From NCBI GenBank assembly GCA_021816845.1, contig JAKAWT010000002.1, positions 33,017-97,016 on the forward strand: a stretch of 64,000 nt of DNA, given 5' to 3'. This DNA comes from a bacterium. Its GTDB lineage: Bacteria; Patescibacteriota; Dojkabacteria; JAKAPS01; JAJZLI01. How positions within the stretch are numbered: the stretch's first letter is position 1; every line of letters begins with the position of its first letter. The notes under the pieces are model-generated. The model made no database searches, was not told the origin of the DNA, and saw only the letters and a program-made list of their open reading frames with translations. Both the position numbers and the translations under genes were made by a program. This document shows, piece by piece, positions 1 through 64,000 of the stretch.

Positions 1-285
1 AATATCACTTATAACTTTTCTTTCACTATCTTTATCTGATGCATCTCCTACTTTAGCTGTAAAATCACCAATAATTAGTACAACCTTATGCCCTAGATCC
101 TGAAAGTCTCGTAATCTTTGCATAGTTGATGCTCTTCCCAGATGTATTTGTTGTGCAGTAGGATCAATACCAAATTTTATACGTAATTTATTATCACTAT
201 CTAATAAATCCTTAAGTTCTTTTCTTGTTATCACCCTAAATGTTGCTCTATCTAATATTAGCTTTTTCTTATCTTCCTCTTTCAT
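1..285 (-). CDS. Class I aminoacyl-tRNA synthetase, N-terminal part (tyrosyl-tRNA synthetase-like), truncated by window edge
   Basis: Reverse-strand translation from ATG (rc of 283-285) reads MKEEDKKKLILDRATF...FGIDPTAQQIHLGRASTMQRLRDFQDLGHKVVLIIGDFTAKVGDASDK. This resembles the TyrRS/TrpRS class I signature region. There is no stop inside the window. Confidence 0.5.
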   Translation of the reverse strand, partial: MKEEDKKKLILDRATFRVITRKELKDLLDSDNKLRIKFGIDPTAQQIHLGRASTMQRLRDFQDLGHKVVLIIGDFTAKVGDASDKDSERKVISDI

Positions 286-335
286 CTTTTTTACATCATA
301 TTATAATAAAACTATACATATCATAACAGAAAATA

Positions 336-344
336 TGGTATAAT
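336..344 (+). promoter_or_regulatory. Candidate extended -10 element TGGTATAAT upstream of the PBP1A gene
   Basis: TGnTATAAT consensus lies 12 nt upstream of the ATG at 357. No SD is visible. The same 9-mer recurs at 29224. Confidence 0.3.
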
Positions 345-356
345 TTCAAAGTATAT

Positions 357-3083
357 ATGAAGATTAATAAATTCTTACTGAAAGCTAAAAATAGAACCAG
401 CGGTAACCGTTCTTCAGGTTCCAAAGCTTTACGCAAGGTTAAAGTGAAGAATTCTAAGAATGTTAAGAATAAGCTCCTTATAAAGAAGATATTAAAGATA
501 TCATTGATGACAGTAATATTGATATTTTTAATCGGGGCTATAGGACTAACGATTCTGGTTATAAAATATGCTAATGAGTTGCCTCCACCTGGAACTCCAT
601 TTACTCGTTCATATGCACAAACTACTAGTATCTATTCAAGGGGTGGCACTCTACTCTATGCGTTTCATGGATCTCAAAATAGAGAATGGGTAAATATTAA
701 TCAAGTTTCAAAAACCATGCAATGGGCAGTAATAGCTGCAGAAGATAAAAATTTCTATCATGAACCTTTCGGGATATCATTTACTGGTATTGCTAGAGCA
801 TTCTATCATGATTTTATATTACGTTCTCCTGGTCTTCAGGGAGGTAGTACAATTACTCAACAGCTTGTTAAAGATACAGTATTATCATCACAAAGGACCT
901 TCCAAAGAAAATTAGAAGAAATTATTTTGACTATAGAAATTTCTCAGAAATATAGTAAACAGCAAGTATTAGAAGCATATTTAAATGAAGTATACTTTGG
1001 AGGAAATGCCTATGGGATTCAGGTTGCTTCCCAAGATTATTTTGGAAAAAATCCTAATCAATTAACTCTTGCTCAATGTGCTATGCTTGCAGGTATAATA
1101 CAAGCTCCTTCATTTTATTCTCCACTATTTGGGACTAATCCAAAATATGCTATACCAAGAGCAGATTATGTATTAAATCAGATGCTTGCTGATAAAAGTG
1201 AGACAGGAGTTACTGCAGCTGAGGTTAGTCAGGCAAAAAAACAACTTTTGCATATGCAATATAATACTTCAAGTCTTTCCCAAAATATCAAAGATCCTTG
1301 GTTTGTATATTATGTGAAAAATCAACTCGAACAAAAATATGGAATTAGTGCTGTTCAAGAAGGAGGATGGAAAGTGTACACAACCTTGTCTTGGAAAATG
1401 CAACAAGTTGCCCAATCTACTGTAACAGATGCAGTAAATTATCTAGTATCTTCAGGCTTAAATGCTCATAATGGATCATTAGTATCAGTAGACCCTAATA
1501 ATGGAGAAATATTGGCTATGGTGGGTGCATATAAATATGGAGTATCTTTATATAATGGTCAAATGAATGGAGATTTTAATGCCGCCCTAGCTCCGAGACA
1601 GCCCGGATCCTCTATAAAACCTTTCCTTTACTTGACAGCATTCCAAGATTTAGGGTTTGCCCCTTCAACATTCATGCCAGATTTGTATATAGATATAAAT
1701 GGTTATTCACCTACAGATTGGAATAATGTTTATAACGGTCCTATGAACATTAAAACGGCTCTAAGAGAATCAAGAAATGTTCCTGCAGTAAAAACTTTAT
1801 ATGCACTAGGTACCTCAAAGTTTATAACCGAGCTACATAAATTTGGATTTACTGGTCTATCTAGCTATCAAAATGATCTTTCTATAGCGATTGGAGCAGC
1901 AGATACTACTCTATTACAAAATACTGAGGCATACGGAGTATTAGCCAATGGTGGAGTTAAATACCCTACAGTCTCAATTTTAAAGATAGTAAGTCCTCAA
2001 GGTAAAATCATCTATCAGTATAATCCACAAAATGCAGGTACAAAAATAGTCCAGAGTAGATATACTTATCTTATAGATAGAATAATATCTAAATTCCCTA
2101 CTCTATATTACTCACCTTCTCCAATATATAAGGGTTATGCCAATGCGATAGCTGCTAAAACTGGAACTACAAATAGTAATAGAGACTTAGTTTTGATGGG
2201 TTATACACAGTCCCTTGCAACTGGTATGTGGGCTGGAAATGATAATAATGCTCCTACTACGTATAATTCATGGGGAGAAGATTTATCACCTTTTTGGAAC
2301 TCATATATGCTAAAAGTTTTACCTATGATGCCTGCAAGTCATCCATTTCAAGCCCCTCCTGGTATTACAACTGCCATGGTATGCTCGGATAGTGGTTTAT
2401 TGGCATCAGCTACAACTCCTTGTAATAAAGTCGTTGCACATTTTGCTCAAGGTCAACTTCCTAAACCTGATAATGTAAATATTATCAAAGATGTATGTCC
2501 TCAAGATCCAGCAGAATTAGCAACTTCAAGTGATATTGCATCTGGAGATTATGTACAGAAGGTATTTATACAACTTCAAGAATATTCTCCAATATTCCAG
2601 CCAGCTTTAGATGCATGGGAAAAATCTGCCGGACCTGTATATAATATACCAACAACATATTGTACGACACCTCCACCTGTATCATCTTCTAGTGGAACTA
2701 TCCAATTTACTGTGTCTAACCCTACAACAAATGAAAATTTTACTGTTGGCCCAAATAATATAAATGTTACAGGCTCTATTACTACTCAACTTGCTCAAGC
2801 TACAACATCAGTCTCAGTAAGCATTAATAACTCTTCTGGGTCATCTGTAGGTTCTGGTTCTACAGTTTTACCTAGTGGTAGTAGTAATTTTAGTATATCT
2901 ATACCTACCCCTTCATCAACTGGACAATACAGTGTATTAATAACAGTTTCTAATGGTGGTAATACTGGGACTATGACAATACCTATAAATGTAGAATCTT
3001 CTTCTTCTAATTCAAATTTTCAGAAAGTCCAATCTCCAGGGAACAAAAGCAAGCTGAGTTTGGCATTACCACCTTTGTTGTAG
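357..3083 (+). CDS. Class A penicillin-binding protein (GT51 transglycosylase + transpeptidase) with a long Ser/Thr-rich C-terminal extension
   Basis: N-terminal TM helix; GT51 motifs EDKNFYHEPFGIS and STITQQL; transpeptidase motifs SGSSIKP (SxxK), SRN and KTGTT. The C-terminal ~250 aa are low-complexity S/T/G-rich. Confidence 0.9.
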   Translation: MKINKFLLKAKNRTSGNRSSGSKALRKVKVKNSKNVKNKLLIKKILKISLMTVILIFLIGAIGLTILVIKYANELPPPGTPFTRSYAQTTSIYSRGGTLLYAFHGSQNREWVNINQVSKTMQWAVIAAEDKNFYHEPFGISFTGIARAFYHDFILRSPGLQGGSTITQQLVKDTVLSSQRTFQRKLEEIILTIEISQKYSKQQVLEAYLNEVYFGGNAYGIQVASQDYFGKNPNQLTLAQCAMLAGIIQAPSFYSPLFGTNPKYAIPRADYVLNQMLADKSETGVTAAEVSQAKKQLLHMQYNTSSLSQNIKDPWFVYYVKNQLEQKYGISAVQEGGWKVYTTLSWKMQQVAQSTVTDAVNYLVSSGLNAHNGSLVSVDPNNGEILAMVGAYKYGVSLYNGQMNGDFNAALAPRQPGSSIKPFLYLTAFQDLGFAPSTFMPDLYIDINGYSPTDWNNVYNGPMNIKTALRESRNVPAVKTLYALGTSKFITELHKFGFTGLSSYQNDLSIAIGAADTTLLQNTEAYGVLANGGVKYPTVSILKIVSPQGKIIYQYNPQNAGTKIVQSRYTYLIDRIISKFPTLYYSPSPIYKGYANAIAAKTGTTNSNRDLVLMGYTQSLATGMWAGNDNNAPTTYNSWGEDLSPFWNSYMLKVLPMMPASHPFQAPPGITTAMVCSDSGLLASATTPCNKVVAHFAQGQLPKPDNVNIIKDVCPQDPAELATSSDIASGDYVQKVFIQLQEYSPIFQPALDAWEKSAGPVYNIPTTYCTTPPPVSSSSGTIQFTVSNPTTNENFTVGPNNINVTGSITTQLAQATTSVSVSINNSSGSSVGSGSTVLPSGSSNFSISIPTPSSTGQYSVLITVSNGGNTGTMTIPINVESSSSNSNFQKVQSPGNKSKLSLALPPLL

Positions 3084-3088
3084 TAATA

Positions 3089-5476
3089 CTATCTAAAAGT
3101 AAGGGTGTCCTTAAATTCCTTCAATAATGTGTTTTTTATATCATCAATCTTATCTTTTATTTCAGTACCTAAAAATGTTTTCTCAAAGTTTTCAAACACC
3201 AATCTTATTGTTATACTTGTTTCATCATTTTTGATCTTGTCTCCGTTATAAATATCTATAATATCTTTTGTTTTTAGATTTGTGTCATTAATTTTATCCA
3301 GTATGTCTTTAGAATTAATTTTATTTTTATATAATATTGTTATATCTTCTTTTATTTCTGGAAATTTAGATATATTTTTTATATTAATAAATTTACCTAT
3401 ATTATTATGTAGATCTTCTATATTAATATCAAAAATTGATAAGCTTCCATATATCCCGAAGTTTTCTTTAACAAGTGAACTTATATCACCTATCTCACCT
3501 ATATAGTTTCCAGATATATAAACTTTACTACCCTTATTCTTTAAAAATGGTTTCTCTGGGTTACCACTATATTCGAATGTATTATTCAAATTCAAATATA
3601 AATTTATGGTATCAAGGATTCCTTTTATATGGAAAAATGACTCCTCTTTATCTTTACTAAAATATGCAGTTATAAGATGTAACTCTTCTTTTGGTTGAAT
3701 AGTATTGTTTTTTAGATAAATATTAGCTATCTCATATAATATAAAAGAATCCATATGTTTTTGGTTAGTACTTACTATATCAAGCATGGATGGTATTAAT
3801 GAAGGTCTTAAAAGATCAAAATTGGGTGATATAGGATTTAAGATCCTTATTGAATCATTTTTGATTAAAGATTTATCCATTAAAGCCTGGTTTATGAAAG
3901 AATAGGTCTTTATTTCATAACCTCCAAGCGATGCGATGATTCTTATTATCTTATTATTCATTTCAAATGTAAGGTTCTTTCTTACAGGCATAATAGTCAT
4001 ATTGGAATCTTCAATATTAATATTGTCATATCCATATATCCTACCAATCTCTTCAATCAAGTCTACATCTTCTTTTATATCAAATCTTGTATCAGGTATA
4101 GTTGCAAAAATAAAATTTTTAATTTGTTTATTTTTAATATCTAAACTTGATAATATACTAGAAACATCATTTATAGGGATATTCATTCCTAAAACTTTCT
4201 CTATTTTAGAGATGTCCAATTTTATAACTAAATTATCCTCCAATTTTTTTGTTATAACATCAGTAACTAAGCTTGATATATTACCATTAGTAGTTTGTAT
4301 AATTAGATCTATTGCATAATTTAATGCTTTTAATGCTAATGACTGTGAAATACCTTTCTCATACCTTAATACTGCTTCAGATCTTATATTCACTGATTTT
4401 GCACTTTTTCTAACAAGTGATGAATTAAAGGTTGCACTTTCTAGTAATATGCTTTGCGTATTTTCATCTATTTCTGATTCTTTTCCTCCCATTACCCCAG
4501 CTATTCCTATACTTGCATTTTTTGTTGCTATGACATAATTATTTTCTTTTAATAATCTTCTTTTTGAATCAAGGGTAATAATTTCTTCATTATATTTTGC
4601 TTTCCTTACATATATTTCTAGATTATTATCTTTAGATATTTTTGAAAGGTCAAAGGCGTGTAAAGGTTGTCCTAAATTTACCATCACATAGTTTGTTATA
4701 TCTACTATGTTGTTTATAGGTTTAATACCTAAATTTTTCAATCTTTCTCTCATCCAGAAAGGAGATTCTTCAACTTTGAGATTGTCAATAGTAACTGCAC
4801 AATATCTATAACAAAATTCTTTATCCTCAATATTAACCTTTAATTTGTTATCCTTGTTAGTTCTTATTTTGGGTATAACTTTTTCACTAAAAGGTTTATT
4901 TTGTATAGCAGCAAATTCCCTTGCAATACCCTGATGGGAAAATAAATCACCTCTATGAGATATAACTTTGTTGTCAATATCTATAATTGTATCTTTGATG
5001 ACACTTTTGAGGCTTTTACCTATATATTTTCTAAATAACATATCTTCAGTAGATCCAGATCCAAGATCAAGAATTCCAGAATGGTTTTCTCCTAAACCTA
5101 GTTCTTTCTCTGAACACATCATTCCATAAGATATCTCACCTCTAAAATCATGTTTTTCTATATTCTGTCCATTTATCTTTCCTCCTGCCAAAACTACTGG
5201 GACTATCATCCCTTTATATACATTAGGTGCTCCAGTTATGATTTGTATTTCCTTATTCTTAATGTCTACCTTTGTTACATAAAGTCTATCTGCATTCTTG
5301 TGTTTATAAATCTCTTTTACTTCACCTATTAATATGTCCTCTTCAAATGAAGGATATTCTGTTATTGAATCAACATCCACTGATTTTATTGCGAATCTAT
5401 CTATAAGGTTATAAAGATCGTTCCTATTGTCAGGGATATAGGTATATTTTTTTATTAAATCTAAAGATATTTTCAT
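3089..5476 (-). CDS. pheT: Phenylalanyl-tRNA synthetase beta subunit
   Basis: 795 aa. Domain architecture and its position immediately after pheS in the conserved thrS-infC-rpmI-rplT-pheS-pheT arrangement. Confidence 0.9.
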   Translation of the reverse strand: MKISLDLIKKYTYIPDNRNDLYNLIDRFAIKSVDVDSITEYPSFEEDILIGEVKEIYKHKNADRLYVTKVDIKNKEIQIITGAPNVYKGMIVPVVLAGGKINGQNIEKHDFRGEISYGMMCSEKELGLGENHSGILDLGSGSTEDMLFRKYIGKSLKSVIKDTIIDIDNKVISHRGDLFSHQGIAREFAAIQNKPFSEKVIPKIRTNKDNKLKVNIEDKEFCYRYCAVTIDNLKVEESPFWMRERLKNLGIKPINNIVDITNYVMVNLGQPLHAFDLSKISKDNNLEIYVRKAKYNEEIITLDSKRRLLKENNYVIATKNASIGIAGVMGGKESEIDENTQSILLESATFNSSLVRKSAKSVNIRSEAVLRYEKGISQSLALKALNYAIDLIIQTTNGNISSLVTDVITKKLEDNLVIKLDISKIEKVLGMNIPINDVSSILSSLDIKNKQIKNFIFATIPDTRFDIKEDVDLIEEIGRIYGYDNINIEDSNMTIMPVRKNLTFEMNNKIIRIIASLGGYEIKTYSFINQALMDKSLIKNDSIRILNPISPNFDLLRPSLIPSMLDIVSTNQKHMDSFILYEIANIYLKNNTIQPKEELHLITAYFSKDKEESFFHIKGILDTINLYLNLNNTFEYSGNPEKPFLKNKGSKVYISGNYIGEIGDISSLVKENFGIYGSLSIFDINIEDLHNNIGKFINIKNISKFPEIKEDITILYKNKINSKDILDKINDTNLKTKDIIDIYNGDKIKNDETSITIRLVFENFEKTFLGTEIKDKIDDIKNTLLKEFKDTLTFR

Positions 5477-6534
5477 TATATGTTCCTAAATTGAGATAAG
5501 AATCTTATATCATTTTCATAGAAAAGTCTTGTATCATCAACTCTGTCTTTTATCATAACTAGTCTTTCTATACCTGTCCCGAATGCAAATCCTTGATATT
5601 TATTTGGGTCTATATTAACATTTCTCAGTACTTGTGGGTGTACCATACCAGCTCCTAACAGTTCTAGCCATCCTTTATTGGAGCATATTTTGCACCCCTT
5701 CATATCGCAAAATATGCAAGAACAATCTATTTCTATACTTGGCTCTGTAAAAGGAAAATATGAGTTTCTTATTCTTAATCTTATATTCTCATTATCAAAT
5801 ATCCTTTTTAAGGCTCCTTGCAATATATTTGATAAATCTTTTAAATTACTTTTATCATCAATAACTAACCCTTCAAATTGATGAAACATAAAGGAATGTC
5901 TAGAATCACTATTTTCATTCCTATAAACTTTTCCCGGTGCGATAATCCTTATTGGTGGAGCATTATTCTGCATTGTTCTTATCTGGACAGAAGAGGTATG
6001 AGTCCTTGGTAGTAATTCATCTTCCTTTATATAAAATGTGTCTTGCATGTCTCTAGCAGGATGCCCTATTGGTATATTTAATGCTTGAAAACAAAACCAA
6101 TCAGTTTCAATTTCAGGGCCTTCTGCAATTTCGAAACCATAGACCGCAAAAGTATCTTCTATTAGTTTTATCATTGCACTGATTGGATGGATAGAGCCTA
6201 TACTCAATGTTTTACCTGTATTTAATTTATATCCTGATATTGTAGTGTCTATTGTTTCACTATCCTCTTTGTCATAAAGAGTTTGTCTTAATTTCTCTTC
6301 TTGCTGTTTCAAATTATTGGAGATATTCTCTTTTACTTTGTTGGCAAATTGACCAATTTCTTTTCTTTCTGAAATAGTTAATTTTGATATATTTCTCAAT
6401 ATTGCTGATAAATCGCTGTTCTTTCCTAAATTAGTAGAGTGGAATTTCTTAATATCCTCTAGATTTTCTAGAGTTTCTATAGCACTTATAGATGTTTTCC
6501 ATATTTTTTCAACATCCTTTTTTATTTTTTCCAT
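5476..6534 (-). CDS. pheS: Phenylalanyl-tRNA synthetase alpha subunit
   Basis: Class II core motifs FPFTEPSIEID and GWLELLGAGMVHPQVL. 352 aa. Confidence 0.92.
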   Translation of the reverse strand: MEKIKKDVEKIWKTSISAIETLENLEDIKKFHSTNLGKNSDLSAILRNISKLTISERKEIGQFANKVKENISNNLKQQEEKLRQTLYDKEDSETIDTTISGYKLNTGKTLSIGSIHPISAMIKLIEDTFAVYGFEIAEGPEIETDWFCFQALNIPIGHPARDMQDTFYIKEDELLPRTHTSSVQIRTMQNNAPPIRIIAPGKVYRNENSDSRHSFMFHQFEGLVIDDKSNLKDLSNILQGALKRIFDNENIRLRIRNSYFPFTEPSIEIDCSCIFCDMKGCKICSNKGWLELLGAGMVHPQVLRNVNIDPNKYQGFAFGTGIERLVMIKDRVDDTRLFYENDIRFLSQFRNI

Positions 6535-6538
6535 TTGG

Positions 6539-6889
6539 TTATTCTTTATTCTGTACTGTATTTACAATACTTTTGAACACTGCATAATCTTCTGTAGCAA
6601 AATGAGCCAAAACCTTTCTGTTGATTTCAATCTTTTTATCCTTTTCAAGCTTAGAAAATGTTGAATAATTTATACTAAAATCTTTAAGTGCTGCATTTAT
6701 CCTTATAATCCATAATTTCTTTATGTCATTCTTCTTTTGTTTTCTCCCATTAAATGAATACTGCCCTGCATGTAAAATAGCCTCTTTAGCAGTTTTAACT
6801 AATGCATGTTTAGTTAGTCTATAACCTTTGGTTTGTTTATGAACTTTATTATGTCTTGCATGTTTTGTAATTCCTTTTTTTATTCTCAT
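6539..6889 (-). CDS. rplT: 50S ribosomal protein L20
   Basis: MRIKKGITKHARHNKVHKQTKGYR is a typical L20 N-terminus. 116 aa. Confidence 0.93.
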   Translation of the reverse strand: MRIKKGITKHARHNKVHKQTKGYRLTKHALVKTAKEAILHAGQYSFNGRKQKKNDIKKLWIIRINAALKDFSINYSTFSKLEKDKKIEINRKVLAHFATEDYAVFKSIVNTVQNKE

Positions 6890-6893
6890 GGTA

Positions 6894-7082
6894 TTATTTT
6901 ACAAATTTTAATATTTTTGAAGTTGCAGTCTTTGATAATACTTGATCTTTTCTATCTCTGTTTTTACGCTTAGAAGTTCTTTTAGATATAAGATGATTAA
7001 CTCCTTTTATCTTATGTAGAAGCTTATTATTCTTTGTCCTTTTGAATCTTTTTGAGATAATTTTTTTTGTTTTTATTTTCAT
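6894..7082 (-). CDS. rpmI: 50S ribosomal protein L35
   Basis: 62-aa basic protein MKIKTKKIISKRFKRTKNNKLLHK between infC and rplT. Confidence 0.88.
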   Translation of the reverse strand: MKIKTKKIISKRFKRTKNNKLLHKIKGVNHLISKRTSKRKNRDRKDQVLSKTATSKILKFVK

Positions 7083-7098
7083 TTTTAAATCTATTCTA

Positions 7099-7611
7099 TT
7101 ATGTTATCGGTTGAACTTGAGCTATAGTATTCCTACCTTCTTGTTTAGGAATATTTTCTATTTTAGCATCGTCTTTTAAGCTTTCTATAATTCTATCCAT
7201 AAGTATTCTGGAATTTTCTACATTTCCTCTCCCAGTTTGACGTATAACTATCTTTACTCTATGATGATCTTCCAAGAACTCTTTTATTTTATTTATTTTA
7301 TTATTATAATCTCCTATTCCAATAAAAGGCTTGAATCTAATTTCTTTTATCTCTTTATGTCTATTTTTCTTGTTTGCCTCCCTATCCTTTTTACTCTGTT
7401 CATATTTATACTTTGAATATGACATTATCTTGCAAACTGGAGGATTGGCATTTGGTGCAATTTCTATTAAATCTAATCCTCTATCTTGAGCTTTTATTAT
7501 GGCATCTTGTTTATTTAATATACCAAGGAATTCACCATTTTCATCAATAACCCTCAATTCATTGGCTTTTATGTAATTATTATAACTTATAAATCTCCTT
7601 TTCAGGTTAAT
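7099..7611 (-). CDS. infC: Translation initiation factor IF-3, proposed ATT (AUU) start
   Basis: GEFLGIL...DRGLDLIEIAPNANPPVCKIM matches IF3. The ORF track starts at an internal TTG (7557). Extending the frame upstream gives NLKRRFISYNNYIKANELRVIDENG, which aligns with the E. coli IF3 N-terminus. There is no ATG or GTG in frame. An ATT at 7609-7611 is preceded by a perfect SD. Confidence 0.8.
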   Translation of the reverse strand: MNLKRRFISYNNYIKANELRVIDENGEFLGILNKQDAIIKAQDRGLDLIEIAPNANPPVCKIMSYSKYKYEQSKKDREANKKNRHKEIKEIRFKPFIGIGDYNNKINKIKEFLEDHHRVKIVIRQTGRGNVENSRILMDRIIESLKDDAKIENIPKQEGRNTIAQVQPIT

Positions 7612-7615
7612 AGAA

Positions 7616-7623
7616 TCCTCCTT
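7616..7623 (-). promoter_or_regulatory. Shine-Dalgarno AAGGAGGA for infC
   Basis: Minus-strand sequence reads aaatAAGGAGGAttctATT. It is the strongest SD in the window and sits 4-5 nt before the proposed ATT start. Confidence 0.7.
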
Positions 7624-7683
7624 ATTTGAACTAATAATATTGTGATAATATCAAAGATTTTTTTCTTTGTAAAGTAATATCAT

Positions 7684-8274
7684 TCAATAATTTATTTTTT
7701 TATTATTTTCTTCCAGGAATTTTAAATTTGATTCAATAAAATGTGCAAATTTTTCTTTTTGTATATTTGATATCTTATATTTTTTACCAAAAATATCCTC
7801 AAAGGCTTCTGTCTGAGTAAAAATTTCTATATTAAGGTCATTATTTTCATGATACACAATTATTTTAGTGAAGTCTTCATTTTTACTTTCTATAGAGTAT
7901 GTTATAGTCTCTCTATTTTCATCTATACTTACTATAATATATATAGGACTGGAATTTAAATCAGGGGTACGTATCCTAAATGCAACATACCTTTCTCCAC
8001 TAATTTGTAATTTTTTTTCAATATCATATTCATTTTCAAGGTATATATAACTTTTATTATATATATTAATTAAAGAATAGAAAGAAGTAATCAGTTTTAT
8101 AGCATATATGTCCTTACCTTCTATACTTTCTATAAACTTTAACTGATTAGTAATTTCTTTTTTGATATTGGAGACTATATAATCAAAAAGTTCTTTATCA
8201 TAACCTTTGAAAGGATTATATATTTTTGTCTTAGTGAGAAGTTTTAAGTACCTTGAAATTACAAATTCATCCAT
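7684..8274 (-). CDS. Hypothetical protein (about 196-212 aa) of unknown function inside the thrS-infC operon
   Basis: Long ORF in AT-rich DNA on the operon strand. The start is ambiguous: TTG at 8322, ATG at 8295, or ATG at 8274 (MDEFVISRY...). The 8274 start overlaps the upstream gene by 8 nt. I recognise no family. Confidence 0.55.
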   Translation of the reverse strand: MDEFVISRYLKLLTKTKIYNPFKGYDKELFDYIVSNIKKEITNQLKFIESIEGKDIYAIKLITSFYSLINIYNKSYIYLENEYDIEKKLQISGERYVAFRIRTPDLNSSPIYIIVSIDENRETITYSIESKNEDFTKIIVYHENNDLNIEIFTQTEAFEDIFGKKYKISNIQKEKFAHFIESNLKFLEENNKKINY

Positions 8275-8716
8275 ATATTTTATTTGAAAAGTCATCAACA
8301 AAGGTGTTATATTCTTTTTCAAGAACTACTTCTTTTTCAATATTTTTTATAAAACCAGCATACTGCATTGCTCCCTTCAAAATATTAATCTTTATTTTTT
8401 TCTCTATTATAACTTTGTATCCCCTCCTCTGTTTTTTCTCAAGTTCGAAAGTGTAAATTCCACTATCATTTTTTATTCCAATAATAAACTTTGGTGTTAA
8501 GTGAATATACCCTTTATATGGTTTATTAAAGAATAAAATCTTATCAGAGTGGATTCCATTTCTAGTCTTTTTCTTTACAAGCATACTTTGCTTTGGATTT
8601 ACTAACATATGCCTTAAATTTAATATTTCACTGCTTAAATTCTGACTTTCAAACTTTTTAGAGGTATCTATTATAAAGAGTTCTAGCTTATTGTAGAAAG
8701 AGACATTCTGACTCAT
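8267..8716 (-). CDS. Hypothetical basic protein (149 aa) of unknown function
   Basis: ATG preceded by GGAG (aatGGAGttatATG). Lys-rich. I recognise no family. Confidence 0.6.
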   Translation of the reverse strand: MSQNVSFYNKLELFIIDTSKKFESQNLSSEILNLRHMLVNPKQSMLVKKKTRNGIHSDKILFFNKPYKGYIHLTPKFIIGIKNDSGIYTFELEKKQRRGYKVIIEKKIKINILKGAMQYAGFIKNIEKEVVLEKEYNTFVDDFSNKIYG

Positions 8717-8764
8717 ATAACTCCATTATATATATAGTAATTATTCTTTACAATAGGAAATATT

Positions 8765-8788
8765 ATTTAAAATAAGCTTATTTTAAAT
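8765..8788. repeat. 24-bp perfect palindrome ATTTAAAATAAGCTTATTTTAAAT between the thrS stop and the hypothetical gene pair
   Basis: The two 12-nt arms are exact reverse complements, centred on AGCT. It sits in a 79-bp spacer. Confidence 0.6.
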
Positions 8789-8795
8789 TACAAAA

Positions 8796-10619
8796 TTATA
8801 TCTTTTCACTATTTAAAATATCTAAAAGTTCACTCAAAGATAAATTATTAGAATATTTTAGATCTTCCCTCCAGTTTATTGTGAATGCCCACTCATTAGT
8901 ATTTTTTCTGTTTAAAACTTCTTTCTCACCAATAACAATTTTTGCAGGTATTTTTTCTAAAGATGCAGTTCTTATCTTCTTTCCTATTCCCTCTTCAGTA
9001 ATATCTATATCTACTCTTACCCCCAAATTTCTCATGCTGCTAGCCAATTCTATTACATTATCATTATACTTATCAGATACTGATATTAATCTTATCTGTA
9101 TGGGTGCGAATTTTAATGGAAAATTCCCTCCTGTTTGTTCAATCATAAAAGCAATAAATCTCTCATAAGATCCTAATATAGATCTATGTATTACTATGGG
9201 AGTTTCTTCTTTCCCATACTTATTAATATACTTAAGGCCCATCCTACCTGGTACCAAGATGTCTATTTGTATTGTTGCTATCGAATCTTCTTTACCATAT
9301 ACATTCTTAATCTGTACATCCAATTTTGGTCCATAAAATGCTGCCTCTCCAATTTCTTCTTTAAATTCACTATGAGATTCCTTTAAGGCTTCTCTAATAT
9401 TGGATGATGCAAAATCCCACATATCTTTATCTCCTTCATATTTATCTTTCTTAAAGTCAGGGAGTGATAATCTAAAATAGTAATTTTTAATTCCCAAATC
9501 TGTGTATACAGATTGAAATATAGAAAGAACATCCATAAACTCTTTTTTTAGTTGATCTTTTGATACATAAATATGAGAATCATTTTGTGTAATAGGTCCT
9601 CTGACTCTTATAAGACCTGTTAATGTACCAGACCTTTCATTTCTGTATAATGGACTTTCTTCTGCAAGTTTAAAAGGTAACTGTCTATAACTTTGTACCA
9701 TTTTTTCAAATATCATATGATGATGAGGGCAATTCATTGGTTTTACATAAAAAATATTATTCTCCTTATCTTTTATCTGATACATATCTTCACTATAAAA
9801 TTTCACATGACCAGATCTTTCATATAATTTCTTATTTGTTAATATTGGGGTAGATACATACTTATATTCTAAATTTTCTTCTATTTTTCTCATATATCTT
9901 TCTAGAAGATATTTTAATTGTTCCCCATTTGGTAAGAGTAAAGGTAATCCTTGTCCCACATCCTCTGATATCATGAAAATTTTCAATTTTTCACCTATTA
10001 CCCTGTGATCCCTATTTTTATTCTCTTCCCTCTCTTTCAGATAATTTAAAAGGGTACTTTTATCTTTAAAACATACTGAATATATTCTTGTTAACATAGG
10101 ATTTTTCTCATCTCCTCTAAAATATGCCCCAGCTATAGATGTTAATTTAAAAGGACCTATATCTTTTAATGATTTTACATGTCCACCTTTGCAAAGATTT
10201 ATAAAGTCCCCTGTTTTATAGAATGTTACAGTATCACTCCCACTTTTACTTTTATCTTTAGACATCTCACTTTTATTTGTGCTACCCATACTTTCTATAT
10301 CTTTAAGTAGAGATAAAGAATATGGCTGTTTCGTATCTTCTAGAAATTTTTTAGCTTCATCTATAGTCATTTCTATTTTTACAAATGGATAGTCATTTTT
10401 TTGTATTTCTAGCATCTTTTTCTCTATCTTTAGAAGATCTTCCTCTTGTATTTTTATATCCCCAAAATCAAAATCATAATAAAAACCGTCATCAATGGCT
10501 GGTCCTATTGCTAGTTTTACATTTGGATACAGAGTCTGTACAGCATACGCTAATAAATGAGCTCCGGAGTGCCTCATAGCAGTCTCATTTACTTTAATTT
10601 TATTATTATTTCCTCTCAT
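8796..10619 (-). CDS. thrS: Threonyl-tRNA synthetase (lacks the N-terminal TGS domain)
   Basis: RHSGAHLLAYAV (editing-domain histidines), class II core, and C-terminal HRSILGSYERFIAFMIEQTGGNFP. 607 aa, beginning within the N2 domain. Confidence 0.9.
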   Translation of the reverse strand: MRGNNNKIKVNETAMRHSGAHLLAYAVQTLYPNVKLAIGPAIDDGFYYDFDFGDIKIQEEDLLKIEKKMLEIQKNDYPFVKIEMTIDEAKKFLEDTKQPYSLSLLKDIESMGSTNKSEMSKDKSKSGSDTVTFYKTGDFINLCKGGHVKSLKDIGPFKLTSIAGAYFRGDEKNPMLTRIYSVCFKDKSTLLNYLKEREENKNRDHRVIGEKLKIFMISEDVGQGLPLLLPNGEQLKYLLERYMRKIEENLEYKYVSTPILTNKKLYERSGHVKFYSEDMYQIKDKENNIFYVKPMNCPHHHMIFEKMVQSYRQLPFKLAEESPLYRNERSGTLTGLIRVRGPITQNDSHIYVSKDQLKKEFMDVLSIFQSVYTDLGIKNYYFRLSLPDFKKDKYEGDKDMWDFASSNIREALKESHSEFKEEIGEAAFYGPKLDVQIKNVYGKEDSIATIQIDILVPGRMGLKYINKYGKEETPIVIHRSILGSYERFIAFMIEQTGGNFPLKFAPIQIRLISVSDKYNDNVIELASSMRNLGVRVDIDITEEGIGKKIRTASLEKIPAKIVIGEKEVLNRKNTNEWAFTINWREDLKYSNNLSLSELLDILNSEKI

Positions 10620-10643
10620 TATTATTTTTAGATTTGAGTTCCT

Positions 10644-11249
10644 CTAGATCTCACGAATCTTAATTCTCTTTCTATAAATTATATATATAATGATCACAAC
10701 TACAATAGCTACAGTTATAAATGTTAATGATTGTAGTATTTTCAACAATAAAGGAATATTTTCTCCTAGAGTGTATCCCAATATTCCATATAATGTTGCC
10801 CAAACTATTGCACCAGTTATATTGTATATAAAAAATTGCTTATAATCTAATTTGTGTATACCTGCTGTCACTGGAACAAACATTCTTAATAATGATACAA
10901 ATCTTCCAAAAAATACTGTTTTCATACCATACCTTTTAAAAAATCCTCCTGTATATTCTAAGTAATCTTTCTTTAAGGAAAATGTTTTATGGATATATAT
11001 TGATGCTCTCTTACCATATTTCCTACCTATTAGATATCCAAGATTATCACCTATAGATGCACCTAAGATTGCAAATAATATAACCAATGTAATATGAAAT
11101 CTTGTAGGTGCTAACGCTGCATATACTGCCCCAGCAATAAGTGAAGTTTCTCCTGGAAGAGGAACTCCAAGTGTTTCGATCATTATAAATAAAGCTATTA
11201 TTATATAACCATAATTATTTATAAGATTCATTATTAAATGTAGAAGCAT
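10644..11249 (-). CDS. DedA/TVP38 family membrane protein (paralog 1 of 3)
   Basis: IETLGVPLPGETSLIAGAVYA and FFGRFVSLLRMFVPVTAG. Multi-TM. Confidence 0.8.
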   Translation of the reverse strand: MLLHLIMNLINNYGYIIIALFIMIETLGVPLPGETSLIAGAVYAALAPTRFHITLVILFAILGASIGDNLGYLIGRKYGKRASIYIHKTFSLKKDYLEYTGGFFKRYGMKTVFFGRFVSLLRMFVPVTAGIHKLDYKQFFIYNITGAIVWATLYGILGYTLGENIPLLLKILQSLTFITVAIVVVIIIYIIYRKRIKIREI

Positions 11250-11300
11250 ATTTTCTCCTTTAATACTAGGGTATCTTAGTACTAGTATTTTTACTATCTA

Positions 11301-11377
11301 TGGTGGGTCCGACAGGATTTGAACCTGTGACCTCAACAATGTCGATGTTGCGCTCTAACCAACTGAGCTACGAACCC
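11301..11377 (-). tRNA. tRNA-Val (anticodon GAC), CCA encoded
   Basis: Manual cloverleaf fold: acceptor GGGTTCG/CGGACCC, anticodon stem CAACA/TGTTG, loop TCGACAT. 3' ACCA is encoded. Position 33 reads C, which is unusual. Confidence 0.75.
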
Positions 11378-11383
11378 CTAAGA

Positions 11384-11962
11384 TTATCTTATTATTTTAT
11401 CAATCAACCCATATTCTAAGGCTTCCTTAGGACTCATCCAGAAATCCCTATCGGCATCTTTTTCAATTTTAGATTTTTTAACACCTGTATTTTTTGCTAA
11501 TATAGTATTGATAGTATCCTTTGCAGTCAATATTCTTCTTGCCGAAATCTCAATATCCGAAGCTTGGCCTTCTGCTCCACCTAATGGTTGATGTATTAAT
11601 ATTGAAGAATTTGGTAGAGAGAATCGCTTACCTTTTTTCCCTGATGATAGTAGGAAAGCACCCATGGAAGCTGCTATACCTATAGCTATAGTAGACACAT
11701 CGGGATGTATGTGATTCATCGTATCATATATTGCCATCCCAGCGTCTATTGACCCTCCTGGGGAATTTATATACATTGAAATATCCTTATTTGTATCTTC
11801 TTTTTGCAAAAATAGAAGTTGCGCTATTACTAGGTTAGCAGTCTCATCGTCGATTACACCACCTAAAAAGACTATTCTTTCCTTTAGTAGTCTTGAATAT
11901 ATGTCATAAGCTCTTTCTCCTTGAGAGCTCCTTTCTATTACTGTAGGTATTAAAATACTCAT
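11384..11962 (-). CDS. clpP: ATP-dependent Clp protease proteolytic subunit
   Basis: Catalytic Ser motif GIAASMGA, His in IHQPLGG, and Asp in DADRDFWM. 192 aa. Confidence 0.92.
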
Positions 11963-11964
11963 TA

Positions 11965-13041
11965 TTATTTTCCTTCGTGTCTAGACTTGTTGGGTCTGGA
12001 TCCTTTTACAATATTAACTGAGGCAGTCATCACCTTATTATACAATATTGTGTTAAATATTTCTTCTAATTCAGATCTACTATCTTTTATTTGATTAATT
12101 TGCTCAGAAGTAAGACTAGATAATCTCTCTTCTATATCTTCTTTAGTTACAGTTATAGAGTTAGTTGCAGCAAAATCTTGTATAAATAAATCTAATTTTA
12201 ATTGCCTTATTATATCTTGTTCAAGGCTAGCTACAACTTTCTCATGAGTTGTTCCTATATTTTTGAAATATTCATCCATACTTATTCCCTGACTCTCAAC
12301 AAATTGTCTAGTTCTATCAATTGATGATGTAACATAATTTGTAATGATATATTCTGGAATATCTTCTTTTTTTAGTATTACTGCATCTATTATTGCTTCT
12401 ATTATCATGTTATCTAGAATATTATCTATAGATATATCCTTATTATTTATAAAATTCTCATATGCAGATTTCTCTTCATCTGTCTTAGGATTCTTGTACT
12501 TTTCAGATGTTTTATTATACTCTTCTTCTGCTGTCTCCCTTGGTATATTTATATTATTTAGGTTAACTTTATTAATTTTAGGCTTTATGTAACCTGAAAA
12601 GTTTAATTCTATATCACGATCTTCTCTCATTTCATCTATGAAGTTTTGATTGATGGATATACTCATTAAATCTTTAATTTGACTAACTATAAAATCATTA
12701 ATTATATGATTAATTTCATCATATGCATCTTTAAAAATAACTTCATTGTATTTTTGGAAAACTAATTTTTGTGGGGCATTTCCTTTTCTAAAACCCTTTA
12801 TTTCAGTATTCCTTATATAATTATTAGTTACATCATCTATAGTTTTTTTTATTAGCTCTTTAGGAATTTTTGTAGTGAAAGCAATACTAGATTTCTCACC
12901 TTTATTAATATTTAATATCTCTATATCCTTGAGTCTAGATTCTTTGGATTTAGGTTCTCTGAGCTTAGACTCTTTAATTATAGTTTTTTTTGGTTTTTGT
13001 ATCGTATCTTTTTTATTAGCTTTCATAATATTCTTCATCAT
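11965..13041 (-). CDS. tig: Trigger factor-like chaperone (N- and C-domains present; the PPIase domain appears absent; Lys-rich N-terminal extension)
   Basis: Ribosome-binding signature GFRKGNAP. Position immediately upstream of clpP. 358 aa versus about 430 for canonical TF. Confidence 0.7.
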
Positions 13042-13486
13042 CTAACTTAGAAGTTATGTTGGATATATATTCATCTTCTTCCTCAAAGAAATCATTATCA
13101 TGTAAAGTATCTCTTTCTGTATCTAATAGATCGGTATTTCTCTTAACTTTTGGCTTCTTTTTTAAAGGTTTACCACATATTGGGCAAAAATCAGCCTCTA
13201 GAACGTCTTCCTTACAATTAACGCACTTAACAACTTTAATATCTGATGCTATATTAGGTATATCCTCTGTGACTATAGGGATTTCAGGTATATCAATTAA
13301 TTCTTCATCGGTATTCTCATCTATTGCAACTTCAGGTATTGTATCTACTAGAATATCTTCATCTAAGAATATATTGTCAATTTCTTCCTCCCTATCATCA
13401 CTTATTATTGGTTCTTCATCTTGTATACCGATCAATTCAGATTTCGATTCATTCTTTTTATTTGTATTTTTTTTAATTTTTGACAT
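13016..13486 (-). CDS. Hypothetical highly acidic protein with an internal zinc ribbon (CVNCKEDVLEADFCPICGKPL)
   Basis: 156 aa, D/E-rich, C-x2-C-x9-CPxCG. First gene of the minus-strand operon. Overlaps the tig start by 26 nt. Confidence 0.55.
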   Translation of the reverse strand: MSKIKKNTNKKNESKSELIGIQDEEPIISDDREEEIDNIFLDEDILVDTIPEVAIDENTDEELIDIPEIPIVTEDIPNIASDIKVVKCVNCKEDVLEADFCPICGKPLKKKPKVKRNTDLLDTERDTLHDNDFFEEEDEYISNITSKLDDEEYYES

Positions 13487-13601
13487 ACCTTGGACGTATA
13501 ATATATTTAAGTTAATATAACATTAATCTGTTTATAGATTCGCATTATATCAAAATTTTGTATCATATTGTATACTTCTTTATATATTATATATACCCAA
13601 A

Positions 13602-14219
13602 ATGTCTAGTAGTATTATTATTACAATAAGTAACTTGATTATTCATGTGATAACTAAGTTTTCATATACAGGGATTTTTCTATTTATGACCATGGAGAGT
13701 TTAAATATTCCTATTCCATCTGAAGTTGTAATGACATTCTCTGGTTTTTTAGTGGCTTTCGGTAAATTAAATTTTTATTTAGTTGTTATAGCTGGTACAT
13801 TAGGGAATCTTTTTGGATCAGTATTGTCATACTATATTGGAACTCTTGGTGAAGATTTTCTAGAAAAATATGGGAAATATTTGTTTATTAGTAAATCTGA
13901 CCTTGATACTGCTCACATATGGTTTTTAAAGTATGGAGATGTAACCATATTAGTCTCTAGATTTCTACCTATTTTTAGGACATTTATATCTTTTCCAGCA
14001 GGGATAGCTAGAATGGATTTTAGAAAATTTATTTTATATACATTTATAGGTTCACTAATTTGGGCTATAGTACTTACTTATATAGGATTTTTATTTGGAT
14101 ATCAGTGGCAATATTTTGCAAAAATAATAGAATCTCTGTCAAACTATATTCTTATTGTAATTATTATCGGATTAATTTTTATCATAATAAGACATATAAG
14201 GAATGTTAGGAGAGAATGA
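13602..14219 (+). CDS. DedA/TVP38 family membrane protein (paralog 2 of 3)
   Basis: FLFMTMESLNIPIPSEVV and LVSRFLPIFRTFISFPAG. TATATA hexamer 6 nt upstream of the ATG. Confidence 0.8.
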   Translation: MSSSIIITISNLIIHVITKFSYTGIFLFMTMESLNIPIPSEVVMTFSGFLVAFGKLNFYLVVIAGTLGNLFGSVLSYYIGTLGEDFLEKYGKYLFISKSDLDTAHIWFLKYGDVTILVSRFLPIFRTFISFPAGIARMDFRKFILYTFIGSLIWAIVLTYIGFLFGYQWQYFAKIIESLSNYILIVIIIGLIFIIIRHIRNVRRE

Positions 14220-15270
14220 TGGTTTTGTGCATTAATTTTGTTATCTCTTTTGATGTCTTCTCCCATGTATATTTTTTAACTTCAATAAGTCCTAGTTTTA
14301 TTAATTCATCACTATTTTCATAGGCAGTAATGATACCATTTGCAATATCAAAAAAGTTATCAGGATCAACTAAGACTGATGCAGATTCTCCAATTTCTTT
14401 GGTTGCAGATACATTAGATGTTACTACTGGAGTACCTGAAGAATATGCCTCTAGTATAGGTATTCCGAAACCTTCCTCTTTTGAAGCATATACAAATACA
14501 TCGCTTTTGTGAAAATAATTTACCAATTCAGTATTTGATACGTATCCTGTTATGATTACGTTGTCTTCTACCTTTAAATCCTTAATTATCTTCTGTAGAT
14601 TGATATAATCATCCCCATATTTACCTATAATTGTTAATTTTACAGTATCAAATTTATCCTTTAATATTGGTATAGTTTTAACTATATGAGTAAAATTCTT
14701 TCTCTTATTAATGGTGCCCACACAAAGGACTTGTAACTTCCCTGTTTTCTTTCTTTTTTTCTCAAATTTATATAAATTTCTATCACATGATTCATATATA
14801 ATTTTGATCTTATTTTCCTTAATTTTAAAATTATCTAATATTTGATCTTTCGTAAATTTTGATACAGCTATAATCTTAGTTGCTGTATTTAGTGAATGTT
14901 TAATAAAGAATATAGTTGTTTTTACTTTCTTTGGGTTCATATATTTGAATGATAGATCATGTACTACAACTATGGATTTAATTCTGGTAAATAGTGGAAT
15001 AGAAGGTACAGGTGAAAAAATTAAGCCTGGCTTATCTTTCCTAAGTTGTAGAGGAAGAAATAAATGCATCCAAAGAGGTTTATCCTTTATATATTTAAAT
15101 TGTATATTTTTATATTCATGATTTTCATATTTATGGTTTATATATACAGTAAATCTGAAATCATTGTATTTATCAAATTCTTTTAGAATATTAATAGTAT
15201 AATTTTCAATACCAGTTTCTTCTCTATTTAGTATATTTTTAGCTATTATCGCTATATTGTGTTTATTCAT
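14206..15270 (-). CDS. Glycosyltransferase family 1 (GT4-like)
   Basis: C-terminal EGFGIPILEAYSSGTPVVTSNVSATKEI, typical of the GT1 EX7E region. Confidence 0.75.
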   Translation of the reverse strand: MNKHNIAIIAKNILNREETGIENYTINILKEFDKYNDFRFTVYINHKYENHEYKNIQFKYIKDKPLWMHLFLPLQLRKDKPGLIFSPVPSIPLFTRIKSIVVVHDLSFKYMNPKKVKTTIFFIKHSLNTATKIIAVSKFTKDQILDNFKIKENKIKIIYESCDRNLYKFEKKRKKTGKLQVLCVGTINKRKNFTHIVKTIPILKDKFDTVKLTIIGKYGDDYINLQKIIKDLKVEDNVIITGYVSNTELVNYFHKSDVFVYASKEEGFGIPILEAYSSGTPVVTSNVSATKEIGESASVLVDPDNFFDIANGIITAYENSDELIKLGLIEVKKYTWEKTSKEITKLMHKTIILS

Positions 15271-15370
15271 TTAATCTTAGAAGATATAAATCAGATGCTC
15301 TATGAGATGTTAGTCCTTTGTCTATCACTTGTAAATAAAGCCTACTATATGAGACAATTATAGATCATGT

Positions 15371-15442
15371 GAGGGTATAGCTCAACGGTAGAGCATCAGC
15401 CTCTTAAGCTGTTGGTTCTGGGTTCGAATCCCAGTGCCCTCA
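15371..15442 (+). tRNA. tRNA-Lys (anticodon CTT)
   Basis: Manual fold: acceptor GAGGGTA/TGCCCTC, anticodon loop CTCTTAA, T-arm CTGGGTTCGAATCCCAG. No encoded CCA. Confidence 0.7.
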
Positions 15443-15558
15443 AGTAAGCGCTGTCAATAATATCTAAAGTATAGCAATTTATTGATTGAGTTAACATTTC
15501 CAAGGTATCTATATCAGAAGATTAGAATAAAATTTTAATTATTATTGTTTCTCCATAA

Positions 15559-15633
15559 AGCACCTAGAGAGATTTGAACTCCCGACATTCTCGTCCGAAG
15601 CGAGATGCTCTATCCAGACTGAGCTATAGGTGC
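15559..15633 (-). tRNA. tRNA-Arg (anticodon TCG)
   Basis: Manual fold: acceptor GCACCTA/TAGGTGC, anticodon stem TCTCG/CGAGA, loop CTTCGGA. No CCA. Confidence 0.7.
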
Positions 15634-15638
15634 AAAAT

Positions 15639-15711
15639 CGCTCTCGGCAGGACTCGAACCTGCACTCTTCTCCTTAGAAGGGAGTTGCTTTATCCATTAA
15701 GCTACGAAAGC
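15639..15711 (-). tRNA. tRNA-Arg (anticodon TCT)
   Basis: Manual fold: acceptor GCTTTCG/CGAGAGC, loop CTTCTAA, T-arm GCAGGTTCGAGTCCTGC. No CCA. Confidence 0.7.
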
Positions 15712-15721
15712 ATAATATTTA

Positions 15722-15798
15722 TGGGGTAAATGGTGGGGTTTGAACCCACGACCTACCGCTCCACAGGCGGTCGCTCTACCAACTGAGCTACATTCACC
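15722..15798 (-). tRNA. tRNA-His (anticodon GTG) with genomically encoded G-1 and CCA
   Basis: Manual fold: an extra 5' G pairs with C73; anticodon stem ACCGC/GCGGT, loop CTGTGGA; 3' CCCA is encoded. Confidence 0.8.
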
Positions 15799-15872
15799 AT
15801 CAACTCAAAGATCTTTACCTAAGTTAACTCTTAGATCCACTAATTCTAACATAAAGTATCTTAAAAATTAAA

Positions 15873-16478
15873 TTATAATGATATATTCTGCCCTATTTTT
15901 ATGTTGTATGTATTTACAAATTGAGGTGTAATCTCTATAACATATTTAGAATTATAATATGGAAAAAGAATTTTACAATAATTTCCTGTACAAGGTTGTG
16001 CCTGTATTATTTGGTTAATAGTTAAATTATTTGATATAAATAGCATATCTAAAGGAATTAGAGTATTTGCCATCCAGAATGGGTGAATTTTATAGTTTTT
16101 AAAATAGAAAATCATACCTTGAAATCCAGAATCTATAGGAATACTTTTTAGATACATTAAACCAGCATTTTGCTGTTTGGTTGTTAATGCCTCCTTTATA
16201 GATATACTTATTCCATTAATTTGTATTGTTTTTACTGGTTCCTCTGATCTTAACAAAAATGCTTCAGCTTTAGTTATAACATCACCATCAGTATTTTTAT
16301 TTACATATAGATTCCCATTTTTATATATTGATGTATTATTGATAGTTTTATTAATTTTATGATTCTGGTTTGTATAGACAATGAATAATACTATTACTAT
16401 AAAAATAAAAGGTATAGATATATATCTCGTGAATAGGTAGAAAAATTGATTATCTTTCATATATACATAGTCTATCAT
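15873..16478 (-). CDS. DUF192 (COG1430)-like domain protein with N-terminal membrane anchor
   Basis: C-terminal GMIFYFKNYKIHPFWMANTLIPLDMLFI resembles the DUF192 core. N-terminal TM helix. Confidence 0.5.
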   Translation of the reverse strand: MIDYVYMKDNQFFYLFTRYISIPFIFIVIVLFIVYTNQNHKINKTINNTSIYKNGNLYVNKNTDGDVITKAEAFLLRSEEPVKTIQINGISISIKEALTTKQQNAGLMYLKSIPIDSGFQGMIFYFKNYKIHPFWMANTLIPLDMLFISNNLTINQIIQAQPCTGNYCKILFPYYNSKYVIEITPQFVNTYNIKIGQNISL

Positions 16479-16493
16479 ATATTTTATCTAAAT

Positions 16494-16522
16494 TTGACAA
16501 AAAGTATTTTTTACATTATTCT
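16494..16522 (+). promoter_or_regulatory. Candidate sigma70-like promoter for the pyrG operon (TTGACA-17-TATTCT)
   Basis: TTGACA at 16494-16499, a 17-nt spacer, then TATTCT at 16517-16522. ATG at 16534. Confidence 0.3.
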
Positions 16523-16533
16523 CTCATCATTGT

Positions 16534-18147
16534 ATGAAGCTAATATTTATCTCTGGAGGTGTAATCTCTGGAATTGGAAAAGGAATAACTGCCGCATCTT
16601 TGGGATTGCTTCTTGAAAAGCAAGGATATAAGGTCTCCTTTTTAAAGTGTGATCCGTATATAAACATCGATGCTGGTACCATGAACCCAATTGAACATGG
16701 GGAGGTTTTTGTAACAGATGATGGGTATGAAATGGATATGGACGGTGGTCACTATGAAAGATTTATGGGAATAAATGTTTCAAGGACTAATGCTATTACT
16801 ACTGGTCAGATATATTCTAGAGTTATTCAGAATGAACGCAATTTAAAATATGATGGTGCTTGTGTAGAAGTAATTCCCCATATAAGGGATGAAATTGTCT
16901 CTAGAATAGAAGAAGCATATAACCATGATGAAATTCTAATAATAGAAATAGGTGGAACTATTGGTGAATACCAAAACGATATATATTATGAGGCTGAGAG
17001 ATATCTAAAAAGAAAATTAAAAGAGGATCTTCTCCATATACATATATCCTATCTTCCTGTGCCAAAAAGTATAGGAGAAATGAAAACTAAACCTACACAG
17101 CAATCTGTTATGCATCTTAATCAGAGAGGAATATTTCCAGATATAATAGTTGGAAGATCAGATTCTCCTATTGATAAACTCAGAAGGAAAAAAATTGCAA
17201 TTGCAACTAATGTAGAAGAAGATTGCGTATTTTCAAACACAGATGTATCAAGTATTTATAAAGTTCCCTATAATTTTTACTTACAGAAATTAGATATCAA
17301 AGTACTTGATTTTCTTAATCTTGAATCTAAAAATATTGATATGGAGGATTGGAAAGCACTTATATCTTCTATAGATACAAACTATAAAAAAACTATAACT
17401 ATAGGAATGGTAGGAAAATATCATACAAGTGGTTCATTTTCATTAGAGGATGCTTATGTATCAGTCGTAGAATCAATTAAAATTGCATGCTGGAGTGAAA
17501 AAATTAATTTTAAAATAAAATGGCTGGATTCTGAAAATATAAATATGAACGTACTTAAAACTTGTAACGGGATTATTGTCCCAGGGGGTTTTGGTGAGAG
17601 AGGTATAGAAGGAAAGATTAAAGCTATTAAGTATGCTAGGGAAAATAATATCCCATATTTCGGTCTTTGTTATGGTATGCAACTTGCGGCAGTAGAATTT
17701 GCAAGAAATGTTATTGGTCTTAAAAAAGCGAATTCAGAGGAAGTGAATCCCAAAGTTCCAGATCTCATTATACATATTATGCCTGATCAGGAAAAAAAAT
17801 TACTAGCTAAAGATTATGGAGGGAGTATGAGGTTAGGTGCTTGGGAATGTGTGCTTTTAAAAGATAGTATAGCGTATGAAGCCTATAGGAAAGACAAGAT
17901 ATCAGAACGTCATAGGCATAGATATGAGTTTAATAATAGATATAGAAAAGTGTTTGAAAATAAAGGTATGATATTCAGTGGTCTTTCCCCAGATTCTAAA
18001 CTTGTTGAGATAATGGAACTTAAAAATCATCCATTTTTTGTAGGTGTACAATTTCATCCTGAATTTAAATCAAAACCACTCAGTCCACATCCTTTGTTTG
18101 TAAAATTTATTTCAAGTTGTATAAAGAATAAAGGAGGTCAAGTTTGA
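16534..18147 (+). CDS. pyrG: CTP synthase
   Basis: N-terminal ISGGVISGIGKGITAAS and glutaminase motif GLCYGMQLA. 537 aa. Confidence 0.93.
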   Translation: MKLIFISGGVISGIGKGITAASLGLLLEKQGYKVSFLKCDPYINIDAGTMNPIEHGEVFVTDDGYEMDMDGGHYERFMGINVSRTNAITTGQIYSRVIQNERNLKYDGACVEVIPHIRDEIVSRIEEAYNHDEILIIEIGGTIGEYQNDIYYEAERYLKRKLKEDLLHIHISYLPVPKSIGEMKTKPTQQSVMHLNQRGIFPDIIVGRSDSPIDKLRRKKIAIATNVEEDCVFSNTDVSSIYKVPYNFYLQKLDIKVLDFLNLESKNIDMEDWKALISSIDTNYKKTITIGMVGKYHTSGSFSLEDAYVSVVESIKIACWSEKINFKIKWLDSENINMNVLKTCNGIIVPGGFGERGIEGKIKAIKYARENNIPYFGLCYGMQLAAVEFARNVIGLKKANSEEVNPKVPDLIIHIMPDQEKKLLAKDYGGSMRLGAWECVLLKDSIAYEAYRKDKISERHRHRYEFNNRYRKVFENKGMIFSGLSPDSKLVEIMELKNHPFFVGVQFHPEFKSKPLSPHPLFVKFISSCIKNKGGQV

Positions 18148-18148
18148 A

Positions 18149-18706
18149 ATGGTACTATCTGATGGAGATATATTGAAAGAAATAAAAAAAGGAGAGTTGA
18201 AGATAAAACCATTTAAAAAGGATTCAATACAACCTTCATCTTATGATTTACATATTTCATCTAAATTTTTAATTTTTAAGAACAGTAAAATACCATACAT
18301 TGATGTAAAGGAAGATATGGATAATACTGAACTTGTAGATGTTAAAGGTAAAGGTTTTTTTTTCCTCCATCCTGGTGAATTTGTACTATCTTCTACTTTA
18401 GAGTATATAAGTAATCCAGATTATTTGGTGGCTAGGATTGAGGGTAAATCATCATTAGGAAGGATTGGACTTATTATACACGCAACAGCAGGATTTGTTG
18501 ATCCAGGATTCAGAGGAACGTTAACTCTAGAAATGACAAATTTAATCAACACACCTATAAAAATATATGTTGGAATGAAAATAGCTCAATTAGCATTTTT
18601 TACTATGACTTCCCCTTCCAAAAAATCCTATGGAGAGTATAATAATAAATATAACAATCAAAAAGATCCAACAAAAAGCCATTATTTTAAAAATTTTAGT
18701 AAATAA
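18149..18706 (+). CDS. dcd: dCTP deaminase
   Basis: SSYDLHI and AGFVDPGFRGTLTLEMTN. 185 aa. Confidence 0.8.
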   Translation: MVLSDGDILKEIKKGELKIKPFKKDSIQPSSYDLHISSKFLIFKNSKIPYIDVKEDMDNTELVDVKGKGFFFLHPGEFVLSSTLEYISNPDYLVARIEGKSSLGRIGLIIHATAGFVDPGFRGTLTLEMTNLINTPIKIYVGMKIAQLAFFTMTSPSKKSYGEYNNKYNNQKDPTKSHYFKNFSK

Positions 18707-18714
18707 TAAATAAA

Positions 18715-19944
18715 GTGAAGGATAAAGAAGTAGAAGGCCTTATTCTTAAGGAGGGTAAAAGACAAGATAGTGTTATAGAGCTTATTGCTTCTGAGAATTA
18801 TGTATCTAAAGATGTCATGGAGGCACAAGGTTCAATACTGACCAATAAATACGCTGAAGGGTATCCTGGTTCTAGATATTATGGTGGTTGTTCAATTGTA
18901 GATGAAATAGAAAATATAGCAATTTCCAGGGCCAAAGACCTATTTAAAGTATCGTTTGTTAATGTTCAACCAAATAGTGGATCAGGAGCAAATCTAGCGG
19001 CATATTTTGCTCTTTTAAAGCCTAAAGATAAAATACTAGGTATGAGACTTAAAGATGGAGGTCATCTTACACACGGATCTCCCGTAAATTTTTCAGGAAA
19101 ACTTTTTAATTTCTCTTTTTATGGGGTTGCATCTTCTGGTTATATAGATTATGATGCAATCTTAAGGATAGCCCAAGATATTAAACCTAAAATGATTGTA
19201 TGTGGAGCATCTGCATACTCGAGGGCTATAGATTTTGCAAAATTTAGGGATATAGCAAATAGTGTTAATGCATATCTTTTTGCTGATATATCACATATTG
19301 CAGGTTTGGTTGTGACAGGTTTACATCAGTCACCTGTAGATTACGCTGATATTATATCTACTACTACACATAAAACCTTGCGTGGACCTAGAAGTGCCAT
19401 TTTAATGACTAACAAAGAATCCATATTTAATCTACTTCAAAAATCTGTTTTTCCTGGATTTGGAGGAGGACCAATGATTCATACTATTGCTGCTAAAGCA
19501 GTTGCATTTAGAGAAGCATCTCTACCATCATTTTTAAAATATCAAGAACAAGTACTTTTAAATTCCAAATATCTTGTAAATGCAATGTTAAATAGAGGAT
19601 TTAAAATAGTTTCAGATGGTACAGATAATCATATGTTTATAGTAGATCTCTCTAATTTTAATATTACAGGTAATGAAGTTCAAGATTTGTTAGATTCAGT
19701 CAACATTGCTGTTTCTAAATCTACTATACCAATGGACAGTAAAGGACCAAATATTGCAAGTGGTATAAGAATAGGCACTCCTGCTATAACATCGCGTTCT
19801 ATGAGAGAAAGAGAAATGGAAAAAATAGCTGATTTCATTAATGAATCAATAAGAAATAGAGAGGATATAAAAACACTCGGTAAAATAAAGGATAGTGTTA
19901 TAAAATTAACTAATGAATTCCCAATATTAGATCACTATGAATAA
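18715..19944 (+). CDS. glyA: Serine hydroxymethyltransferase (GTG start)
   Basis: LIASENYVSKDVMEAQGS and the PLP region TTTHKTLRGPR. 409 aa. Confidence 0.92.
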   Translation: MKDKEVEGLILKEGKRQDSVIELIASENYVSKDVMEAQGSILTNKYAEGYPGSRYYGGCSIVDEIENIAISRAKDLFKVSFVNVQPNSGSGANLAAYFALLKPKDKILGMRLKDGGHLTHGSPVNFSGKLFNFSFYGVASSGYIDYDAILRIAQDIKPKMIVCGASAYSRAIDFAKFRDIANSVNAYLFADISHIAGLVVTGLHQSPVDYADIISTTTHKTLRGPRSAILMTNKESIFNLLQKSVFPGFGGGPMIHTIAAKAVAFREASLPSFLKYQEQVLLNSKYLVNAMLNRGFKIVSDGTDNHMFIVDLSNFNITGNEVQDLLDSVNIAVSKSTIPMDSKGPNIASGIRIGTPAITSRSMREREMEKIADFINESIRNREDIKTLGKIKDSVIKLTNEFPILDHYE

Positions 19945-20752
19945 TAAAATCTTTGATGGAAAAGTTGAATCTTTAAGTATAAAAGAAGAAATAAGAGGTT
20001 ATATTAATAGTAATAATATATCTCCTACACTGGGGATAATACAGGTTGGAGATGATAAGCTATCAAATATATTTATTAGAGAGAAAATAAAATTTGCACA
20101 AGATGTTGGTGTAAAAATTGTTTATCATAAATTTGAAAAAGGTTACAATAAACTTTTAGACGCAATTAATCAGTTTAATAATGATATTAAGATAGATGCA
20201 TTCATAGTACAATTACCATTAGTAGGACTAAGTGACAATACTGTTCTTGATAATATATCTCCAAACAAAGACATAGACTGTTTAACATCAATAAATTATA
20301 ATAAACTTATACTTGGTGAATCCCTATTCTACCCAGGTGTTTATTCTGCATTTTTATACATTTTTAAAAAATGTAAATTACCAAAATCATCACATATTTT
20401 AGTCATAGGTTCAGGATTTGTGGGTTTACCTATTTCTAATTATTTAGTACGTAATAAATATAATGTTACAGTACTTGATAGATATGCCAAACAAAATGAT
20501 ATATCCAAATTTTCAAAATTATCGGATATGATAGTATTTACAGCTGGGGTATCAAATGTAATTAGAAAAGATGATGTAAAAGAAGGATCTTTCCTTATAA
20601 ACATAGGTCAAAGTGCAAATTTCGATGGAAGTATATCTGGAGGTATTGATAATAACGCAATATCTAAATCTCGCTTTTTTGTCCCATCCAAAGGAGGGAT
20701 AGGCCCTTTAACAGTTGCAATGTTATTCAAAAATTTATGTAATATTTTTTAG
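19937..20752 (+). CDS. folD: Bifunctional methylenetetrahydrofolate dehydrogenase/cyclohydrolase
   Basis: FDGKVESLSIKEEIRGYI and PSKGGIGPLTVAMLFKNL. The 3' ends of folD and murG overlap by 18 bp. Confidence 0.88.
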   Translation: MNNKIFDGKVESLSIKEEIRGYINSNNISPTLGIIQVGDDKLSNIFIREKIKFAQDVGVKIVYHKFEKGYNKLLDAINQFNNDIKIDAFIVQLPLVGLSDNTVLDNISPNKDIDCLTSINYNKLILGESLFYPGVYSAFLYIFKKCKLPKSSHILVIGSGFVGLPISNYLVRNKYNVTVLDRYAKQNDISKFSKLSDMIVFTAGVSNVIRKDDVKEGSFLINIGQSANFDGSISGGIDNNAISKSRFFVPSKGGIGPLTVAMLFKNLCNIF

Positions 20753-21853
20753 AATTGTCTGTATTATTATTTTACTTGCATTTTTTGGTAAATCTATTTT
20801 TTTTGTATTTTCCCTCTCCTGTAATTTTTTAAGCTCTACATTTAGTGTACTAAAAGATAATAATGATTCACTTATTATAGATATAGTATCAGAATATTTT
20901 CTTGCTATTTTTGCATTTTCATATTGCTCTCCAAAAGAACTTGACGTTATAGGTATTAATATGGCTTTTTTATTAAGGACTAATATCTCGTAAACAGTAT
21001 TAGCCCCTGCTCTACTGACTATTATGTCAGCCTTTTTAAAGACCTCTCCTATTTCATCGCCCCATATACCACGGCGTATTATATATCTTGCTTTTAAAAT
21101 CGCAGGTAGAGTCTCTCTTAAAATCGTAGCTTTTTTGTAGTCATCAAATATTGTGTTAGATCCAGTTTGGTGAATTATATTATATTGTTTTGATAACTTT
21201 TTTATATTTTTAAATACTATTTGGTTTATGATATGCGATCCTTGATTCCCACCTGTTATATATAACACAGGGAGATTTTTATTGAATTTAAAATTGTCAG
21301 TTTTAGATTTAAATATCTCTTCTCTTAAAATATTCCCCGTAAATATTATATTCTTATCTCTAATGCTTATTTTTTTAAAATATTTTTCTGTATCTTTCCA
21401 AGTTGTAAATATTGTATTTGAAAAAATTGAAGTTATCCTCGATGCCAAACCTGGGATTGAAGCTTGTTCATGGGTAAATACTTTTATCCTGAAAATACCA
21501 CCCCAGAAAACTATTGGTACAGATACATATGATCCAAAGGAAATTATCATTTCTGGCCTATATTTCACTATATAATATAATGCTTGAAAAAAACCTATTG
21601 GAATTTTCAAAAATGATATTATCCCTTTCACTGATAAAAACCTATATAACTTTCCAGTATTTAATGGCAAGAATTTTATATTATTTTTTTGTGCAAATTG
21701 ATATTCTTGAGACAGTGATTTATCAAATAATATTGTGTGTTTAATACCTACAAAGAATATATCCAGATTTTTTTTATTTTTGATACCATCATATATAGCT
21801 TGGGCTGGTGTTAAATGTCCTCCTATTAAAAAGATGGTATTTTTTCTTCTCAT
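20735..21853 (-). CDS. murG: MurG-like N-acetylglucosaminyl transferase (lipid II synthesis)
   Basis: FLIGGHLTPAQAI, YITGGNQGSHIINQ, AILIPITSSSFGEQYENAK. Adjacent to ftsW. Confidence 0.78.
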   Translation of the reverse strand: MRRKNTIFLIGGHLTPAQAIYDGIKNKKNLDIFFVGIKHTILFDKSLSQEYQFAQKNNIKFLPLNTGKLYRFLSVKGIISFLKIPIGFFQALYYIVKYRPEMIISFGSYVSVPIVFWGGIFRIKVFTHEQASIPGLASRITSIFSNTIFTTWKDTEKYFKKISIRDKNIIFTGNILREEIFKSKTDNFKFNKNLPVLYITGGNQGSHIINQIVFKNIKKLSKQYNIIHQTGSNTIFDDYKKATILRETLPAILKARYIIRRGIWGDEIGEVFKKADIIVSRAGANTVYEILVLNKKAILIPITSSSFGEQYENAKIARKYSDTISIISESLLSFSTLNVELKKLQERENTKKIDLPKNASKIIIQTILKNIT

Positions 21854-22974
21854 GTTTTTTTATTTATATTTAGTACAAAGCCTATTGCTGTTAATAGTAT
21901 TATAACAGATGATCCCCCATATGAAATCAAAGGCAATGGTATACCTGTTAATGGGATTATCCCAATATTAGCAGCTATGTTCAGCATCGCCTGAGCTCCT
22001 ATCCAGATACCAATGCCTGCAGCCATAAATTTACCAAATGAACTTCCAGATCTTATAGCTACCTTGAATATGAGATAAACAAGGTATAGGTATAGCACGA
22101 TTAAAAGGATACTCCCGATTAACCCCATCTCTTCAGCAAGTACAGCAAAAATTGAATCAGTAATCGATGTTGTGCCAACTAGATATTGATTTTTCTGTAC
22201 AGATTGTGTGAATCCAACGCCCAATAATCCGCCAGATCCTATAGCTATCATTATTTGATGCACTTGATATCCAGCACCCTGCAGGAAATTATTTGATTTT
22301 GATGAACTCAGGTAAGTTAGAAGCCTTTGTACTCTGTATGGTTCTATAACAATTGCTAAAACTCCAGCAAGTATAAAAGTGAAAAAAGATATTAATAAGT
22401 TAAGTTTAAGATATTTTGAACTGTCACCTAAAATCAACATGAATAATGCTATTAATATTATTATTATTGTTGTCCCTAAATCTTTTTCAAGTACAATTAA
22501 TCCTGCTATAAATGCAGTAATTGCTAGAAATGGCAATAATAATTTTTTCAAATCATCACTAAATGTTTTTATACTATCTATGATCTTTTGTCTTTTTACA
22601 AACCATGCAGATATGTATGTTATAAAAGCAAATTTAGCAAATTCTGAGGGTTGAAAATTAGCAAAATTTAGTAAATTTATCCATCTAGCAGATCCATTAA
22701 TTTTTCTCGATAGTACTATAACAACAATTAGTAAGAATATAGCTAATATCATGAGTAAAAATGAATATTTTTGAAATAGTTTGTAGTTGACTTTATATAT
22801 TATAAAACCAGTTATAGCACCAATAATCATCCATAAGCTTTGTAGCAATATATAATGATATCTTCCAGCATATAACCCTAATGATCCATCAAACACCATA
22901 ACTATGCCTATTATTGATATAATAATTGTTACTATGATGATTCTTTTTTGGAGATAATCTCTACTTACTTCCAT
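21850..22974 (-). CDS. ftsW: SEDS family lipid II polymerase/flippase (FtsW-like, murG-adjacent)
   Basis: IGSGGLLGVGFTQSVQK and GIIPLTGIPLPLISYGGSS. Confidence 0.8.
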   Translation of the reverse strand: MEVSRDYLQKRIIIVTIIISIIGIVMVFDGSLGLYAGRYHYILLQSLWMIIGAITGFIIYKVNYKLFQKYSFLLMILAIFLLIVVIVLSRKINGSARWINLLNFANFQPSEFAKFAFITYISAWFVKRQKIIDSIKTFSDDLKKLLLPFLAITAFIAGLIVLEKDLGTTIIIILIALFMLILGDSSKYLKLNLLISFFTFILAGVLAIVIEPYRVQRLLTYLSSSKSNNFLQGAGYQVHQIMIAIGSGGLLGVGFTQSVQKNQYLVGTTSITDSIFAVLAEEMGLIGSILLIVLYLYLVYLIFKVAIRSGSSFGKFMAAGIGIWIGAQAMLNIAANIGIIPLTGIPLPLISYGGSSVIILLTAIGFVLNINKKT

Positions 22975-23045
22975 ACAATTTTTATATCATAGTACAAAGT
23001 AATAACTCAAATTATTTAATTCCCTTGATATCCTGATTCAATAAT

Positions 23046-24326
23046 CTAGATCCTATTTTTGGTATGAATATTTTGTACTATACCTAGAGATATCAATATT
23101 GTTATTAAAGAAGATCCCCCATAAGATACTAATGGTAATGGAATACCTGTGACAGGTACAAAACCAATAGACATACCTATATTTATTACAAATTGGAAAA
23201 ATATCATTGTTATAATTCCGAAAACCAAAAGGAATGCAAATTTATTCTCAGTATTCTTTAAAATAAATAATAGTCTTGAAAATAATACGATGTATAAGAA
23301 CATAAAGACTATATCACCTATAAATCCAAAGTCTTCTATAAATGTAGAATATATAAAATCAGTAGTGTCTTCAGGTAAAAAATTTAAACTTGACTGCGTT
23401 CCTTTACCGTACCCTTCTCCCCATAACCCTCCAGATCCAATAGCAATTTTTGATTGCGTTGTCTGAAAATTTAGTGAGTTTGAATAATTATTTGAGGATG
23501 AAGATAGAAATCCAACGATTCTTTGTTTTTGATAATTTTTCATTAAATGATCCCACACAACAAATTTGAATGTAGATCCAAATAAAATCCCAAAGAGAAC
23601 TATGCCCAAGAATAAATAGGAATACATCTTCTTTCTAGATAGTTTATATAATATTGTCTCTAAAGCTAAAAAAATTAAAAATAAGGCAATATTTATTTTA
23701 AAAAATATCAGGTTCAAGTTAGCTGAAAGAAAATTTATACCTATAAATACTGTTATGAAAAGAGATGAAACTATGAATGTTAGGAATATTATTATTAATT
23801 TTATTTGATCATAATATGCGGCAAAAACAATAGCAGCCCAAATCACTACAATAACTATAGACGTACCTAAAGCTGGTTGTTTAAATACAAGTGCAACTAT
23901 AGGAAGGATTATTAAAAATCCTAAAAGTATTTTTTTAATTATTTTCTCCCCTTTTTGGAAAATAGTAAAAAAAGATGCAGTAATAATGATAATGACTATT
24001 TTTGCGAACTCTGCAGGTTGTATATCTATACCTCCAATCGTGAACCATCTGTGTGTATTATTTAATTTTATATTCAATATGTATATGAGTATAAGGAGGA
24101 TAAAAACAGCAGTATATGCTATCATCTGAAGGGATTTATATTTATAGATATTATAGTCAATTCCTATTAGAAAAAAATAAATAATTAATCCTAATATCAT
24201 AAATATAGTTTGTCTTTCTGCTATATAAGAATTATTGGTTGAAGATATAGTAACAATTCCTATTACCATCAATAGGATAATTGTTATAGTAAGAATGAAA
24301 TCTTGTTTAATGAATGCTTTAAACAT
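23046..24326 (-). CDS. Second SEDS family protein (RodA/FtsW paralog)
   Basis: IGSGGLWGEGYGKGTQSS and GFVPVTGIPLPLVSYGGSS. 426 aa. Confidence 0.8.
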   Translation of the reverse strand: MFKAFIKQDFILTITIILLMVIGIVTISSTNNSYIAERQTIFMILGLIIYFFLIGIDYNIYKYKSLQMIAYTAVFILLILIYILNIKLNNTHRWFTIGGIDIQPAEFAKIVIIIITASFFTIFQKGEKIIKKILLGFLIILPIVALVFKQPALGTSIVIVVIWAAIVFAAYYDQIKLIIIFLTFIVSSLFITVFIGINFLSANLNLIFFKINIALFLIFLALETILYKLSRKKMYSYLFLGIVLFGILFGSTFKFVVWDHLMKNYQKQRIVGFLSSSSNNYSNSLNFQTTQSKIAIGSGGLWGEGYGKGTQSSLNFLPEDTTDFIYSTFIEDFGFIGDIVFMFLYIVLFSRLLFILKNTENKFAFLLVFGIITMIFFQFVINIGMSIGFVPVTGIPLPLVSYGGSSLITILISLGIVQNIHTKNRI

Positions 24327-27240
24327 CTATTTTTACATAAAGGATTTTACTATCTATTTTAATAGCCGTACCAAAATTCCCCTCTTGGTTTGTATCTTTA
24401 GGTTTTGTATCAATAGTTAGCTTTTTTGATTTTATAGATTTTTTTATACTCTCTTTGAATTTTTTCAATACTTCTAATATATCATTGTCAGAAGATACTA
24501 TCGTTATATTGATCTCATCTTTCATATTTAAATGCATATTAGATCTTAAATTTTGTATCTCACGTATAATCTCTTTAGATATACCCTCTTTTATTATTTC
24601 TTTGTCAAGTTTTGTGTTAATTCCTACAGATCCAAATTTATTTTGTTTACTTTTAAAATTTTTCATATCTTTAAAAAGTAAATTTTTAGTGTTTATCTCA
24701 TCCTTTATTAATTCTAGAATCTTAATATTGGTGGAATCTTTGTCATTTTCTAAACCACTATACACGATATATGCCTCATTAATTGGTTGTTTTAATTTTA
24801 TTGAATTTTCTACCCTTATACTTTGGAGTTGAGATATAGCATTTCTCGCAAGATCCATTTTTAAATTGAGCTCTTTATTAATTAATTTTGTATTAATTTC
24901 TGGGTAATTTTCAAGGTGTACACTGTCTAATGGACCTTTAAGTGATTGATAGATAAATTCAGATAGAAAAGGTAATATAGGTGCAGTTATAATAGAAAAT
25001 TGCAATAAAGTATAATATAGAATATTTAAAGCCTCTTTGTCTCCATTAACAAATCTATCTCTTGATCTACGTATATACCATGTTGATAAATCTTCTATAA
25101 ATGGATGGATAGATAAAGCTGCATCCATAAGATTATATCTTTCAATATTACCTGATATATCAGATTTTAACATTTCAACTCTTGATATCATCCATGAATC
25201 AAGAACATTATTGGAATTTATTAGTTTAGTTGGAGTGAAATCAAAAGTATTAGCATATATAGTAAAGTATTTTAAAGAATTGTATATTGTTAAAAATATA
25301 TCTTTTATAATGTCAGATACACCTTGATCTTTGAAATTTAAGTCTTCTCCATTAACTAATGGTGACTTTATAAGATACAATCTTAAGGCTTCAGCTCCAA
25401 ACTTATCTATAAGCAACATTGGATCTGTATAGTTTTTTTTAGATTTCGACATTTTTTGTCCTCCACCAGCTTGTACAAGACCTGTAGTTATAACATTTTT
25501 GAAAGCAGCAGAATCCATTAAAGCTGTAGAAATTGTATGCAGTGAATAAAACCACCCACGTGTTTGATCTATAGCTTCAGCAATAAAATCTGCAGGAAAA
25601 GTCTTGTTGAATCTATCTTTGTTCTCAAATGGGTAATGCTTCTGTGCATATGGCATAGATCCAGATTCAAACCAACAATCTAATACTTCTGGTATTCTTT
25701 TTAACTTACCGGTCTTACATTCTGTACAATCAAATTCTATATCATCTATGAAGTGTCTATGTATATCAGGTATAGTACGATTTGATAAATCCTCAAGTTC
25801 TTTAATTGATCCTAATACTATTAAATTGGAACATTTATCACATTTAAAAACAGGTAGAGGTGTTCCCCAATATCTATTTCTTGATATACACCAATCTGGA
25901 GCATTTTTAAGTCCTTCTTGAAATCTACCATGCTTTATATGTTTAGGATTCCAATTTATAGTCTCATTATTTTTTAGAGAATCGTCCTTTATCTTTTGGA
26001 CATTTAAAAACCAAGAGTTCATAGAGTAGTTTAATAATGGTGTATCACACCTCCAACAATGAGGGTAAGAATGTTCTATTTCTATAGTCTTCAGAAGGTA
26101 ATTGTTCAGAGAAAGAAATTCTATTATTCTTTGATTTAGATCTCTAGCTTCTTCCCCAGCCCATTCCATCATTGGGTATTCAGAGAATTTGCCTTCTATA
26201 TTTACGTGATTTATATGAGGAGCCTTCAATTTTTGCCCTAATAACATATCTTCCTCTCCAAATGCAGGGGCTATATGTACTATACCTGTTCCTTCATTAT
26301 CTGTTACAAAATCAGCTTCCGCTATAAACCATCCATCTTTTTTAATTATTTTATCGTACTTCTCTACATTAAATATTGGATTATATCTTTTTCCAATTAA
26401 ATCTTGTGCATTTATATTCCTTAAAATTTTATACTCCATACCTTCAAATACATACTCTACCCTACTTTCTGCAAGGATATATTTTTCATTATTACTTTCA
26501 ACTTCAACATATTTGAAATCTCTATTTATTGCAAGTAAAGTATTTGCAGGAAGTGTCCATGGTGTGGTTGTCCATGCCAAGAGATATTTGTTTTCATCCT
26601 CTAATTTGAATTTTACTATCACAGAGGAGTCTATGAGATCTTTATAACCCATCTGTACTTCTGTATTAGAAAGTGGTGTAGCACACCTTGGACATATATG
26701 AATGCTCTTATATCCCTCATATATAAGACCTTTATCATATATGGATTTAAATACGAACCATATGCTCTCCATATAATCTCGGTCCATTGTTTTATAATCA
26801 TTCTCCATATCTACCCATCTACCCATTCTATTTGTTATTGCTTTCCACTCTTCAGCATACTTTAGGACTATTGCTCTACAAGATTCATTGAAAATATCTA
26901 TTCCTAGAGTTTCAATTTCTTTCTTATTTTTTATACCTTTTATTTTTTCAACTTCATATTCCACAGGTAGCCCATGGCAATCCCACCCAAATCTTCGTTC
27001 AACATAATATCCTTTCATCGTGAAATACCTTGGTATTATATCCTTTATAGTCCCTTGTATTAAATGACCATGATGAGGAAGACCAGTAGCGAATGGGGGG
27101 CCATCGTAAAAAGAATATTCTGGATTTCCCTTCCTTTGTTCTAGGGATTTTTTAAATATATCTTTTGCTTTCCATATTTCAAGTACATTCTCCTCTATTT
27201 TAGGGAAATCTGGTTTTGATTCTAATTCTCTGAATTTCAT
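24319..27240 (-). CDS. ileS: Isoleucyl-tRNA synthetase (type 2-like)
   Basis: PPFATGLPHHGHL (HIGH), GWDCHGLPVEYEVEK, KMSKSKKN. 973 aa. Confidence 0.93.
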   Translation of the reverse strand: MKFRELESKPDFPKIEENVLEIWKAKDIFKKSLEQRKGNPEYSFYDGPPFATGLPHHGHLIQGTIKDIIPRYFTMKGYYVERRFGWDCHGLPVEYEVEKIKGIKNKKEIETLGIDIFNESCRAIVLKYAEEWKAITNRMGRWVDMENDYKTMDRDYMESIWFVFKSIYDKGLIYEGYKSIHICPRCATPLSNTEVQMGYKDLIDSSVIVKFKLEDENKYLLAWTTTPWTLPANTLLAINRDFKYVEVESNNEKYILAESRVEYVFEGMEYKILRNINAQDLIGKRYNPIFNVEKYDKIIKKDGWFIAEADFVTDNEGTGIVHIAPAFGEEDMLLGQKLKAPHINHVNIEGKFSEYPMMEWAGEEARDLNQRIIEFLSLNNYLLKTIEIEHSYPHCWRCDTPLLNYSMNSWFLNVQKIKDDSLKNNETINWNPKHIKHGRFQEGLKNAPDWCISRNRYWGTPLPVFKCDKCSNLIVLGSIKELEDLSNRTIPDIHRHFIDDIEFDCTECKTGKLKRIPEVLDCWFESGSMPYAQKHYPFENKDRFNKTFPADFIAEAIDQTRGWFYSLHTISTALMDSAAFKNVITTGLVQAGGGQKMSKSKKNYTDPMLLIDKFGAEALRLYLIKSPLVNGEDLNFKDQGVSDIIKDIFLTIYNSLKYFTIYANTFDFTPTKLINSNNVLDSWMISRVEMLKSDISGNIERYNLMDAALSIHPFIEDLSTWYIRRSRDRFVNGDKEALNILYYTLLQFSIITAPILPFLSEFIYQSLKGPLDSVHLENYPEINTKLINKELNLKMDLARNAISQLQSIRVENSIKLKQPINEAYIVYSGLENDKDSTNIKILELIKDEINTKNLLFKDMKNFKSKQNKFGSVGINTKLDKEIIKEGISKEIIREIQNLRSNMHLNMKDEINITIVSSDNDILEVLKKFKESIKKSIKSKKLTIDTKPKDTNQEGNFGTAIKIDSKILYVKIDV

Positions 27241-27406
27241 TGGATTTTAAATCTTTAATTCATCTTATATATTTTATAACGACCATTTTACAATAAATAT
27301 CACTACCTGTCCAATAGGATAAATCTATAGTATTTTGTAATTATCATTAAATTCTATATAATTATGCTATTATTTGACTACTTGGTTCTAATATCTCAAT
27401 TTAAAT

Positions 27407-28906
27407 ATGATAAGAAAATTTTTTAAAATTTTTCCCTATATATTAACAGTACTTCTAAGAATACCTGCATTTTTTGAACCACATACTTATACGGATACAG
27501 GTATATATTCTGCTGTAGGTATAGGGTTAAATCATGGAGATGTTCTTTATAGGAACATTTTTGATAATAAGCCACCATTTATCTATTATCTCTATTCATA
27601 TTTAGAAAGAATACCGTTCAGTTTAACATTTGAATACCAAATGCTATCTTTAATATCTACTTTATTAACAGAATTTTTAGTATATAAAATTGCAAGAATT
27701 AAATTTGGAGAAAAAGTTGCTATATTGTCAACCTTATTTTTTTCAATTTTCATTGCTAGTGCATTTTTTGAAGGTAATGTGGCAAATGTAGAAAATTATT
27801 TTATGTTTTTTACAACACTATCAATATACCTTATTATCAAGAATGACAAATTCAGAAAAAGTATATTATATACATATCTTCTAGGTGTAATTTTAGGATT
27901 AGGCGTGATGTTTAAAGTGTCTGCTATATTGGATGGTTTTTTTGTAATAGTGTTATTCTTTTTCATTTTTGAGGCTGATTCTCATGATTTTAAATCCTTT
28001 ATAAAAAATAGTTGGTTTTATGGTATTGGTGTTTTATCCCCTATGATACTTTTTCTGTTATATGAAATTTTAATTCATAATTTCAAAAATGCAATAAATG
28101 CAATGTTCTTGTATAACATTCCTTATGTATCATATCAAGCTTCTAATAGAATCTTAGGATTTTCATATTTTAAATTCACACTAGTTATGTTCTTCATAGC
28201 TATAATTTTTATATATTTTTTATATAAAAAATTTAAGATTGATATTAACATTGTAATAATTATTCTTTGGTTTTTATGTGATTATTATGCGAGTGTTATA
28301 TCAGGAAGAGGATATTTACACTACCTTCTCCAACCACTAGTACCCTTCTCAATACTACTAGCATATCTTATTTTCTTGGTAATTAGGTCAAACATTATCT
28401 ATAAGATAATTATTGTTGTATCAACTACACTATTTGTATATATATTGTTATTTTATTTCCTTATTTACAAACCGTATTGGTTGATTCCAATACAATATCA
28501 GAATAAGGTTAATTATTATCCAACATTTATATCATATATAACGGGACAAAGTTCTAAATCTCAATACTATCATTTCTTTAAGGGTAATAGCTATGATAAT
28601 ATTGCCTCAGAATTGAATAATATTGGTGTTAAAGGTAGAAGGATTTTTGTGATGGCTAATTATCCTTGGTTGTATTATAAAACAAAAACTATACCAGATA
28701 TTCCATATTCTGATGATTTCATGCTTAGGAATGGAGAAAGGACCTACTATAATAAAGCATATTTTTATTTAGAAAGGCACAACCCATATGTAATAGTATA
28801 CTTTAATGACGGGCTAGATTTTACGCAACTTTTTACCTTAATTAAAGATAAATATACATTATTAAAAACAGTAGATGGAGTACAAATATATAAAATGAAA
28901 AGTTAA
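27407..28906 (+). CDS. GT-C fold membrane glycosyltransferase (PMT_2/ArnT-like, GT39/GT83-like)
   Basis: More than 10 predicted TM helices. KPPF(L) motif (NKPPFIYYLY) after the first loop. 499 aa. Confidence 0.55.
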   Translation: MIRKFFKIFPYILTVLLRIPAFFEPHTYTDTGIYSAVGIGLNHGDVLYRNIFDNKPPFIYYLYSYLERIPFSLTFEYQMLSLISTLLTEFLVYKIARIKFGEKVAILSTLFFSIFIASAFFEGNVANVENYFMFFTTLSIYLIIKNDKFRKSILYTYLLGVILGLGVMFKVSAILDGFFVIVLFFFIFEADSHDFKSFIKNSWFYGIGVLSPMILFLLYEILIHNFKNAINAMFLYNIPYVSYQASNRILGFSYFKFTLVMFFIAIIFIYFLYKKFKIDINIVIIILWFLCDYYASVISGRGYLHYLLQPLVPFSILLAYLIFLVIRSNIIYKIIIVVSTTLFVYILLFYFLIYKPYWLIPIQYQNKVNYYPTFISYITGQSSKSQYYHFFKGNSYDNIASELNNIGVKGRRIFVMANYPWLYYKTKTIPDIPYSDDFMLRNGERTYYNKAYFYLERHNPYVIVYFNDGLDFTQLFTLIKDKYTLLKTVDGVQIYKMKS

Positions 28907-28907
28907 T

Positions 28908-29168
28908 CTAAGCAGTTTTAACTTTACTGGATTTATTCTTTTTTCTTATTGGTGAGTTTTGTTTTTTTTCCTCTTTAACTTGTTTAACTATATTTGTTTT
29001 AATTTCATCAGCTTTATCTTGGAGTATTTGTTTTGAATCATTATATTTAGTTACAATTTCATCTCTATTTTCCTTTTTAGAGAAATAGGATGTCAATGTC
29101 CCAGCAACAACTCCTGCCACAAAAGTGAATAATAATTTTCCTCCATTTTTTTTGCTCTTTTGAATCAT
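28908..29168 (-). CDS. YtxH-like small membrane-anchored protein
   Basis: N-terminal GGKLLFTFVAGVVAGTLTSYF, followed by a charged coiled region. 86 aa. Confidence 0.45.
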   Translation of the reverse strand: MIQKSKKNGGKLLFTFVAGVVAGTLTSYFSKKENRDEIVTKYNDSKQILQDKADEIKTNIVKQVKEEKKQNSPIRKKNKSSKVKTA

Positions 29169-29223
29169 AATCCTATCCTCACAAATAATATACTATATTT
29201 TTAAAATTAAGTATATATTTAAC

Positions 29224-29232
29224 TGGTATAAT
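29224..29232 (+). promoter_or_regulatory. Candidate extended -10 element TGGTATAAT upstream of the ManC-like gene
   Basis: Identical 9-mer to the one at 336-344. 70 nt upstream of the ATG at 29302. Confidence 0.3.
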
Positions 29233-29301
29233 TTGTGTGTAACTGATTGAATATAAAATATTATATTGATAGAATAACTCTATAACTTTATTTTATTCAA
29301 C

Positions 29302-30372
29302 ATGAAATTTTTAATTTTTGCAGGTGGTAATGGAACAAGATTATGGCCTGTATCAAGAAAAAAATCACCTAAACAATTTCAAAAATTTTTATCATCAGAA
29401 TCATTATTCCAACAAAATTATAATAGATTAGCCTCTCATTTTAATAAGGAAGATATATATGTAGTTGCTCCATCAGTATATGGGTCTATAATAAAAGATG
29501 AAATTCCAGGAATTTTGGATTCTAACATATTATTAGAACCTGAAACTAGAGATACATTTGCTTGTGTTGGATTTGCAGCATTTTTGATGGATGCAAAATT
29601 TAAAAATGAAGAAATTGCTATTTTATGGTCAGACTATTTAATTAAATATGATGAAGTATTTACTAATGCATTAGAGAGTGCTTTTAAATACTCTAAATTG
29701 CATAACAAGATTGTCGAGATAGATGTTAATCCTACTGAACCCAATGTTAATTTTGGTTATATAAAAATTGGAGATCAAGTTGACCATATTGGAGATTTTA
29801 ATATACATGAATTTTTAAGTTTTAAAGAAAAACCTGATTATAAAAATGCGAAAGAATACTTTGAAAGTTTTGAATATCTGTGGCATACAGGATTAACTGT
29901 TTTTCCAAATAATATGCTTATATCCTTATACAGAAAATATGCAAAAGATATATCCTTATTTGAAGATATAACGAATAGGTATTTAAAAGGTGAAGATTTT
30001 AGAGATCTATATTTAAAAATTGAGAAGATATCAGTTGATTATGCAATTCTTGAAAAAATAAATCCTAAAGATATAGTTGTAATTCCGGCTGATTTAGGAT
30101 GGTCTGATGTTGGAAATTGGAAGTCCGTTAAAGAAGTTTTAGAGGAAGATTTTGATAGTAATGTTCTACTATCTGATGCTCTATCTATAGATACAGATAA
30201 ATCTATAGTATTCTCAACTTCCAAAAATAAGTTAATTACTTTAATAGGTCTTTCTTCCGTTGCTGTAATAGATACTGATGATGCACTACTAGTTTGTAAT
30301 ATAGATGATTCTCATAGGGTAAAAGAATTAATAGATAAACTTAGAGAAAAAAAGAAACATACTCTCCTTTAA
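29302..30372 (+). CDS. Mannose-1-phosphate guanylyltransferase-like nucleotidyltransferase
   Basis: MKFLIFAGGNGTRLWPVSRKKSPKQF matches the ManC/CpsB N-terminus. 356 aa. Confidence 0.8.
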   Translation: MKFLIFAGGNGTRLWPVSRKKSPKQFQKFLSSESLFQQNYNRLASHFNKEDIYVVAPSVYGSIIKDEIPGILDSNILLEPETRDTFACVGFAAFLMDAKFKNEEIAILWSDYLIKYDEVFTNALESAFKYSKLHNKIVEIDVNPTEPNVNFGYIKIGDQVDHIGDFNIHEFLSFKEKPDYKNAKEYFESFEYLWHTGLTVFPNNMLISLYRKYAKDISLFEDITNRYLKGEDFRDLYLKIEKISVDYAILEKINPKDIVVIPADLGWSDVGNWKSVKEVLEEDFDSNVLLSDALSIDTDKSIVFSTSKNKLITLIGLSSVAVIDTDDALLVCNIDDSHRVKELIDKLREKKKHTLL

Positions 30373-31859
30373 ACATTTACACTCTTTTTTGCAGTAGGTA
30401 TATATTGTATATTTTTCCCCAATAATAATCTTGTTTGAGCATCAATAGCTGGAATAGATGAAAATATTATGCTCACAAGTGGATAAGTTACCCATCCTAC
30501 ATATGAAAATGCATTTTTTAGTATCTTCTCTTTGCCTCTCTTTGGGGCTAGTTTTGCTTCAAAAAATAATATGATAACAACAAGTAATGTAGATACAGTC
30601 ATAATTCTACTTATTAGTGAAGGCATAGTATAAGATAGAGACAACTTTTGATAATGGCTATTTAGCTCTGGAATAAGATCCCCAAAGGTTATTATAATAG
30701 GGGCTAATGATCTCTCAAAAGAATTTCTTAGTTGTTGAAATAATAAATAGAATTTTTTATATCTAGATAATTCTTTATGTTGTATGACATTAGGTATGCT
30801 AAATGTCATTTCTGACGCTCCCCACGCCCACCTACGTAACTGTTTATATTGTTCTTTTATACTCTTCCAATAAGTATCACCTAACACTGCATCACCAAAC
30901 ACAGGTATATATAGAGGAATAACTTTTGCATCATCGCCATATTTTATGGTTGTTTTCCAGAATAATCTTTCATCTTCAGGTATTATATTAGTATCCCAAT
31001 ACCCTACCTCATTTAAAGATCTTAAATTTATTGCATAACATGAGAAATTGATGAATCTTTCAGGTTTGAATGTTACAGCCATTTGCCATTGTGCTGCAAA
31101 TGTAGCTATTATTCTTGATACAATAGGAACTTTCCAAATGTTGTTATAGAAAATAGGTATTGGTTGGAATATTGCAGAATAACGTTTATCTGTTTTTAGA
31201 AATGTATATGTTAGATATGCAAAATAGTTGGGTTCATGCCTATAATCTGCATCATTGCTTGTGATTAGAATATTTTCTATTGGAATAGCAAATTTTAAAT
31301 TTTGTTTATAAAATTCTCTTGCAGCAAAATTCTCATTTGATGCTTTTCCTGCTATCTCACCATCTTTTAATTCATGTACTGTGATTATAAATTTGTAAAA
31401 GTCATTTTTATAGATTTTTTGTAATTTTTTGGCAATCATTTCCCCATTAGGAAATTTTTTCTCAGTAGCTATTAATATAATTTTCTTATCTTTTGGGTAG
31501 TTTATTTTCTTGCAAGCTTCAATTGTAGGTATAAGTATCTCTTCACCTTCATTAGCTACTGGTATAAGCAAAACATTATATATATCTTTCCACCTTGGGT
31601 ACTCTTTATCAAGTTTCTCTATCCAGTTGATTTTATATACTTGACTTATCCTCTTATTGGCCATAAATACCAGTACCATCATGGTCAATGACTGGTATAC
31701 AAAATATGTAATATAGAGAATGACCAAGTAAATAACTATGGTAGGTTCAGTAAAAGAAAGTATAAATATAATGAGTATAGTACCCCAAAGCATCAACCCT
31801 GGTATCATCTGTATCAATCTTTCTCTTCTTTGTATTTTTTTGATATTTTGCCCGTACAT
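30369..31859 (-). CDS. Processive family 2 glycosyltransferase (cellulose/chitin synthase-like, membrane-embedded)
   Basis: N- and C-terminal TM segments; DAD (DxD) in ITSNDADYR; QLRRWAWG, i.e. the QxxRW motif. 496 aa. Confidence 0.7.
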   Translation of the reverse strand: MYGQNIKKIQRRERLIQMIPGLMLWGTILIIFILSFTEPTIVIYLVILYITYFVYQSLTMMVLVFMANKRISQVYKINWIEKLDKEYPRWKDIYNVLLIPVANEGEEILIPTIEACKKINYPKDKKIILIATEKKFPNGEMIAKKLQKIYKNDFYKFIITVHELKDGEIAGKASNENFAAREFYKQNLKFAIPIENILITSNDADYRHEPNYFAYLTYTFLKTDKRYSAIFQPIPIFYNNIWKVPIVSRIIATFAAQWQMAVTFKPERFINFSCYAINLRSLNEVGYWDTNIIPEDERLFWKTTIKYGDDAKVIPLYIPVFGDAVLGDTYWKSIKEQYKQLRRWAWGASEMTFSIPNVIQHKELSRYKKFYLLFQQLRNSFERSLAPIIITFGDLIPELNSHYQKLSLSYTMPSLISRIMTVSTLLVVIILFFEAKLAPKRGKEKILKNAFSYVGWVTYPLVSIIFSSIPAIDAQTRLLLGKNIQYIPTAKKSVNV

Positions 31860-32015
31860 AGATTTCTAAAATCAGACTTAAGCTTGCCTAATTCAAGCGA
31901 TTTTAATTATAGCACAATTATTATATGTGGATTCTTATGCTTCATTGAAACTGATTTCTTCAGAATAATATTCATCAAAACTAGTCCATCTTAACTGGAA
32001 TGATAATCATGATAA

Positions 32016-32024
32016 TGTTAAAAT
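32016..32024 (+). promoter_or_regulatory. Candidate extended -10 element TGTTAAAAT, 7 nt upstream of the mutS ATG (leaderless-type)
   Basis: Matches TGnTAnnnT. No SD lies between it and the ATG at 32032. Confidence 0.3.
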
Positions 32025-32031
32025 CCTATTT

Positions 32032-34584
32032 ATGCAAGATACAGAAGATATTGATACACCTGCAATGATTGAATATTATAAGATAAAGGAAGATAATCCT
32101 GGGACTATCATACTATTTCGTATGGGAGATTTTTATGAAATATTTGGGGAAGATGCCAAGATTATATCGAAAATATTAAATATTACACTTACATCAAGAG
32201 ATAAGAATAAAAAAACACCCATGGCAGGATTTCCTTATCATGTTCTAGACTCTTATATACCAAAAATGATGGAAAAAGGGTTAAGAGTTGCAATATGTGA
32301 GCAGATAGAAGAAACCACAGAAAATTCAAAAAAGAGAATCATACGAAGGGAAGTTGTTAGGATAATAACTCCCGGAACCAATATTAGTGTATCTGACGAC
32401 AATACAATATCAAATAATTATATATATTCTATATACCCTGAAGGTAAAAATGTTTTTTCTTCATCATTTCTTGATTTCGTATCTGGTAAATTTTATATAT
32501 TAGATCTTATGGATGAAAAATCTTTAAAATCTTTTATGGCTACTATTAATCCCAAAGAGGTACTTGTTCCTGAAGATATTTTTATTCCTATAGATTTTAA
32601 ACAAACTCAATACAACTATTTTAAAAAGGATGCTCTATATGATCATTTCAATCTTGATACTTTGAAAGGATTTGGTATAGATAATAGTCATTTATCACTA
32701 AAACCCGCAGGGGCAATTATGCATTATGTAGAAAATACCCAGAAAGGTACTTTAGATCATATTAAAACCTTAATTCATTTCAAATCAAAAGATTTCATGA
32801 TACTTGATGATACAACGATTAGAAGTCTTGAGATAGTAGAAAATTTAAAAGATAAATCCTACAAAGGTTCTCTGTTTGAAATATGTAATATGACTTCCAC
32901 AGCAATGGGTGCTAGAAAACTATCTTTTTTTCTCACTCATCCATTAATGGATCCAGCACTAATAGAGAGAAGATATGAAGGAGTCTCCGAGCTTATAGAT
33001 TTAAATATATATGAAGAAATATCAAATATACTTTCAAATATGCACGATATAGAAAGGATATCTGCCAGAATAGGTACAACCTCCATAAATCCAAGGGATA
33101 TGATATCCATTATGCAGTCAATTGATATATCACGTAATCTAATTGAATATTTAAAAAATGTCAAAAGTGAAATATTAATAGAAATATTAAATGTAGTAAA
33201 TATATATAATAATCAAAGTTTAAATGATCTCTATGATTTAATATATAAAAATATTGTGGATTATCCTCCAATAAATATAAAGGATGGTGGATTTATAAAA
33301 GAGGGAGTAAATGAACAACTTGATAAGTATAGAAAAATAATACAAGATGGAAAATCGTGGATAATATCTTTCCAAAAGGAAGAACAAGAGAGACTTAAAA
33401 TACCTTCTTTAAAGGTACATTTTAACAAAATCTTTGGATACTATATTGAAATATCGAATACAAACATTGATAAAATTCCTGAAGATTATATACGGAAACA
33501 GACTTTAAAAGGTGTAGAGAGATACATATCCTTAAAACTTAAAGAATATGAAGATATGGTTATAAATTCTCAGGCAAGAGCATTGTTTCTAGAGAACAAT
33601 ATCCTACAGGATATAAAGATCAGGATTAAAGATTTTATTCCAGTTATACAATCTTTATCTGATAATATAAGTACTCTAGATGTACTTACTTCATTTGCTA
33701 AATCAAGTAGATATTTAAATTTTATAAGACCTACGATTAATAAAGATAGTAAAGAATTGGAAATCAGGAAAGGTAGACACCCAGTTGTTGAATCTTTTAT
33801 AGCACCTGATCCATATATACCCAATGATATTATTCTTGGAAAGGAGAACAATATATTACTTATATCAGGACCAAATATGTCTGGAAAAAGTAGTATATTA
33901 AGACAAACTGCACTAATAGTAATTCTTGCTCAATCAGGATCTTTTGTACCTGCAGAAAAAGCTAAAATCCCAATAGTTGATAGAATATTTACTAGAGTTG
34001 GAGCATCAGATAATTTGTCTGGAGGAGAAAGTACATTTATGGTAGAAATGCTTGAATCTGCTAACATCTTAAATAATGCAACAGAGAGAAGTTTAATAAT
34101 ACTTGATGAAGTTGGAAGGGGTACTTCAACATATGATGGTGTTGCAATAGCATGGGCAATTATAGAATATATACATGACGAGATAGGTTCCAATACGCTA
34201 TTCGCTACTCATTATAATGAATTGTTAGTCTTAGAAGAAATACTACCAAGAGTTTTTAACATGCACGTGAAGGTTGTTGAAAAAAATAAAAAAGTAGTTT
34301 TCTTACGTGTTTTAGAGAAAGGAGGTACTGATAAAAGCTATGGTGTACATGTTGCATCTATTGCTGGATTACCAAGTAGTGTGATACATAGAGCATATGA
34401 ATTGTTATCTGATTTTGAACAAAATAAAACAAAATATAAAAAGAAGTTATTTGAGCAAAGCATATTTACTGCCCCTCTAGAAGAAAGTTTAATTGAAAAA
34501 GAATTAAAAGCTATTGATATAAATACACTGTCCCCTATTGATGCATTTAATAAATTATTAGAGATTAAAAAAAAGATCAAATAA
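32032..34584 (+). CDS. mutS: DNA mismatch repair protein MutS
   Basis: TPAMIEYYKIKEDNPGTIILFRMGDFYE and Walker A ISGPNMSGKSS; SGGESTFMVEM. Confidence 0.93.
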   Translation: MQDTEDIDTPAMIEYYKIKEDNPGTIILFRMGDFYEIFGEDAKIISKILNITLTSRDKNKKTPMAGFPYHVLDSYIPKMMEKGLRVAICEQIEETTENSKKRIIRREVVRIITPGTNISVSDDNTISNNYIYSIYPEGKNVFSSSFLDFVSGKFYILDLMDEKSLKSFMATINPKEVLVPEDIFIPIDFKQTQYNYFKKDALYDHFNLDTLKGFGIDNSHLSLKPAGAIMHYVENTQKGTLDHIKTLIHFKSKDFMILDDTTIRSLEIVENLKDKSYKGSLFEICNMTSTAMGARKLSFFLTHPLMDPALIERRYEGVSELIDLNIYEEISNILSNMHDIERISARIGTTSINPRDMISIMQSIDISRNLIEYLKNVKSEILIEILNVVNIYNNQSLNDLYDLIYKNIVDYPPINIKDGGFIKEGVNEQLDKYRKIIQDGKSWIISFQKEEQERLKIPSLKVHFNKIFGYYIEISNTNIDKIPEDYIRKQTLKGVERYISLKLKEYEDMVINSQARALFLENNILQDIKIRIKDFIPVIQSLSDNISTLDVLTSFAKSSRYLNFIRPTINKDSKELEIRKGRHPVVESFIAPDPYIPNDIILGKENNILLISGPNMSGKSSILRQTALIVILAQSGSFVPAEKAKIPIVDRIFTRVGASDNLSGGESTFMVEMLESANILNNATERSLIILDEVGRGTSTYDGVAIAWAIIEYIHDEIGSNTLFATHYNELLVLEEILPRVFNMHVKVVEKNKKVVFLRVLEKGGTDKSYGVHVASIAGLPSSVIHRAYELLSDFEQNKTKYKKKLFEQSIFTAPLEESLIEKELKAIDINTLSPIDAFNKLLEIKKKIK

Positions 34585-34585
34585 A

Positions 34586-35812
34586 ATGATAGAAAGAGAT
34601 ATTCTACTGGAACTTAAACAAGGGTTAGATAATAATAAGACAACTATAGTTTTAGGTTCTCCAAGGGTTGGGAAAACTACTTTACTTGATATGATATCTG
34701 GATATATAAAAAATAAAAGTATAGGGAATTATGTATATATTGATTTTAAAATATATAGGAATGACTATTCAAAATTTCTAGTAGATCTAGATAATAATAC
34801 TAAGAAATTAAAATTGGAAAAAAGTAATAAAATATATCTTTTATTAGATAATTTCAATTTAAATAATCTGGAAAATAAATTGAATTTTGATAATATTTTT
34901 TATAAATGTATTATAACAAGAGGTTTATTTGATGTAGAAAATACAAATAATATTGAAGTTTTAAAATTATATACACTATCTTTTTTAGAATTTGCAAAAT
35001 ATAAAACACATTATCAATACCCTAAGATGAATAATTTTTTCGATATGTATCCAATATTAGCTTTTGATATCTTTAATGAATATTTAAGGTTTGGAGGATA
35101 TCCTGAAGTTGTATTAGAAGAGACAATTGAAGCCAAAGTAAAAGCACTTAAAGATATATATATTCAATCTATAGAGAAATCTAAATTCAAGAATATTTCT
35201 GGATTAGTAGATTTTCTAACATATATTGCAAATAAAGTTGGAAGAAATGTAAATACCGGATTCTTTACTATTGTTAGTGTATTCAAGGCTCAGGATATTA
35301 TAGATTACTCAACCTATTTACAAAAAATAGGAATTATAAAGGAATTATCTGATTTTAAAAATGAATACCATCCAATATATTATTTTACAGATTTAGGATT
35401 ACGTAACTACATATTAAATGAAAATTCAATAGAAAAACTTGATGATGACCATTATATATTCTCTAACTTTGTATTTATTATAATACTTCATATTTTTTCA
35501 AATTATAAAGAAGTTATATCAATAAAATATTTGAGAGGATATCAAAGAGTACGTTCAGAAATTATAGTTATAAGGGAAGATGGCCATGTTATAATAAGAC
35601 CGACAATATGGAATAGATTAGATCATATTAATGATACAATAGTATCATATATGAGCGATAGTAGGTTTAGAAATTTATTTATAGTAACTATAGCTGGATA
35701 TGATGATTTATTTTATGAAGATAAAAAAATTTCTAGAATTCCATACTATGAACTCTTTTATCTAAACCTTTTTTTAAATGATCAAAATACTCCAAGACAA
35801 CATAGCAAATAA
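34586..35812 (+). CDS. COG1373-type AAA+ ATPase with C-terminal DUF4143-like region
   Basis: P-loop LGSPRVGKTTLLD; LYTLSFLEF, matching the L(Y)PLSF.EF signature; YLRFGGYPEV. 408 aa. Confidence 0.6.
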   Translation: MIERDILLELKQGLDNNKTTIVLGSPRVGKTTLLDMISGYIKNKSIGNYVYIDFKIYRNDYSKFLVDLDNNTKKLKLEKSNKIYLLLDNFNLNNLENKLNFDNIFYKCIITRGLFDVENTNNIEVLKLYTLSFLEFAKYKTHYQYPKMNNFFDMYPILAFDIFNEYLRFGGYPEVVLEETIEAKVKALKDIYIQSIEKSKFKNISGLVDFLTYIANKVGRNVNTGFFTIVSVFKAQDIIDYSTYLQKIGIIKELSDFKNEYHPIYYFTDLGLRNYILNENSIEKLDDDHYIFSNFVFIIILHIFSNYKEVISIKYLRGYQRVRSEIIVIREDGHVIIRPTIWNRLDHINDTIVSYMSDSRFRNLFIVTIAGYDDLFYEDKKISRIPYYELFYLNLFLNDQNTPRQHSK

Positions 35813-37484
35813 AATAGCAGCAGGTGAAGTTATTGAGAGGCCTGCTTCTATACTCAAAGAATTATTAGAGAATTCTATTGATTCTGGTGCTCTAAATATT
35901 ACTGTAACAATTAATGATTTAGATATAAGAGTAGATGATGATGGAGAGGGTATGAGTAAAAAAGATCTTGAGTTATCTATATTAAGATTTGCGACTTCTA
36001 AGATTAGAAAGGAATCAGATTTATATAATATACAGACATTTGGATTTAGAGGAGAGGCATTACCCTCAATAGCATCAATATCAAAAATGAAATTAGCATC
36101 AAAGTATAGACAAGCTAGTAATGCATACAAATTAGATGTGGTAGGAGGTAAAGTAATTGATATATCAGAATTCCCTCTGACAGTTGGTACTTCAATAGAT
36201 GTTAAAGATCTTTTCTTTAACACACCTGTAAGATTAAAATTCTTAAAAAGTCAAAATACTGAATTTAAATATATGCTAGATGTATTTGAAAAAGCCGCTT
36301 TATCTAGTCCTTTAATACATTTTAAACTTTTAAGGAATAACAAAATAATATATGATATGTATAAGGAAGACTTAAAAAAAAGATTTGAGCATATAATACC
36401 CAAGAATAATTATCAGTTTATAGATATAGATTTATCTGTATCAGGTGTTGATATTAAAGGATATATATCATCTTTAAACAATACAAGACCAACGAAAGAT
36501 TTATTATATATATATATAAATAAAAGACCAATTTTTAATTCTGTTATTCAAAAGGCTATTATTGATGGATGTGGAAATCTACTTGAAAAGGGCAAATATC
36601 CAATCATTGTGATATTTTTAGATGTCCCTAATGATAGTATCGATGTTAATGTACATCCTAGAAAATTAGAAGTTAGGTTTAAAGATTCTTCCTATATTTT
36701 CAATATTGTAAAAACTGCTGTAAATAAATCAGTGATGGATAAAAAATTTCAGGAATTTATTCCTAAAGGATCTATTACAGAAGGATTAGCTTTTCATGAT
36801 AAAGATTTTCAGTCCAGTAATTATGATATAAACACTAAAGGGAATACATTTAATAGTACAACTCATATACGATCATATTCTTTTTTTAAAGATAATAATT
36901 TTGTATCAAATGATCTTTATAAAATTAATGTTTATCAATTGTATGATAAATTTCTAGTTCTTGAAAAAGATGAAGGCATCGAGATAATAGATCAGCATGC
37001 AGCATCAGAAAGAGTCAGATTTGAGGAAATTAAAAGAAATATGGAAGATAATAATATAGAAAAGCAACAACTCTTAATACCATATTCTATAGAGTTATCT
37101 AAAAAAGCTTTTATTGAGATTAAATCAAAAATTGATATATTAAAATTGATAGGACTGGATATAGAAATATTTGGAGATAATATAATAAATGTTGTTACCA
37201 TACCTATTTTTTTAAAAGATTCCAATATACAAGATATAATTCTTGAGATAATAGATGATATAGAAAATGGATCTAAAAGTTATGAAGATGAAATAAATAT
37301 CTTTATGGCTACGATAGCATGTCATTCAAGTATTAGGTTTGGTGATCATCTTGCTACTAATGAAATGCAAAAATTAGTTGTAGATTTAAGGAGTTGCAAA
37401 TACCCTTTTACATGCCCTCATGGGAGACCAACAACTTTTGAGATTCCAAGGAAAGAATTATATAAAAGATTTAAAAGGAATTGA
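35778..37484 (+). CDS. mutL: DNA mismatch repair protein MutL
   Basis: MIKILQDNIANKIAAGEVIERPASILKELLENSIDSGA. The start overlaps the upstream ATPase gene by 35 nt. TGA stop. Confidence 0.9.
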   Translation: MIKILQDNIANKIAAGEVIERPASILKELLENSIDSGALNITVTINDLDIRVDDDGEGMSKKDLELSILRFATSKIRKESDLYNIQTFGFRGEALPSIASISKMKLASKYRQASNAYKLDVVGGKVIDISEFPLTVGTSIDVKDLFFNTPVRLKFLKSQNTEFKYMLDVFEKAALSSPLIHFKLLRNNKIIYDMYKEDLKKRFEHIIPKNNYQFIDIDLSVSGVDIKGYISSLNNTRPTKDLLYIYINKRPIFNSVIQKAIIDGCGNLLEKGKYPIIVIFLDVPNDSIDVNVHPRKLEVRFKDSSYIFNIVKTAVNKSVMDKKFQEFIPKGSITEGLAFHDKDFQSSNYDINTKGNTFNSTTHIRSYSFFKDNNFVSNDLYKINVYQLYDKFLVLEKDEGIEIIDQHAASERVRFEEIKRNMEDNNIEKQQLLIPYSIELSKKAFIEIKSKIDILKLIGLDIEIFGDNIINVVTIPIFLKDSNIQDIILEIIDDIENGSKSYEDEINIFMATIACHSSIRFGDHLATNEMQKLVVDLRSCKYPFTCPHGRPTTFEIPRKELYKRFKRN

Positions 37485-39245
37485 TTATCTCACAGTGACA
37501 CTTTTTGCTAAATTTCTTGGTTTATCAGGGTTGTTTCCTCTTAAGATAGTTAAGTGATAAGCTAATATTTGAATGATTATGGTTGAAACTATCCACCAAC
37601 TACTTTCTTTATATGGGACCAAAAAATAATCATCAAAAATTGGGTCTTCCTTATATGTTATTCCTATAGTGAAAGCACCCCTAGATTTTACTTCTCTTGT
37701 TGCAGATATTATAGATTGATAAGTACTATCTTTAGGAGCAAACAAAATACAAGGTGTATTTTTTTCAATTAAAGCAAGAGCTCCATGTTTTAACTCTCCA
37801 GCATTAAATGCTTCTGCATGTATGTAACTACCCTCTTTAATTTTGAGTGCAGTTTCTAATGCTATAGGGAAACTTTGTCCCTTACCTAAAGAGAATAAAT
37901 GATCATATTTACTTATTTTTCTTGCTATATCAATAAATTTTTTGTGAGAATTCAAAGATAATATATTGTTTATAGTATTTATTGCATTTTCAATATCCTT
38001 TTCACCAGCATTTATATTCTTATTCAGATTATTATAAGTTAATGTTAGTATGCTTAATGTCGCTACAAAGGATTTTGTTGCAATTACAGATCTTTCCACA
38101 CCAGCATTAATAGGTATACATATGTCAGATTTTCTTTGTAGACTAGAGAATATAGAGTTAGTTATTGAGACTATTCTCATATTATTTGATTTTGCTATTC
38201 CTATACAGTCTAGGATATCTAAAGTTTCCCCACTCTGTGAGAATGCTATTAAAAGACTTTCTTTGTGAATGGTTTTTATAAAATATGGGAACTCAGAAGC
38301 TATGAATACTTCACTAGAAATTCCGAGTTTAGTCAACATATATTTAAAATACAAGGCTAAATGATAAGAACTACCTGCACCTATCATATAAATATATTTT
38401 GATTTGTTTATCTCATTAGTTAATATATTTATATCTGATAATGATGTATCTAGAATTAGTTTTAAAACATCAGGCTCTTGTTCTATTTCTTTTAGTAGCC
38501 ATGTTTCGTTGGGTTTTAGAGTGTCTTCTGTATAATCTATTTCAGCCTTAATTTTGTTAGGTATTATTTCTGTCTTTGTAATAGTGTCTATTATCTTAAA
38601 ACCTTTTTTATTAATTTTGACCAATTGATTATTTTCTAGTATTACGAAATTTTTTGAAATTTTAGATAGTGAAGGTAAATCTGATGATAAATATGTACCA
38701 TCATTGTTGCTTGTTACTATTATAGGAGAACCATTTGTAATACCTACTATCTTCTTATATTTTAAAGATAATACTACAAAAGCATTAATCCCAGATATTT
38801 TATTAAACGTGTTAATAACAGCATCTTCTAGGCTTTTACCTAACGATAACTCTTCTTCAATTTCATGTGATAACACTTCAGTATCTGTCTCGGAGATGAA
38901 TACATGCCCCTTTTTTAGAAGCTCAGTTTTTAGTTTTTTAAAATTTTCTATAATACCATTGTGAACAACTGTAATACTTTTAGTACAATCATAATGTGGA
39001 TGAGAGTTGATTTTGGTTATATTACCAGAAGTAGCCCATCTTGTGTGTCCTATGCCTATATGACTATCTTTGAATTCTAAATTTTTTTTTACAGAACCTA
39101 TATCTTTTATATTTTGGATTTTTCCATTCACTACAATAGATATTCCCCAGGAGTCATATCCCCTGTATTCCAACTTTTTTAATCCTTGTAAAATTATATC
39201 TCCAGTACTATTGGATTCTCCTATATATGCATATATCCCACACAT
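37485..39245 (-). CDS. glmS: Glutamine--fructose-6-phosphate aminotransferase
   Basis: MCGIYAYIG N-terminal nucleophile; SIS domains; C-terminal KSVTVR. 586 aa. Confidence 0.92.
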   Translation of the reverse strand: MCGIYAYIGESNSTGDIILQGLKKLEYRGYDSWGISIVVNGKIQNIKDIGSVKKNLEFKDSHIGIGHTRWATSGNITKINSHPHYDCTKSITVVHNGIIENFKKLKTELLKKGHVFISETDTEVLSHEIEEELSLGKSLEDAVINTFNKISGINAFVVLSLKYKKIVGITNGSPIIVTSNNDGTYLSSDLPSLSKISKNFVILENNQLVKINKKGFKIIDTITKTEIIPNKIKAEIDYTEDTLKPNETWLLKEIEQEPDVLKLILDTSLSDINILTNEINKSKYIYMIGAGSSYHLALYFKYMLTKLGISSEVFIASEFPYFIKTIHKESLLIAFSQSGETLDILDCIGIAKSNNMRIVSITNSIFSSLQRKSDICIPINAGVERSVIATKSFVATLSILTLTYNNLNKNINAGEKDIENAINTINNILSLNSHKKFIDIARKISKYDHLFSLGKGQSFPIALETALKIKEGSYIHAEAFNAGELKHGALALIEKNTPCILFAPKDSTYQSIISATREVKSRGAFTIGITYKEDPIFDDYFLVPYKESSWWIVSTIIIQILAYHLTILRGNNPDKPRNLAKSVTVR

Positions 39246-39260
39246 AAACTGATAATAACA

Positions 39261-42098
39261 CTATATATATTTTTTTAAAAATTCTCCTGTATAACTATTT
39301 TTTTCTTTTAGTATATCTCTAATTAAACCTTCAAATATTAAACTTCCGCCATTTTCACCTCCGTCTTTTCCTAGATCTATTATCCAATCAGCCATTTTAA
39401 TAACATCCATATTGTGTTCTATAATGACTACAGAATTACCTTGATCTACAAGTCCATTTATAACTATGAGGAGTTTTTTTATATCATCAAAATGTAGTCC
39501 AGTTGTAGGTTCATCGAGAATATATAGTGTTTTACCAGTAGCTTTCCTTGATAGCTCAGTTGCCAATTTTATTCTTTGAGATTCTCCTCCAGAAAGTGTT
39601 GTTGCAGGCTGCCCCAATTTCATATAACCTAATCCAACACTATTGAGTGTTTCCAATTTTACTTTTATAGAATGTATATTATCAAAAAATGATATTCCTT
39701 CACTTATAGTCATATCTAATATTTCTGCTATATTTTTACCTTTATATGTTATTGATAATGCCTCTTTGTTGTATCTTTTACCTTTACATATATCACATGT
39801 AACATATACATCAGGGAGAAATTGCATCTCTATCTTTATAATGCCATCTCCTTTACAATTCTCACATCTTCCACCCTTAACATTAAAACTAAATCTTCCC
39901 GCTTTGTATCCTCTTATTTTGGATTCTTTGGTTTTTGAGAATATATCTCTTATAATTGTGAACATATTAGTGTATGTAGCAGGGTTTGATCTTGGTGTTC
40001 TGCCAATTGGAGATTGATCAATATCAATAACTTTGTTTATCTTCTCTATACCTGTAATATTTTCATGCTCACCTACTTCTTTTTTAGTATGATAGATTAC
40101 ATTAGATAAATATGGATATAAAATATCATTTATAAGAGTACTCTTTCCTGACCCAGATACTCCAGTCACTATTGTTAAAGCACCCAAAGGGATTTTTACT
40201 GTTATATTTTTTAGATTATGTTCTCTAGCTCCTTCAATTGTTATAAAATCTGATATAGCTCTACGTTTTTTAGGGGTTTCAATTTTTCTTGTACCATTCA
40301 AATATTCTCCAGTTATTGAATTTATATCGTTTTTAATCTCATCATAACTACCTTTGGATATCACTTCACCACCAACTATCCCAGCTCCTTTACCCATATC
40401 TATTATAAAATCAGCATTCTCCATTGTTTCCTTATCATGTTCAACTACGATTACACTATTACCTAAATCACGTAAATCTTTAAGAGTAGATATCAATTTT
40501 AAATTATCTTTTTGATGAAGACCAATTGAAGGCTCATCAAGTACATATAAGATTCCAGATAATCTTGATCCAATCTGAGATGCTAGTCTTATTCTTTGAG
40601 CTTCTCCACCTGCTAGTGTTCTTGATGAACGTGATAAGGATAGGTATCCTACTCCAACTGAAGAAAGAAATTTTATTCTTGCTTCTATTTCTTGAAAGAT
40701 CTGTTTGGATATGATTTTCTTATTTTTATCTAAGTTTTTTTTACTACTATCTAGCCATTGTAGAAAATTATCAATAGCTACCTGGCTTACTATATCTATA
40801 GATTTATTATTTATTCTTACATTTCTAGCATACTTGTTTAATCTAGAACCATTACAAAGATTACAAATTTTTTCTATCATATACTCTTCAATCTCTCTTT
40901 TTTTCTGATCAGATCCATTTTCATATTTATCTTTTAGATACTCTATAATTCCATGAAATTCTACATTATATTTTCTTCTACTTTTAAATTTTGGCTTATA
41001 TGATATCTCATATTTCGTATTTCCTGTACCATAAAATAATATATTTTTTTCTCTCTCTGTGTATTTAGAAAATACTGTTGTTAAGGGTATGTTTTCTGCT
41101 ATTGATACTTCTTCTAGTATTTTAATTATCCAAGAGTTTTCATAATTTGTTATTTCATGAGTCATGGGATATATTGCACCTTCCATTATAGTAAGGTTAG
41201 GGTTATATATGCTATTTAAATCTATAATATTTAGAGTCCCTAGTCCCCCACATTGCTCACATGCTCCATAAGGAGAGTTAAAAGAAAATAGATTTGGCTG
41301 AATTTCAGGAATTGCCAAACCACACTTTGGACAAGATAAGTTTTCAGAAAATAAAGTATCCTTATCCTCATCTATATTATTTATTATAACTTCACCTTCA
41401 GATAGATTTACTGCATTCTCAATAGATTCAAAAATTCTTGTTTTAGTTTCTTTACTATCACTATCATCACTTTTTATCACTACTCTATCTATAACAAGTT
41501 CTATGTTATGAATTTTATACCTTGATAATTCTATTTCTTCATCTAAGGAGATAAGTTTTCCATCAATTCTTGCTCTCTGATAACCTTTTTTAAAAAGTGA
41601 TAACAATAATTCTTTATATTCCCCCTTTTTATTTTTAATAATGGGAGCTAATATTAGAAGTTTTTTATCTTTAATTGTCCATACTGTGTTTACTATTTGC
41701 TCAATTGTTTGACTTTCAATCTTTACATTGCAGTCTGGGCAATAAGGTATACCTATTTTTGAATATAATAATCTTAGATAATCATATATCTCTGTTATGG
41801 TACCTACAGTAGATCTTGGATTTCTACTTGCAGTTTTTTGGTCTATTGAAATTGCAGGGGAAAGACCATCTATATATTCTACATCAGGCTTCTCCATTAC
41901 TCCCAGGAATTGTCTTGCATATGATGATAGAGATTCAACATATCTCCTTTGTCCTTCTGCATATATAGTATCAAATGCTAAAGATGACTTTCCTGATCCA
42001 GAAACTCCCGTAATAACAACAAGTTTTCCTTTAGGTATATCAACATCAACATTCTTTAAATTATGTTCTTTAGCACCTTTTATTATTATTTTATCCAT
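39261..42098 (-). CDS. uvrA: Excinuclease ABC subunit A
   Basis: Two ABC modules ([28 protein letters not shown]; [13 protein letters not shown]). 945 aa. Confidence 0.93.
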
Positions 42099-42223
42099 AA
42101 ATGAGAATCAAATATTTTAGGCTACACAAATCTAGTAAATTCCAATCCACTGATTTGAGTCCCACCTATTCTATCACAAAGTACCATGTCTATTCCATTT
42201 TCATTACTATATCAGTCTGTATA

Positions 42224-43399
42224 TCAATTCATCCAATACATTTTAGACGTTGAATCTAAAGTACTTCCACGCGTAACGTGTTGTAAATCTGAAAAATTTA
42301 GATTATTTTTTTTATTATTTATGGTCACTCTTACTACAGCAATATCAAAAGAGTTATTAGTGAGGGTCATAAAAGCAAGATTATTCCCTGATGGAGACCA
42401 TGTAGGATGAGATTCTATCCCAACGTAAACAGTTTGTAAGGTTTTTTTATAAGTATTGAAACTTGAAGTTTCTGTATGTGTTAATATATTCTGTAGATTA
42501 AATTTCATAGTATATAAATTTGCATTATTATTACCCTTTCTTTCTAAAAATGCTAAATATTTACCATTGGGAGATAATCTTGGTTGCATGGCTTCTGATT
42601 TTAATGGGGTAACAGGATATGATTGGCCAGTTGCAAAATCATAAAGCATTATTTGTGAATCTGGCTGGGCAAGATTTGCAGTCCAATATATATAACTCGT
42701 ATATAGAATAAAATTAGGATTGGGCCATGTAACTCCCGCATCCCCTCCTGTATATGGATTAGGATTAACAAGATCAGTTTCTCCATAATAATTGGGGCCT
42801 AATGCTTGGTCTGAAGATAAGTAAGTTTGATTTGCAGATATCTGGAATATTCCCATTCCTGCTACATGTACACCTGTAAAAATCTTCTCCAAGTTTGTTA
42901 GATATGCTATATATTGACCATTTGGAGAATATGTTGGGGTAGCGGACCATAATTCATTATTAATGTTAGGATCTCTCCAATTTACTATCCTAGTAACATT
43001 TGTGCCATTGATATTCATTTGGTATAAATTTGAAAAATTAGTATGGAAGTGTACATAGGCAACTTTCTTGCCATTTTTAGAAATTGCTATATCTGATATA
43101 TCATTTGTATGAGTAATTTGTATTGCTTTCTTACCAGTAATATCCCATAAATTGTTATTCTTTACAAAATACAAATTCCCTTTTAGATTATATGAATTTG
43201 TTAAATTGACAGTTTTAGTATTATATGATTGAAGGGCTTTTGGATTTAGTATCGCTGATAATAAACTAAAGTATCTTATAACTAAATAAACAAAAATAGC
43301 TAGTACCAGAATTAGGATAATATACTTAATCTTAAATTTGTGTTTTTTATCTGTTGTATTTTGTCTATAATTTTTATAATCCATTGTCCTAGTTTCCAT
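42224..43399 (-). CDS. TolB-like beta-propeller (PD40 repeats) protein with N-terminal membrane anchor
   Basis: Repeated SPNGQYIAYL / SPNGKYLAFL / SPSGNNLAFM motifs. N-terminal TM helix. Confidence 0.65.
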   Translation of the reverse strand: METRTMDYKNYRQNTTDKKHKFKIKYIILILVLAIFVYLVIRYFSLLSAILNPKALQSYNTKTVNLTNSYNLKGNLYFVKNNNLWDITGKKAIQITHTNDISDIAISKNGKKVAYVHFHTNFSNLYQMNINGTNVTRIVNWRDPNINNELWSATPTYSPNGQYIAYLTNLEKIFTGVHVAGMGIFQISANQTYLSSDQALGPNYYGETDLVNPNPYTGGDAGVTWPNPNFILYTSYIYWTANLAQPDSQIMLYDFATGQSYPVTPLKSEAMQPRLSPNGKYLAFLERKGNNNANLYTMKFNLQNILTHTETSSFNTYKKTLQTVYVGIESHPTWSPSGNNLAFMTLTNNSFDIAVVRVTINNKKNNLNFSDLQHVTRGSTLDSTSKMYWMN

Positions 43400-44480
43400 A
43401 TAGCTTTGAGAATAAATTATTAATTGCTGGCCAATTAGGTTCTACTATATCCTGTGTAATATACTGACCTAGTGTTGGGTCGTAGTTTGTAGTTGTAGAT
43501 AAAGACGAATACTTAGGAGGTGATAATATTATAGACTGTATTGGTGTTGATCCCATACCTTTAGCCATAGTAGCTAGAGAAATTATATTAGGGATGGACA
43601 TGTCAGTCCTTACATATTGAGTAAGTGAGTTAAATAATGATGGAATTGCAGAGATTGTTTCTGTAGTTTCTAGTTTCTTTTTTAATATAGTTAAAATTTG
43701 CTGTTGTCTTTTTGCTCTACCAAAATCTCCTTGTAAATCACCGTGTCTTGATCTTACATATTCTAGTGTTCTGAAGCCATCCATGTATTGAGGAGCTGGA
43801 GAGATATATAGATTTATTAAGTTATTTATTAATTGTGGATTTCCAGTTAAATCATTAGGGTAAGCCCAATCCATTACTGGATGCGTAGGTGTTACGTATA
43901 CACCTCCAAATTTATTTATAACATTTATAAAACCATTTAATCCAATCCATGCATAATAATCTATCCTTATCCCAAAATATTGTTCAACCACTTGTCTTGT
44001 TAATTGTATACCTCCGATTTCAGATACAGTATCAAATTTAGAGTATCCCCCATTTAGTGTATATCCTGGTATTTTTATCCAAAAATCTCTGGGTATAGAT
44101 ATTAAATAAATCTTTTTTTGGGATGGATTGATGCTTGCTATCATCATAGTTTGGGTAAGTAAATGCTGTGGGTTGAATTTAGCATCTGAGTCAGAACCTA
44201 ATATTAAAATATTAGTAAATGTGTTGCTTTTATCATATTTATATTTTAGTGTTTGTTCCACTTTAGTCTGTTTTATAGTATTCCCTGTTATTTGAAACAA
44301 ATCAGATATTACTTGTACATATCCAGATTTTAAAAGTAGAAGAAAAATTATTAGTATGAATATAACAAAAATAGATAAACAACCTAGCCACCTTCTTTTT
44401 TTCCTTCTTGGAGATTTCATTATTGATGATTGTACATCTTGATGTTGACCATGTTGTAAATTGTCAAAGTCTATTACCAT
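43389..44480 (-). CDS. LytR-CpsA-Psr (LCP) family cell-wall glycopolymer transferase
   Basis: NILILGSDSD, LTQTMMIASINPSQKKIYLISIPRD. N-terminal TM helix. Confidence 0.8.
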   Translation of the reverse strand: MVIDFDNLQHGQHQDVQSSIMKSPRRKKRRWLGCLSIFVIFILIIFLLLLKSGYVQVISDLFQITGNTIKQTKVEQTLKYKYDKSNTFTNILILGSDSDAKFNPQHLLTQTMMIASINPSQKKIYLISIPRDFWIKIPGYTLNGGYSKFDTVSEIGGIQLTRQVVEQYFGIRIDYYAWIGLNGFINVINKFGGVYVTPTHPVMDWAYPNDLTGNPQLINNLINLYISPAPQYMDGFRTLEYVRSRHGDLQGDFGRAKRQQQILTILKKKLETTETISAIPSLFNSLTQYVRTDMSIPNIISLATMAKGMGSTPIQSIILSPPKYSSLSTTTNYDPTLGQYITQDIVEPNWPAINNLFSKLYGN

Positions 44481-44492
44481 GATAATTAAGTC

Positions 44493-46526
44493 TTAAGTCA
44501 GTTTGATTTCTCTAATCTTATCTCTTATTGATGCTGCTTTCTCAAATTCCATGTTATCAGAATATTCTTTCATCTGTTTTTTGAGTTTTGCTATTATATC
44601 TTTTGTGTCTAGATAATTCGAATCTAAATTCTTTGTATCAGAAATTTCTTCTAAATTCAAATCTTTTGCTTTATTATAATTGGATCTTTCAAGTTGTACA
44701 TCTATATTTTTTGTTATACCAAGTGGCTTAAATCCATATTCTTTATTATAACGTAGCTGAATATTTCTTCTTCTGGTAGTTTCTTTTATTGCTTCTGTCA
44801 TAGATTCAGTCATTATATCTGCATACATTATTACATTCCCACTAACATGTCTTGCTACCCTTCCCATCGTCTGAATAAGACTTTGTTTTGATCTTAAAAA
44901 TCCTTCTTTATCAGCATCAAGTATAATCATTAACGATACTTCAGGAAGATCCAATCCTTCCCTTAAAAGATTGATTCCTACCAGTACATCATAAGTTCCC
45001 AATCTTAGGTCTCTTAATATCTCTGTCCTTTCAATTGTATGTATCTCACTGTGAAGATACTGTGTTTTTAGATTATGGTCTTTAAAGTATGTTGATAATT
45101 CTTCAGCCATTTTTTTCGTTAGGGTTATAACAATAGTTCTCTCTTTCTTTTTTATTCTTTTATCTATTTCTTTTTTTATATCATCAATCTGATTCTTCGT
45201 TGGTCGTACCTCTATTGTTGGGTCTACTAATTTTGTTGGCCTTATTATTTGTTCCACAATGCCATTTTTGGGATAGTTTTTTAGATTTTTAGTACTTATA
45301 TTAGATATGTTTATCTCAAAATCATTTGGTGTAGCTGATACATATATTACCTGATTAACTTTTTTCTCAAATTCATCAAACCTTAAAGGTCTGTTATCTA
45401 TTGCTGAAGGTAACCTAAAACCGTAATCTACTAATGTTTTTTTTCTAGCATAATCTCCTTTATACATACCTCTTATTTGTGGTATTGTCATATGACTTTC
45501 ATCTATTATCAATAAATAATCTTTTGGAAAAAAATCTAGGAGTGTGTATGGGGCTGACCCTTGAGCTCTACCTTCTAAATGTCTAGAATAATTTTCAATT
45601 CCTTGGCAATAACCCATTTCTTCTATCATTTCAAGATCAAATTTTACCCTCTGTTCCAATCTTTGGGCTTCTACTAATTGATTATTCTTTTTAAAGTGAT
45701 CAACCCTATCTTTCATTTCTTTTCTTATATTGACAATAGCTTTTTTGATTTTTTCATCTTTGACAAGATAATGTTTGGCTGGATAAATATAAATTTCACT
45801 ATAGTTTTCAATTATAGATCTAGTTAAGGGATCAACAAGTGTGATTGATTCAATTTCGTCGTCAAACATCTCAATCCTTATTATGTTCTCTTCATATGGT
45901 GGAAAAATTTCAATTATATCTCCCTTTACTCTAAAGGTACCTCTCTGGTATTCTATATCATTTCTTGAATATTGAATATTATTTAGAAGAGTAAAAAGCT
46001 CATGCCTTTTTATTTTATCATTCCTTGTGATTAACACTTTTAGCTCATTGTATTCATCTGGAGAACCTAATCCATAAATACATGATACAGACGATACTAT
46101 TATTACATCATTCCTAGATTGTAAAAACTGAGTAGCTTTATTTCTATATTTTTCAATCTCCTCATTTACTCTAGTTTCTTTTTCAATATATATATCTTTT
46201 GTTGGGATATAAGCCTCTGGTTGATAATAATCATAATACGATACAAAATAAGCAACTGCATTATTAGGAAAGTAATTTTTAAATTCTGAAGCTAGTTGTG
46301 CGGCTAGGGTCTTGTTGTGTGCGATTACAAGTGTTGGTTTACCTATGTTTGCTATTACATTAGACATTACAAACGTTTTTCCAGATCCTGTTACACCCAT
46401 TAAAGTTTGATGTTTAGCTCCTTCTTTTAAGCCTAGGGTTAAAGTCTCTATTGCTTGGGGCTGATCCCCTTCAGGTTTATATTTAGATATAAGATTGAAA
46501 TTGTCACCTGATTTTATTGATCCCAT
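44493..46526 (-). CDS. uvrB: Excinuclease ABC subunit B
   Basis: GDQPQAIETL, GVTGSGKTF, C-terminal UvrC-interaction helix EFEKAASIRDKIREIK. Confidence 0.93.
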   Translation of the reverse strand: MGSIKSGDNFNLISKYKPEGDQPQAIETLTLGLKEGAKHQTLMGVTGSGKTFVMSNVIANIGKPTLVIAHNKTLAAQLASEFKNYFPNNAVAYFVSYYDYYQPEAYIPTKDIYIEKETRVNEEIEKYRNKATQFLQSRNDVIIVSSVSCIYGLGSPDEYNELKVLITRNDKIKRHELFTLLNNIQYSRNDIEYQRGTFRVKGDIIEIFPPYEENIIRIEMFDDEIESITLVDPLTRSIIENYSEIYIYPAKHYLVKDEKIKKAIVNIRKEMKDRVDHFKKNNQLVEAQRLEQRVKFDLEMIEEMGYCQGIENYSRHLEGRAQGSAPYTLLDFFPKDYLLIIDESHMTIPQIRGMYKGDYARKKTLVDYGFRLPSAIDNRPLRFDEFEKKVNQVIYVSATPNDFEINISNISTKNLKNYPKNGIVEQIIRPTKLVDPTIEVRPTKNQIDDIKKEIDKRIKKKERTIVITLTKKMAEELSTYFKDHNLKTQYLHSEIHTIERTEILRDLRLGTYDVLVGINLLREGLDLPEVSLMIILDADKEGFLRSKQSLIQTMGRVARHVSGNVIMYADIMTESMTEAIKETTRRRNIQLRYNKEYGFKPLGITKNIDVQLERSNYNKAKDLNLEEISDTKNLDSNYLDTKDIIAKLKKQMKEYSDNMEFEKAASIRDKIREIKLT

Positions 46527-46673
46527 TTGTCTATTTTATCATAGTTACTAAATTTTACATTAAATAAATATATTTTATATAACTTTAAATAATATTTATA
46601 TCTATATGTATTGTACAAATTTGACATATTCTTAATATTTATATATCATTGTGTCATATTATAAAAGAATGTA

Positions 46674-47732
46674 ATGGCAAAATTCGCAAAAGATAAAACA
46701 GGCACAGACAATGTTGAAGACGTAGTAGAGGTAAAGGTTCAAGAAAAGAAATCTTTAGCTAATAGGCTATATTCCAAGTCAGCATTTTCTAATAAGGAAC
46801 AAAGACCTAAAGTTATTATATCTACTATTGTATTATTACTTTTTGTTATAGTGGTAGCTTTATTTTTTGTTATGTATAATTTTGGTACATATATACCAGG
46901 AGTTTCTACTGTTGTAGATAAAGTTCCTATATTATCTAATCTTGATAGATCAGCACAGAATATATTACCTAAAACTGCTACATCAGAACAAAATGTTACT
47001 GGATATCATTTTAATGTTGATTTTGCACTTAATTCTCAAGGTTCATCTACAACTAGTGGTAATATTGCACAATCGTTCTCTGGTAATGTAGATTTTTCAA
47101 ATCCTAAGAATATACAACTTCAGTCTTTGCTTTCAGAAAAAATATCTAGTTCTAAGTCCGCTTTTAATATTGATGGAAAAGTAATACAGACAAATAATAA
47201 AATGTATTTAAACTTTTCTAAATTTCCTTCTGTATTGAATACAGGAATAAAATTAAATCAATGGGTTACATTACCAAAACCACAGTTTAATTTTTTGGAA
47301 GATTTAACAAATGAATCAAATATGCCTAACATTAATACTCTCCAAGTTGCAATGAAGGGAAATGAAATACTTAATGGTACATCTGTTACCAAATATGAGG
47401 TTACTTATCCTAAAGCTGATTTTTCTTCTATAAATCTTTCTAAGGCACTAGAATCATTGTCAGGAATGTCTAATATGCAAAGTATTATATCATCAAAGAC
47501 TATAACAGTTGATGAATGGGTTGGGGTTGCAGACAATAAAATATACCAAGAATCTGTTAAATTTTCAGTTGCAGGCCAGACTCCTACAACACTGTATTTT
47601 GGTATATCAATGAGTAGTTTTAACTCACCATTTAGTATTACTGCTCCATCTAAGACTACAACAGTTTCAGGTAGTAAATCTACTTCGTCATCTGGATCTT
47701 CTGGATCTGGATCCACATCAAGTAAAAAATGA
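46674..47732 (+). CDS. Hypothetical N-terminally anchored extracytoplasmic protein with Ser-rich C-terminus
   Basis: Single TM helix at about residues 45-70, then 280 aa of polar sequence ending SGSKSTSSSGSSGSGSTSSKK. I recognise no family. Confidence 0.5.
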   Translation: MAKFAKDKTGTDNVEDVVEVKVQEKKSLANRLYSKSAFSNKEQRPKVIISTIVLLLFVIVVALFFVMYNFGTYIPGVSTVVDKVPILSNLDRSAQNILPKTATSEQNVTGYHFNVDFALNSQGSSTTSGNIAQSFSGNVDFSNPKNIQLQSLLSEKISSSKSAFNIDGKVIQTNNKMYLNFSKFPSVLNTGIKLNQWVTLPKPQFNFLEDLTNESNMPNINTLQVAMKGNEILNGTSVTKYEVTYPKADFSSINLSKALESLSGMSNMQSIISSKTITVDEWVGVADNKIYQESVKFSVAGQTPTTLYFGISMSSFNSPFSITAPSKTTTVSGSKSTSSSGSSGSGSTSSKK

Positions 47733-48250
47733 ACAAAAAATATATAATTAGTGTACTTGTTTTTATATATATTGTAATTACAGGAGTATTGATTTATTTT
47801 ATTTTGTATCAGAAATCCCATCCAGTATATGTATACAATGTTGAAAAACCATTAACGAATAATAATAACATATATAGAATATCCCTGGATGAGCAAATTA
47901 TGCAAAATCTCAATACAATACGAAGTGCTTTTTTATCTACCCCTGGATATAACAAACTAAATGTATCAAGAGTATCTTTATTCAAACAGACATCTATTAA
48001 TGGTGTAAGTGGTAGTGTACCTTCATGTTATCCTGTATATTCCAATGCAAGTGATAGATGTACTTCTCTATCTAGTATATATCCACAGATACAAAAACAT
48101 TTGTCAAATGTAAGTATAGATTTCTCCTCTCCTCATAATATAAGTAATTATTATGTAGTTCTATATAACAATCATTATTATTTTTTGGATATTAACTATA
48201 GACATACAATACAAAACAATGGATTCCCTGTAATATATATTGAAAGTTGA
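47729..48250 (+). CDS. Hypothetical N-terminally anchored small protein
   Basis: 4-nt ATGA overlap with the upstream gene. N-terminal TM helix. 173 aa. Confidence 0.5.
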   Translation: MNKKYIISVLVFIYIVITGVLIYFILYQKSHPVYVYNVEKPLTNNNNIYRISLDEQIMQNLNTIRSAFLSTPGYNKLNVSRVSLFKQTSINGVSGSVPSCYPVYSNASDRCTSLSSIYPQIQKHLSNVSIDFSSPHNISNYYVVLYNNHYYFLDINYRHTIQNNGFPVIYIES

Positions 48251-48322
48251 TTTTTAAGCTTCAATTATGCAATAATTCTCTTGTCATTAGAATAGAATCT
48301 AAATGTAATAACCTATATCTAA

Positions 48323-48396
48323 GGTTGCGTGGTGTAGTGGTCTAACATGTCTCCCTGTCACGGAGAAGATCGACGGTTCGAATCCGTTCGCAACCG
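48323..48396 (+). tRNA. tRNA-Asp (anticodon GTC)
   Basis: Manual fold: acceptor GGTTGCG/CGCAACC, anticodon stem TCTCC/GGAGA, loop CTGTCAC. No CCA. Confidence 0.75.
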
Positions 48397-48466
48397 TTTT
48401 TCAATGTAGGTAGATAAATCAATTTTAATCCTTTCATTGTTTATTACATTTTTATATAATAAAACA

Positions 48467-48997
48467 ATGGGTGATAAAATTTTAAAAAATTCATATACTA
48501 TATCCTTTATTATAGAATTTGCAATTTTCCTCGCTATTGGTATTTTTTTTATTGTAGTTATAATCAATACAGTTTTCCCTTATGTGAATAAAATTCATTT
48601 CTATCACACCCAATCATCAGTTTCCCTAAATTCTACTATAAATACTATTACTCCGAAACAAGAAAAAGTTAATAAAAATATTGAAGAATCTTTTGTTCAA
48701 AAATTTTATACTATCTTATCAACTTCTACTGGTTTAAACGATAATATAGGATCATATCTTACTTCATCATTTCAGGATACCATGATAGCTCAATATCAAA
48801 ATTCTAATTATACTAAGGATATAGAACAGAATCTCGGAATCTCAGGATTTCCTCCTAATATACATTTTTATCAGAGTTTTGCAGGATATTTTGTTGTGTA
48901 TGGCAATTATAACGGATCGATAGAATATCTTAATATATATGTACAGAAGATTAATGGAAAATACTTTGTGAATAATATTACCCTTTCTTCTGGTTAA
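48467..48997 (+). CDS. Hypothetical N-terminally anchored protein (start trimmed to MGDK)
   Basis: TATAAT at 48455-48460 lies 6 nt before the ATG at 48467. The longer ORF start (48437) would sit 40 nt after the tRNA. TM helix then polar domain. Confidence 0.5.
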   Translation: MGDKILKNSYTISFIIEFAIFLAIGIFFIVVIINTVFPYVNKIHFYHTQSSVSLNSTINTITPKQEKVNKNIEESFVQKFYTILSTSTGLNDNIGSYLTSSFQDTMIAQYQNSNYTKDIEQNLGISGFPPNIHFYQSFAGYFVVYGNYNGSIEYLNIYVQKINGKYFVNNITLSSG

Positions 48998-49506
48998 ATA
49001 CCATGTATTTTTTTTATTGATTTTTTTCTATAAAATCCTTTATATGTGTTGTTCTTGTCTTTTGAATCAGTATTAAAGTACACACTTTGGGCTATTCTTG
49101 CTCGCTTCTTAATTCTAATCCCATTTTTATTTAAAACTTCAAGTATTGTTGTTATATAACCTTGATACCCTGGATCTATTAGTCCAGCTATGATTACTGC
49201 TCCACATCTATTTAAAGACGTACGAGACACTATATATCCTGCTATATTATATGGTATGTTTAGTTTTTCCTTAAATTCAACCATATAACTACCTTGCTTT
49301 AGGATATACCAATCTTTGCTAACCTTTATTTCAGATATTTTTGGTAATATTCTATCAACATTGTCAAAATCCACAGAGCCAATACTCTCCCACTCATATA
49401 TTTTTTCTACAGTCAAATCAAAGCCAGCTTGTTGCATTTGTACATCATAATTAATATAGTTTGATATCAATTTATTAGATTTAATTGTATCTTTTGATAA
49501 TAACAT
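48994..49506 (-). CDS. dUTPase/dCTP deaminase superfamily protein (second paralog)
   Basis: AGFDL (motif I-like) and AGLIDPGYQGYITTILEV (motif III-like). 170 aa. Confidence 0.65.
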   Translation of the reverse strand: MLLSKDTIKSNKLISNYINYDVQMQQAGFDLTVEKIYEWESIGSVDFDNVDRILPKISEIKVSKDWYILKQGSYMVEFKEKLNIPYNIAGYIVSRTSLNRCGAVIIAGLIDPGYQGYITTILEVLNKNGIRIKKRARIAQSVYFNTDSKDKNNTYKGFYRKKSIKKIHGI

Positions 49507-49530
49507 TTGTATATTTATATTAATTTTCAG

Positions 49531-49857
49531 CTAATTTAGATTCTCAGGATTTATATTCTTCCATGATACATATCCACCCTTTAGATTATATATTTTATTA
49601 GAATCTATAATCTTTTTATCTATGATTGTTTTAATCAATGCAAATGATCTTCTTCCTGTATGACAATGTATTACAATATCTTTTTCTTGATGATTATCTA
49701 TGAAATTTTCTAATTTTACTATATCTATTGTTGATAAAGGTAAGTGATGATTTTCTGGTATTGTTCCATCTTTTAGTCTTTCATATTGTTCTCTAATATC
49801 TAAAACAACATAATTATCTCTATTGTTTATAAGTTCGTATACAGTTATTTCCTTCAT
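49531..49857 (-). CDS. Rhodanese-like sulfurtransferase domain protein
   Basis: Active-site loop IVIHCHTGRRS, i.e. C-x5-R. The start is trimmed to MKEITVYEL because the longer ORF overlaps tRNA-Gly. Confidence 0.7.
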   Translation of the reverse strand: MKEITVYELINNRDNYVVLDIREQYERLKDGTIPENHHLPLSTIDIVKLENFIDNHQEKDIVIHCHTGRRSFALIKTIIDKKIIDSNKIYNLKGGYVSWKNINPENLN

Positions 49858-49880
49858 ATTATTAATTATATAAATATTAT

Positions 49881-49952
49881 AGTGAGAGACGGGATTCGGA
49901 CCCGCGATCTCTTCCTTGGGAAGGAAGCATTCTACCACTGAACTACTCTCAC
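49881..49952 (-). tRNA. tRNA-Gly (anticodon CCC)
   Basis: Manual fold: acceptor GTGAGAG/CTCTCAC, anticodon stem CTTCC/GGAAG, loop TTCCCAA. The T-loop reads TCCGAAT, which is atypical. No CCA. Confidence 0.65.
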
Positions 49953-49959
49953 ATTATTA

Positions 49960-50031
49960 GCCGATAAGCAGACTCAAACTGCTGTCTCCACTTTACGAGG
50001 GTGATGCTTTATCAGTTAAGCTATATCGGCA
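49960..50031 (-). tRNA. tRNA-Thr (anticodon CGT)
   Basis: Manual fold: acceptor GCCGATA/TATCGGC, D-stem GCTT/AAGC, loop CTCGTAA, T-arm AGCAGTTTGAGTCTGCT. No CCA. Confidence 0.65.
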
Positions 50032-50120
50032 CGTTTATAAGTTTATGATTGCAACACCTTATAATATTAGGTATTTTATCAAATTTTTATTTTTTATCAC
50101 ACTTTTGCTATAATGAGGTG

Positions 50121-50750
50121 ATGACAGGAGATAATTTCTTATCAAAAGTTTTATTAGTATTCACAGAATCTTTAATAGTAGCAGCTGTCGGTGCTTACTT
50201 TTCTAAGTTTGTGCCATCTGGATTATTTATAATTATTTTCATAGTAGAGATAATCTTAATATTTGTTGTGAATAGGGTTCGTAATAATCCTATTCTGGCT
50301 CCCCTATTTCTATTCCTATTTGCCTTTCTGTCAGGTCTTACTGTTGGTCCTCTAGTCTATACCTTCATCAACGCTGGTGCAGCATCAATAGTTATCCAAG
50401 CATTCGTAATAACGTCACTAATTTTTGTTCTTCTTACAGCTTCAGTATTTGTATTTAAGATTAATATAGTTGGTTCAAAAAAAATCACTGGTTTTTTGTT
50501 TGTTGCTTTAATAGGTATTATTATTGCAAGTGTGGTGAATATTTTTTTACATAACCCTCTATTTCAATTCTATATATCTACTGCAGTGGTATTGATATTC
50601 TCAGGTTATATAATTTATGATATATCTAATATAGTAAATAATCCTAAAATGACAAATGAGTATGTCGCGGCTCTAAATTTATATTTAGACTTTGTTAATA
50701 TATTCATAGCTTTATTGGAGATATTAGGGTTTCTCGAGAATAAAGGATAA
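50121..50750 (+). CDS. Bax inhibitor-1/YccA family membrane protein (start placed at MTGDNF)
   Basis: Seven hydrophobic segments and a BI-1-like C-terminus. TATAAT at 50109-50114 lies 6 nt before the ATG at 50121. The ORF-track start (50049) lies inside the promoter region. Confidence 0.65.
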   Translation: MTGDNFLSKVLLVFTESLIVAAVGAYFSKFVPSGLFIIIFIVEIILIFVVNRVRNNPILAPLFLFLFAFLSGLTVGPLVYTFINAGAASIVIQAFVITSLIFVLLTASVFVFKINIVGSKKITGFLFVALIGIIIASVVNIFLHNPLFQFYISTAVVLIFSGYIIYDISNIVNNPKMTNEYVAALNLYLDFVNIFIALLEILGFLENKG

Positions 50751-50752
50751 TT

Positions 50753-51433
50753 TTGGATATTTCTAAACTATTTTTCACAATATCAAATTTAATAACTATT
50801 AATGATATCACATTCATAGTAAATACTGTTGTACTGCCTAATCTTTATGTATTTATCTTTCTATATATAATGTTTGAAGAGATGGGATTCCCTATGATTA
50901 TACCAGGAGAATTTTTTGTATTTTTAACAGGGTATGAAATAGCTCTTGGTAAAGCTGATCCAATAATTTTATTTTGTTTAATACTACTTGCTACTTTTAT
51001 AGGGTCAAGTGTGCTCTATTCGATTTTATCATGGAAAGGTATTAATTTTATAGAGAAATATGGGAGATATATCATGATGCCTAAATCTAAGATCGAAAAA
51101 GTTCAGAATTGGTTTCTACAAAATGGAGTTAGAGCAATTATTTTAGGAAGATGGATTTTCGGTCTCAGGATTATTACGAATATAGTAAGCGGAATTTTTA
51201 GGTATCCATATAAAAAATTTGTATTTTTGACTATGTTTGCAACCTTCTTTTGGATATTATTCTACTTTATTTTGGGAATATTTTTTGGTAAATATTATAC
51301 CTCTATAATATCTTTCTTAAGCCATTTTAATAGCATAGTTATAGAATTAGTTTATCTTACCTTTATAACTTCAATAACCTTTTTATCTCTACATATTACA
51401 AAAAAATTAGGAGAACGTAATAGACCTAATTAA
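50753..51433 (+). CDS. DedA/TVP38 family membrane protein (paralog 3 of 3)
   Basis: FEEMGFPMIIPGEFFVF and ILGRWIFGLRIITNIVSG. Confidence 0.75.
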   Translation: MDISKLFFTISNLITINDITFIVNTVVLPNLYVFIFLYIMFEEMGFPMIIPGEFFVFLTGYEIALGKADPIILFCLILLATFIGSSVLYSILSWKGINFIEKYGRYIMMPKSKIEKVQNWFLQNGVRAIILGRWIFGLRIITNIVSGIFRYPYKKFVFLTMFATFFWILFYFILGIFFGKYYTSIISFLSHFNSIVIELVYLTFITSITFLSLHITKKLGERNRPN

Positions 51434-53660
51434 TACTGTTACAATCACCTGCTGGAATCTGAGTACTTCCTGATGGTATTAAAGTTGATGGGTATGCAGT
51501 TATTTTCATTTTAGAATTCAGTGGAGTTATGTATGCAATAGTTGAATTTGCTGGTATAGCTATGTATGAATAGGATCCTGTAGGTTGATTCTGTATTAAA
51601 CATACCTCCATAGTTTGATTTGCAGAAGCTCCAGTTAATATTTGTAATTCATAATTTGCTGTTGTTATATTAGGTGAAGATGGCGTTATTAGACTATTTA
51701 TATTTATTAAAAGATCAGGGAAAGATGAATGTGTACTTGAAGATGCTGTAGTTGTAACCTGTGCGTTTATAGAAGTATACTCTACTAAATCTTGATATCC
51801 TCCAAATGAAAAAAGGTCTGAAGCTCCTGATCCAGTATATACTGAATAACCCATTGCTGATGTTGGGGCAAGCATTGTGGTTGTAGGTTGCCAAGAAGAT
51901 AAATTACTAAGCGTTGAATAGTATGTACTATTTGATACCTGTCCATTTAATATCCCTCCAAAAGAATACAGATAATTGGTACCTGCATCTGCTGGATCTG
52001 GAAGTATACCTATACCTTCATTGTAAATACCACCTGGGAATGTTGATTGTTGTACCATCTGTATTTGTGATGGTAGTACAGTCCCCTGATATGTTGTATT
52101 AGAGCTAGGGAATGAAAATCCTATATAACTAATTTGTCCTGTTTGGGGATTTGTTACCATTATTTGCATATTATCTCCTTGGTTCCACACCCAACTACCA
52201 TAATCACCTCCATAATTAGCATAAGGATGATTAATAATGATTTGACTGTTATTCCATGATTGGTAATCTACTGTTACAACATTTACATATTGTCCACCTT
52301 CCCAACCCGCCATCCAACCACGTGTTTGATCAAAAAGAGAGAAATATGGGGAATCCCCTATTCTTGGAGATAGGTATCCTAGATTACAACCATTAATAAT
52401 ATATTCTGTATTCCCAGCACTACCACCACTTCCACTTGATACTACATCTAGTGATGTTATAGAGGTATTTGTACTACTGGTACAATTAGGCTGTGCAACT
52501 AGGTTGTATACATATATGGAATTACTTCCACCTCCTCCATTATTTCCTCCTACAATGTAAGCATATCCATTTGAGACGGATACTGTTATACCTGATCCAT
52601 ATAAGGATTGTGGGATTGTTCCTACTTGTGTCCAGCTAGATAATCCTCCGCCTGGTTCTATATTTGCTTCATATATTGTATTCAATGGACTCCCTTGTGA
52701 ATTTCTACCTCCAAACAGGAAAATATTATTTTGGTATTCCACTGCTGATGCGTGGTATACATTTTGTGGTAAAGATGATGTCTGACTCCATGAAGCTATA
52801 TTAGATAGTGGTGCAACATAAACATTGGTTGTAGGGCTAGAATAATAGTATGTGTATGATTCCCACTGACAGGTATATTCCCACCAATATCCATTGACGA
52901 GGTTAGTATGGACATAAACTAATTTCCATCCACAAACATATCTGCCAGAGACTGTATATGAACTATTTACTCCTCCGATGCTATAAATATATGAACCGTT
53001 CGTGACTACAGAATTATCATATACTGCACTTGGTAAGTTTGAGACATTGCTCCAGTTGGTAGTCCCAGTTTGAGACATAGTTGTTTCATATACAGAGCTT
53101 AATGCTGTGCTTCCATTTAGTCCTCCAATCATGTATTCATTTGATCCATAGCTTGTATTCCCTGCATTTGATACATCTTGTGGAAGTGATTGTGTCCCTT
53201 GAGATGTCCAATGATTTAGAGTGCCGTTATATGTAGTAGTTGTTGTTGTATGAGATGTTGATGTAATACTTCCTTGAAGATTTATTGCCATAGATTGTCC
53301 TTGGTTCACCGTTCCTAAAGCTTCATTTTGTGGAACTATATTATATGTACATGTAGGTTTTGGAGGTGTGGCCTTTATATTTCCAGTAGTACAATTGGTA
53401 GGTACTGTTGGTGTAGGCAGAGGTTGAGGAATAGGGTTTGTAGTACTTGTAAATTCATTACTCCCTATATATGATAGCCCATTTTGAATACCAGATTGTG
53501 CTGCCGAAAACGCTATTTGTCCAGAGTAAGTTAATGAATTTTGAGAAGTATTTAGTATTACTTTAGATGTCAGTGAAAGCATCATGATCAATAGGACTAT
53601 AGCAATAAGCATAACTATTATAAGGGTCTGTCCTTTTGAATCAATTTTACCTATATTCAC
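51426..53660 (-). CDS. Large surface protein: pilin-like N-terminal anchor plus Kelch-type beta-propeller repeats
   Basis: N-terminus KIDSKGQTLIIVMLIAIVLLIMMLSLTS. Kelch-like repeats: YIYSIGG, NNIFLFGGRNSQGSPLN, GYAYIVGGNNGGGG, YLYSFGG, LFSFGGY. 744 aa. Confidence 0.5.
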   Translation of the reverse strand: MNIGKIDSKGQTLIIVMLIAIVLLIMMLSLTSKVILNTSQNSLTYSGQIAFSAAQSGIQNGLSYIGSNEFTSTTNPIPQPLPTPTVPTNCTTGNIKATPPKPTCTYNIVPQNEALGTVNQGQSMAINLQGSITSTSHTTTTTTYNGTLNHWTSQGTQSLPQDVSNAGNTSYGSNEYMIGGLNGSTALSSVYETTMSQTGTTNWSNVSNLPSAVYDNSVVTNGSYIYSIGGVNSSYTVSGRYVCGWKLVYVHTNLVNGYWWEYTCQWESYTYYYSSPTTNVYVAPLSNIASWSQTSSLPQNVYHASAVEYQNNIFLFGGRNSQGSPLNTIYEANIEPGGGLSSWTQVGTIPQSLYGSGITVSVSNGYAYIVGGNNGGGGSNSIYVYNLVAQPNCTSSTNTSITSLDVVSSGSGGSAGNTEYIINGCNLGYLSPRIGDSPYFSLFDQTRGWMAGWEGGQYVNVVTVDYQSWNNSQIIINHPYANYGGDYGSWVWNQGDNMQIMVTNPQTGQISYIGFSFPSSNTTYQGTVLPSQIQMVQQSTFPGGIYNEGIGILPDPADAGTNYLYSFGGILNGQVSNSTYYSTLSNLSSWQPTTTMLAPTSAMGYSVYTGSGASDLFSFGGYQDLVEYTSINAQVTTTASSSTHSSFPDLLININSLITPSSPNITTANYELQILTGASANQTMEVCLIQNQPTGSYSYIAIPANSTIAYITPLNSKMKITAYPSTLIPSGSTQIPAGDCNSIN

Positions 53661-53741
53661 AATTATAATATAATATATACCAAAAAAGTATGCAATACTA
53701 TATTGTGATAGTATGTTAGGTGTTATTTATGGTCTTTTAAT

Positions 53742-54416
53742 ATGAAACATTTTAAAATGAAAATACTACTTAGAATTCTCTTATTAATTGTATTTATAGG
53801 ACTCGCTATATTTATATATACTTATTCTAAAATCAAATATGTAAATATTAGTGGAAGCATATATTCAAGCAATCTATCTTCTTTGAATAATCAAATAAAA
53901 TCTACTATAAAAGGTCAAAATATTTTTTTTACTTCTAATAAAACTTTTTATAATGATATACAGAAAGTATATCCTTTCTTTAGTTTTAATGATCTTAGAA
54001 TAGAAAAAAAATATCCAAATCAGGTATCAATATATATAAAAAGTTACAGAGTATTATTTTCATATAGTTTTAGAAATAATATATTTTTTGTATCTAATAA
54101 TGGTGATACTGTTAAGGCTTATAAAGACAATAATATAGTTAACATAGTATCTTATATAAAACCCAAACACACACAAATTTTAGATATGGTGAAACTAGTT
54201 ACTGATGTTAACAATGAATATCTATTATCTGTCTCATCATATAACTTATATAGTTCATATGTACAACTTAATATGGGATCAAAAACAGCAATTTTAACAT
54301 TTGAAAGATCTATAAAATCCCAAGTATTGGAACTAAATGATGTTCTTCAGACAGTAAATATGGCAGGATGTAAAGTAATCAATGTTGAATTTAGCAGGGT
54401 GTTCTGTGGGGCTTAG
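53742..54416 (+). CDS. FtsQ/DivIB-like cell division protein (single TM + POTRA-like region)
   Basis: N-terminal TM helix, then about 190 aa. Position immediately upstream of ftsA-ftsZ. Confidence 0.55.
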   Translation: MKHFKMKILLRILLLIVFIGLAIFIYTYSKIKYVNISGSIYSSNLSSLNNQIKSTIKGQNIFFTSNKTFYNDIQKVYPFFSFNDLRIEKKYPNQVSIYIKSYRVLFSYSFRNNIFFVSNNGDTVKAYKDNNIVNIVSYIKPKHTQILDMVKLVTDVNNEYLLSVSSYNLYSSYVQLNMGSKTAILTFERSIKSQVLELNDVLQTVNMAGCKVINVEFSRVFCGA

Positions 54417-54476
54417 ATATTTAAAGTATGAATATTGAAGATAAATGTATTTTAATATATACTATCTATTAATATT

Positions 54477-55781
54477 ATGAAAGGCATTATTACAGGCATA
54501 GATGTAGGATCTTCAAAAATTACAACTGTAATTGTTAATGTTGATGAAGAAAATATATCAGTTATAGGAGTTTCTACCCACCCCTCGGAAGGCTTAAAAA
54601 AGGGAGTCATTATAAATATAGATGCAGCGATAAAAGCTATATCTGAGTCTGTGGAGGCTGCTGAAAGGATGGCTGGAGTGAGAATTCAAAATGCAGCGAT
54701 ATCTCTTGGGTGTAAACATATATCTTCAACTAATAATAAAGGAGTTGTAGCAATATCTAGAGATGAAATATCTGGAGAAGATGTATTACGTGCTTTAGAG
54801 AGTGCAAGGACTGTATCTGTTCCTCAATCAAGAGAAATAATGCATGTGATACCAAGAGAATTTATAGTAGATTCGCAGGGTGGTATTAAGGATCCTATTG
54901 GTATGTCTGGAATTAGATTAGAGGTTGATACACATATTATAACCATTACAAGTATGGTATTACATAACCTGACTAAATGTATAAATCAAGTAGGTCTTTC
55001 TGTTGAAGATATCTTGTTTTCTGGCTGGATTGATGCAGAAGTTATTTTATCATCAACAGAAAGAGAACTTGGAGTGATACTTATTGATATTGGTTTTGGA
55101 GTATCAGATGTTGTCATATATATTGATGATTCAATATCATATTCTTTTTCAGTGCCTATAGGTAGTTCAAATATAACTAATGATATAGCCATAGGATTAC
55201 GTTTATCTATAGATGATGCTGAAAAGGTGAAAGTATCAATACCGACCCTTATAAAAAAAGCTCAACAAAGGCAAGAGCAAGAAGAAAAAGATAAGAAATA
55301 TACTTACCCTAAGAAAGAAACTTCAGATATAAAGGAACAAGATCTTATGTTGAATCTTTCTGATATAGGAATACAGACGGAAAACGGCTATGAAGAGATA
55401 AAAAAAAGTATGTTAGATGATATTATTGATGCTAGGTTAGAAGAAATATTTTCAGCTATTATAGATGATATAACAAAGTCAGGCTTTGATTACAAAATGC
55501 CTGCAGGAGTTGTATTGACTGGGGGTGGTTCTAAGCTAGCTGGGATATCTAAAATAGCACAAAAATACTTTTCTTCAGCAGCAAGAGTGGGATATGCATC
55601 TAACCTGAAAGGTCTTACAGAAGAAATATCTGGTCCAGCCTATACTACGGTTTATGGGTTAATTAATTCTGTTATTAAAAATAGTAATGATGGAAGTAGA
55701 AACAATAATTCTTTAGGTAAGAATGGTAGTGGGTTTAATGCATCAAAGATTATAGATCTTATAAAATCTATAATGCCTTGA
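54477..55781 (+). CDS. ftsA: Cell division protein FtsA
   Basis: GIDVGSSKITTVIV and LTGGGSKLAGISKIAQKYF (actin-like ATPase). Confidence 0.9.
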   Translation: MKGIITGIDVGSSKITTVIVNVDEENISVIGVSTHPSEGLKKGVIINIDAAIKAISESVEAAERMAGVRIQNAAISLGCKHISSTNNKGVVAISRDEISGEDVLRALESARTVSVPQSREIMHVIPREFIVDSQGGIKDPIGMSGIRLEVDTHIITITSMVLHNLTKCINQVGLSVEDILFSGWIDAEVILSSTERELGVILIDIGFGVSDVVIYIDDSISYSFSVPIGSSNITNDIAIGLRLSIDDAEKVKVSIPTLIKKAQQRQEQEEKDKKYTYPKKETSDIKEQDLMLNLSDIGIQTENGYEEIKKSMLDDIIDARLEEIFSAIIDDITKSGFDYKMPAGVVLTGGGSKLAGISKIAQKYFSSAARVGYASNLKGLTEEISGPAYTTVYGLINSVIKNSNDGSRNNNSLGKNGSGFNASKIIDLIKSIMP

Positions 55782-55837
55782 TATTTCCTATATAATATGG
55801 AATAATTGTCAAAGTATAATCTTAATAATAATTTTGT

Positions 55838-56989
55838 ATGTTAGTAAAACCTCAGTCTCTAGATAATAACGCTAAAATAAAAGTAGTTGGTGTTGGTGGA
55901 GGTGGAAATAATGCTTTAAATACAATGATTTCTGTACACAATATAACAGGGGTTGATTTTATATCTGTTAATACTGATTCTCAAGCACTTAAAAATTCTT
56001 TAGCAGAAACAAAAATTCAAATAGGATCAGAACTCACCAAAGGTTTGGGTTCAGGAGGTATAGCATCAATAGGAAAACAAGCCGCTGAAGAGAGTGTAGA
56101 TTTAATTCATGAATCTCTATCTGGTGGTGATATGGTTTTTGTTACTGCAGGTATGGGTGGTGGTACTGGAACTGGGGCTTCTCCTGTAGTTGCTGGTATA
56201 GCAAAAAATCTAGGTGCTCTAACTGTAGGCGTTGTAACAAAACCTTTTACTTTTGAAGGGAAAAGGAGGATTCAAACAGCAATTGAAGGTATTGAGGATC
56301 TAAAAGGTAAAGTTGATACACTGATCGTTGTGCCCAACCAAAGACTCCTTGATATTATTGATAAAAAAATTTCTTTTTTAGAAGCTATGAAAATAGTTGA
56401 TGATGTTTTAGGTCAAGGTGTAAGAAGTATATCTGATCTTATAACTAAATCAGGGATGATTAACGTTGACTTTGCTGATGTTAAGGCTATTATGTCTGAG
56501 GCTGGTACAGCGTTAATGGGTATGGGTATTGCTACTGGTGACAATAGAGCTAAGGATGCAGCAAAACAAGCTATCAATAGTCCCCTATTAGAGTTATCCA
56601 TTAATGGAGCAACAGGTATCTTATTTAATATAACTTCTGGACCTGATTTATCAATGGTTGAAGTTGATGAAGCTGCAAATTTAATATCTGAAGCTGCAGA
56701 TACAAATGCAAATATCATATTTGGAGCGACAATAGACGATAGTATACAAGATGCTTCAATAAGGATTAATGTCCTTGCTACTGGTTTTGAAGAAAAAACC
56801 CAGGATAAGATAATAAGAGATAAGGGCTTTAATAGGCCTACAATTACACAAGAAGCACCAAAAAAGGATACCTATATTCCCGATTATGACACCAAAGATA
56901 TTAAAGAGGATGTTATAGTAACTAATAATGAGGATGAAGAGGATGATGAATACGAGACACCTGCTTTTTTAAGAAGAATTAAGAAATAA
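55838..56989 (+). CDS. ftsZ: Cell division protein FtsZ
   Basis: [18 protein letters not shown] and tubulin signature [17 protein letters not shown]. Confidence 0.95.
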
Positions 56990-56993
56990 TTTA

Positions 56994-58001
56994 ATGAATT
57001 TAGACTTAGATTTGAACTTAAGTTTATTCAAATACTCTGTAGATATTATTACACTAAGCTCTCTTTTGAACTCTCTTGAAATTCCAAAAAAAATTACAGA
57101 TGATCTAACGATCAAAGATTTTGATCAGTTTGCAAATTTATTAAATTTAGATGTATCTAATACTAATATACGTGATTTTGCTCTAGGATATCACAGGATT
57201 GATACTGGTTTTGCTAATACAATGCTTAGTTCTTATAGAAGTATCAATGAACTTGTTAGATCTTTGTATCAGGATAAAGGGAATGTATTTACAGTATCTA
57301 CAATATTAAGGATGAATAAAGTCTTAACTGATAAAACATTTGAAGTATGGGAGAGTGGTAAATTTAGGACTATTGAATTTCCTTATCAAGGAGAATACGA
57401 TTTCATAAGGGGAGAAGATTTATCATATGATACAATCTCAACTGACATAAATATGTTAGTCGATTTTTATCAAGATTCACAATATCCTAATATATTGAAA
57501 ATACCTATAATTGGATACAACCTTTTAAAACTAAAGCCATTTTCTGTATTAAATGATTTCACTATACTTTTTATAATGAAATCTTTGATGATAGAGATTG
57601 AGATATTTAATGATTTATCTCTAGTAAAAATATTTTCAGAAAATCTTGAAAATATGCAAATTTCGAACCAATCTTTAGATACATGGGTTGGAAACTTTTT
57701 TAAATACATATACATTGAATTATTAGAGATTTATGATTTTATAAATAAATATATTTCATTAGAAAAACGAAGATTAAATTCAGATAAAATTGTATCAATA
57801 CTGTCGGATAGACAAAAGAAAGCATTTTTGTTTTTTGTAGATCATAGGACTCTTACAAGACAGGAGTATTCGAGGATGTTTAAAATATCTCCTATGACAG
57901 CATTTAGAGATTTAGATATGATGAAGGAGTTAGGAATACTAACTGTTTTTGGTAAAGGTAGAGGTACTAAATATACTATAATGGAGAAATATTTATTATA
58001 G
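56994..58001 (+). CDS. Fic-family-like protein with degenerate active-site motif and C-terminal winged-HTH
   Basis: The C-terminus LSDRQKKAFLFFVDHRTLTRQEYSRMFKISPMTAFRDLDMMKELGILTVFGKGRGTKYTI matches the Fic C-terminal wHTH pattern. The core-motif position reads LKLKPFSVLNDFT instead of HPFx(D/E)GNGR. Confidence 0.4.
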   Translation: MNLDLDLNLSLFKYSVDIITLSSLLNSLEIPKKITDDLTIKDFDQFANLLNLDVSNTNIRDFALGYHRIDTGFANTMLSSYRSINELVRSLYQDKGNVFTVSTILRMNKVLTDKTFEVWESGKFRTIEFPYQGEYDFIRGEDLSYDTISTDINMLVDFYQDSQYPNILKIPIIGYNLLKLKPFSVLNDFTILFIMKSLMIEIEIFNDLSLVKIFSENLENMQISNQSLDTWVGNFFKYIYIELLEIYDFINKYISLEKRRLNSDKIVSILSDRQKKAFLFFVDHRTLTRQEYSRMFKISPMTAFRDLDMMKELGILTVFGKGRGTKYTIMEKYLL

Positions 58002-58730
58002 ATAAGATTTTATAATATTTGCAAAATAGCTGTATGAATATGCACCTAAAATTAATTGTCCTTGTACTTTGTTGTTCTTAAGTCTACCTATCACGATTGT
58101 TGGAGTTCCCTGTATATTGATCCTATTACCACTGGCTATATCCTTTTGTATATCCAGTTCATAAGTTTTATTAGTTACACAGGATGCATATTTATTCATA
58201 TTAAGTCCCATAGTTCTGGCGTAACCTGAAACAATAGAAGGGGTATTACTATTTTGTGCTGTTGTATACATTTTATTATAATATTGCCAGAACTTACCTT
58301 GTGCTGCAAAGCATCTTCCTTCTATGGCCATTTCAGAAGATAATGGATGTATATTAGTTAATGGGTAATCTCTGAAAGCGAATACGGCTTGACCAGTTTT
58401 AACAAAATTTGTATATATAGAATTTCCTGCTCCATTTGCAAATTGTTTACAGAAAGGACATTGGAAATCACCATATTCTACTATTCCAACTTTTGCAGTC
58501 TTTAAATTGCCTTCAACTGGATAAGAACCAAGTGATACAGTTACATCTTTGTTATTTGTAGGTGGAGTAGCAATATTGGACGTTTTTGTTGATGTATTAG
58601 AATTGTTGTTTCTTGACGCTGTATTGCTAGATAATACTATAGCTGCAGCTATAATGATTCCTGCAATAACTATTGAAATTGGTAATACCATTGGGTTGGT
58701 GTGCTTAGTATTTAGATTATCCTGATTCAT
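57996..58730 (-). CDS. DsbA-family thiol-disulfide oxidoreductase, membrane-anchored
   Basis: CxxC active site FQCPFCKQF. N-terminal TM helix. 244 aa. Confidence 0.8.
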   Translation of the reverse strand: MNQDNLNTKHTNPMVLPISIVIAGIIIAAAIVLSSNTASRNNNSNTSTKTSNIATPPTNNKDVTVSLGSYPVEGNLKTAKVGIVEYGDFQCPFCKQFANGAGNSIYTNFVKTGQAVFAFRDYPLTNIHPLSSEMAIEGRCFAAQGKFWQYYNKMYTTAQNSNTPSIVSGYARTMGLNMNKYASCVTNKTYELDIQKDIASGNRINIQGTPTIVIGRLKNNKVQGQLILGAYSYSYFANIIKSYL

Positions 58731-58835
58731 ATCTACACATTATAACATACATTTTATACTTGAATCCATATTTCTATGTTTAAGAATCAGTATTGGAAAT
58801 ATTATATCTTTAGTGTTTAACCTTGTTAATATTGC

Positions 58836-59141
58836 TTGTTTATTGATATAATAATTTGTATGATAACAAAAAAAGATATACTCCATATAGCAAAACTATG
58901 TAATATCAAAATAGAAGAAAGTGAAATTTCAAAATTCCAAAATCAATTGGCTCAAATTATAGATTATATAAATATATTAAACGAGGTTGATACAGAGGAT
59001 ATAGATTCATTTTTTGAAGTTAATGATTTAGCTACTGTTTTACGTGAAGATACGACTGATATTTCTTTAGATTTTGATGATATCAAGATAAATGCTATTA
59101 ATACAGATAAAACTCAAATAAAGGTTAACAAAGTATTATGA
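58836..59141 (+). CDS. gatC: Glu/Asp-tRNA amidotransferase subunit C
   Basis: About 100 aa. KKDILHIAKLCNIKIEESEI...; immediately precedes gatA with an ATGA overlap. Confidence 0.85.
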   Translation: MFIDIIICMITKKDILHIAKLCNIKIEESEISKFQNQLAQIIDYINILNEVDTEDIDSFFEVNDLATVLREDTTDISLDFDDIKINAINTDKTQIKVNKVL

Positions 59142-60529
59142 TTGATAAACTTAAAGAACAGATAGATAATAAAAAAATTAGTGTAGAGGATGTTGCCAAA
59201 GAATATATATCTAAAGCTAAAAAATTGAATCCTGAACTTAATGCTTATATATCTATAACTGAAGATTATGCTCTATCTCACTTGTCTTATAGTCCGCAAA
59301 ATAAGCTTTCTGGAATACCTGGAATCATAAAGGATAATATCAATATAAAAGGGTTGAGAACCACTGCAGGGTCACGTATACTTGAAAATTATATATCCCC
59401 CTACTCTGCTTCTGTAGTTTTAAATTTGTCTGATTTTACATTAGTTGGAAAAGGAAATATGGATGCTTTTGCCTTTGGGTCTTCAACTGAAAATTCAGGA
59501 TATGGGGTTACTCATAACCCATTAGATAAAACAAGGGTGGCCGGTGGTTCTAGTGGTGGTGTTGCAGCAGCAATAGCGTCTGGTTCAGCATTGTTTGGTA
59601 TAGGGACTGATACTGGTGGATCAGTAAGACAGCCCGCATCTTTTTGTGGGGTTGTAGGATTAAAACCAACATATGGATTATGTTCTAGATATGGTCTTAT
59701 TGCAATGGGATCATCTTTTGATACTCCTGGTGTAATAACCAGAAATGTATATGATTCTGCTTATGTTCTAAATGAGATTGCAAAATATGATAAAAAAGAC
59801 TCAACTTCTATGAAGGTTGCAAAACAAGATTATACAAAATTTAGGGATATTAAAGATTTAAGGGTGGGAGTTTTAAATTTTTCAGAAGAAGGTGTTGATT
59901 CTGATGTAATAGATGCATTTTCAAATAGTATTAAAACTATAAAATCATTGGGTTGCAAAGTAAAAACAATTGATCTACCTCATTTAAAGTATTCTTTGGC
60001 TGTATATTATATTCTTGTACCATCAGAAATAAGTGCTAATTTAGCAAGATATGATGGAATTAGATTTGGTAATCATCCAGAAAAAACTGAAGATAATAAT
60101 TTTGAATCATTAAGTGATTTCTATGTAGAGGCTAGATCTAAATTTGAAGATGAAGTTAAAAGAAGAATAATAATAGGTACATATACATTATCTTCTGGTT
60201 ATTATGATGCATATTTTAATAAAGCTTTAAAAGTAAGAAACATAATAAAACAGGAGATTAAAAATGCTTTTCTAGATGTTGATGTAATCATATCACCTAC
60301 AACACCCAGCGTAGCTTTCAAAATAGGAAAGAAAATAGAAAACCCACTTAGTATGTACTTGTCTGATATATTTACAGTATCTTCGAATATTGCAGGTATA
60401 CCAGCTATATCAATACCAAACGGTTATTATAATAAACTACCTACTGGGCTTCAGATTATGGGGAGGTCATTTGGGGAGAGTACAATACTCTCATTAGCTA
60501 ATTTTATAGAGCAAAAGTTATGGAAGTAA
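59138..60529 (+). CDS. gatA: Glu/Asp-tRNA amidotransferase subunit A (amidase)
   Basis: Amidase signature GGSSGGVAAAIASGSALFGIGTDTGGSVRQPASFCG. Confidence 0.93.
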   Translation: MIDKLKEQIDNKKISVEDVAKEYISKAKKLNPELNAYISITEDYALSHLSYSPQNKLSGIPGIIKDNINIKGLRTTAGSRILENYISPYSASVVLNLSDFTLVGKGNMDAFAFGSSTENSGYGVTHNPLDKTRVAGGSSGGVAAAIASGSALFGIGTDTGGSVRQPASFCGVVGLKPTYGLCSRYGLIAMGSSFDTPGVITRNVYDSAYVLNEIAKYDKKDSTSMKVAKQDYTKFRDIKDLRVGVLNFSEEGVDSDVIDAFSNSIKTIKSLGCKVKTIDLPHLKYSLAVYYILVPSEISANLARYDGIRFGNHPEKTEDNNFESLSDFYVEARSKFEDEVKRRIIIGTYTLSSGYYDAYFNKALKVRNIIKQEIKNAFLDVDVIISPTTPSVAFKIGKKIENPLSMYLSDIFTVSSNIAGIPAISIPNGYYNKLPTGLQIMGRSFGESTILSLANFIEQKLWK

Positions 60530-61989
60530 AAACAATTATAGGGCTTGAAATACATGTACAGTTAAAAACAAAATCTAAAATGTTTTGTTCTTGTTCCTCT
60601 GAATACTTTAATGATATTCCTAACTCTCATATGTGTCCTGTCTGTTTGGGGCTTCCAGGTGCATTACCTGTTATTAATAAAGAAGCTGTAGTACAAGCTA
60701 TCAGAGTTGGTGAGGCTTTAAATTTAGATATAAATAGTAAATCCAGATTTGATAGAAAAAATTATATGTATCCGGATCTCTTTAAAGGCTATCAAATTAC
60801 TCAATTTGAATTTCCAATAACAACTTCAGGATACGTATACATAAATGTAAATAATGGAGATAAAGGATCCAAATCCAAGAAGATAAGAATTCTAAGAGCT
60901 CATATGGAAGAAGATACTGCAAAATCTACTCATTACAGTGATCATACACTCCTTGATGGAAACAAAGCTGGAGTACCTTTACTTGAAATTGTATCTTATC
61001 CTGATATGGAATCTAGTGAGGAGGCGAAAGAATATGCCAAAAAGATTTATAACATAGTTCGATTTATACAAGCATCAGATTGTGATATGGAAAAAGGTCA
61101 GATGAGATTTGACTTGAATGTGAATTTGAAAATTACAAAAAAGGAAGGAGGCTCTGTAGTGAAAGAATACAGAACGCCTATTGTGGAAGTTAAAAACCTT
61201 AATTCTTTTAGAGCTTTAGAAAGGGCAACTTTATATGAAGAGGAAAGACAATTAGAAGAATTTAGAAAAAATGCAGAAATTGCTCAGGTTGGTAATAAAG
61301 TAACCAGAGGATGGAATGATAATCTATCTAAAACTTTTTTTCAGCGTGAGAAAGAGGAGAGTAACGATTATAGATATTTTCCAGAGCCTGATCTACCACC
61401 GTTATATCTAAATAAGGAATTTATAGATAATGCAAAAAAGAGTATTGGAATATTACCTGATGAGGCTTTAAAAATACTGGAAGATAAGTACAAAATAGGG
61501 AGTAATATAGCTACTACTATAGTAGAAGATAGATCATACTATAATTATTTTTTAAGTGAACTTATAAAATATAAAGGATCTCCATCAAATCTTGCAAATT
61601 GGATAGCTGGGTATATAGTAGGTCTTTTAAACGAATCAGGAAAAAGTATATTAGATATAAGTTCTGGGATGCTAGCAATATTGTTGAATCTTGAAGATGC
61701 AAATAATTTATCTTCTTTAAAGATAAAAGATATTCTAAAAGAGGTTATTTTAGAGAATTCAGATTTAGATAAACTTATAAATGACAATATTATAATTAAA
61801 GATGATAATATGTTAGATACTACGATAGATAACATTTTAGCTAACAATAAGGAGGAAGTTTTAAAATATAAGTCTGGAAAAGATGGTATATTGTCATATT
61901 TAATAGGACAAGTTATGAGGGAAATGCAAGGAAGGGCAGATCCAAGCAGTATAAAAGAAAAATTACTAAAAAAGATAAATTCTATCTAA
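60520..61989 (+). CDS. gatB: Glu/Asp-tRNA amidotransferase subunit B
   Basis: IIGLEIHVQLKTKSKMFCSCSS and PDLPPLYL; C-terminal GatB/YqeY domain. Confidence 0.93.
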   Translation: MEVKTIIGLEIHVQLKTKSKMFCSCSSEYFNDIPNSHMCPVCLGLPGALPVINKEAVVQAIRVGEALNLDINSKSRFDRKNYMYPDLFKGYQITQFEFPITTSGYVYINVNNGDKGSKSKKIRILRAHMEEDTAKSTHYSDHTLLDGNKAGVPLLEIVSYPDMESSEEAKEYAKKIYNIVRFIQASDCDMEKGQMRFDLNVNLKITKKEGGSVVKEYRTPIVEVKNLNSFRALERATLYEEERQLEEFRKNAEIAQVGNKVTRGWNDNLSKTFFQREKEESNDYRYFPEPDLPPLYLNKEFIDNAKKSIGILPDEALKILEDKYKIGSNIATTIVEDRSYYNYFLSELIKYKGSPSNLANWIAGYIVGLLNESGKSILDISSGMLAILLNLEDANNLSSLKIKDILKEVILENSDLDKLINDNIIIKDDNMLDTTIDNILANNKEEVLKYKSGKDGILSYLIGQVMREMQGRADPSSIKEKLLKKINSI

Positions 61990-62042
61990 AAATCCAATTA
62001 TATTAAATTGTAAATATGATGAATTTTTGATATATTCTTTAT

Positions 62043-62588
62043 ATGCAGAAATTGAGTATATCAATGGTTTCATTAGTTTTTATTGTGATATTTTTTTCAG
62101 CCCCTATATTCGCATATTCATTTTTTAATGTTAAAATAACTTCTGATGGGCAATCCCCTCTTAATAATTACATTAGTCTTTCATCTTTGATAAAATCAGA
62201 GAGAAATTTTAAATCAGTAAAAATCACTTGGGATTTGCCTTCTGGTGTACTTTTAAAATCTGGATCTCTAATACAGTATTGGACTAGTGTAAGCCAAGGT
62301 TCTTCACTACTTAATAGTATAGAAATACTACCCAATAATCCTGGGGTATACAATGTGAGCGTCGCTGCAGTAGCATATACTAATTCAGGATCAAACTATG
62401 TCAACTCTGATCAAGAAACTTTAGTTGTGAATAAGAATTTGTATCTAGAACCAGTTACAACGCTTTTTAATATAGAGGTTTGGGGTCTTAATATATTTAA
62501 AGTAGCTTTACTTTTGATATATCTATTTATAGTATATAAGATTTTTATATTCCTATATAAAGAATTTAGAAAATATATTGATTCATGA
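62043..62588 (+). CDS. Hypothetical secreted protein with signal peptide and C-terminal TM anchor
   Basis: N-terminal hydrophobic segment ending FAYS; C-terminal LNIFKVALLLIYLFIVYKIFIFLY. 181 aa. Confidence 0.45.
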   Translation: MQKLSISMVSLVFIVIFFSAPIFAYSFFNVKITSDGQSPLNNYISLSSLIKSERNFKSVKITWDLPSGVLLKSGSLIQYWTSVSQGSSLLNSIEILPNNPGVYNVSVAAVAYTNSGSNYVNSDQETLVVNKNLYLEPVTTLFNIEVWGLNIFKVALLLIYLFIVYKIFIFLYKEFRKYIDS

Positions 62589-64000
62589 AAAACAACGATT
62601 TTACTCATTTACATATGCATACTGAATATTCCCTTTTGGATGGGATGAGTAGTATCAAAAAACTTGTAGAAAAAGTTAAATCTTTAGGTATGACAAGTTG
62701 TGCAATTACAGATCACGGTGTTTTGTATGGAGCTCATGAATTTTATGATGAATGTAGAAAAAATGATATAAAAGCAATAATAGGTGTGGAAATATATCTT
62801 GCTAATGGATCAAGAAAAGATAAAACTCAAAATAGAAATGAAAATTATAGCCATCTTACGCTTCTTGCAGAAAATGAAGAAGGTTATAAAAACCTTATCA
62901 AAATAGTATCCGATGCGAGTGTTAATGGTTTCTATTATAAACCAAGAACAGATATAGATTTTCTAAAATCTCATTCACAAGGTATTATTGCATTGTCTGG
63001 TTGTCTTGGTGGTGATATTGCAATACAAATATTAAAAGGAAATATAAAAGAGGCATATGGTTATGCTGAACAATTTATAGATGTTTTTGGAAAGTCCAAC
63101 TTTTATCTTGAGGTTCAGAGGAATGGTATTAAAGAGCAGGATAAGGTCAATGAGGTATTGTTTGAAATGGGTAGAGATCTTGATATACCTTTAGTTGCTA
63201 CTTGTGATTCACATTATTTGGATAAGGAGGATAGTTATGCACATGAAGTCCTACTCTGTATTGAGACTGGAAAGACAATTGATGACAAAGATAGAATGAG
63301 ATTAGGATCAAATGAATTTTATGTTAAAAGTCCTGAAGAGATGATTAAACTTTGGGAGGATCGCCCTGAGTGTATTGAGAACACTAATATTATTAGGGAT
63401 AGATGTAATGTTGAAATTAAATTTAACGGCTTTATATTCCCGGATCTAAGGATACCACAAAGATATAATGGAGACTTTGGATTAAGGTTAAGAGATTTAG
63501 TGTTTAAAAGAGGTAAAGAAAAGTTAGGAAGAGATTTTAGCGAGAATGAGCTTGAAAGGATAAATTATGAACTTGATATTATAATATCAAAAGGGTTTGC
63601 GTCATACATGCTTATGGTAGCAGATTTTACAGATTATTTATCTAAGGAGGATATACCTACTACTACTAGAGGTTCAGCAGCAGGATCATATATAGCTTAC
63701 CTTATAGGTATAGTACCTATAAATCCATTAATTTTTGGATTATCTTTCGAAAGATTTTTAAATCCTTTAAGACCAAAAGCTCCAGATGTAGATTTAGATA
63801 TAGCGAGTGCTAGAAGAGAAGACGTTCTAAATTATGCAGTATCCAAATATGGATATAATAGAGTTTCACAGATTGTAACTTTTGGTAGGATGAAGGCAAG
63901 AGCTGCGATTAGAGATGTGGGCAGAGTTTTAAAAGTACCTCTATACACAGTTGATAAAATTGCTAAATTAATACCACAGGGAGAATATACTATCAAAGAA
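62585..64000 (+). CDS. dnaE: DNA polymerase III alpha subunit, N-terminal PHP domain and beyond (continues past window)
   Basis: FTHLHMHTEYSLLDGMSSIKKLVEKVKSLGMTSCAITDHGVLYG. ATG at 62585 overlaps the upstream stop (ATGA). No stop before the window end. Confidence 0.9.
   Translation, partial: MKNNDFTHLHMHTEYSLLDGMSSIKKLVEKVKSLGMTSCAITDHGVLYGAHEFYDECRKNDIKAIIGVEIYLANGSRKDKTQNRNENYSHLTLLAENEEGYKNLIKIVSDASVNGFYYKPRTDIDFLKSHSQGIIALSGCLGGDIAIQILKGNIKEAYGYAEQFIDVFGKSNFYLEVQRNGIKEQDKVNEVLFEMGRDLDIPLVATCDSHYLDKEDSYAHEVLLCIETGKTIDDKDRMRLGSNEFYVKSPEEMIKLWEDRPECIENTNIIRDRCNVEIKFNGFIFPDLRIPQRYNGDFGLRLRDLVFKRGKEKLGRDFSENELERINYELDIIISKGFASYMLMVADFTDYLSKEDIPTTTRGSAAGSYIAYLIGIVPINPLIFGLSFERFLNPLRPKAPDVDLDIASARREDVLNYAVSKYGYNRVSQIVTFGRMKARAAIRDVGRVLKVPLYTVDKIAKLIPQGEYTIKE

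Follow-up and report, generated by a model that had tools for sequence, protein, structure and literature searches.

Two adjoining genes, referred to here as A and B, are interposed between thrS and infC on the minus strand of a 64,000-nucleotide stretch of bacterial DNA (GCA_021816845.1, JAKAWT010000002.1:33017-97016; the window) and appear, from sequence searches, to define two previously undescribed protein families, with nothing described that matches either of them. There is strong support from the searched collections for the restriction of both families to one small low-GC (~28%) lineage of Patescibacteria, in which the pair keeps its place, its tight gene junction and a promoter that is very likely its own. 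The anatomy of the locus and the reality of the two genes are held with high confidence; proposals on what the products do, among them a translation-associated function, are offered far more tentatively.

In Patescibacteria (CPR) the genomes are tiny, the translation apparatus is pared down and a considerable fraction of genes lack an assigned function; orphan conserved genes are abundant in the group. A and B stand out through constraint at the level of IF3, a fixed position heading infC-rpmI-rplT-pheST and an invariant promoter, and are among the better-defined Patescibacteria unknowns to be prioritised. To our knowledge no transcription or translation signals have been experimentally mapped in this lineage; the concrete signals predicted for it below are a pair of invariant promoters, a leaderless geometry and an infC start of the AUU type. 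A survey of the literature on insertions between thrS and infC in Patescibacteria returned nothing relevant.

Organization of the locus

The genes are arranged on the minus strand in the order dedA, thrS, a 79-nt spacer, A, B, a 72-nt spacer, infC, rpmI, rplT, pheS and pheT (Table 1). By Pfam assignment the translation genes thrS, infC, rpmI, rplT, pheS and pheT follow one another on a single strand with A-B interposed, in the order that the first-pass annotation had described, including the two minus-strand genes between thrS and infC. The thrS product gave no match to a TGS domain. The same annotation overstates how generally infC comes directly after thrS in bacteria: this arrangement was detected in 12 of the 79 other genomes fetched with ThrS, a count that is a lower bound, with thrS-to-infC gaps of ~150–620 nt and no gene inside, and the adjacency was not found in the closest outgroups (Saccharibacteria).

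Table 1. Coordinates of the genes and predicted expression signals at the thrS-infC locus, numbered from the first nucleotide of the window.
Feature	Position	Strand	Description	Basis
thrS	8796..10619	(-)	607 aa; tRNA_SAD, class II core and anticodon-binding domains; upstream neighbour of A
Predicted promoter P_A	8725..8753	(-)	-35 TTGTAA 8753-8748, 17-nt spacer, -10 TATAAT 8730-8725
ORF A	8267..8716	(-)	149 aa; Lys-rich, soluble	Alignments, dN/dS, pI
A/B junction	8267..8274	(-)	ATGGATGA; ATG of B and TGA stop of A, 8-nt overlap	Sequence
ORF B	7684..8274	(-)	196 aa, soluble	Alignments, start site, dN/dS, AF2
Predicted promoter P_infC	7645..7674	(-)	CTTTACAAA, -35 TTTACA 7673-7668, 17-nt spacer, extended -10 TGaTATTAT (TATTAT 7650-7645)
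infC translation start	7609..7623	(-)	SD AAGGAGG 7623-7617, 5-nt spacer, ATT start 7611-7609
infC-rpmI-rplT-pheS-pheT	3089..7611	(-)	Downstream neighbours of B	Pfam assignments

The cluster that surrounds the locus in the window is functionally mixed, with genes for CTP synthase, a GT4 glycosyltransferase, DedA, Tig, ClpP and ThrS and then PBP1, TyrS and RecG. Two further ORFs without a Pfam match lie elsewhere in the window, at 13016-13486 and 46674-47732.

The two genes and their conservation

The start of B at ATG 8274, which gives a protein of 196 aa, is borne out by the orthologues, all of which begin at the aligned Met, and MHB8443167.1, the GenBank-annotated member of the 90% cluster of B, also has 196 aa; versions of 203 and 212 aa are extensions made by gene callers or ORF finders. 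With this start the 8-nt overlap with A reported earlier is seen in the window, and in nine lineages the junction measures -8, -4, +2 or +7 nt, tight throughout. Because the stop of A and the start of B overlap or almost abut in every lineage, the arrangement implies that B is translationally coupled to A, and the description of a coupled pair inside a translation gene cluster is valid for all lineages sampled. The possibility that A and B are diverged paralogues was rejected, no such relationship being detectable (hhalign probability 0.2%), and no paralogue of either was found elsewhere in the window.

The contrast in charge noted from the sequence is also present: A is basic (pI 9.74, 27 K+R vs 15 D+E) and B is mildly acidic (pI 5.6). 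Neither protein has a transmembrane segment or a signal peptide, the maximum 19-residue hydropathy being 0.54 for A and 0.77 for B. In the orthologue alignments the most conserved part of A is its C-terminal two-thirds (YKG...PKF.I.IKN..G...ELEKKQ..GYK), and the invariant polar residues of B include R102, T103, D105, N107, E129, K137 and E150.

Since homologues are absent outside the clade and the opposite strand of this AT-rich genome is full of short spurious ORFs, A and B might be taken for spurious or decaying frames that have no function. This explanation is already effectively refuted. At the local base composition the chance of an open frame is 1e-7 for 149 codons and 7e-10 for 196 codons, and the length, start and junction of the two genes are conserved in ~10 lineages. 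Against the closest relative (ThrS 86% identical; dS ~1.0–1.15, with synonymous sites nearly saturated) A has a dN/dS of 0.024 and B one of 0.034, to be compared with 0.037 for IF3, 0.076 for L20, 0.113 for ThrS and 0.132 for PheT in the same genome pair; A and B are thus under purifying selection as strong as that on IF3. The confident structural model obtained for B (pTM 0.81) also speaks against a spurious frame. At deeper divergence A and B are 36–58% identical (36–41% in the most distant lineages), compared with 33–39% for Tig (trigger factor) and 57–68% for IF3 and ThrS; in the most distant lineages their rate of change resembles that of trigger factor and exceeds that of IF3 and ThrS, which are 59–68% identical there.

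Distribution and synteny

Word-indexed searches of 5.8e9 clusters returned four relatives of A, or seven when a profile was used, and three of B, and a complete HMM scan with the profile of B, over 1.84e9 representatives, gave five clusters in total; the members carry the NCBI label 'hypothetical protein [Patescibacteria group bacterium]'. A scan with ThrS over one genome per GTDB species retrieved a single genome bearing the pair, 'bacterium isolate clean1586' (L019, the closest relative used above), and the pair was not found in the next-best genomes (ThrS identity <= 53%; Saccharibacteria and other Patescibacteria). No relatives of A or B were detected in JGI metagenome contigs, in IMG/VR or in phage and plasmid collections.

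A neighbourhood search across relatives, proposed by the first-pass annotation as a check on whether the pair always rides between thrS and infC, gave a uniform answer: the order thrS-A-B-infC-rpmI-rplT-pheS-pheT is present on every recovered contig of sufficient length, the most divergent lineages included. The shared block usually exceeds 20 kb, with CTP synthase, DUF192, GT4, dedA, an orf, tig, clpP and dedA before the locus and PBP1, tyrS and recG after it. In one lineage (contigs L008 and L009) an IS-like integrase remnant and a divergently oriented BrnT/BrnA toxin-antitoxin pair lie upstream of A, and A-B keeps its promoter and its linkage to infC despite the insertion. An apparent infC-thrS-A-B order on contig L016 was discarded as a rearrangement, this contig being rotated or chimeric and 99.8–99.9% identical to L015.

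The base composition of A (GC 0.27, GC3 0.27) and B (GC 0.23, GC3 0.16) falls within the range of their neighbours and so gives no hint of recent acquisition. The single fixed locus, together with a divergence that parallels that of the adjoining core genes, points to vertical descent and not to a patchy or mobile distribution.

Predicted expression signals

The promoter picture of the first-pass annotation was incomplete, as it missed an invariant promoter of the A-B pair and another for infC. The existence of a strictly conserved sigma-70-type promoter proper to A-B (P_A) is strongly supported by the alignment of lineages: its hexamers are invariant in 8/8 of them while the spacer and flanks reach only 0.2–0.5 pairwise identity, so that T.TTGTAA, 17 nt and ATATAAT stand as invariant blocks (column identity 1.0) amid scrambled AT-rich sequence. 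The evidence for P_A is this cross-lineage invariance, the consensus match in one sequence alone being not above chance. From the end of the -10 box to the ATG of A there are 8 nt in the window and 6–8 nt in every lineage, which places the predicted transcription start on or beside the ATG, and the A-B mRNA is therefore probably leaderless or near-leaderless. The GGAG described as the Shine-Dalgarno sequence of A does exist (8724-8721) but is absent from the orthologues, which carry AAATAT, AAAAGT, GAATAT, AGATTC and similar sequences at that position; lying between the invariant -10 box and the ATG and missing from the relatives, it probably does not work as a Shine-Dalgarno sequence.

SD-like motifs precede ~8 of the 51 gene starts in the window, several of which have -10-like boxes near the start codon, and this genome seems, by this count, to initiate translation as a rule independently of an SD and with short leaders. 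IF3 antagonises leaderless initiation and discriminates against non-canonical start triplets (PMC4611024). A specific feedback of IF3 on a leaderless A message was considered and downgraded, since SD-less, short-leader starts prevail in the window and the geometry of A consequently indicates no special link to IF3.

P_infC starts just 10 nt past the stop codon of B. Its motif, CTTTACAAA-N7-ATCT(T/C)TG(A/G)TA..AT, is invariant in 9/9 lineages, the conservation extending past the minimal hexamers (CTTTACAAA ... ATCTTTGATA). The infC frame is open upstream of a TTG at 7557 and encodes there the conserved N-terminus of IF3; the ATT start, known here from sequence alone, has its counterpart in relatives, where GGAGG is followed by ATT or ATA. 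No terminator-like sites or hairpins were found on the minus strand between 6400 and 11400, and given this and the 10-nt gap between B and P_infC, transcripts from P_A most likely read through into infC-rpmI-rplT-pheST, with A-B probably standing, to judge from these signals, at the transcriptional head of that unit. As both promoters are conserved, A-B could also be regulated independently of infC.

The extra conserved bases of P_infC, so close to B, raise the question of a local regulator, in which A and/or B would bind infC promoter DNA or leader mRNA and tune infC-rpmI-rplT. The strongly basic character of A agrees with such a role, and the usual devices were not seen: Rfam returned no element of any kind between 6800 and 10800, and so no L20 leader, thrS operator or T-box, whether the gathering threshold or E <= 1 was applied, and the two spacers fold no better than shuffled sequence (z-scores -0.01 and -0.20). 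This reading is nevertheless quite improbable. The additional bases fit an extended -10 (TGn) and a -35-flanking element, an apparent inverted repeat at P_infC is not conserved across lineages, and neither protein was found to carry a DNA-binding domain of the HTH, RHH or any other type. An operator TTGTAAAG shared by both promoters was rejected because this 8-mer is not enriched in the window.

Searches for families and folds

A and B as encoded in the window were compared with Pfam, NCBIfam, PADLOC and PHROGs, and all 9–10 members of each family with Pfam as well. In agreement with the earlier remark that neither protein shows a recognisable motif, no match rose beyond noise, the only returns being scattered single-member ones (Rota_NSP4, E 1.4e-3, below the gathering score; Tae4, WWE_2, RE_endonuc and others). 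A match of one A member to Ribosomal_L20 (E 0.018) is likewise noise, with no consistent Pfam or NCBIfam match behind it. The description of the pair as an undescribed system applies to the proteins: the families are tiny and clade-restricted, have no detectable sequence homologue beyond the clade and appear in databases as hypothetical proteins.

Sequence-profile searches of the PDB gave no match for A and a single type of match for B, to LigT-like 2H phosphoesterases (2fyh, 1vdx/1vgj; residues 80-186, E 0.036–0.21). Enzymes of this group have two H-x-T/S-x catalytic motifs, which B lacks: no His is invariant in 10 B sequences, and the HITL of the target (catalytic HxT) aligns to EIF. The match was rejected because of the missing catalytic His, the failure of added sequences to improve the E-value and the lack of support from the fold.

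The AlphaFold2 model of B is usable and confident (pLDDT 80.7, in addition to the pTM given above) and predicts three N-terminal helices, a 6–7-strand antiparallel sheet and a C-terminal helix. The model of A is poor (pLDDT 55.8, low confidence) and comprises a helix, about seven antiparallel strands and a helix, so that A is predicted, with that reservation, to be mainly an antiparallel beta sheet. The Foldseek comparison that had been suggested for such models yielded no credible solved-structure counterpart for either protein. For B nothing in the PDB scored better than E 0.12, and the top ranks were taken by RNA- or ssDNA-binding Whirly/PUR/MRP/p32-like proteins (2gje, 2gia, 8cht, 1yqf, 1l3a) at E 0.12–0.6 and TM <= 0.26, which is not significant. 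The nucleic-acid-binding alpha+beta folds of the Whirly, PUR, MRP1-MRP2 and p32 (MAM33) kind share with the model of B an antiparallel sheet and flanking terminal helices, and this resemblance is a lead at most. The conserved polar residues of B (R102-T-P-D105-x-N107, E129, K137, E150) could form a functional site, and no known motif fits them.

Toxin-antitoxin and defence systems

The first-pass annotation had offered a toxin-antitoxin-like pair or a small defence module lodged in the operon among its readings, and at first sight A-B resembles type II toxin-antitoxin cassettes (e.g., BrnT/BrnA): it is bicistronic, the small adjacent genes have overlapping or abutting start and stop codons (junctions in nine lineages), the products are oppositely charged and the promoter is their own. 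A genuine BrnT/BrnA pair, moreover, adjoins A-B in L008 and L009, which indicates that the site tolerates such insertions.

The remaining evidence goes the other way, and a toxin-antitoxin or anti-phage role is highly improbable. PADLOC returned no family at E <= 10 for A or for B, toxin, antitoxin and defence domains were likewise missing, by Pfam and NCBIfam, from every member of the two families, and domain and structural-neighbour searches recovered neither a toxin fold nor a recognisable DNA-binding antitoxin fold. The patchy, mobile and often multi-copy distribution of type II systems is not seen here: A-B occupies one fixed locus in all lineages and diverges in parallel with the adjoining core genes, has no paralogue in the window, shows native composition and lacks relatives on phages, plasmids, IMG/VR viral contigs and JGI metagenomes, and its neighbours are core housekeeping genes and not a variable defence island or a mobile context. 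In addition, dN/dS of ~0.03 is at the housekeeping level and atypically low for such genes, and 149 + 196 aa is large for a type II pair.

Proposed role of the pair

The explanation favoured here, held tentatively and, as a whole (genes, promoter, complex and the translation-associated guess), at clearly less than an even chance, is the following. A and B, vertically inherited, would be read from P_A as a message that is probably leaderless, and transcription from P_A would read through into infC-rpmI-rplT-pheST, itself provided with an invariant internal promoter. A (basic, Lys-rich) and B (acidic), both soluble, would be produced at a constant ratio and join in a housekeeping complex of the cytoplasm, which would most plausibly be a clade-specific RNA-binding or ribosome/translation-associated accessory factor. 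Opposite charge, solubility, fixed proportion and co-expression with translation genes together suggest a cytoplasmic complex that is plausibly RNA- or ribosome-associated.

A translation-associated (RNA or ribosome) function, taken alone, is a guess from gene context and charge and is rather doubtful. Sequence, profile and structure searches found no homology or fold that ties A or B to RNA, ribosomes or translation, and the structures of the PDB, a library in which ribosome entries can be expected, offered no specific match. In its most definite form, a heterodimeric ribosome-, tRNA- or aaRS/IF3-associated factor of two folds that have no solved counterpart, encoded by a leaderless message heading infC-rpmI-rplT-pheST, the proposal is unlikely. 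If true, such a factor would be a lineage-restricted addition to the core of an otherwise minimal Patescibacteria translation machinery; if the function is not translation-associated, A-B would be an ordinary orphan housekeeping pair.

The main competitor is a conserved clade-specific pair with a role unrelated to translation (structural, cell-cycle, envelope-precursor or metabolic) that occupies a permissive and well-expressed slot between thrS and infC. Housekeeping genes of unrelated kinds lie together in the gene clusters of this genome (dedA, clpP and tig upstream, PBP downstream), so that the neighbourhood is weak evidence and a housekeeping role unrelated to translation is equally tenable. 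The Pfam-less ORFs scattered in the window, the acceptance of an IS element and BrnTA by the same intergenic slot in one lineage and the separate promoters of A-B and infC, which make co-regulation unnecessary, are all in its favour. It has to contend with the absolute linkage of the pair to infC across all lineages, the lack of a terminator between B and infC, a constraint equal to that on IF3 and the absence of transmembrane segments and signal peptides, which makes a direct envelope role unlikely. On balance such an unrelated role is quite possible, though short of probable.

Comparison with the canonical gene cluster

Set beside the canonical thrS-infC-rpmI-rplT-pheS-pheT cluster (of the E. 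coli type; in Bacillus, the infC-rpmI-rplT operon), the locus shows several familiar features. It has the same flanking genes in an unchanged order, its infC has an AUU start (AUU or AUA in relatives) behind a strong SD, an internal promoter precedes infC and terminators are absent within the cluster. The AUU start of infC is the classical substrate of IF3 autoregulation. The present locus differs in that a thrS operator, a T-box and an L20-leader RNA were not detected by Rfam, and in that two extra genes with an invariant promoter of their own stand between thrS and infC. Taken as a feature, the locus is a version, peculiar to this clade, of a gene cluster that is well known; the two protein families themselves are new.

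Genomic context of the A-B-infC block

The extended -10 promoter that precedes infC, in the spacer behind the coupled minus-strand genes A and B, is invariant in all lineages compared (Table), and across these nine lineages the conserved bases reach past the hexamers. On the other side of the pair, the slot upstream of the A-B promoter tolerates mobile insertions. In one related lineage (contigs L008, positions 1-1350, and L009, positions 1-1010) the remnant of an IS-type, rve-like integrase and a divergently oriented BrnT/BrnA toxin-antitoxin pair take the place of thrS directly upstream of this promoter; A-B-infC is undisturbed there. A different order, with infC upstream of dedA'-thrS-A-B, is seen at positions 1-640 of the related contig L016. 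This contig matches L015 at 99.8-99.9% identity, except that its infC segment has been moved to the front by rotation. The infC-first order is no genuine rearrangement; it stems from an assembly artefact or from the rotated joining of a repeat.

The ThrRS encoded in the window begins directly in the tRNA_SAD/editing domain, with no match to a TGS domain, and ends at the C-terminus in a tail of some 40 aa which most other ThrRS hits do not match. The palindrome in the thrS-A spacer appears as a hairpin in the MFE fold, and the fold containing it is no better than that of shuffled sequence; in most relatives the spacer is too short for a palindrome of this length. The element is possibly a weak attenuator.

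Table. Features of the window and their coordinates
Feature	Position	Strand	Remarks
Extended -10 promoter before infC	7645-7674	minus	CTTTACAAA-N7-ATCTTTGATATTAT; invariant in 9/9 lineages
Apparent infC start (SD to ATT)	7609-7623	minus	5 nt past strong AAGGAGG SD
Perfect A/T-only palindrome, 22 nt	8766-8787	minus	TTTAAAATAAGCTTATTTTAAA; just past thrS stop
thrS	8796-10619	minus	607 aa
Very acidic ORF, 156 aa	13016-13486	minus	pI 4.15; overlaps tig start
ORF between mutS and mutL, 408 aa	34586-35812	+	Pfam only sub-threshold (AAA_14/DUF4143)
ORF, 352 aa	46674-47732	+	no Pfam match
tRNA genes (Rfam)	15371-15797, 11304-11377, 48323-48396, 49881-50030

Other ORFs and RNA genes

The very acidic ORF at the tig start has no match in Pfam, and unannotated ORFs of 141-148 aa occupy the same position in the related contigs L006, L015, and L100; it is another conserved clade-specific ORF without a recognised family. 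L006 and L100 carry ATPases similar to the product of the mutS-mutL ORF, in different positions. The Rfam search over the 64 kb returned eight tRNA genes only, four of them clustered at 15.4-15.8 kb; it found neither rRNA genes nor riboswitches nor leader RNAs.

Initiation signals and the infC start codon

SD-like motifs within 20 nt of the start accompany only about 8 of the 51 gene starts in the window, and several first genes (e.g., at 357, 46674, 57996-58730, and 62043) show TATAAT-like boxes 8-14 nt upstream of the ATG. Taken together, these features suggest that genes of this genome are often translated by SD-independent, short-leader or leaderless initiation.

Gene callers cut IF3 to 106-152 aa in the window and in L006, L008, L015, and L019. 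As read from the sequence, infC apparently starts at the ATT behind its strong SD, for which the ORF-finder call, a TTG at 7557, was set aside; the equivalents in the same four contigs likewise show GGAGG followed by ATT or ATA. Start codons of the ATT/ATA type are the classical non-canonical starts of infC and serve IF3 autoregulation.

Follow-up and report, generated by a model that had tools for sequence, protein, structure and literature searches.

The window analysed here is a stretch of 64,000 nucleotides from contig JAKAWT010000002.1, derived from a member of the Dojkabacteria (Patescibacteriota). Within it an open reading frame, called X below, lies between the mismatch-repair genes mutS and mutL, all three being read in the same direction. 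The initial annotation had placed a 408-aa reading frame here with a 35-nt overlap into mutL, and the ORF coordinates confirm this.

32032..34584, plus strand: mutS, 850 aa, the upstream gene of mutS-X-mutL, with five MutS Pfam domains.
34586..35812, plus strand: gene X (ORF list), 408 aa, ATG start; a diverged AAA_14 + DUF4143 (COG1373 / PDC-S01-type) gene, a clade-specific insertion.
35778..37484, plus strand: mutL, 568 aa, endonuclease-type (MutH-independent) by its Pfam domains and motifs, the downstream gene.
35778..35812, plus strand: 35-nt overlap between the 3' end of X and the 5' end of mutL, encoding a disordered, non-family C-terminal tail of X.

The spacer between the mutS stop and X is a single nucleotide in window coordinates. 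At the other end, X runs past the usual end of the family ('...IPxxYL' in the family alignment), and residues 400-408 have a pLDDT <50 in the AF2 model. The mutL start is genuine, because the MutL N-terminus MIKILQDNIANKIAAGEV matches those of sister-clade MutLs. The C-terminal residues of MutS align with the sister clade and are unchanged relative to lineages without X; the insertion is clean, leaving the MutS C-terminus and the MutL N-terminus untouched. Pfam recovers all five MutS domains, and MutS has GDFYE and both Walker motifs (A and B) intact. MutL has the domains HATPase_c_3, DNA_mis_repair and MutL_C and the motifs DQHAASERVRFE, CPHGRP and QQLLIP as well as a GHKL motif. As MutL itself carries both the endonuclease motif DQHAxxExxxxE and CPHGRP, the system is MutH-independent and has no need of an extra nuclease. 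A difference between the X clade and its sister clade in the MutL clamp-binding motif was considered and rejected, the sister clade having QSFLIP/QNFIIP. No terminator-like site was found inside the mutS-X-mutL unit, and we infer that X is transcribed within one mutS-X-mutL message. Promoter-pattern matches are fewer than in shuffled sequence and carry no information here. Shine-Dalgarno sites are present in only 6 of 46 genes, and their absence is thus uninformative on translational coupling.

The order mutS-X-mutL with the 35-nt overlap recurs in five related contexts, namely the window, L001, L004, L007/L008 and L060, which are every sampled member of the clade. The X proteins in these contexts are 70-100% identical and 406-408 aa long in all lineages. 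Three syntenic sister lineages (L009/10, L011/12 and L061) have no X, and their mutS overlaps mutL by 4, 8 and 20 nt, respectively; two outgroups (L062 and L063) also have mutS adjoining mutL without X. Because the five contexts share one layout and the three sister lineages and two outgroups lack X, this comparison of sequences identifies X as a single old insertion between mutS and mutL, and the description of X as 'inserted' is upheld. Loss of X from the sister clade, rather than insertion into the X clade, is ruled out by its absence from the two outgroups. The insertion would have happened once, in the ancestor of a narrow, approximately genus-level, clade of Patescibacteria, at a junction where the mutS stop and the mutL start overlapped, and X would have been inherited vertically since then. 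The adjacent gene, glmS, has been lost in the L007/L008/L060 lineage and X has been kept there. Two scans of metagenome contigs gave no confirmed locus for further orthologues, a weak negative since they missed L060, a JGI contig that carries X and was found through its MutL.

Outside the clade, X stands on an isolated long branch. Among 1.84 billion representatives, only the cluster of X itself scores below 1e-30, the next match is 31% identical, most alignments stop near residue 300-330 and no intermediates are present. A search of PHROGs gave no match that would indicate a phage affinity. The family to which X belongs can nevertheless be named. The PADLOC model for PDC-S01 (PDLC04789) matches residues 1-329 with E=1.5e-19, a second PADLOC model (PDLC04787) matches with E=1.8e-18, and phmmer aligns X with proteins annotated PF13173+PF13635 at 1e-28 to 1e-20; the family proteins are 22-35% identical to X. 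The Pfam scores themselves fall below gathering: AAA_14 reaches 25.3 bits (cut-off 27) and a collinear DUF4143 match 21.1 bits (cut-off 28.1). A weak match to nSTAND3 (20.3 bits against a cut-off of 27.2, E=4.7e-4) was also obtained, NCBIfam returned generic P-loop noise only and a sequence search of the PDB gave no meaningful match. The homology is secured by the PDC-S01 and phmmer matches, which on sequence grounds place X in the AAA_14/DUF4143 (COG1373) lineage. The architecture proposed in the initial annotation therefore stands as homology, although the signal is weaker than had been stated.

The likeness to this family (COG1373; PF13173 + PF13635; PDC-S01) extends over almost the full length of X and follows the same domain order: a P-loop NTPase, a helical region with FGGYPEV, a YFxDxGLRNY region and a C-terminal domain of PD-(D/E)xK fold. 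A listing of PD-(D/E)XK families includes DUF4143/COG1373 among those whose function is unknown (PMC3424549). The AF2 model of X is confident (pLDDT 85, pTM 0.88), and its C-terminal domain adopts the PD-(D/E)xK fold, which bears out the earlier assignment of that region. The parts of X referred to below are these.

34655..34681, plus strand: Walker A P-loop, residues 24-32, GSPRVGKTT, retained in all orthologues.
34835..34852, plus strand: Walker B strand, residues 84-89, YLLLDN, with Asp88 kept and the catalytic Glu replaced by Asn.
34922..34963, plus strand: shortened segment after strand beta-4, residues ~113-126, without the family GSSS...LxGR motif.
35186..35431, plus strand: helical, putatively winged-helix-like middle region, residues 201-282, with the element order H-H-H-beta-beta in the model.
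35432..35770, plus strand: C-terminal domain of PD-(D/E)xK fold, residues 283-395; its active site is degenerate, and it is the best-conserved part of X across the orthologues.

Several family landmarks are retained. G24, G29 and K30 of the P-loop are invariant across the family and X, and T31/T32 are nearly so. FGGYPEV is kept at residues 169-175, upstream of the middle region, and the signature YYFxDxGLRNY is kept within residues 201-282, with G170, G171, Y172, P173, D269, G271 and N274 invariant across X and the family.

The catalytic positions are a different matter. The residue that follows Asp88 in Walker B is Asn in 4/4 X orthologues, against Glu in 28/28 family members and, in a larger set, 102/110. 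Opposite the family-invariant Gly-Arg (28/28), X has a 14-column gap; in the larger alignment the family Gly and Arg (142 and 145 of 154) face N-N, S-N or N-S in X, and there is no Arg anywhere in residues 113-126. An arginine finger or sensor-1 is predicted to have been lost with this segment. At the nuclease site X has S293, E/D325, R338 and T340 (Lys in one orthologue), where the family has E/Q (102/110), D (105/110), E/D (100/110) and K (96/110). The E-x-K of the family is thus R-x-T in X, or R-x-K in the one orthologue, and the 'D' position is still acidic. All four scored catalytic residues are kept in 91 of the 110 full-length family representatives (83%). Judged by its sequence, X is without the residues needed for ATP hydrolysis and without most of the nuclease catalytic set, and the nuclease residues for which the initial annotation proposed a search are mostly gone.

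These substitutions bear on the idea that X is still an active, stand-alone defence or selfish ATPase-nuclease, typical of PDC-S01, which merely sits in a repair operon and which, as is presumed for its relatives, would sense foreign nucleic acid in an ATP-dependent manner and then cleave it. The best library match of X is indeed the candidate-defence model PDC-S01 of PADLOC, an ATPase fused to a PD-(D/E)xK domain that is common in Patescibacteria-like small genomes (PMC12988326), and X has an intact Walker A and an acidic residue at the nuclease 'D' position. Against this, the Walker B Glu has become Asn, the Gly-Arg is missing and E-x-K reads R-x-T; X lies in a housekeeping operon rather than a defence island; and it is vertically inherited with host-like codon usage, unlike mobile defence genes. 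Moreover, PDC-S01 is itself unvalidated as a defence system (PMC12988326). A working ATPase-nuclease thus looks unlikely from the residues present, and the whole proposal improbable; the suggestion of restriction-like defence, taken in that sense, is not supported. Lost canonical residues do not prove lost activity, given the acidic E/D325 and the Lys340 of one orthologue. Furthermore, some P-loop proteins with Walker B D-N variants still hydrolyse slowly.

The history of selection on X was assessed from four or five closely related orthologues, so the conservation analysis is shallow, and the dS of the flanking genes (0.6-0.9) nears saturation. The dN/dS ratio is 0.15-0.30 for X at dS 0.2-0.7, compared with 0.10-0.11 for mutS and 0.14-0.16 for mutL, X being somewhat faster-evolving than its neighbours. 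By domain, the ratio is 0.33 for the P-loop part and 0.17 for the C-terminal domain, where the orthologues are 86% identical; it is the ex-nuclease domain that is best conserved. These ratios indicate that the protein sequence of X is under purifying selection. Codon-usage distance is host-like (z=-0.67), which goes against the atypical usage that had been thought worth checking, and GC is low (z=-1.9), the second-lowest of 46 genes. Recent horizontal acquisition is ruled out by the host-typical codon usage and by the fixation of X across lineages at dS ~0.6; host-like codon usage and a dN/dS of 0.15-0.30 both imply that X is not recent. The notion of a recent selfish insertion likewise does not survive its presence in all sampled clade members, its codon usage and the purifying selection.

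The same data address whether X might be a functionless remnant kept as a translated spacer, with mutL translation dependent on ribosomes coming through X and the protein idle. Its degenerate catalytic sites, its faster evolution and a GC that fits weaker constraint would suit such a role. So would the stop/start overlap with mutL, which is ancestral in this group (the sister clade has 4, 8 and 20 nt), X having taken over the part of the upstream overlapping ORF. For an idle protein dN/dS should be near 1, however, and the values seen (0.15-0.30 for the whole gene, 0.17 for the C-terminal domain) speak against a mere spacer, an idea that was rejected. X has also retained Walker A, FGGYPEV and YYFxDxGLRNY, the length is held at 406-408 aa and the model is confidently folded, all of which make an idle X a poor prospect.

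X is also bracketed by an imperfect inverted repeat.

34565..34586, no strand assigned: A-rich inverted-repeat arm, 22 nt, 82% complementary to its partner.
35756..35777, no strand assigned: partner arm, ending just before the mutL ATG.

In orthologues the arms pair at 16/22 positions, and among 253 upstream-region pairs this is the sole pair to reach 16. The repeat is probably compositional. A conserved long-range RNA stem joining the mutS stop to the mutL start was rejected: the duplex amounts to only -8 to -10 kcal/mol, ranks 9th to 72nd among ~1,800 windows, with a better partner available in every case, and has uncompensated mismatches.

The genomic surroundings of relatives were surveyed at 42 listed loci from species-representative genomes (544 kb), by a contig scan with family-consensus patterns; these are distant relatives and the X clade itself is not among them. 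A mutS lies within 10 kb at 1 of the 42 loci listed (~8 kb away) and a mutL at none of them; among the lineages compared, only members of the X clade show the association with mutS/mutL. Intact relatives are found in variable regions, as the initial annotation had said of this architecture, and these regions are rich in toxin-antitoxin genes; X is fixed in the conserved, housekeeping mutS-mutL operon. X further differs from its relatives in that the Walker B Glu and the Gly-Arg are gone, as are three of the four nuclease active-site residues. As to linkage with mismatch repair, the mutS-X-mutL arrangement is the same throughout the X clade (five contexts) and absent from the sister lineages, the outgroups and the family loci listed. 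At the level of the family the result is largely one of relatives at unrelated loci with no repair linkage, together with nuclease residues mostly gone from X, the two observations that had been named beforehand as counting against a repair connection.

Known systems offer partial likenesses. MutH, a PD-(D/E)xK enzyme, nicks DNA during the methyl-directed mismatch repair of E. coli and its relatives and is the classic precedent for recruitment of a restriction-enzyme-like protein into mismatch repair. X is like MutH in having a restriction-endonuclease fold and in being associated with MutS and MutL. MutH, however, has an intact D...E-x-K and no ATPase module, whereas X has an N-terminal P-loop module and a degenerate site, R-x-T/K standing where a MutH-like nicking site would be intact. 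Searches of Pfam, NCBIfam and the PDB detected no sequence similarity between the two. The best whole-chain structural matches of X are AAA+ proteins of STAND or ORC-Cdc6 type (CED-4, Apaf-1, Avs3/Avs4, Cdc6/Orc1 and DnaA), whose plan, like that of X, combines a P-loop core with a helical lid and a winged-helix-like domain. Foldseek gives E values of 1e-6 to 1e-4 with a probability of 1.0, but TM is only 0.25-0.42 and identity 10-17%, and these proteins are active NTPases or switches without a PD-(D/E)xK C-terminal domain at that position. The resemblance of the model is probably one of general fold class rather than of family membership. For the C-terminal domain alone, the best structural match is Tk-TIP26 (PDB 2czr), deposited as a TBP-interacting protein and, going by its entry title, presumably without nuclease activity; it is 10% identical, belongs to an archaeal transcription context and has no ATPase module, so that the similarity is one of fold only.

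Taken together, the comparative evidence favours, with a probability of roughly 55%, a reading of X as a fixed, non-catalytic, nucleotide-binding derivative of the AAA_14-DUF4143 family that arrived in a single old insertion and whose location reflects accident and entrenchment. The ancestor would have joined a P-loop NTPase of AAA+ type to a winged-helix-like region and a PD-(D/E)xK nuclease domain. Its present-day descendant may bind nucleotide without turnover and would not cut DNA; with its remodelled C-terminal domain it may bind DNA and/or a protein partner in a non-enzymatic role. The position between mutS and mutL would be a historical accident that became entrenched because only precise excision would spare mutL expression.

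A functional tie of X to MutS/MutL is plausible from the arrangement of the genes, and a role in mismatch repair possible, position and retention being the support for it. X might have been exapted to modulate the mismatch repair of the clade, binding DNA or MutL/MutS in a nucleotide-gated manner and, for example, loading, tethering or regulating the MutL endonuclease, with its place in the operon giving matched expression. In favour of such recruitment, the position is invariant in five contexts with the 1-nt spacer and 35-nt overlap; purifying selection persists despite the lost catalytic residues and is strongest in the ex-nuclease domain, as expected after neofunctionalization; X outlasted glmS in one lineage; and Tk-TIP26 was deposited as a TBP-interacting protein and not as a nuclease. 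Conversely, the family shows no repair linkage (1/42 and 0/42 listed loci for mutS and mutL), the sister clade and outgroups use the same MutS/MutL pair without X, and in the MutS and MutL of the X clade all catalytic and clamp-binding motifs are preserved, with no obvious compensating change. Entrenchment alone also predicts a kept position. We regard recruitment of this kind as a tentative possibility. A more specific version, in which a catalytically dead descendant of PDC-S01 type, once domesticated, became a third, lineage-specific component beside MutS and MutL, with nucleotide binding and the remodelled ex-nuclease domain serving to bind DNA or MutL, is rather unlikely; it would have a parallel in MutH, a relative of restriction enzymes that was recruited in ancient times. 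The strict position, the tight packing with mutS and mutL and the loss of glmS with X kept could reflect a real repair-linked function, in which case accident plus entrenchment would be an underestimate.

Whichever reading holds, the claim is a narrow one, concerning one genus-level clade and drawn from sequence comparison. If X is a fixed, non-catalytic derivative, as preferred above, it would be a well-polarized case of a mobile, defence-type gene fixed in an essential-pathway operon of a streamlined genome, one that lost its enzymatic residues yet stayed under selection. Caution is then needed with annotators such as PADLOC, which would label X 'PDC-S01' even though X is unlikely to be either an ATPase or a nuclease. 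If domestication were true instead, MutH-independent mismatch repair would gain a new accessory factor in X, and MutS/MutL would have recruited a restriction-fold protein a second time, independently.

In the window, a gene for a 408-aa protein, here called X, occupies the gap between mutS and mutL. The initial annotation had placed an ATPase gene exactly between the two, overlapping the mutL start, and this layout is confirmed by ORF coordinates and Pfam matches.

Genes of the mutS–uvrB region (window coordinates)
32032..34584, + strand: mutS, 850-aa ORF, all five MutS domains (Pfam, E down to 1e-82)
34586..35812, + strand: X, 408-aa ORF with ATG start (ORF listing)
35778..37484, + strand: mutL, 568-aa ORF with HATPase_c_3, DNA_mis_repair and MutL_C (Pfam)
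39261..42098, - strand: uvrA
44493..46526, - strand: uvrB

Between the mutS stop and the X ATG there is a 1-nt gap, and the last 35 nt of X lie within mutL. The mutL start is real: the MutL N-terminus, MIKILQDNIANKIAAGEV, lines up from its first residue with the MutL proteins of relatives lacking X. The overlap is supplied by an extra, disordered C-terminal tail of X, which extends ~14 or more codons beyond the usual family end (‘…IPxxYL’). No terminator-like site was found inside the three-gene unit, consistent with co-transcription. MutS is called 26–39 residues longer at its N-terminus in orthologous contigs (876 and 889 aa; L001 7330-9999 and L007 4183-6813, against window 32032-34584); as the window ORF cannot be extended upstream, the longer calls in the relatives probably reflect either gene-calling error or a start codon that differs between lineages. 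An SD-like 4-mer at -23 to -4 precedes just 6 of the window's 46 long ORFs, and genes often overlap at their stop and start codons; SD-led initiation seems to matter little in this Patescibacteria organism (~29% GC).

The same mutS-X-mutL order occurs in a related contig, L001 (GCA_027371855.1; X 70% and MutL 80% identical to the window), and in contigs L004, L007/L008 (GCA_021809565.1, GCA_054637875.1; the NCBI name of the protein from the latter assembly gives the source as ‘Patescibacteria group bacterium’) and L060. In this X clade the overlap with mutL measures 35 nt throughout, and the 1-nt spacer recurs wherever the upstream end is visible. Three sister lineages (MutL 47–49% identical) have no X, their mutS overlapping mutL by 4, 8 or 20 nt, and share the synteny ileS, YtxH, NTP-transferase, glycosyltransferase, mutS, mutL, uvrA, uvrB. 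Two outgroups (MutL 37–38% identical) with unrelated neighbourhoods have mutL immediately after mutS. As sisters and outgroups all lack X and keep mutS and mutL joined, the adjacency without X is ancestral and X entered the locus once, on the stem branch of a narrow clade, which bears out the earlier description of X as an insertion. Alignment with X-less relatives shows that the event spared both the C-terminal end of MutS (…LLEIKKKIK) and the N-terminal end of MutL.

X sits exactly between the arms of an imperfect 22-nt inverted repeat, one arm (34565-34586) ending at the X ATG and the other (35756-35777) just before the mutL ATG. The arms are complementary at 18/22 positions in the window and at 16/22 in each of three orthologous loci, and among 253 upstream-region pairs this repeat alone reaches 16. 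The A-rich arm belongs to ancestral mutS sequence; the arms form only a weak RNA duplex (-8 to -10 kcal/mol), with better partners available in every case. The repeat is probably compositional, setting Lys AAA codons of the MutS tail against Phe/Leu TTT/TTA codons of the X C-terminus, although it may be an insertion scar or reflect weak long-range pairing.

The AAA_14 plus DUF4143 architecture first assigned to X is right in substance, but its sequence support is weaker than was implied: both Pfam matches are collinear and sub-threshold (AAA_14 25.3 bits, gathering 27; DUF4143 21.1 bits, gathering 28.1). NCBIfam gave nothing beyond P-loop noise, and the PADLOC model for PDC-S01, a candidate defence gene, covers residues 1–329 (E=1.5e-19). 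Searching 5.8 billion clustered proteins returned three close clusters (100, 79 and 71% identity), beyond which relatives are <=29% identical, all with PF13173+PF13635. Exhaustive phmmer against 1.84 billion representatives found X's own cluster alone below 1e-30; the next match stands at 7e-22 (31% identity), and alignments mostly stop near residue 300–330. This sharp drop in identity and the early ends of the alignments mark X as an isolated long branch within the family, with the C-terminal domain its most diverged portion. An AlphaFold2 model from a 47-sequence alignment has high confidence (pLDDT 85, pTM 0.88; residues 400–408 disordered). Whole-chain Foldseek matches, of low TM-score, are STAND and ORC/Cdc6-type AAA+ proteins (CED-4, Avs4, Apaf-1, Cdc6/Orc1, DnaA), and a separate model of the C-terminal domain (pLDDT 84) shows an alpha-beta-beta-beta-alpha-beta topology. 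DUF4143/COG1373 has been listed as a PD-(D/E)XK family of unknown function (Steczkiewicz et al. 2012, PMC3424549). According to a 2026 survey, PDC-S01 joins an ATPase to a PD-(D/E)xK domain and ranks fourth in frequency among ‘defence’ calls in prokaryotes, with validation pending (PMC12988326).

By homology and fold X belongs to this AAA_14-DUF4143/PDC-S01 lineage; the family's catalytic hallmarks are absent.

Motifs of X and the family (four X orthologues aligned with 28 family members, later with 154 family sequences; counts out of 110 are full-length family representatives)
Walker A: family GxxxxGKT; X intact, GSPRVGKTT
Walker B: family D-E, E in 28/28 and 102/110; X D-N in 4/4 orthologues
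GSSS...LxGR segment: family G-R in 28/28, 142/154 and 145/154; X ~14 residues shorter, Arg absent from 113-126
FGGYPEV: family present; X retained
YYFxDxGLRNY: family present; X retained
Nuclease alpha-1 residue: family E/Q in 102/110; X Ser
Nuclease ‘D’: family D in 105/110; X E or D
Nuclease E of E-x-K: family E/D in 100/110; X Arg in 4/4 orthologues
Nuclease K of E-x-K: family K in 96/110; X Thr in three orthologues, Lys in one

The nuclease-like residues anticipated in the C-terminal region are thus mostly gone. In 91/110 representatives the Walker B Glu survives together with the full D/E/K set, and both sites are altered in only ~6/110; double degeneracy as in X is uncommon in the family, not unique. 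Given these losses and established AAA+ and PD-(D/E)xK enzymology, X would bind nucleotide with little or no hydrolysis and would not cleave DNA. A still-active defence nuclease, which the PDC-S01 match might suggest, is very improbable, since motif losses and genomic context both run counter to it.

X is clearly under purifying selection, slightly more relaxed than its neighbours (pairwise Nei-Gojobori dN/dS 0.15–0.30 at dS 0.2–0.7 among X orthologues; mutS 0.10–0.11, mutL 0.14–0.16). These ratios and the retained motifs contradict the idea of a translated spacer without protein function, to which we give little credence. The P-loop core is the least constrained domain (70% identity, dN/dS 0.33) and the ex-nuclease domain the most (86%, 0.17); being conserved in the clade yet diverged from the family, the latter follows the pattern expected if it had acquired a new, non-catalytic role. 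In the composition check suggested beforehand, GC is low (22.8%, second-lowest of the window's 46 genes, z=-1.9); synonymous codon preferences are host-typical (z=-0.67) and led us to reject a recent arrival.

MutS (GDFYE, Walker A, Walker B) and MutL (GHKL motif, DQHAASERVRFE, CPHGRP, QQLLIP) have intact motifs. MutL is of the endonuclease type, so that the system needs no MutH-like nuclease. An apparent clamp-motif difference between MutL of the X and sister clades was rejected as an artefact of the search pattern. Among the matches listed for 42 family loci (species-representative genomes from many phyla, 544 kb in total), mutS lies ~8 kb away in one and mutL near none. Relatives thus sit at unrelated loci, and the repair linkage that had hinted at a DNA-transaction role is a trait of the X clade and not of the family. 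The single case within 10 kb is L024, an Ignavibacteria MAG (features 10001-10969 and 18252-20839), where mutS is not adjacent to the AAA_14-DUF4143 gene; its proximity is consistent with chance. Around the closest intact relatives lie toxin-antitoxin genes (HepT/MNT, PemK, BrnT), DUF3800 and dprA. Catalytically intact relatives on L055 (4259-9686) and L057 (2528-5542) adjoin nucleotidyltransferase/HepT-type pairs, the former also dprA and a ComM-like Mg-chelatase ATPase; such neighbours fit residence of the family in variable or defence-like regions. No paralogue of X was found in the window.

The repair genes mutS, mutL, uvrA and uvrB cluster with X within ~15 kb (32032-46526), syntenic across the X and sister clades; uvrA and uvrB are separated by genes for a PD40/Tricorn-like beta-propeller and a LytR_cpsA_psr protein. 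The mutL-uvrA slot (37485-39245, - strand) turns over: glmS stands beside mutL in the window and L001 and is absent from L007/L008/L060, and the sister clade (L009/L011/L061) has a HAD-family hydrolase instead. Genes have thus been gained and lost beside the operon on the timescale of the X clade while X stays. Strict retention and the selection pattern make a truly recruited repair accessory attractive, but the repair linkage does not extend to the family at large and we consider it unlikely. The best-supported reading, with a probability of roughly 0.55, takes X to derive from a PDC-S01-type ATPase-nuclease and to be catalytically degenerate, inherited vertically and now fixed. On this reading X would be co-expressed with MutS and MutL and would probably bind nucleotide, and DNA or protein, in a non-enzymatic role; its position would stem from accidental insertion followed by entrenchment, since only a precise deletion would spare mutL.

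The clean insertion polarity and the pattern of a ‘dead enzyme under selection’ give the case mild specialist interest. It also serves as a warning that PADLOC PDC-S01 calls should not be taken as functional defence genes.

What the first reader, a model, noticed from the sequence alone, without database searches (positions are those of the whole stretch)
51426..53660. 744-aa Kelch-repeat surface protein with a pilin-like N-terminus
The N-terminus is KIDSKGQTLIIVMLIAIVLLIMML: a charged stretch, a Gly, then about 20 hydrophobic residues. This resembles a class III (prepilin/pseudopilin-type) signal, but it lacks the bacterial +5 Glu and has Gln at +1 after KG as in archaeal-type pilins. At least five Kelch-like blades follow (xYxxGG). 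A pilus-tip or cell-surface beta-propeller adhesin would be notable in a reduced-genome organism. It is encoded divergently from the ftsQAZ cluster.
Basis: partly seen in the sequence, partly recalled or inferred. Interest (0 to 1): 0.55.

Follow-up and report, generated by a model that had tools for sequence, protein, structure and literature searches.

The report
Kelch-propeller PilX-like minor pilin
This is a 744-residue surface protein of an ultrasmall (Patescibacteria) bacterium whose N-terminus belongs to the PilX/GspK class of pilus-tip subunits and which carries a six-bladed Kelch propeller, so it is most likely an adhesin shown on type IV pili; a close analogue has already been studied in Saccharibacteria.

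Summary
The ORF (51426-53660, minus strand, 744 aa, GTG start), its N-terminus and the Kelch repeats are all real. There are six blades rather than five.

- **N-terminus.** It gives no direct Pfam or NCBIfam hit. An exhaustive profile search links it to more than 150 Patescibacteria proteins, and 61 of 88 sampled match Pfam PilX_N. Relatives sit as the last gene of canonical type IV pilus operons. The Gly before the hydrophobic helix is the only invariant residue of the family. The missing Glu5 is typical of the PilX/PilK/GspK cap subunit, not an archaeal trait.
- **Pilus machinery.** The same genome encodes PilM, PilN-like and PilO-like proteins 5-8 kb beyond the window edge.
- **Architecture.** The Kelch propeller is inserted into a small core protein. 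In related genomes the same slot next to ftsQAZ holds 218-aa (no cargo), 403-aa, about 670-aa and 744-aa versions.
- **Closest precedent.** Nanosynbacter lyticus TM7x PilX2, a minor pilin with a non-canonical signal and a beta-propeller that is needed for host binding.

Verdict: a new member of a known kind, of moderate interest. Cleavage and incorporation into pili remain untested.

The parts
51426..53660 (-). Whole gene: 744-aa PilX_N-like protein carrying a Kelch propeller (stop codon at 51426-51428)
53631..53660 (-). Residues 1-10: short, positively charged leader MNIGKIDSKG ending in Gly10, the putative prepilin-peptidase site
   Evidence: Gly10 is the only invariant column among 75-88 family members. 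The leader itself is poorly conserved, at 30-40%.
53460..53630 (-). Residues 11-67: long alpha-1 helix. It has a hydrophobic half (11-33) and an amphipathic half with the AFsAAQsGIQ motif (the PilX_N signature AFxAAEaG).
   Evidence: AlphaFold predicts a helix at 8-67. In the 218-aa orthologue the helix is 9-67 with pLDDT 88-97. Residues 11-33 are 83% identical in orthologues whose FtsA is only 63-65% identical. PilX_N link.
53250..53459 (-). Residues 68-137: N-terminal part of the small beta 'core' module, with the invariant pair Cys90/Cys104
   Evidence: Aligns to residues 1-120 of the Kelch-less orthologue P0013 (43% identity, E 7e-25). Invariant Cys.
52488..53249 (-). Residues 138-391: Kelch blades 1-4
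52827..52970 (-). Residues 231-278: Tyr/Trp-rich long hairpin in blade 2. Its length and sequence are hypervariable among orthologues.
   Evidence: 27% Y+W here, against 47-48% over 46-73 residues in P0003 and P0007. Modelled as strands 231-251 and 256-276.
52068..52487 (-). Residues 392-531: 140-residue insertion between blades 4 and 5, containing Cys393 and Cys425. It is present only in the window protein, P0002 and P0003. Its fold is unknown.
   Evidence: Absent from P0004-P0010. pLDDT about 25. No Pfam or PDB relative.
51741..52067 (-). Residues 532-640: Kelch blades 5-6
51429..51740 (-). Residues 641-744: C-terminal part of the core beta-sandwich, with the invariant pair Cys687/Cys740
   Evidence: Aligns to residues 135-212 of P0013 (32% identity, E 3e-8). 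Strands at 649-743.
53661..53741 (.). 81-bp divergent intergenic region shared with ftsQ (53742-54416, +)
   Evidence: The same arrangement is found in all orthologous loci.

Best explanation
The gene encodes an 'orphan' modular minor pilin of the PilX/PilK/GspK class.

Proposed mechanism:
1. The protein inserts into the membrane through its N-terminal hydrophobic helix. It is probably cut after Gly10 by the prepilin peptidase.
2. Because it lacks Glu5, it takes the top position of the minor-pilin complex that primes a type IV pilus. It then stays at the pilus tip.
3. Its small beta-sandwich core carries an inserted six-bladed Kelch propeller. The propeller has a hypervariable Tyr/Trp-rich hairpin and a further 140-residue insertion. 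Together these form the ligand-binding head.
4. The most likely ligand is a glycan or protein on a host cell or a surface, as expected for an episymbiotic Patescibacterium.

Shown: N-terminal homology to PilX_N proteins that sit in pilus operons, the domain anatomy, the nested insertions, and the presence of pilM/N/O in the genome.

Inferred: cleavage, tip location and the adhesin role.
For: 1. The N-terminal profile (residues 1-135 of six orthologues) finds at least 150 proteins at E<=1e-3 among 1.84 billion. Of 88 sampled, 61 match Pfam PilX_N (best E 1e-7).
2. Relatives occupy the PilX position in pilus loci:
- L016: three N_methyl pilins, then P0028, then a response regulator.
- L012: a GFTLIE pilin, then P0025, then a response regulator, then a PilN-like gene.
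- L019 (Saccharibacteria): pilB-pilT-pilC-pilD, then six genes with a GFTLIE-type prepilin N-terminus and one other small gene, then a 297-aa protein beginning RRSGQTLIIVM.
3. Gly10 is the only invariant column of the family. Q11, A50, A53, A54 and G57 are at least 90% conserved.
4. Helix residues 11-33 are 83% identical in orthologues whose FtsA is 63-65% and FtsQ about 30% identical, while the rest of the protein is 30-46% identical. This is the conservation pattern of pilins, not of plain membrane anchors.
5. A 60-residue N-terminal helix is predicted.
6. The same genome has a response regulator, PilM (TIGR01175 175.5 bits against a cut-off of 133; PF11104 148.5 bits), a PilN-like protein (INLIPRK followed by a transmembrane segment) and a PilO-like protein. 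These lie 5.1-7.8 kb beyond window position 1, on a contig 100% identical to the window over 13,083 nt.
7. Extracellular hallmarks: four Cys pairs, a DsbA-like gene nearby, GAST content of 39.7% against 20-33% for cytoplasmic proteins, and only 5.6% charged residues.
8. Precedents: TM7x PilX2 has a non-canonical signal and a beta-propeller, and its deletion halves host binding (PMC11623550). The tip complex is capped by a subunit lacking Glu5 (PMC10191384). GspK has a large domain inserted in its pilin module (PMC7248040, PMC8179133).
9. JGI names orthologue P0004 'Tfp pilus assembly protein PilX'.
Against: - The window protein itself gives no direct PilX_N, N_methyl or GspK hit, even at E<=10. 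The link is transitive.
- GspK hits in relatives are far below the cut-off (12-26 bits against 130).
- The +1 residue is Gln, not Phe or Met. According to PMC11623550, SignalP 6.0 did not predict a PilD-type signal peptide for TM7x PilX1 or PilX2.
- The gene is not in a pilus locus. It lies about 60 kb from pilMNO, in a conserved slot next to ftsQAZ.
- PilB, PilC, PilD and a major pilin of this genome were not seen.
Confidence: 0.6

Rival explanations
1. It is a membrane-anchored surface adhesin. The PilX_N-like helix acts only as an uncleaved signal anchor, and the Kelch head sits on the cell surface without ever entering a pilus.
For: - No canonical class III motif: Gln at +1, no Glu5, and no N_methyl or TIGR02532 hit.
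- TM7x PilX1 and PilX2 were likewise not predicted to be PilD substrates (PMC11623550).
- The gene lies outside any pilus locus.
- The core fold is not recognisably pilin-like.
Against: - A plain anchor would not keep an invariant Gly, nor 83% identity in its hydrophobic helix when FtsQ is about 30% identical.
- Homologues with the same N-terminus are the terminal gene of minor-pilin operons.
- Lack of Glu5 is expected for the cap subunit (PMC10191384).
Confidence: 0.25
2. It is a core priming minor pilin whose main role is pilus assembly. The Kelch head caps or stabilises the tip, as the inserted domain of GspK does, or binds the cell's own envelope. It is not a host adhesin.
For: - PilX/GspK-class subunits prime assembly, and the GspK insertion is thought to shield the tip (PMC7248040).
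- The 218-aa orthologues with no cargo show that the conserved function lies in the core.
Against: - The cargo is swapped or lost between close relatives, and it carries hypervariable Tyr/Trp loops. This pattern fits changing external ligands rather than a fixed structural role.
- Relatives encode a PilX_N protein inside the pilus operon, which could do the priming. Whether this genome has one is unknown.
Confidence: 0.1
3. It is a cell-division or envelope protein that works with FtsQ/FtsA/FtsZ, as its conserved divergent arrangement with ftsQ might suggest.
For: The slot next to ftsQ is conserved in every orthologous locus examined, at FtsA identity of 63-65%.
Against: - Synteny of the whole region (gatCAB to uvrA) is conserved in these relatives, so adjacency carries little information.
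- The gene evolves much faster than its neighbours, gaining and losing whole domains.
- No similarity to any divisome family was found.
- More distant homologues lie in pilus loci.
Confidence: 0.05

Closest known systems
PilX2 (and PilX1) of Nanosynbacter lyticus TM7x (Saccharibacteria), PMC11623550
   Same: - A large minor pilin of a Patescibacterium with a lollipop N-terminal helix.
- The signal is not recognised as a canonical PilD site.
- It carries an added beta-propeller (PilX2) or jelly-roll (PilX1) head.
- It is proposed as the tip adhesin, and deleting pilX2 halves host binding.
   Different: - The propeller here is six-bladed Kelch, not seven-bladed RCC1.
- It is inserted inside the core module rather than appended at the C-terminus, and it carries a further nested 140-residue insertion.
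- The gene is an orphan next to ftsQAZ rather than part of a pilin locus.
GspK / PilX (P. aeruginosa) / PilK (Neisseria): the Glu5-less core minor (pseudo)pilin that caps the tip complex
   Same: - Short leader ending in Gly, a hydrophobic alpha-1 helix and no Glu5.
- The AFxAAExG-type motif of PilX_N.
- In relatives the gene follows three N_methyl minor pilins.
- GspK also has a large domain inserted into its pilin module.
   Different: - The window protein has no HMM hit to PilX_N or GspK. Hits in relatives are below the curated cut-offs.
- The inserted domain is a Kelch propeller rather than the alpha-helical domain of GspK.
- A canonical pilin fold could not be confirmed for the core.
PilY1 (P. 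aeruginosa) / PilC (Neisseria) tip adhesins
   Same: A beta-propeller displayed at the pilus tip together with PilVWX-type minor pilins, with a role in adhesion.
   Different: - PilY1 is not a pilin. It has a Sec signal and docks onto the minor pilins, whereas here the propeller and the PilX-like module are one polypeptide.
- The protein has no Pfam hit to the PilY1/PilC family.
Modular type IV pilins, e.g. Streptococcus sanguinis PilB (vWA) and PilC (lectin), PMC8179133
   Same: A small pilin module grafted to a functional binding module. These pilins are predicted to sit at the tip. The class is widespread, with hundreds of architectures, including in Patescibacteria.
   Different: - Those pilins have canonical class III signals (IPR012902) with the cargo appended at the C-terminus.
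- This protein has a PilX_N-type N-terminus and internal, nested cargo. A survey based on IPR012902 would therefore miss it.

Membership tests
Pfam PilX_N (PF14341) | Direct HMM match of the N-terminus at or above the gathering score (25.5 bits) | tested here: not met
   No PilX_N hit for the full protein at E<=1, nor for residues 1-140 at E<=10.
Pfam PilX_N (PF14341) | Homology to bona fide PilX_N proteins by profile search | tested here: met
   The profile of residues 1-135 finds at least 150 proteins at E<=1e-3. Of 88 sampled, 61 hit PilX_N at E<=0.01, with a best E of 1e-7. hhalign against their alignment gives 99.6% probability, although that set was selected with the query profile.
Type IV pilin (class III signal peptide) | Short charged leader ending in Gly(-1), followed by about 20 hydrophobic residues | tested here: met
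   MNIGKIDSKG|QTLIIVMLIAIVLLIMMLSL. The Gly is the only invariant column of the family.
Type IV pilin (class III signal peptide) | Phe/Met-type +1 residue, Glu at +5, and an N_methyl (PF07963/TIGR02532) match | tested here: not met
   The +1 residue is Gln and the +5 residue is Ile. No N_methyl or TIGR02532 hit. Lack of Glu5 is, however, the rule for the cap subunit (PMC10191384).
Type IV pilin (class III signal peptide) | Cleavage by a prepilin peptidase and incorporation into filaments | not testable with these tools
   Needs proteomics or genetics. No PilD gene of this genome was seen in the roughly 84 kb examined.
Type IV pilin (class III signal peptide) | Lollipop fold: an alpha-1 helix of more than 50 residues packed on a beta-sheet head | tested here: inconclusive
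Type IV pilus system | Pilus assembly machinery encoded in the same genome | tested here: met
   Contig L020, 100% identical to the window over 13,083 nt, carries a response regulator, PilM (TIGR01175 175.5 bits against a cut-off of 133), a PilN-like gene and a PilO-like gene 5-8 kb outside the window. PilB, PilC and PilD were not reached.
GspK/PilX-class core minor pilin | Gene located after the other core minor pilins in a pilus or T2SS operon | tested here: not met
   This gene is an orphan between ftsQ and a VTT/DedA gene. The feature is met by its relatives P0028, P0025 and the L019 protein.
GspK/PilX-class core minor pilin | Sequence match to the GspK model (NF037980, cut-off 130 bits) | tested here: not met
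   No hit for the window protein. Relatives give recurrent hits to profile positions 2 to about 66, in the same register, at only 12-26 bits.
Kelch beta-propeller | Kelch repeat HMM matches above the gathering score, and a six-bladed propeller fold | tested here: met
   PF24681 scores 70.3 bits against 50, and Kelch_1, Kelch_3 and Kelch_4 are above their cut-offs. Six GG motifs. Foldseek to KLHL12, Keap1 and SAKe6 gives E about 1e-12 and TM about 0.75.
PilY1/PilC tip adhesin | Match to the PilY1/PilC C-terminal propeller family | tested here: not met
   No such family appears among the Pfam hits at E<=1. The propeller is Kelch-type.

The most novel reading that the evidence does not exclude
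The slot next to ftsQ holds a conserved PilX-like scaffold into which binding modules are inserted, nested and lost between close relatives: none (218 aa), an unknown C-terminal domain (403 aa), Kelch (about 670 aa), and Kelch plus a further domain (744 aa). On this reading it is a swappable pilus-tip cassette that sets host or surface specificity in this Patescibacteria lineage. Its divergent promoter shared with ftsQAZ might couple display of the adhesin to cell division.
Probability: 0.15. Interest if true: 0.6.

Novelty: new member of a known kind. Interest (0 to 1): 0.35.

Why it matters
Patescibacteria depend on attaching to other cells, and their pilus-tip proteins are the leading candidates for host recognition. 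So far only TM7x PilX2 has been tested.

This protein and its slot-mates are a natural series of one PilX-like scaffold with different heads. That series could be used to map which head binds what.

Standard pilin detectors (N_methyl/IPR012902, SignalP, PilFind) miss this class. Surveys of modular pilins therefore undercount it.

Tried and rejected
- **Direct family scans of the N-terminus.** Pfam and NCBIfam gave no pilin hit.
- **Word-indexed homologue search with residues 1-140.** It returned nothing, so one search was wasted.
- **PDB sequence searches.** The N-terminal profile, the 140-residue insertion and the extra domain of P0016 gave only chance-level hits.
- **Archaeal-type pilin reading.** Rejected, because the Gly-Gln motif is the consensus of a bacterial PilX_N subfamily found in Patescibacteria pilus operons.
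- **The 631-aa neighbour of pilM as a second PilX.** Rejected, because its full sequence has an ordinary Sec-type signal.
- **Other pilins or pilus genes inside the 64-kb window.** None found.
- **Extension on the right side of the window (L021).** It showed only housekeeping genes.
Full report
**1. Observation**

The ORF at 51426-53660 (minus strand) is 744 aa long with a GTG start. Orthologues begin at the same point, with leaders of 5-13 residues ending in KG. The N-terminus reads MNIGKIDSKG-QTLIIVMLIAIVLLIMMLSLTSK.

Pfam finds Kelch repeats above threshold: PF24681 scores 70.3 bits against a cut-off of 50, and Kelch_1, Kelch_3 and Kelch_4 also pass. There are six x[FIVL]GG motifs. The AlphaFold model (mean pLDDT 61, propeller 70-90) superposes on six-bladed Kelch domains at Foldseek E about 1e-12 and TM about 0.75.

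The gene is divergent from ftsQ-ftsA-ftsZ and convergent with a VTT/DedA gene and a Bax1-I gene.

**2. Source**

The window is part of contig DAHVID010000002.1 (287,171 nt) of GCA_027322105.1, a Patescibacteria MAG with about 29% GC. The 64 kb hold housekeeping genes only. None of the Pfam scans of its ORFs finds pilus machinery. No other ORF in six frames has a pilin-like N-terminus.

**3. The N-terminus**

Direct scans give nothing: no PilX_N, N_methyl or GspK hit, even for residues 1-140 alone.

The protein has only about ten orthologues (41-100% identity). In these, residues 9-65 are almost invariant. JGI names one of them 'Tfp pilus assembly protein PilX'.

A profile of residues 1-135 was searched exhaustively against 1.84 billion representative proteins. 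It finds at least 150 proteins at E<=1e-3, mostly of 260-330 aa, with the consensus GQxLxIVxL...SLASRxITN...SQRAFsAAEaGIExAL. Of 88 sampled, 61 match Pfam PilX_N (best E 1e-7).

The Gly is the only invariant column. Gln at +1 and the A..AA..G motif are at least 90% conserved. Several members give weak hits, all in the same register, to the first 60 or so positions of the GspK model, at 12-26 bits and far below the cut-off.

**4. Context of those relatives**

| Locus | Gene order |
|---|---|
| L016 | three N_methyl pilins, then P0028, then a response regulator, then a 183-aa gene |
| L012 | a KGFTLIELL pilin, then P0025, then a response regulator, then a PilN-like gene (INLLP) |
| L019 (Saccharibacteria MAG, found through the exact peptide GQTLIIVM) | pilB, pilT, pilC, a small gene, pilD, then six genes with a GFTLIE-type prepilin N-terminus (one reads SAFTLIE) and one other small gene, and last a 297-aa protein starting RRSGQTLIIVMVIMVISLS with a PilX_N hit |

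The family is therefore the PilX/PilK/GspK-equivalent minor pilin of Patescibacteria pili.

Reviews state that the tip complex is capped by a subunit lacking Glu5 (PMC10191384), and that GspK carries a large domain inserted in its pilin module (PMC7248040, PMC8179133). The missing Glu5 is thus a class feature, not an archaeal trait.

**5. Conservation pattern**

Relatives whose FtsA is 63-65% identical have FtsQ about 30% and the VTT protein about 50% identical. In those same relatives, helix residues 11-33 are 83% identical and residues 34-67 are 65-74% identical. The leader (30-40%) and the rest of the protein (30-46%) are much less conserved.

A hydrophobic helix that is better conserved than FtsA is what pilins show, because of filament-core packing and peptidase recognition. 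Plain signal anchors do not show this.

**6. Pilus machinery in the genome**

A look-up of the window's first gene returned a contig (L020) that is 100% identical to the window over 13,083 nt and extends 9.6 kb further. Between 5.1 and 7.8 kb outside the window it encodes:
- a response regulator;
- PilM (PF11104 148.5 bits; TIGR01175 175.5 bits against a cut-off of 133);
- a PilN-like protein (MKTGINLIPRK followed by a transmembrane segment);
- a PilO-like protein (weak T2SSM hit).

PilB, PilC, PilD and a major pilin were not reached, because the look-ups were exhausted.

According to PMC11623550, pilB, pilT, pilM and pilC have homologues in most Patescibacteria phyla.

**7. Anatomy**

Related genomes at the same FtsA distance hold different proteins in the same slot between ftsQ and the VTT/Bax1-I genes:

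| Size | Proteins |
|---|---|
| 218 aa | P0013, P0014 |
| 403 aa | P0016 |
| 663-682 aa (Kelch) | P0007, P0009, P0010, and the L018 protein |
| 744 aa | this protein, P0002; P0003 is 746 aa |

P0013 aligns to residues 1-128 of the window protein (43% identity, E 7e-25) and to residues 660-733 (32%, E 3e-8). The core is therefore the N-terminal helix plus a small split beta module. The Kelch propeller (138-640) is an insertion in that core. Residues 392-531 are a second insertion inside the propeller, found only in the three closest orthologues.

Blade 2 carries a long Tyr/Trp-rich hairpin that varies in length and sequence: 27% Y+W here, against 47-48% over up to 73 residues in relatives.

Several features fit an extracytoplasmic, possibly shed, protein:
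- four Cys pairs, two of them invariant in the core (90/104 and 687/740);
- a nearby DsbA-like gene;
- 39.7% Gly+Ala+Ser+Thr;
- only 5.6% charged residues.

**8. What did not fit**

The gene is an orphan about 60 kb from pilMNO. The +1 Gln is unusual. SignalP 6.0 did not predict PilD-type signal peptides for TM7x PilX1 or PilX2 (PMC11623550).

Cleavage and pilus incorporation are therefore inferred, not shown.

**9. Comparison with what is known**

The closest studied case is TM7x PilX2. It is a minor pilin with a non-canonical signal and a seven-bladed RCC1 propeller, it is required for efficient host binding, and it is proposed as the tip adhesin. PilX1 carries a jelly-roll head (PMC11623550).

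The present protein works like that, and like a fusion of PilX with a PilY1-type propeller. It differs in three respects:
- propeller type (six-bladed Kelch);
- topology (nested internal insertions, as in GspK, rather than a C-terminal graft);
- location (an orphan next to ftsQAZ).

No paper in the library mentions Kelch together with pilin and Candidate Phyla Radiation.

**10. Verdict**

The protein is a new member of a known kind, the modular PilX-type minor pilins of Patescibacteria.

| Claim | Confidence |
|---|---|
| The N-terminus is homologous to PilX_N proteins | about 0.9 |
| It functions as a pilus-tip subunit with a binding head | about 0.6 |
| Main rival: an uncleaved membrane-anchored adhesin | about 0.25 |

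Interest is moderate (0.35). The cargo-swapping slot is the most interesting aspect.

Noticed in passing
L020 1820-4546 (5.1-7.8 kb upstream of window position 1, same genome): Type IV pilus alignment-complex cluster: response regulator, then PilM (TIGR01175 175.5 bits), then a PilN-like gene and a PilO-like gene, directly upstream of rpsP.
   Followed up: yes
L020 3-1817 (protein P0161, 631 aa): Large Cys-, Asn-, Ser- and Thr-rich secreted protein with an ordinary Sec-type signal and no Pfam or NCBIfam family. It lies immediately upstream of the response regulator and pilM. It is conserved at 80-86% in relatives, and one orthologue is on the 574,532-nt contig that also carries P0003.
   Followed up: partly
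window 56994-58001 (+): 335-aa protein with no Pfam hit directly after ftsZ. It is present at the same place in all related loci (L004, L005, L010), so it may be a lineage-specific partner of the division cluster.
   Followed up: no
window 46674-48997 (+): Three consecutive small membrane-anchored proteins (352, 173 and 186 aa) with no family assignment. They are syntenic in relatives (L005, L010).
   Followed up: no
window 52827-52970 (-), residues 231-278 of the protein: Tyr/Trp-rich hairpin in Kelch blade 2. In orthologues it expands to 73 residues with 47% Tyr+Trp, which is unusual low-complexity aromatic sequence inside a propeller. P0007-P0010 have a second such insert in blade 5.
   Followed up: partly
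L010 5555-6766 (protein P0016, 403 aa): The slot orthologue carries a C-terminal domain of about 190 residues instead of Kelch. That segment gave no PDB sequence relative, and the full protein gave no Pfam or significant NCBIfam match.
   Followed up: partly
L005 2807-4825: 672-aa protein built of repeats of about 45 residues (YRGDMxKTFxNISAVxQM...PEGWxxFHGNTTEFRxLA). It is inserted between gatC and dsbA in a relative and is absent from the window.
   Followed up: no
window 34586-35812 (+): AAA_14/DUF4143 ATPase gene wedged between mutS and mutL, overlapping the start of mutL. A similar gene sits elsewhere in relative L004.
   Followed up: no
window 21850-24326 (-); 18149-18706 (+) and 48994-49506 (-); 10644-11249 (-), 13602-14219 (+), 50753-51433 (+): Paralogue sets in a reduced genome: two adjacent FtsW/RodA genes, two dCTP-deaminase/dUTPase-like genes, and three VTT/DedA genes.
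   Followed up: no
L004 1494-2773: An AbiEii toxin gene with an upstream partner, inserted next to gatC in a relative and absent from the window.
   Followed up: no

Follow-up and report, generated by a model that had tools for sequence, protein, structure and literature searches.

A Fic-wHTH protein with a degenerate catalytic motif is encoded directly downstream of ftsZ in a Dojkabacteria genome and belongs to a large family in Patescibacteria

The stretch of DNA analysed here, which we refer to as the window, is 64,000 nucleotides long (contig JAKAWT010000002.1 of assembly GCA_021816845.1, positions 33,017 to 97,016), comes from a bacterium of the Dojkabacteria, and has a G+C content of 29%. 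Directly downstream of ftsZ it carries an open reading frame that we call gene X. The features of this locus, in coordinates of the window, are as follows.

49881-49952, minus strand: tRNA-Gly(ccc), beside tRNA-Thr(cgt)
49959-50030, minus strand: tRNA-Thr(cgt), 7 kb upstream of gene X
53742-54416, plus strand: ftsQ-like gene, upstream of ftsA and ftsZ
54477-55781, plus strand: ftsA, with Pfam matches to FtsA and SHS2_FTSA
55838-56989, plus strand: ftsZ, 383 aa, upstream of gene X (Pfam Tubulin E=2.3e-48, FtsZ_C E=2e-33)
56990-56993, plus strand: 4-nt spacer TTTA, from the TAA stop codon of ftsZ to the ATG of gene X
56994-58001, plus strand: gene X, stop codon included, 335 aa with an ATG start; a Fic-wHTH protein that is probably catalytically dead (pseudo-Fic)
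57996-58730, minus strand: DsbA-like thioredoxin gene, convergent to gene X (Pfam Thioredoxin_4 E=5.9e-23, DSBA E=2.7e-13)

The 3' end of the dsbA gene shares 6 nt with the 3' end of gene X and marks the end of the ftsZ-X unit, and gatCAB lies 0.8 kb downstream of gene X. The ftsQ-like gene of the window had no Pfam match, and its orthologue in locus L003 had a weak match to POTRA_1. When positions 53600-58900 were scanned, no terminator-like sites were found and 34 promoter-like sites were found compared to 35.4 expected, both results being uninformative in DNA of 29% G+C. At this base composition a 1-kb open frame is already unlikely to arise by chance. Elsewhere in the window neither a canonical Fic motif nor a second copy of gene X was found, and no small antitoxin ORF adjoins gene X, whose neighbours are ftsZ, 4 nt away, and the convergent dsbA.

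When the single gene X sequence was searched against Pfam, Fic was matched with an E-value of 0.21 (profile positions 2-90 of 93 on residues 99-196) and HTH_DeoR with an E-value of 0.0025, which at 18 bits is under the cutoff of 21. The NCBIfam search with the single sequence gave nothing relevant and phmmer against the PDB gave chance matches only (an amylase inhibitor and mS34). Because the single sequence is sub-threshold, the recognition of a Fic protein in an earlier note, made from the DNA letters, needed confirmation by profiles, and that confirmation came. A profile of 7 sequences matched 8cil, annotated as 'Fic family protein', in the PDB with an E-value of 3.4e-6, and in this alignment, which extends through the C-terminal wHTH, LKPFSVLNDFT fell on LHPFDDGNGRIGR. 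With a 50-member family profile, built from the closest relatives of gene X, all 24 matches among PDB sequences were Fic proteins, including 8cil (3.8e-20), FICD (about 1e-9), 7xux, which is CccR (9.4e-6), and SoFic (1e-4). When the 50-member family was compared by hhalign to 18 canonical Fic-wHTH proteins, the probability was 100% and the E-value was 1.7e-53 over 346 aligned columns that covered residues 1-332, and thus the similarity to the Fic fold on profile comparison is significant. The AlphaFold2 model of gene X made with 108 sequences had a pLDDT of 95.4 and a pTM of 0.86, and it superseded a first model made with 7 sequences in which the pLDDT was 77 and that of the flap region was below 50. 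In a Foldseek search of the PDB with the model, the top 46 matches were all Fic proteins. Full-length matches were to CbFic2 (8cil), M. marinum Fic (7cb8), Dde_2494 (4rgl), CccR (7xux), and SoFic (3eqx/3zcn), the structural alignments to 8cil, 7xux, 3eqx, 4rgl, and 7cb8 spanned 343-367 alignment columns, and the core of gene X lay on FICD with an rmsd of 3.3-4 Å over about 250 columns. Gene X is a true Fic-fold homologue and a member of the Fido (Fic/Doc/AvrB) superfamily, and it has the Fic-wHTH architecture of the SoFic/CbFic2/CccR type in one chain. The claim of the earlier note that a Fic-family-like protein is encoded directly downstream of ftsZ is thus borne out by the presence of the ORF, by the 4-nt gap, and by profile and fold matches that were all to Fic proteins. 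The layout of the protein is as follows.

56994-57278, plus strand: N-terminal helical region, residues 1-95, corresponding to the Fic_N/DUF4172-like portion in class II Fic proteins
57129-57146, plus strand: relic of the inhibitory helix, FANLLN, residues 46-51, placed by hhalign columns
57279-57668, plus strand: Fic core, residues 96-225, with GKFR (122-125) before the flap (Pfam Fic, Foldseek)
57531-57569, plus strand: degenerate signature loop L-KPFSVLNDFTIL, residues 180-192 (HMM, MAFFT, and hhalign alignments)
57675-57800, plus strand: long connecting helix, residues 228-269, from the Fic core to the wHTH in the model; the same element aligns in 8cil
57801-57986, plus strand: C-terminal wHTH, residues 270-331 (Pfam HTH_DeoR on residues 283-317; aligns to the CbFic2 wHTH)

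In the N-terminal region the model has helices at residues 9-27, 32-49, 56-64, and 73-93, and hhalign aligned this region to that of the canonical proteins from residue 1. The two strings quoted in the earlier note are both present, residues 178-190 reading LKLKPFSVLNDFT and residues 271-329 SDRQKKAF...GKGRGTKYTI. Overlapping the first of these, KPFSVLNDFTIL (residues 181-192) fell on the signature HPFx(D/E)GNGRxxR in three independent alignments, namely the HMM alignment to PDB 8cil (LHPFDDGNGRIGR), a MAFFT alignment with canonical relatives, and hhalign. The loop of gene X reads K181-P-F-S-V185-L186-N187-D188-F189-T-I-L192, so that the catalytic His is replaced by K181, the metal-binding acidic residue (D/E) by V185, the two anion-hole glycines by L186 and D188, and the two arginines by F189 and L192. 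Only P182, F183, and N187 of the signature are retained, in all three alignments and just as the earlier note had read it, and T190 matches the Thr usually found after the first Arg of the signature. The canonical motif was found in none of 87 genomic loci, the 14 ftsZ-linked loci of the clade of the window and 73 distant ones all being degenerate; an intact HPFxxGNGR, which the earlier note had suggested looking for in relatives, is thus absent from them. Pseudoenzymes sometimes retain activity by means of relocated residues. The position of the catalytic His is occupied by K in the clade of the window and by A, S, Y, C, or Q in other members of the family, and this variability argues against a relocated catalytic base. 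The class II inhibitory motif, (S/T)xxxE(G/N), which is S-T-x-I-E-G in the canonical proteins, was aligned by hhalign to F46-A-N-L-L50-N51, where the inhibitory Glu is replaced by Leu50 although the model still has the helix. R82-x-x-x-E86 was considered as a relic of this motif and was rejected, since hhalign puts that region on the canonical 'N-Y' helix. Gene X therefore has neither the signature motif and catalytic His of a competent Fic AMP-transferase nor the inhibitory motif of a class II Fic protein. It has been shown that the H192A mutation in CccR abolishes both AMPylation and toxicity (PMC9755527), and the absence of the catalytic His in gene X likewise points to a loss of AMPylation chemistry, as the earlier note had proposed. 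That the activity and its autoinhibitory brake both appear to be lost fits a protein without nucleotide-transfer catalysis, and we infer from these residues that gene X no longer modifies proteins.

When gene X was compared to its 89%-identical orthologue in locus L008, dN/dS was 0.079 at a dS of 0.77, and by part it was 0.078 in the Fic core and 0.056 in the wHTH; the values for ftsA, ftsZ, and dsbA in the same comparison were 0.074, 0.046, and 0.11, respectively. Orthologues of gene X are 39-89% identical, and in all of them, as called in the source collection, the frame is intact at 332-336 aa. The existence of orthologues at these identities together with the dN/dS of 0.079 indicates that gene X is not a chance ORF. 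In an alignment of 50 family sequences the conservation peak is the wHTH, in which R273, R289, S299, T302, R305, D306, and Y327 are invariant. The family-conserved recognition helix is S-x-M-T-A-[FY]-R-D-L and the wing is G-x-G-R-G-T-K-Y, which in gene X are S299-x-M-T-A-F-R-D-L307 and G320-K-G-R-G-T-K-Y327, respectively. Secondary peaks are P182/F183/N187/T190 and, before the flap, E-x-W-x-x-G-K-x-R (117-125), where R125 is shared by 92% of the family and W119 by 86%. HTH_DeoR matched 44 of the 50 family members, and the wHTH residues conserved in the gene X family are also conserved in canonical relatives. The alignment to CbFic2 (8cil), together with the hhalign alignment that runs to residue 332, agrees with the earlier note that the C-terminal wHTH is of the type found in Fic-family proteins. 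The invariant residues of the recognition helix and the wing suggest that this domain would bind DNA, and the wHTH of CbFic2, to which it is homologous, does bind DNA (PMC10628234). Gene X was also considered as a DeoR-family regulator, and this was rejected because only the HTH matches, at the C-terminus and with 18 bits against the cutoff of 21, and there is no DeoRC match; the resemblance goes no further than the wHTH subclass.

When 1.84 billion representatives (a 50%-identity library) were searched exhaustively with the profile, there were 2667 relatives of gene X at E<=1e-3, 248 clusters at E<=1e-10, a set which also takes in Fic-wHTH relatives with the canonical motif, and 49 clusters at E<=1e-30. 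A scan of species representatives, with one genome per species, gave 111 family loci. Of the 80 that were fetched, the majority carry the label Candidatus Dojkabacteria/WS6 or Saccharibacteria and the others belong to further Patescibacteria. The gene X family is large in Patescibacteria and is mostly found in Dojkabacteria. In a rough NJ tree the clade of the window is nested in one large clade of about 70 representatives that are all degenerate, and on the other side are the canonical proteins and two further degenerate groups. This tree, which is not a rigorous one, suggests that the motif may have been lost once and long ago in the lineage of gene X, and the family appears to be vertically inherited.

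The 14 loci with at least 39% identity (L001-L014) share the block ftsQ-ftsA-ftsZ-X-(dsbA, convergent)-gatCAB, and the convergent arrangement of dsbA was found in all orthologous loci. Upstream sequence is available for 12 loci of the clade. Gene X follows ftsZ after 2-10 nt in 10 of these and, according to which start is called, after 18-30 nt in L001 and L002. Most clade loci have spacers of 42-80 nt upstream of ftsQ, between ftsQ and ftsA, and between ftsA and ftsZ. The short ftsZ-X gap leaves no room for a promoter or a terminator and, judging from this gene spacing, gene X is presumably co-transcribed with ftsZ. The adjacency was confined to the clade of the window (identity of at least 39%), and ftsZ was not found in the fetched flanks, up to 6 kb per side, of the 73 distant loci (21-31% identity). 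Recurrent neighbours at these distant loci are a convergent uvrC (28 loci), gatB or gatCAB (16), an unannotated membrane-protein pair (14), and a glycosyltransferase-4 (MraY-type) gene (14). The commonest neighbour is tRNA-Thr(CGU), which lies at most 600 nt upstream of the homologue in 44 of the 73 loci (same strand in 31, opposite strand in 13) and often has a tRNA-Gly before it. These arrangements are most simply read as tRNA-Thr / X / gatB being the older order, with ftsQAZ and three other genes interposed in the clade of the window; the tRNA-Thr that the window retains 7 kb upstream suggests that the interposition of ftsQAZ was secondary. As the ftsZ-X adjacency is confined to one clade with a syntenic 8-gene block, shared ancestry explains it. 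The earlier note had suggested a division-linked regulator, and of this the tight adjacency to ftsZ stands as a feature conserved in the clade, but the link to division is not established, and elsewhere in the family ftsZ was not found in the fetched flanks. CccR is an autorepressor that binds to a palindrome in the promoter of its own gene (PMC9755527). When the sequences upstream of gene X homologues at 71 distant loci, with tRNAs unmasked, were searched for a conserved operator-like palindrome, nothing usable was obtained; the enriched inverted repeats, GCTC-n8-GAGC, CGGT-n7-ACCG, and GTGAG-n7-CTCAC, appear to be the stems of the adjacent tRNA-Thr.

The protein closest to gene X both by sequence (3.8e-20) and by fold (E=8e-9) is CbFic2 of Coxiella burnetii (CBU_0822; PDB 8CIL). 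Like gene X it has an N-terminal helical region, a Fic core, a long helix, and a C-terminal DeoR-type wHTH, and the residues RQ, S-x-x-T-A-x-R-[DE]-L, and G-x-G-R-x-x-Y align between the two wHTHs. However, CbFic2 has an intact HPFDDGNGRIGR and the inhibitory TSAIEG, gene X is without both, and the identity is only 12-15%. CbFic2 has been reported to act on histone H3 as a (de)AMPylase that is stimulated by DNA (PMC10628234). CccR of Yersinia pseudotuberculosis (7XUX) also combines a Fic domain with an HTH at the C-terminus, like gene X (fold E=3e-7, sequence 9.4e-6), and it is the only precedent that ties the Fic-HTH architecture to FtsZ, being a DNA-binding autorepressor as well as an FtsZ binder (PMC9755527). 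It pulls down FtsZ and AMPylates it at Thr8, a site reportedly conserved only in Enterobacteriaceae (PMC9755527). Unlike gene X, which is dead by its motif, chromosomal, housekeeping-like, and in cis with ftsZ, CccR is an active AMPylase, for which H192 is essential, and a secreted T6SS toxin. SoFic of Shewanella oneidensis (SO_4266; 3EQX/3ZCN) has the class II Fic-wHTH architecture like gene X (fold E=3.5e-7) but is an active, autoinhibited AMPylase, whereas gene X, which has neither the motif nor the inhibitory Glu, does not lie in a defence island. Non-canonical Fic folds that serve as binding scaffolds are described for Bartonella effector FIC domains, such as that of BepC (PMC7842960, PMC8401265), and AvrB has the Fic fold with a non-canonical motif or none, usable as a scaffold (PMC4454073). 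BepC and AvrB, however, are secreted host-targeting effectors without a wHTH, whereas gene X would be intracellular and vertically inherited and carries a putative DNA-binding domain.

A probable explanation, to which we assign a probability of roughly 0.6, is that gene X is a non-catalytic DNA-binding Fic-wHTH regulator or adaptor that is vertically inherited and co-transcribed with ftsZ. The protein would descend from a class II Fic-wHTH protein; its AMP-transfer loop and its autoinhibitory Glu motif have decayed, and strong purifying selection maintains its fold, its GxxR/flap region, and most of all its C-terminal wHTH. The protein would bind DNA by its wHTH, as a transcription regulator or as a DNA-anchored adaptor, and the dead Fic domain may act as a dimerisation scaffold, as a docking scaffold for a partner or a ligand, or as both. 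In the clade of the window the ftsZ mRNA would also be the message for gene X, whose level would thus be coupled to FtsZ synthesis. The link to division is weaker, as it draws on the presumed co-transcription in one lineage and on the analogy to CccR, and any role of gene X in division is speculative.

A more specific form of such a role is that gene X is a division adaptor whose dead Fic domain has retained the docking on FtsZ seen in active CccR and which ties FtsZ or the Z-ring to DNA or regulates dcw genes, as a nucleoid-occlusion-like or Z-ring-positioning factor. In its favour are the ftsZ-X adjacency at 2-30 nt in all 12 clade loci with upstream sequence despite identities down to 39%, the conservation of the GxxR/flap region (R125 in 92%, W119 in 86%), and CccR itself, a protein of the same architecture, matched by fold and by sequence, which binds and AMPylates FtsZ (PMC9755527). 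We consider it unlikely because the adjacency occurs in a single syntenic clade, for which shared ancestry suffices, the fetched flanks of the 73 distant loci (at most 6 kb per side) do not contain ftsZ, the recurrent neighbour there is tRNA-Thr(CGU) (44 of 73) while the tRNA of the window suggests that ftsQAZ came later, and Thr8 of FtsZ, the site used by CccR, is reportedly conserved only in Enterobacteriaceae. More doubtful still is a wider version by analogy, in which the dead Fic scaffold would be a DNA-bound docking protein across Patescibacteria that, in the clade of the window, is found in the ftsZ unit because the Fic groove binds FtsZ as CccR does; if that were true, these small genomes would have a nucleoid-linked regulator of the Z-ring. 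The position in the ftsZ operon in one clade and the CccR-FtsZ precedent together make a testable hypothesis, and they should be taken as a lead.

The Fic fold supports several chemistries, as Doc is a kinase and AnkX is a phosphocholine transferase. It could be argued from this (see also PMC4454073), and from the purifying selection on the Fic core (dN/dS of 0.078), that gene X is still an enzyme with altered chemistry, for example with Lys181 as the base, or a nucleotide-binding sensor. That is improbable, since no phosphate- or metal-binding position is retained (G to L, G to D, R to F, R to L, D/E to V), family members differ in the residue that takes the place of the His, and the autoinhibitory Glu motif has gone as well, as expected where there is no activity to restrain. 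The PADLOC model of SoFic, with E-values of 9.8e-8 on gene X and 2.4e-20 on a Dojkabacteria member, brings up an anti-phage defence gene of the SoFic type or a Fic/Doc toxin of a toxin-antitoxin module, but on gene X this match is limited to residues 218-333, which are the helix and the wHTH. Gene X has no active site and no small antitoxin ORF beside it, the conserved context is a housekeeping one (ftsQAZ, dsbA, gatCAB, uvrC, tRNA), there are no integrase or defence genes among the annotated recurrent neighbour families, and the family appears vertically inherited, all of which makes such a function very improbable. Both assignments were rejected, the SoFic anti-phage system of PADLOC on account of the partial match, the dead motif, and the housekeeping neighbours, and the Doc/Fic toxin-antitoxin module because there is no small ORF beside gene X and the motif is dead. 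A decaying pseudogene or a spurious ORF might be suspected from the degenerate motif and the sub-threshold Pfam scores of the single sequence, but the frame of 332-336 aa is intact in the orthologues, and the dN/dS of 0.079 and the confident AlphaFold2 fold (pLDDT 95) refute this reading, which we regard as having almost no chance of being right.

Fic proteins have been studied almost entirely as enzymes or toxins. The gene X family would be a clean natural case in which a Fic pseudoenzyme plays an intracellular, housekeeping-like role, and its phylum is one where few regulators are understood. What is new here is the large pseudo-Fic-wHTH family in Patescibacteria, apparently vertically inherited, and its ftsZ-operon variant; public annotation already implied the fold assignment, and secreted effectors with degenerate Fic domains were already known. 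A literature search of incomplete coverage found nothing relevant on Fic proteins in Patescibacteria or Dojkabacteria. Proteins nearly identical to gene X carry the NCBI label 'Fic family protein [Patescibacteria group bacterium]', and the annotation 'Fic family protein' implies an activity that these proteins almost certainly lack.

In a rough tree of the pseudo-Fic protein and its relatives, the degenerate groups P0099-P0152 and P0100-P0141 fell beside canonical enzymes and, since they are placed there, catalytic decay among Fic-wHTH proteins has possibly happened several times. These are at least two more groups of Fic-wHTH-like proteins with degenerate motifs, about 310-330 aa long, and examples of what they carry are APFESLNS, MAPFAKNNE, and MRPFDNSNQ.

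The wHTH of the pseudo-Fic protein was also matched in other settings. In P0056, a giant protein of 2918 aa, four separate stretches match the family profile and the best-scoring one covers the wHTH portion only (profile 270-330), and judging from these matches P0056 may hold tandem copies of this type of wHTH within a very different architecture. In L085, a contig labelled as that of an uncultured archaeon (CAZIEL010000083.1), the match at 3259-3450 lies within a 328-aa ORF and corresponds only to residues 270-333 of the pseudo-Fic protein, the wHTH part, with 42% identity.

Of the 73 distant loci of the family, 44 have a tRNA-Thr with the anticodon CGU no further than 600 nt upstream of the pseudo-Fic gene; 31 of these tRNA genes share its strand and 13 lie on the other one. 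The spacing is frequently just 12-60 nt and a tRNA-Gly frequently precedes the tRNA-Thr. This linkage could be pure synteny or it could reflect co-transcription of tRNA and mRNA. Examples of the tRNA-Thr(CGU), and the features of the window that concern us here, are as follows.

L029 5661-5733, tRNA-Thr(CGU)
L033 5765-5840, tRNA-Thr(CGU)
L052 5766-5838, tRNA-Thr(CGU)
Window 49881-50030, the same two tRNA genes, tRNA-Gly(ccc) and tRNA-Thr(cgt), preceding the pseudo-Fic gene by 7 kb
Window 51426-53660, minus strand, Kelch-repeat protein, 744 aa (Pfam Kelch_KLHDC2, E=1.9e-19)
Window 55785-55802, imperfect palindrome TTCCTATATAATATGGAA in the ftsA-ftsZ spacer, right behind the ftsA stop
Window 57996-58001, 6-nt overlap between the 3' ends of the pseudo-Fic gene and a convergent DsbA-like gene

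The palindrome, a possible operator or RNA hairpin, is retained with one change in L008, the locus of the 89%-identical orthologue, and no recognisable counterpart was found in the loci at 39-45% identity. Tail-to-tail overlaps of about 4-9 nt with the DsbA-like gene were seen in all loci of the ftsZ-linked clade that have downstream sequence. The Kelch gene is divergent from ftsQ. Judged by eye, the N-terminus of its product (MNIGKIDSKGQTLIIVMLIAIV...) looks hydrophobic and pilin-like, and the protein seems to contain stretches rich in Thr/Ser. The gene is apparently missing from the equivalent position in L003, another locus of the clade, and is kept in L008, with a dN/dS of 0.12.
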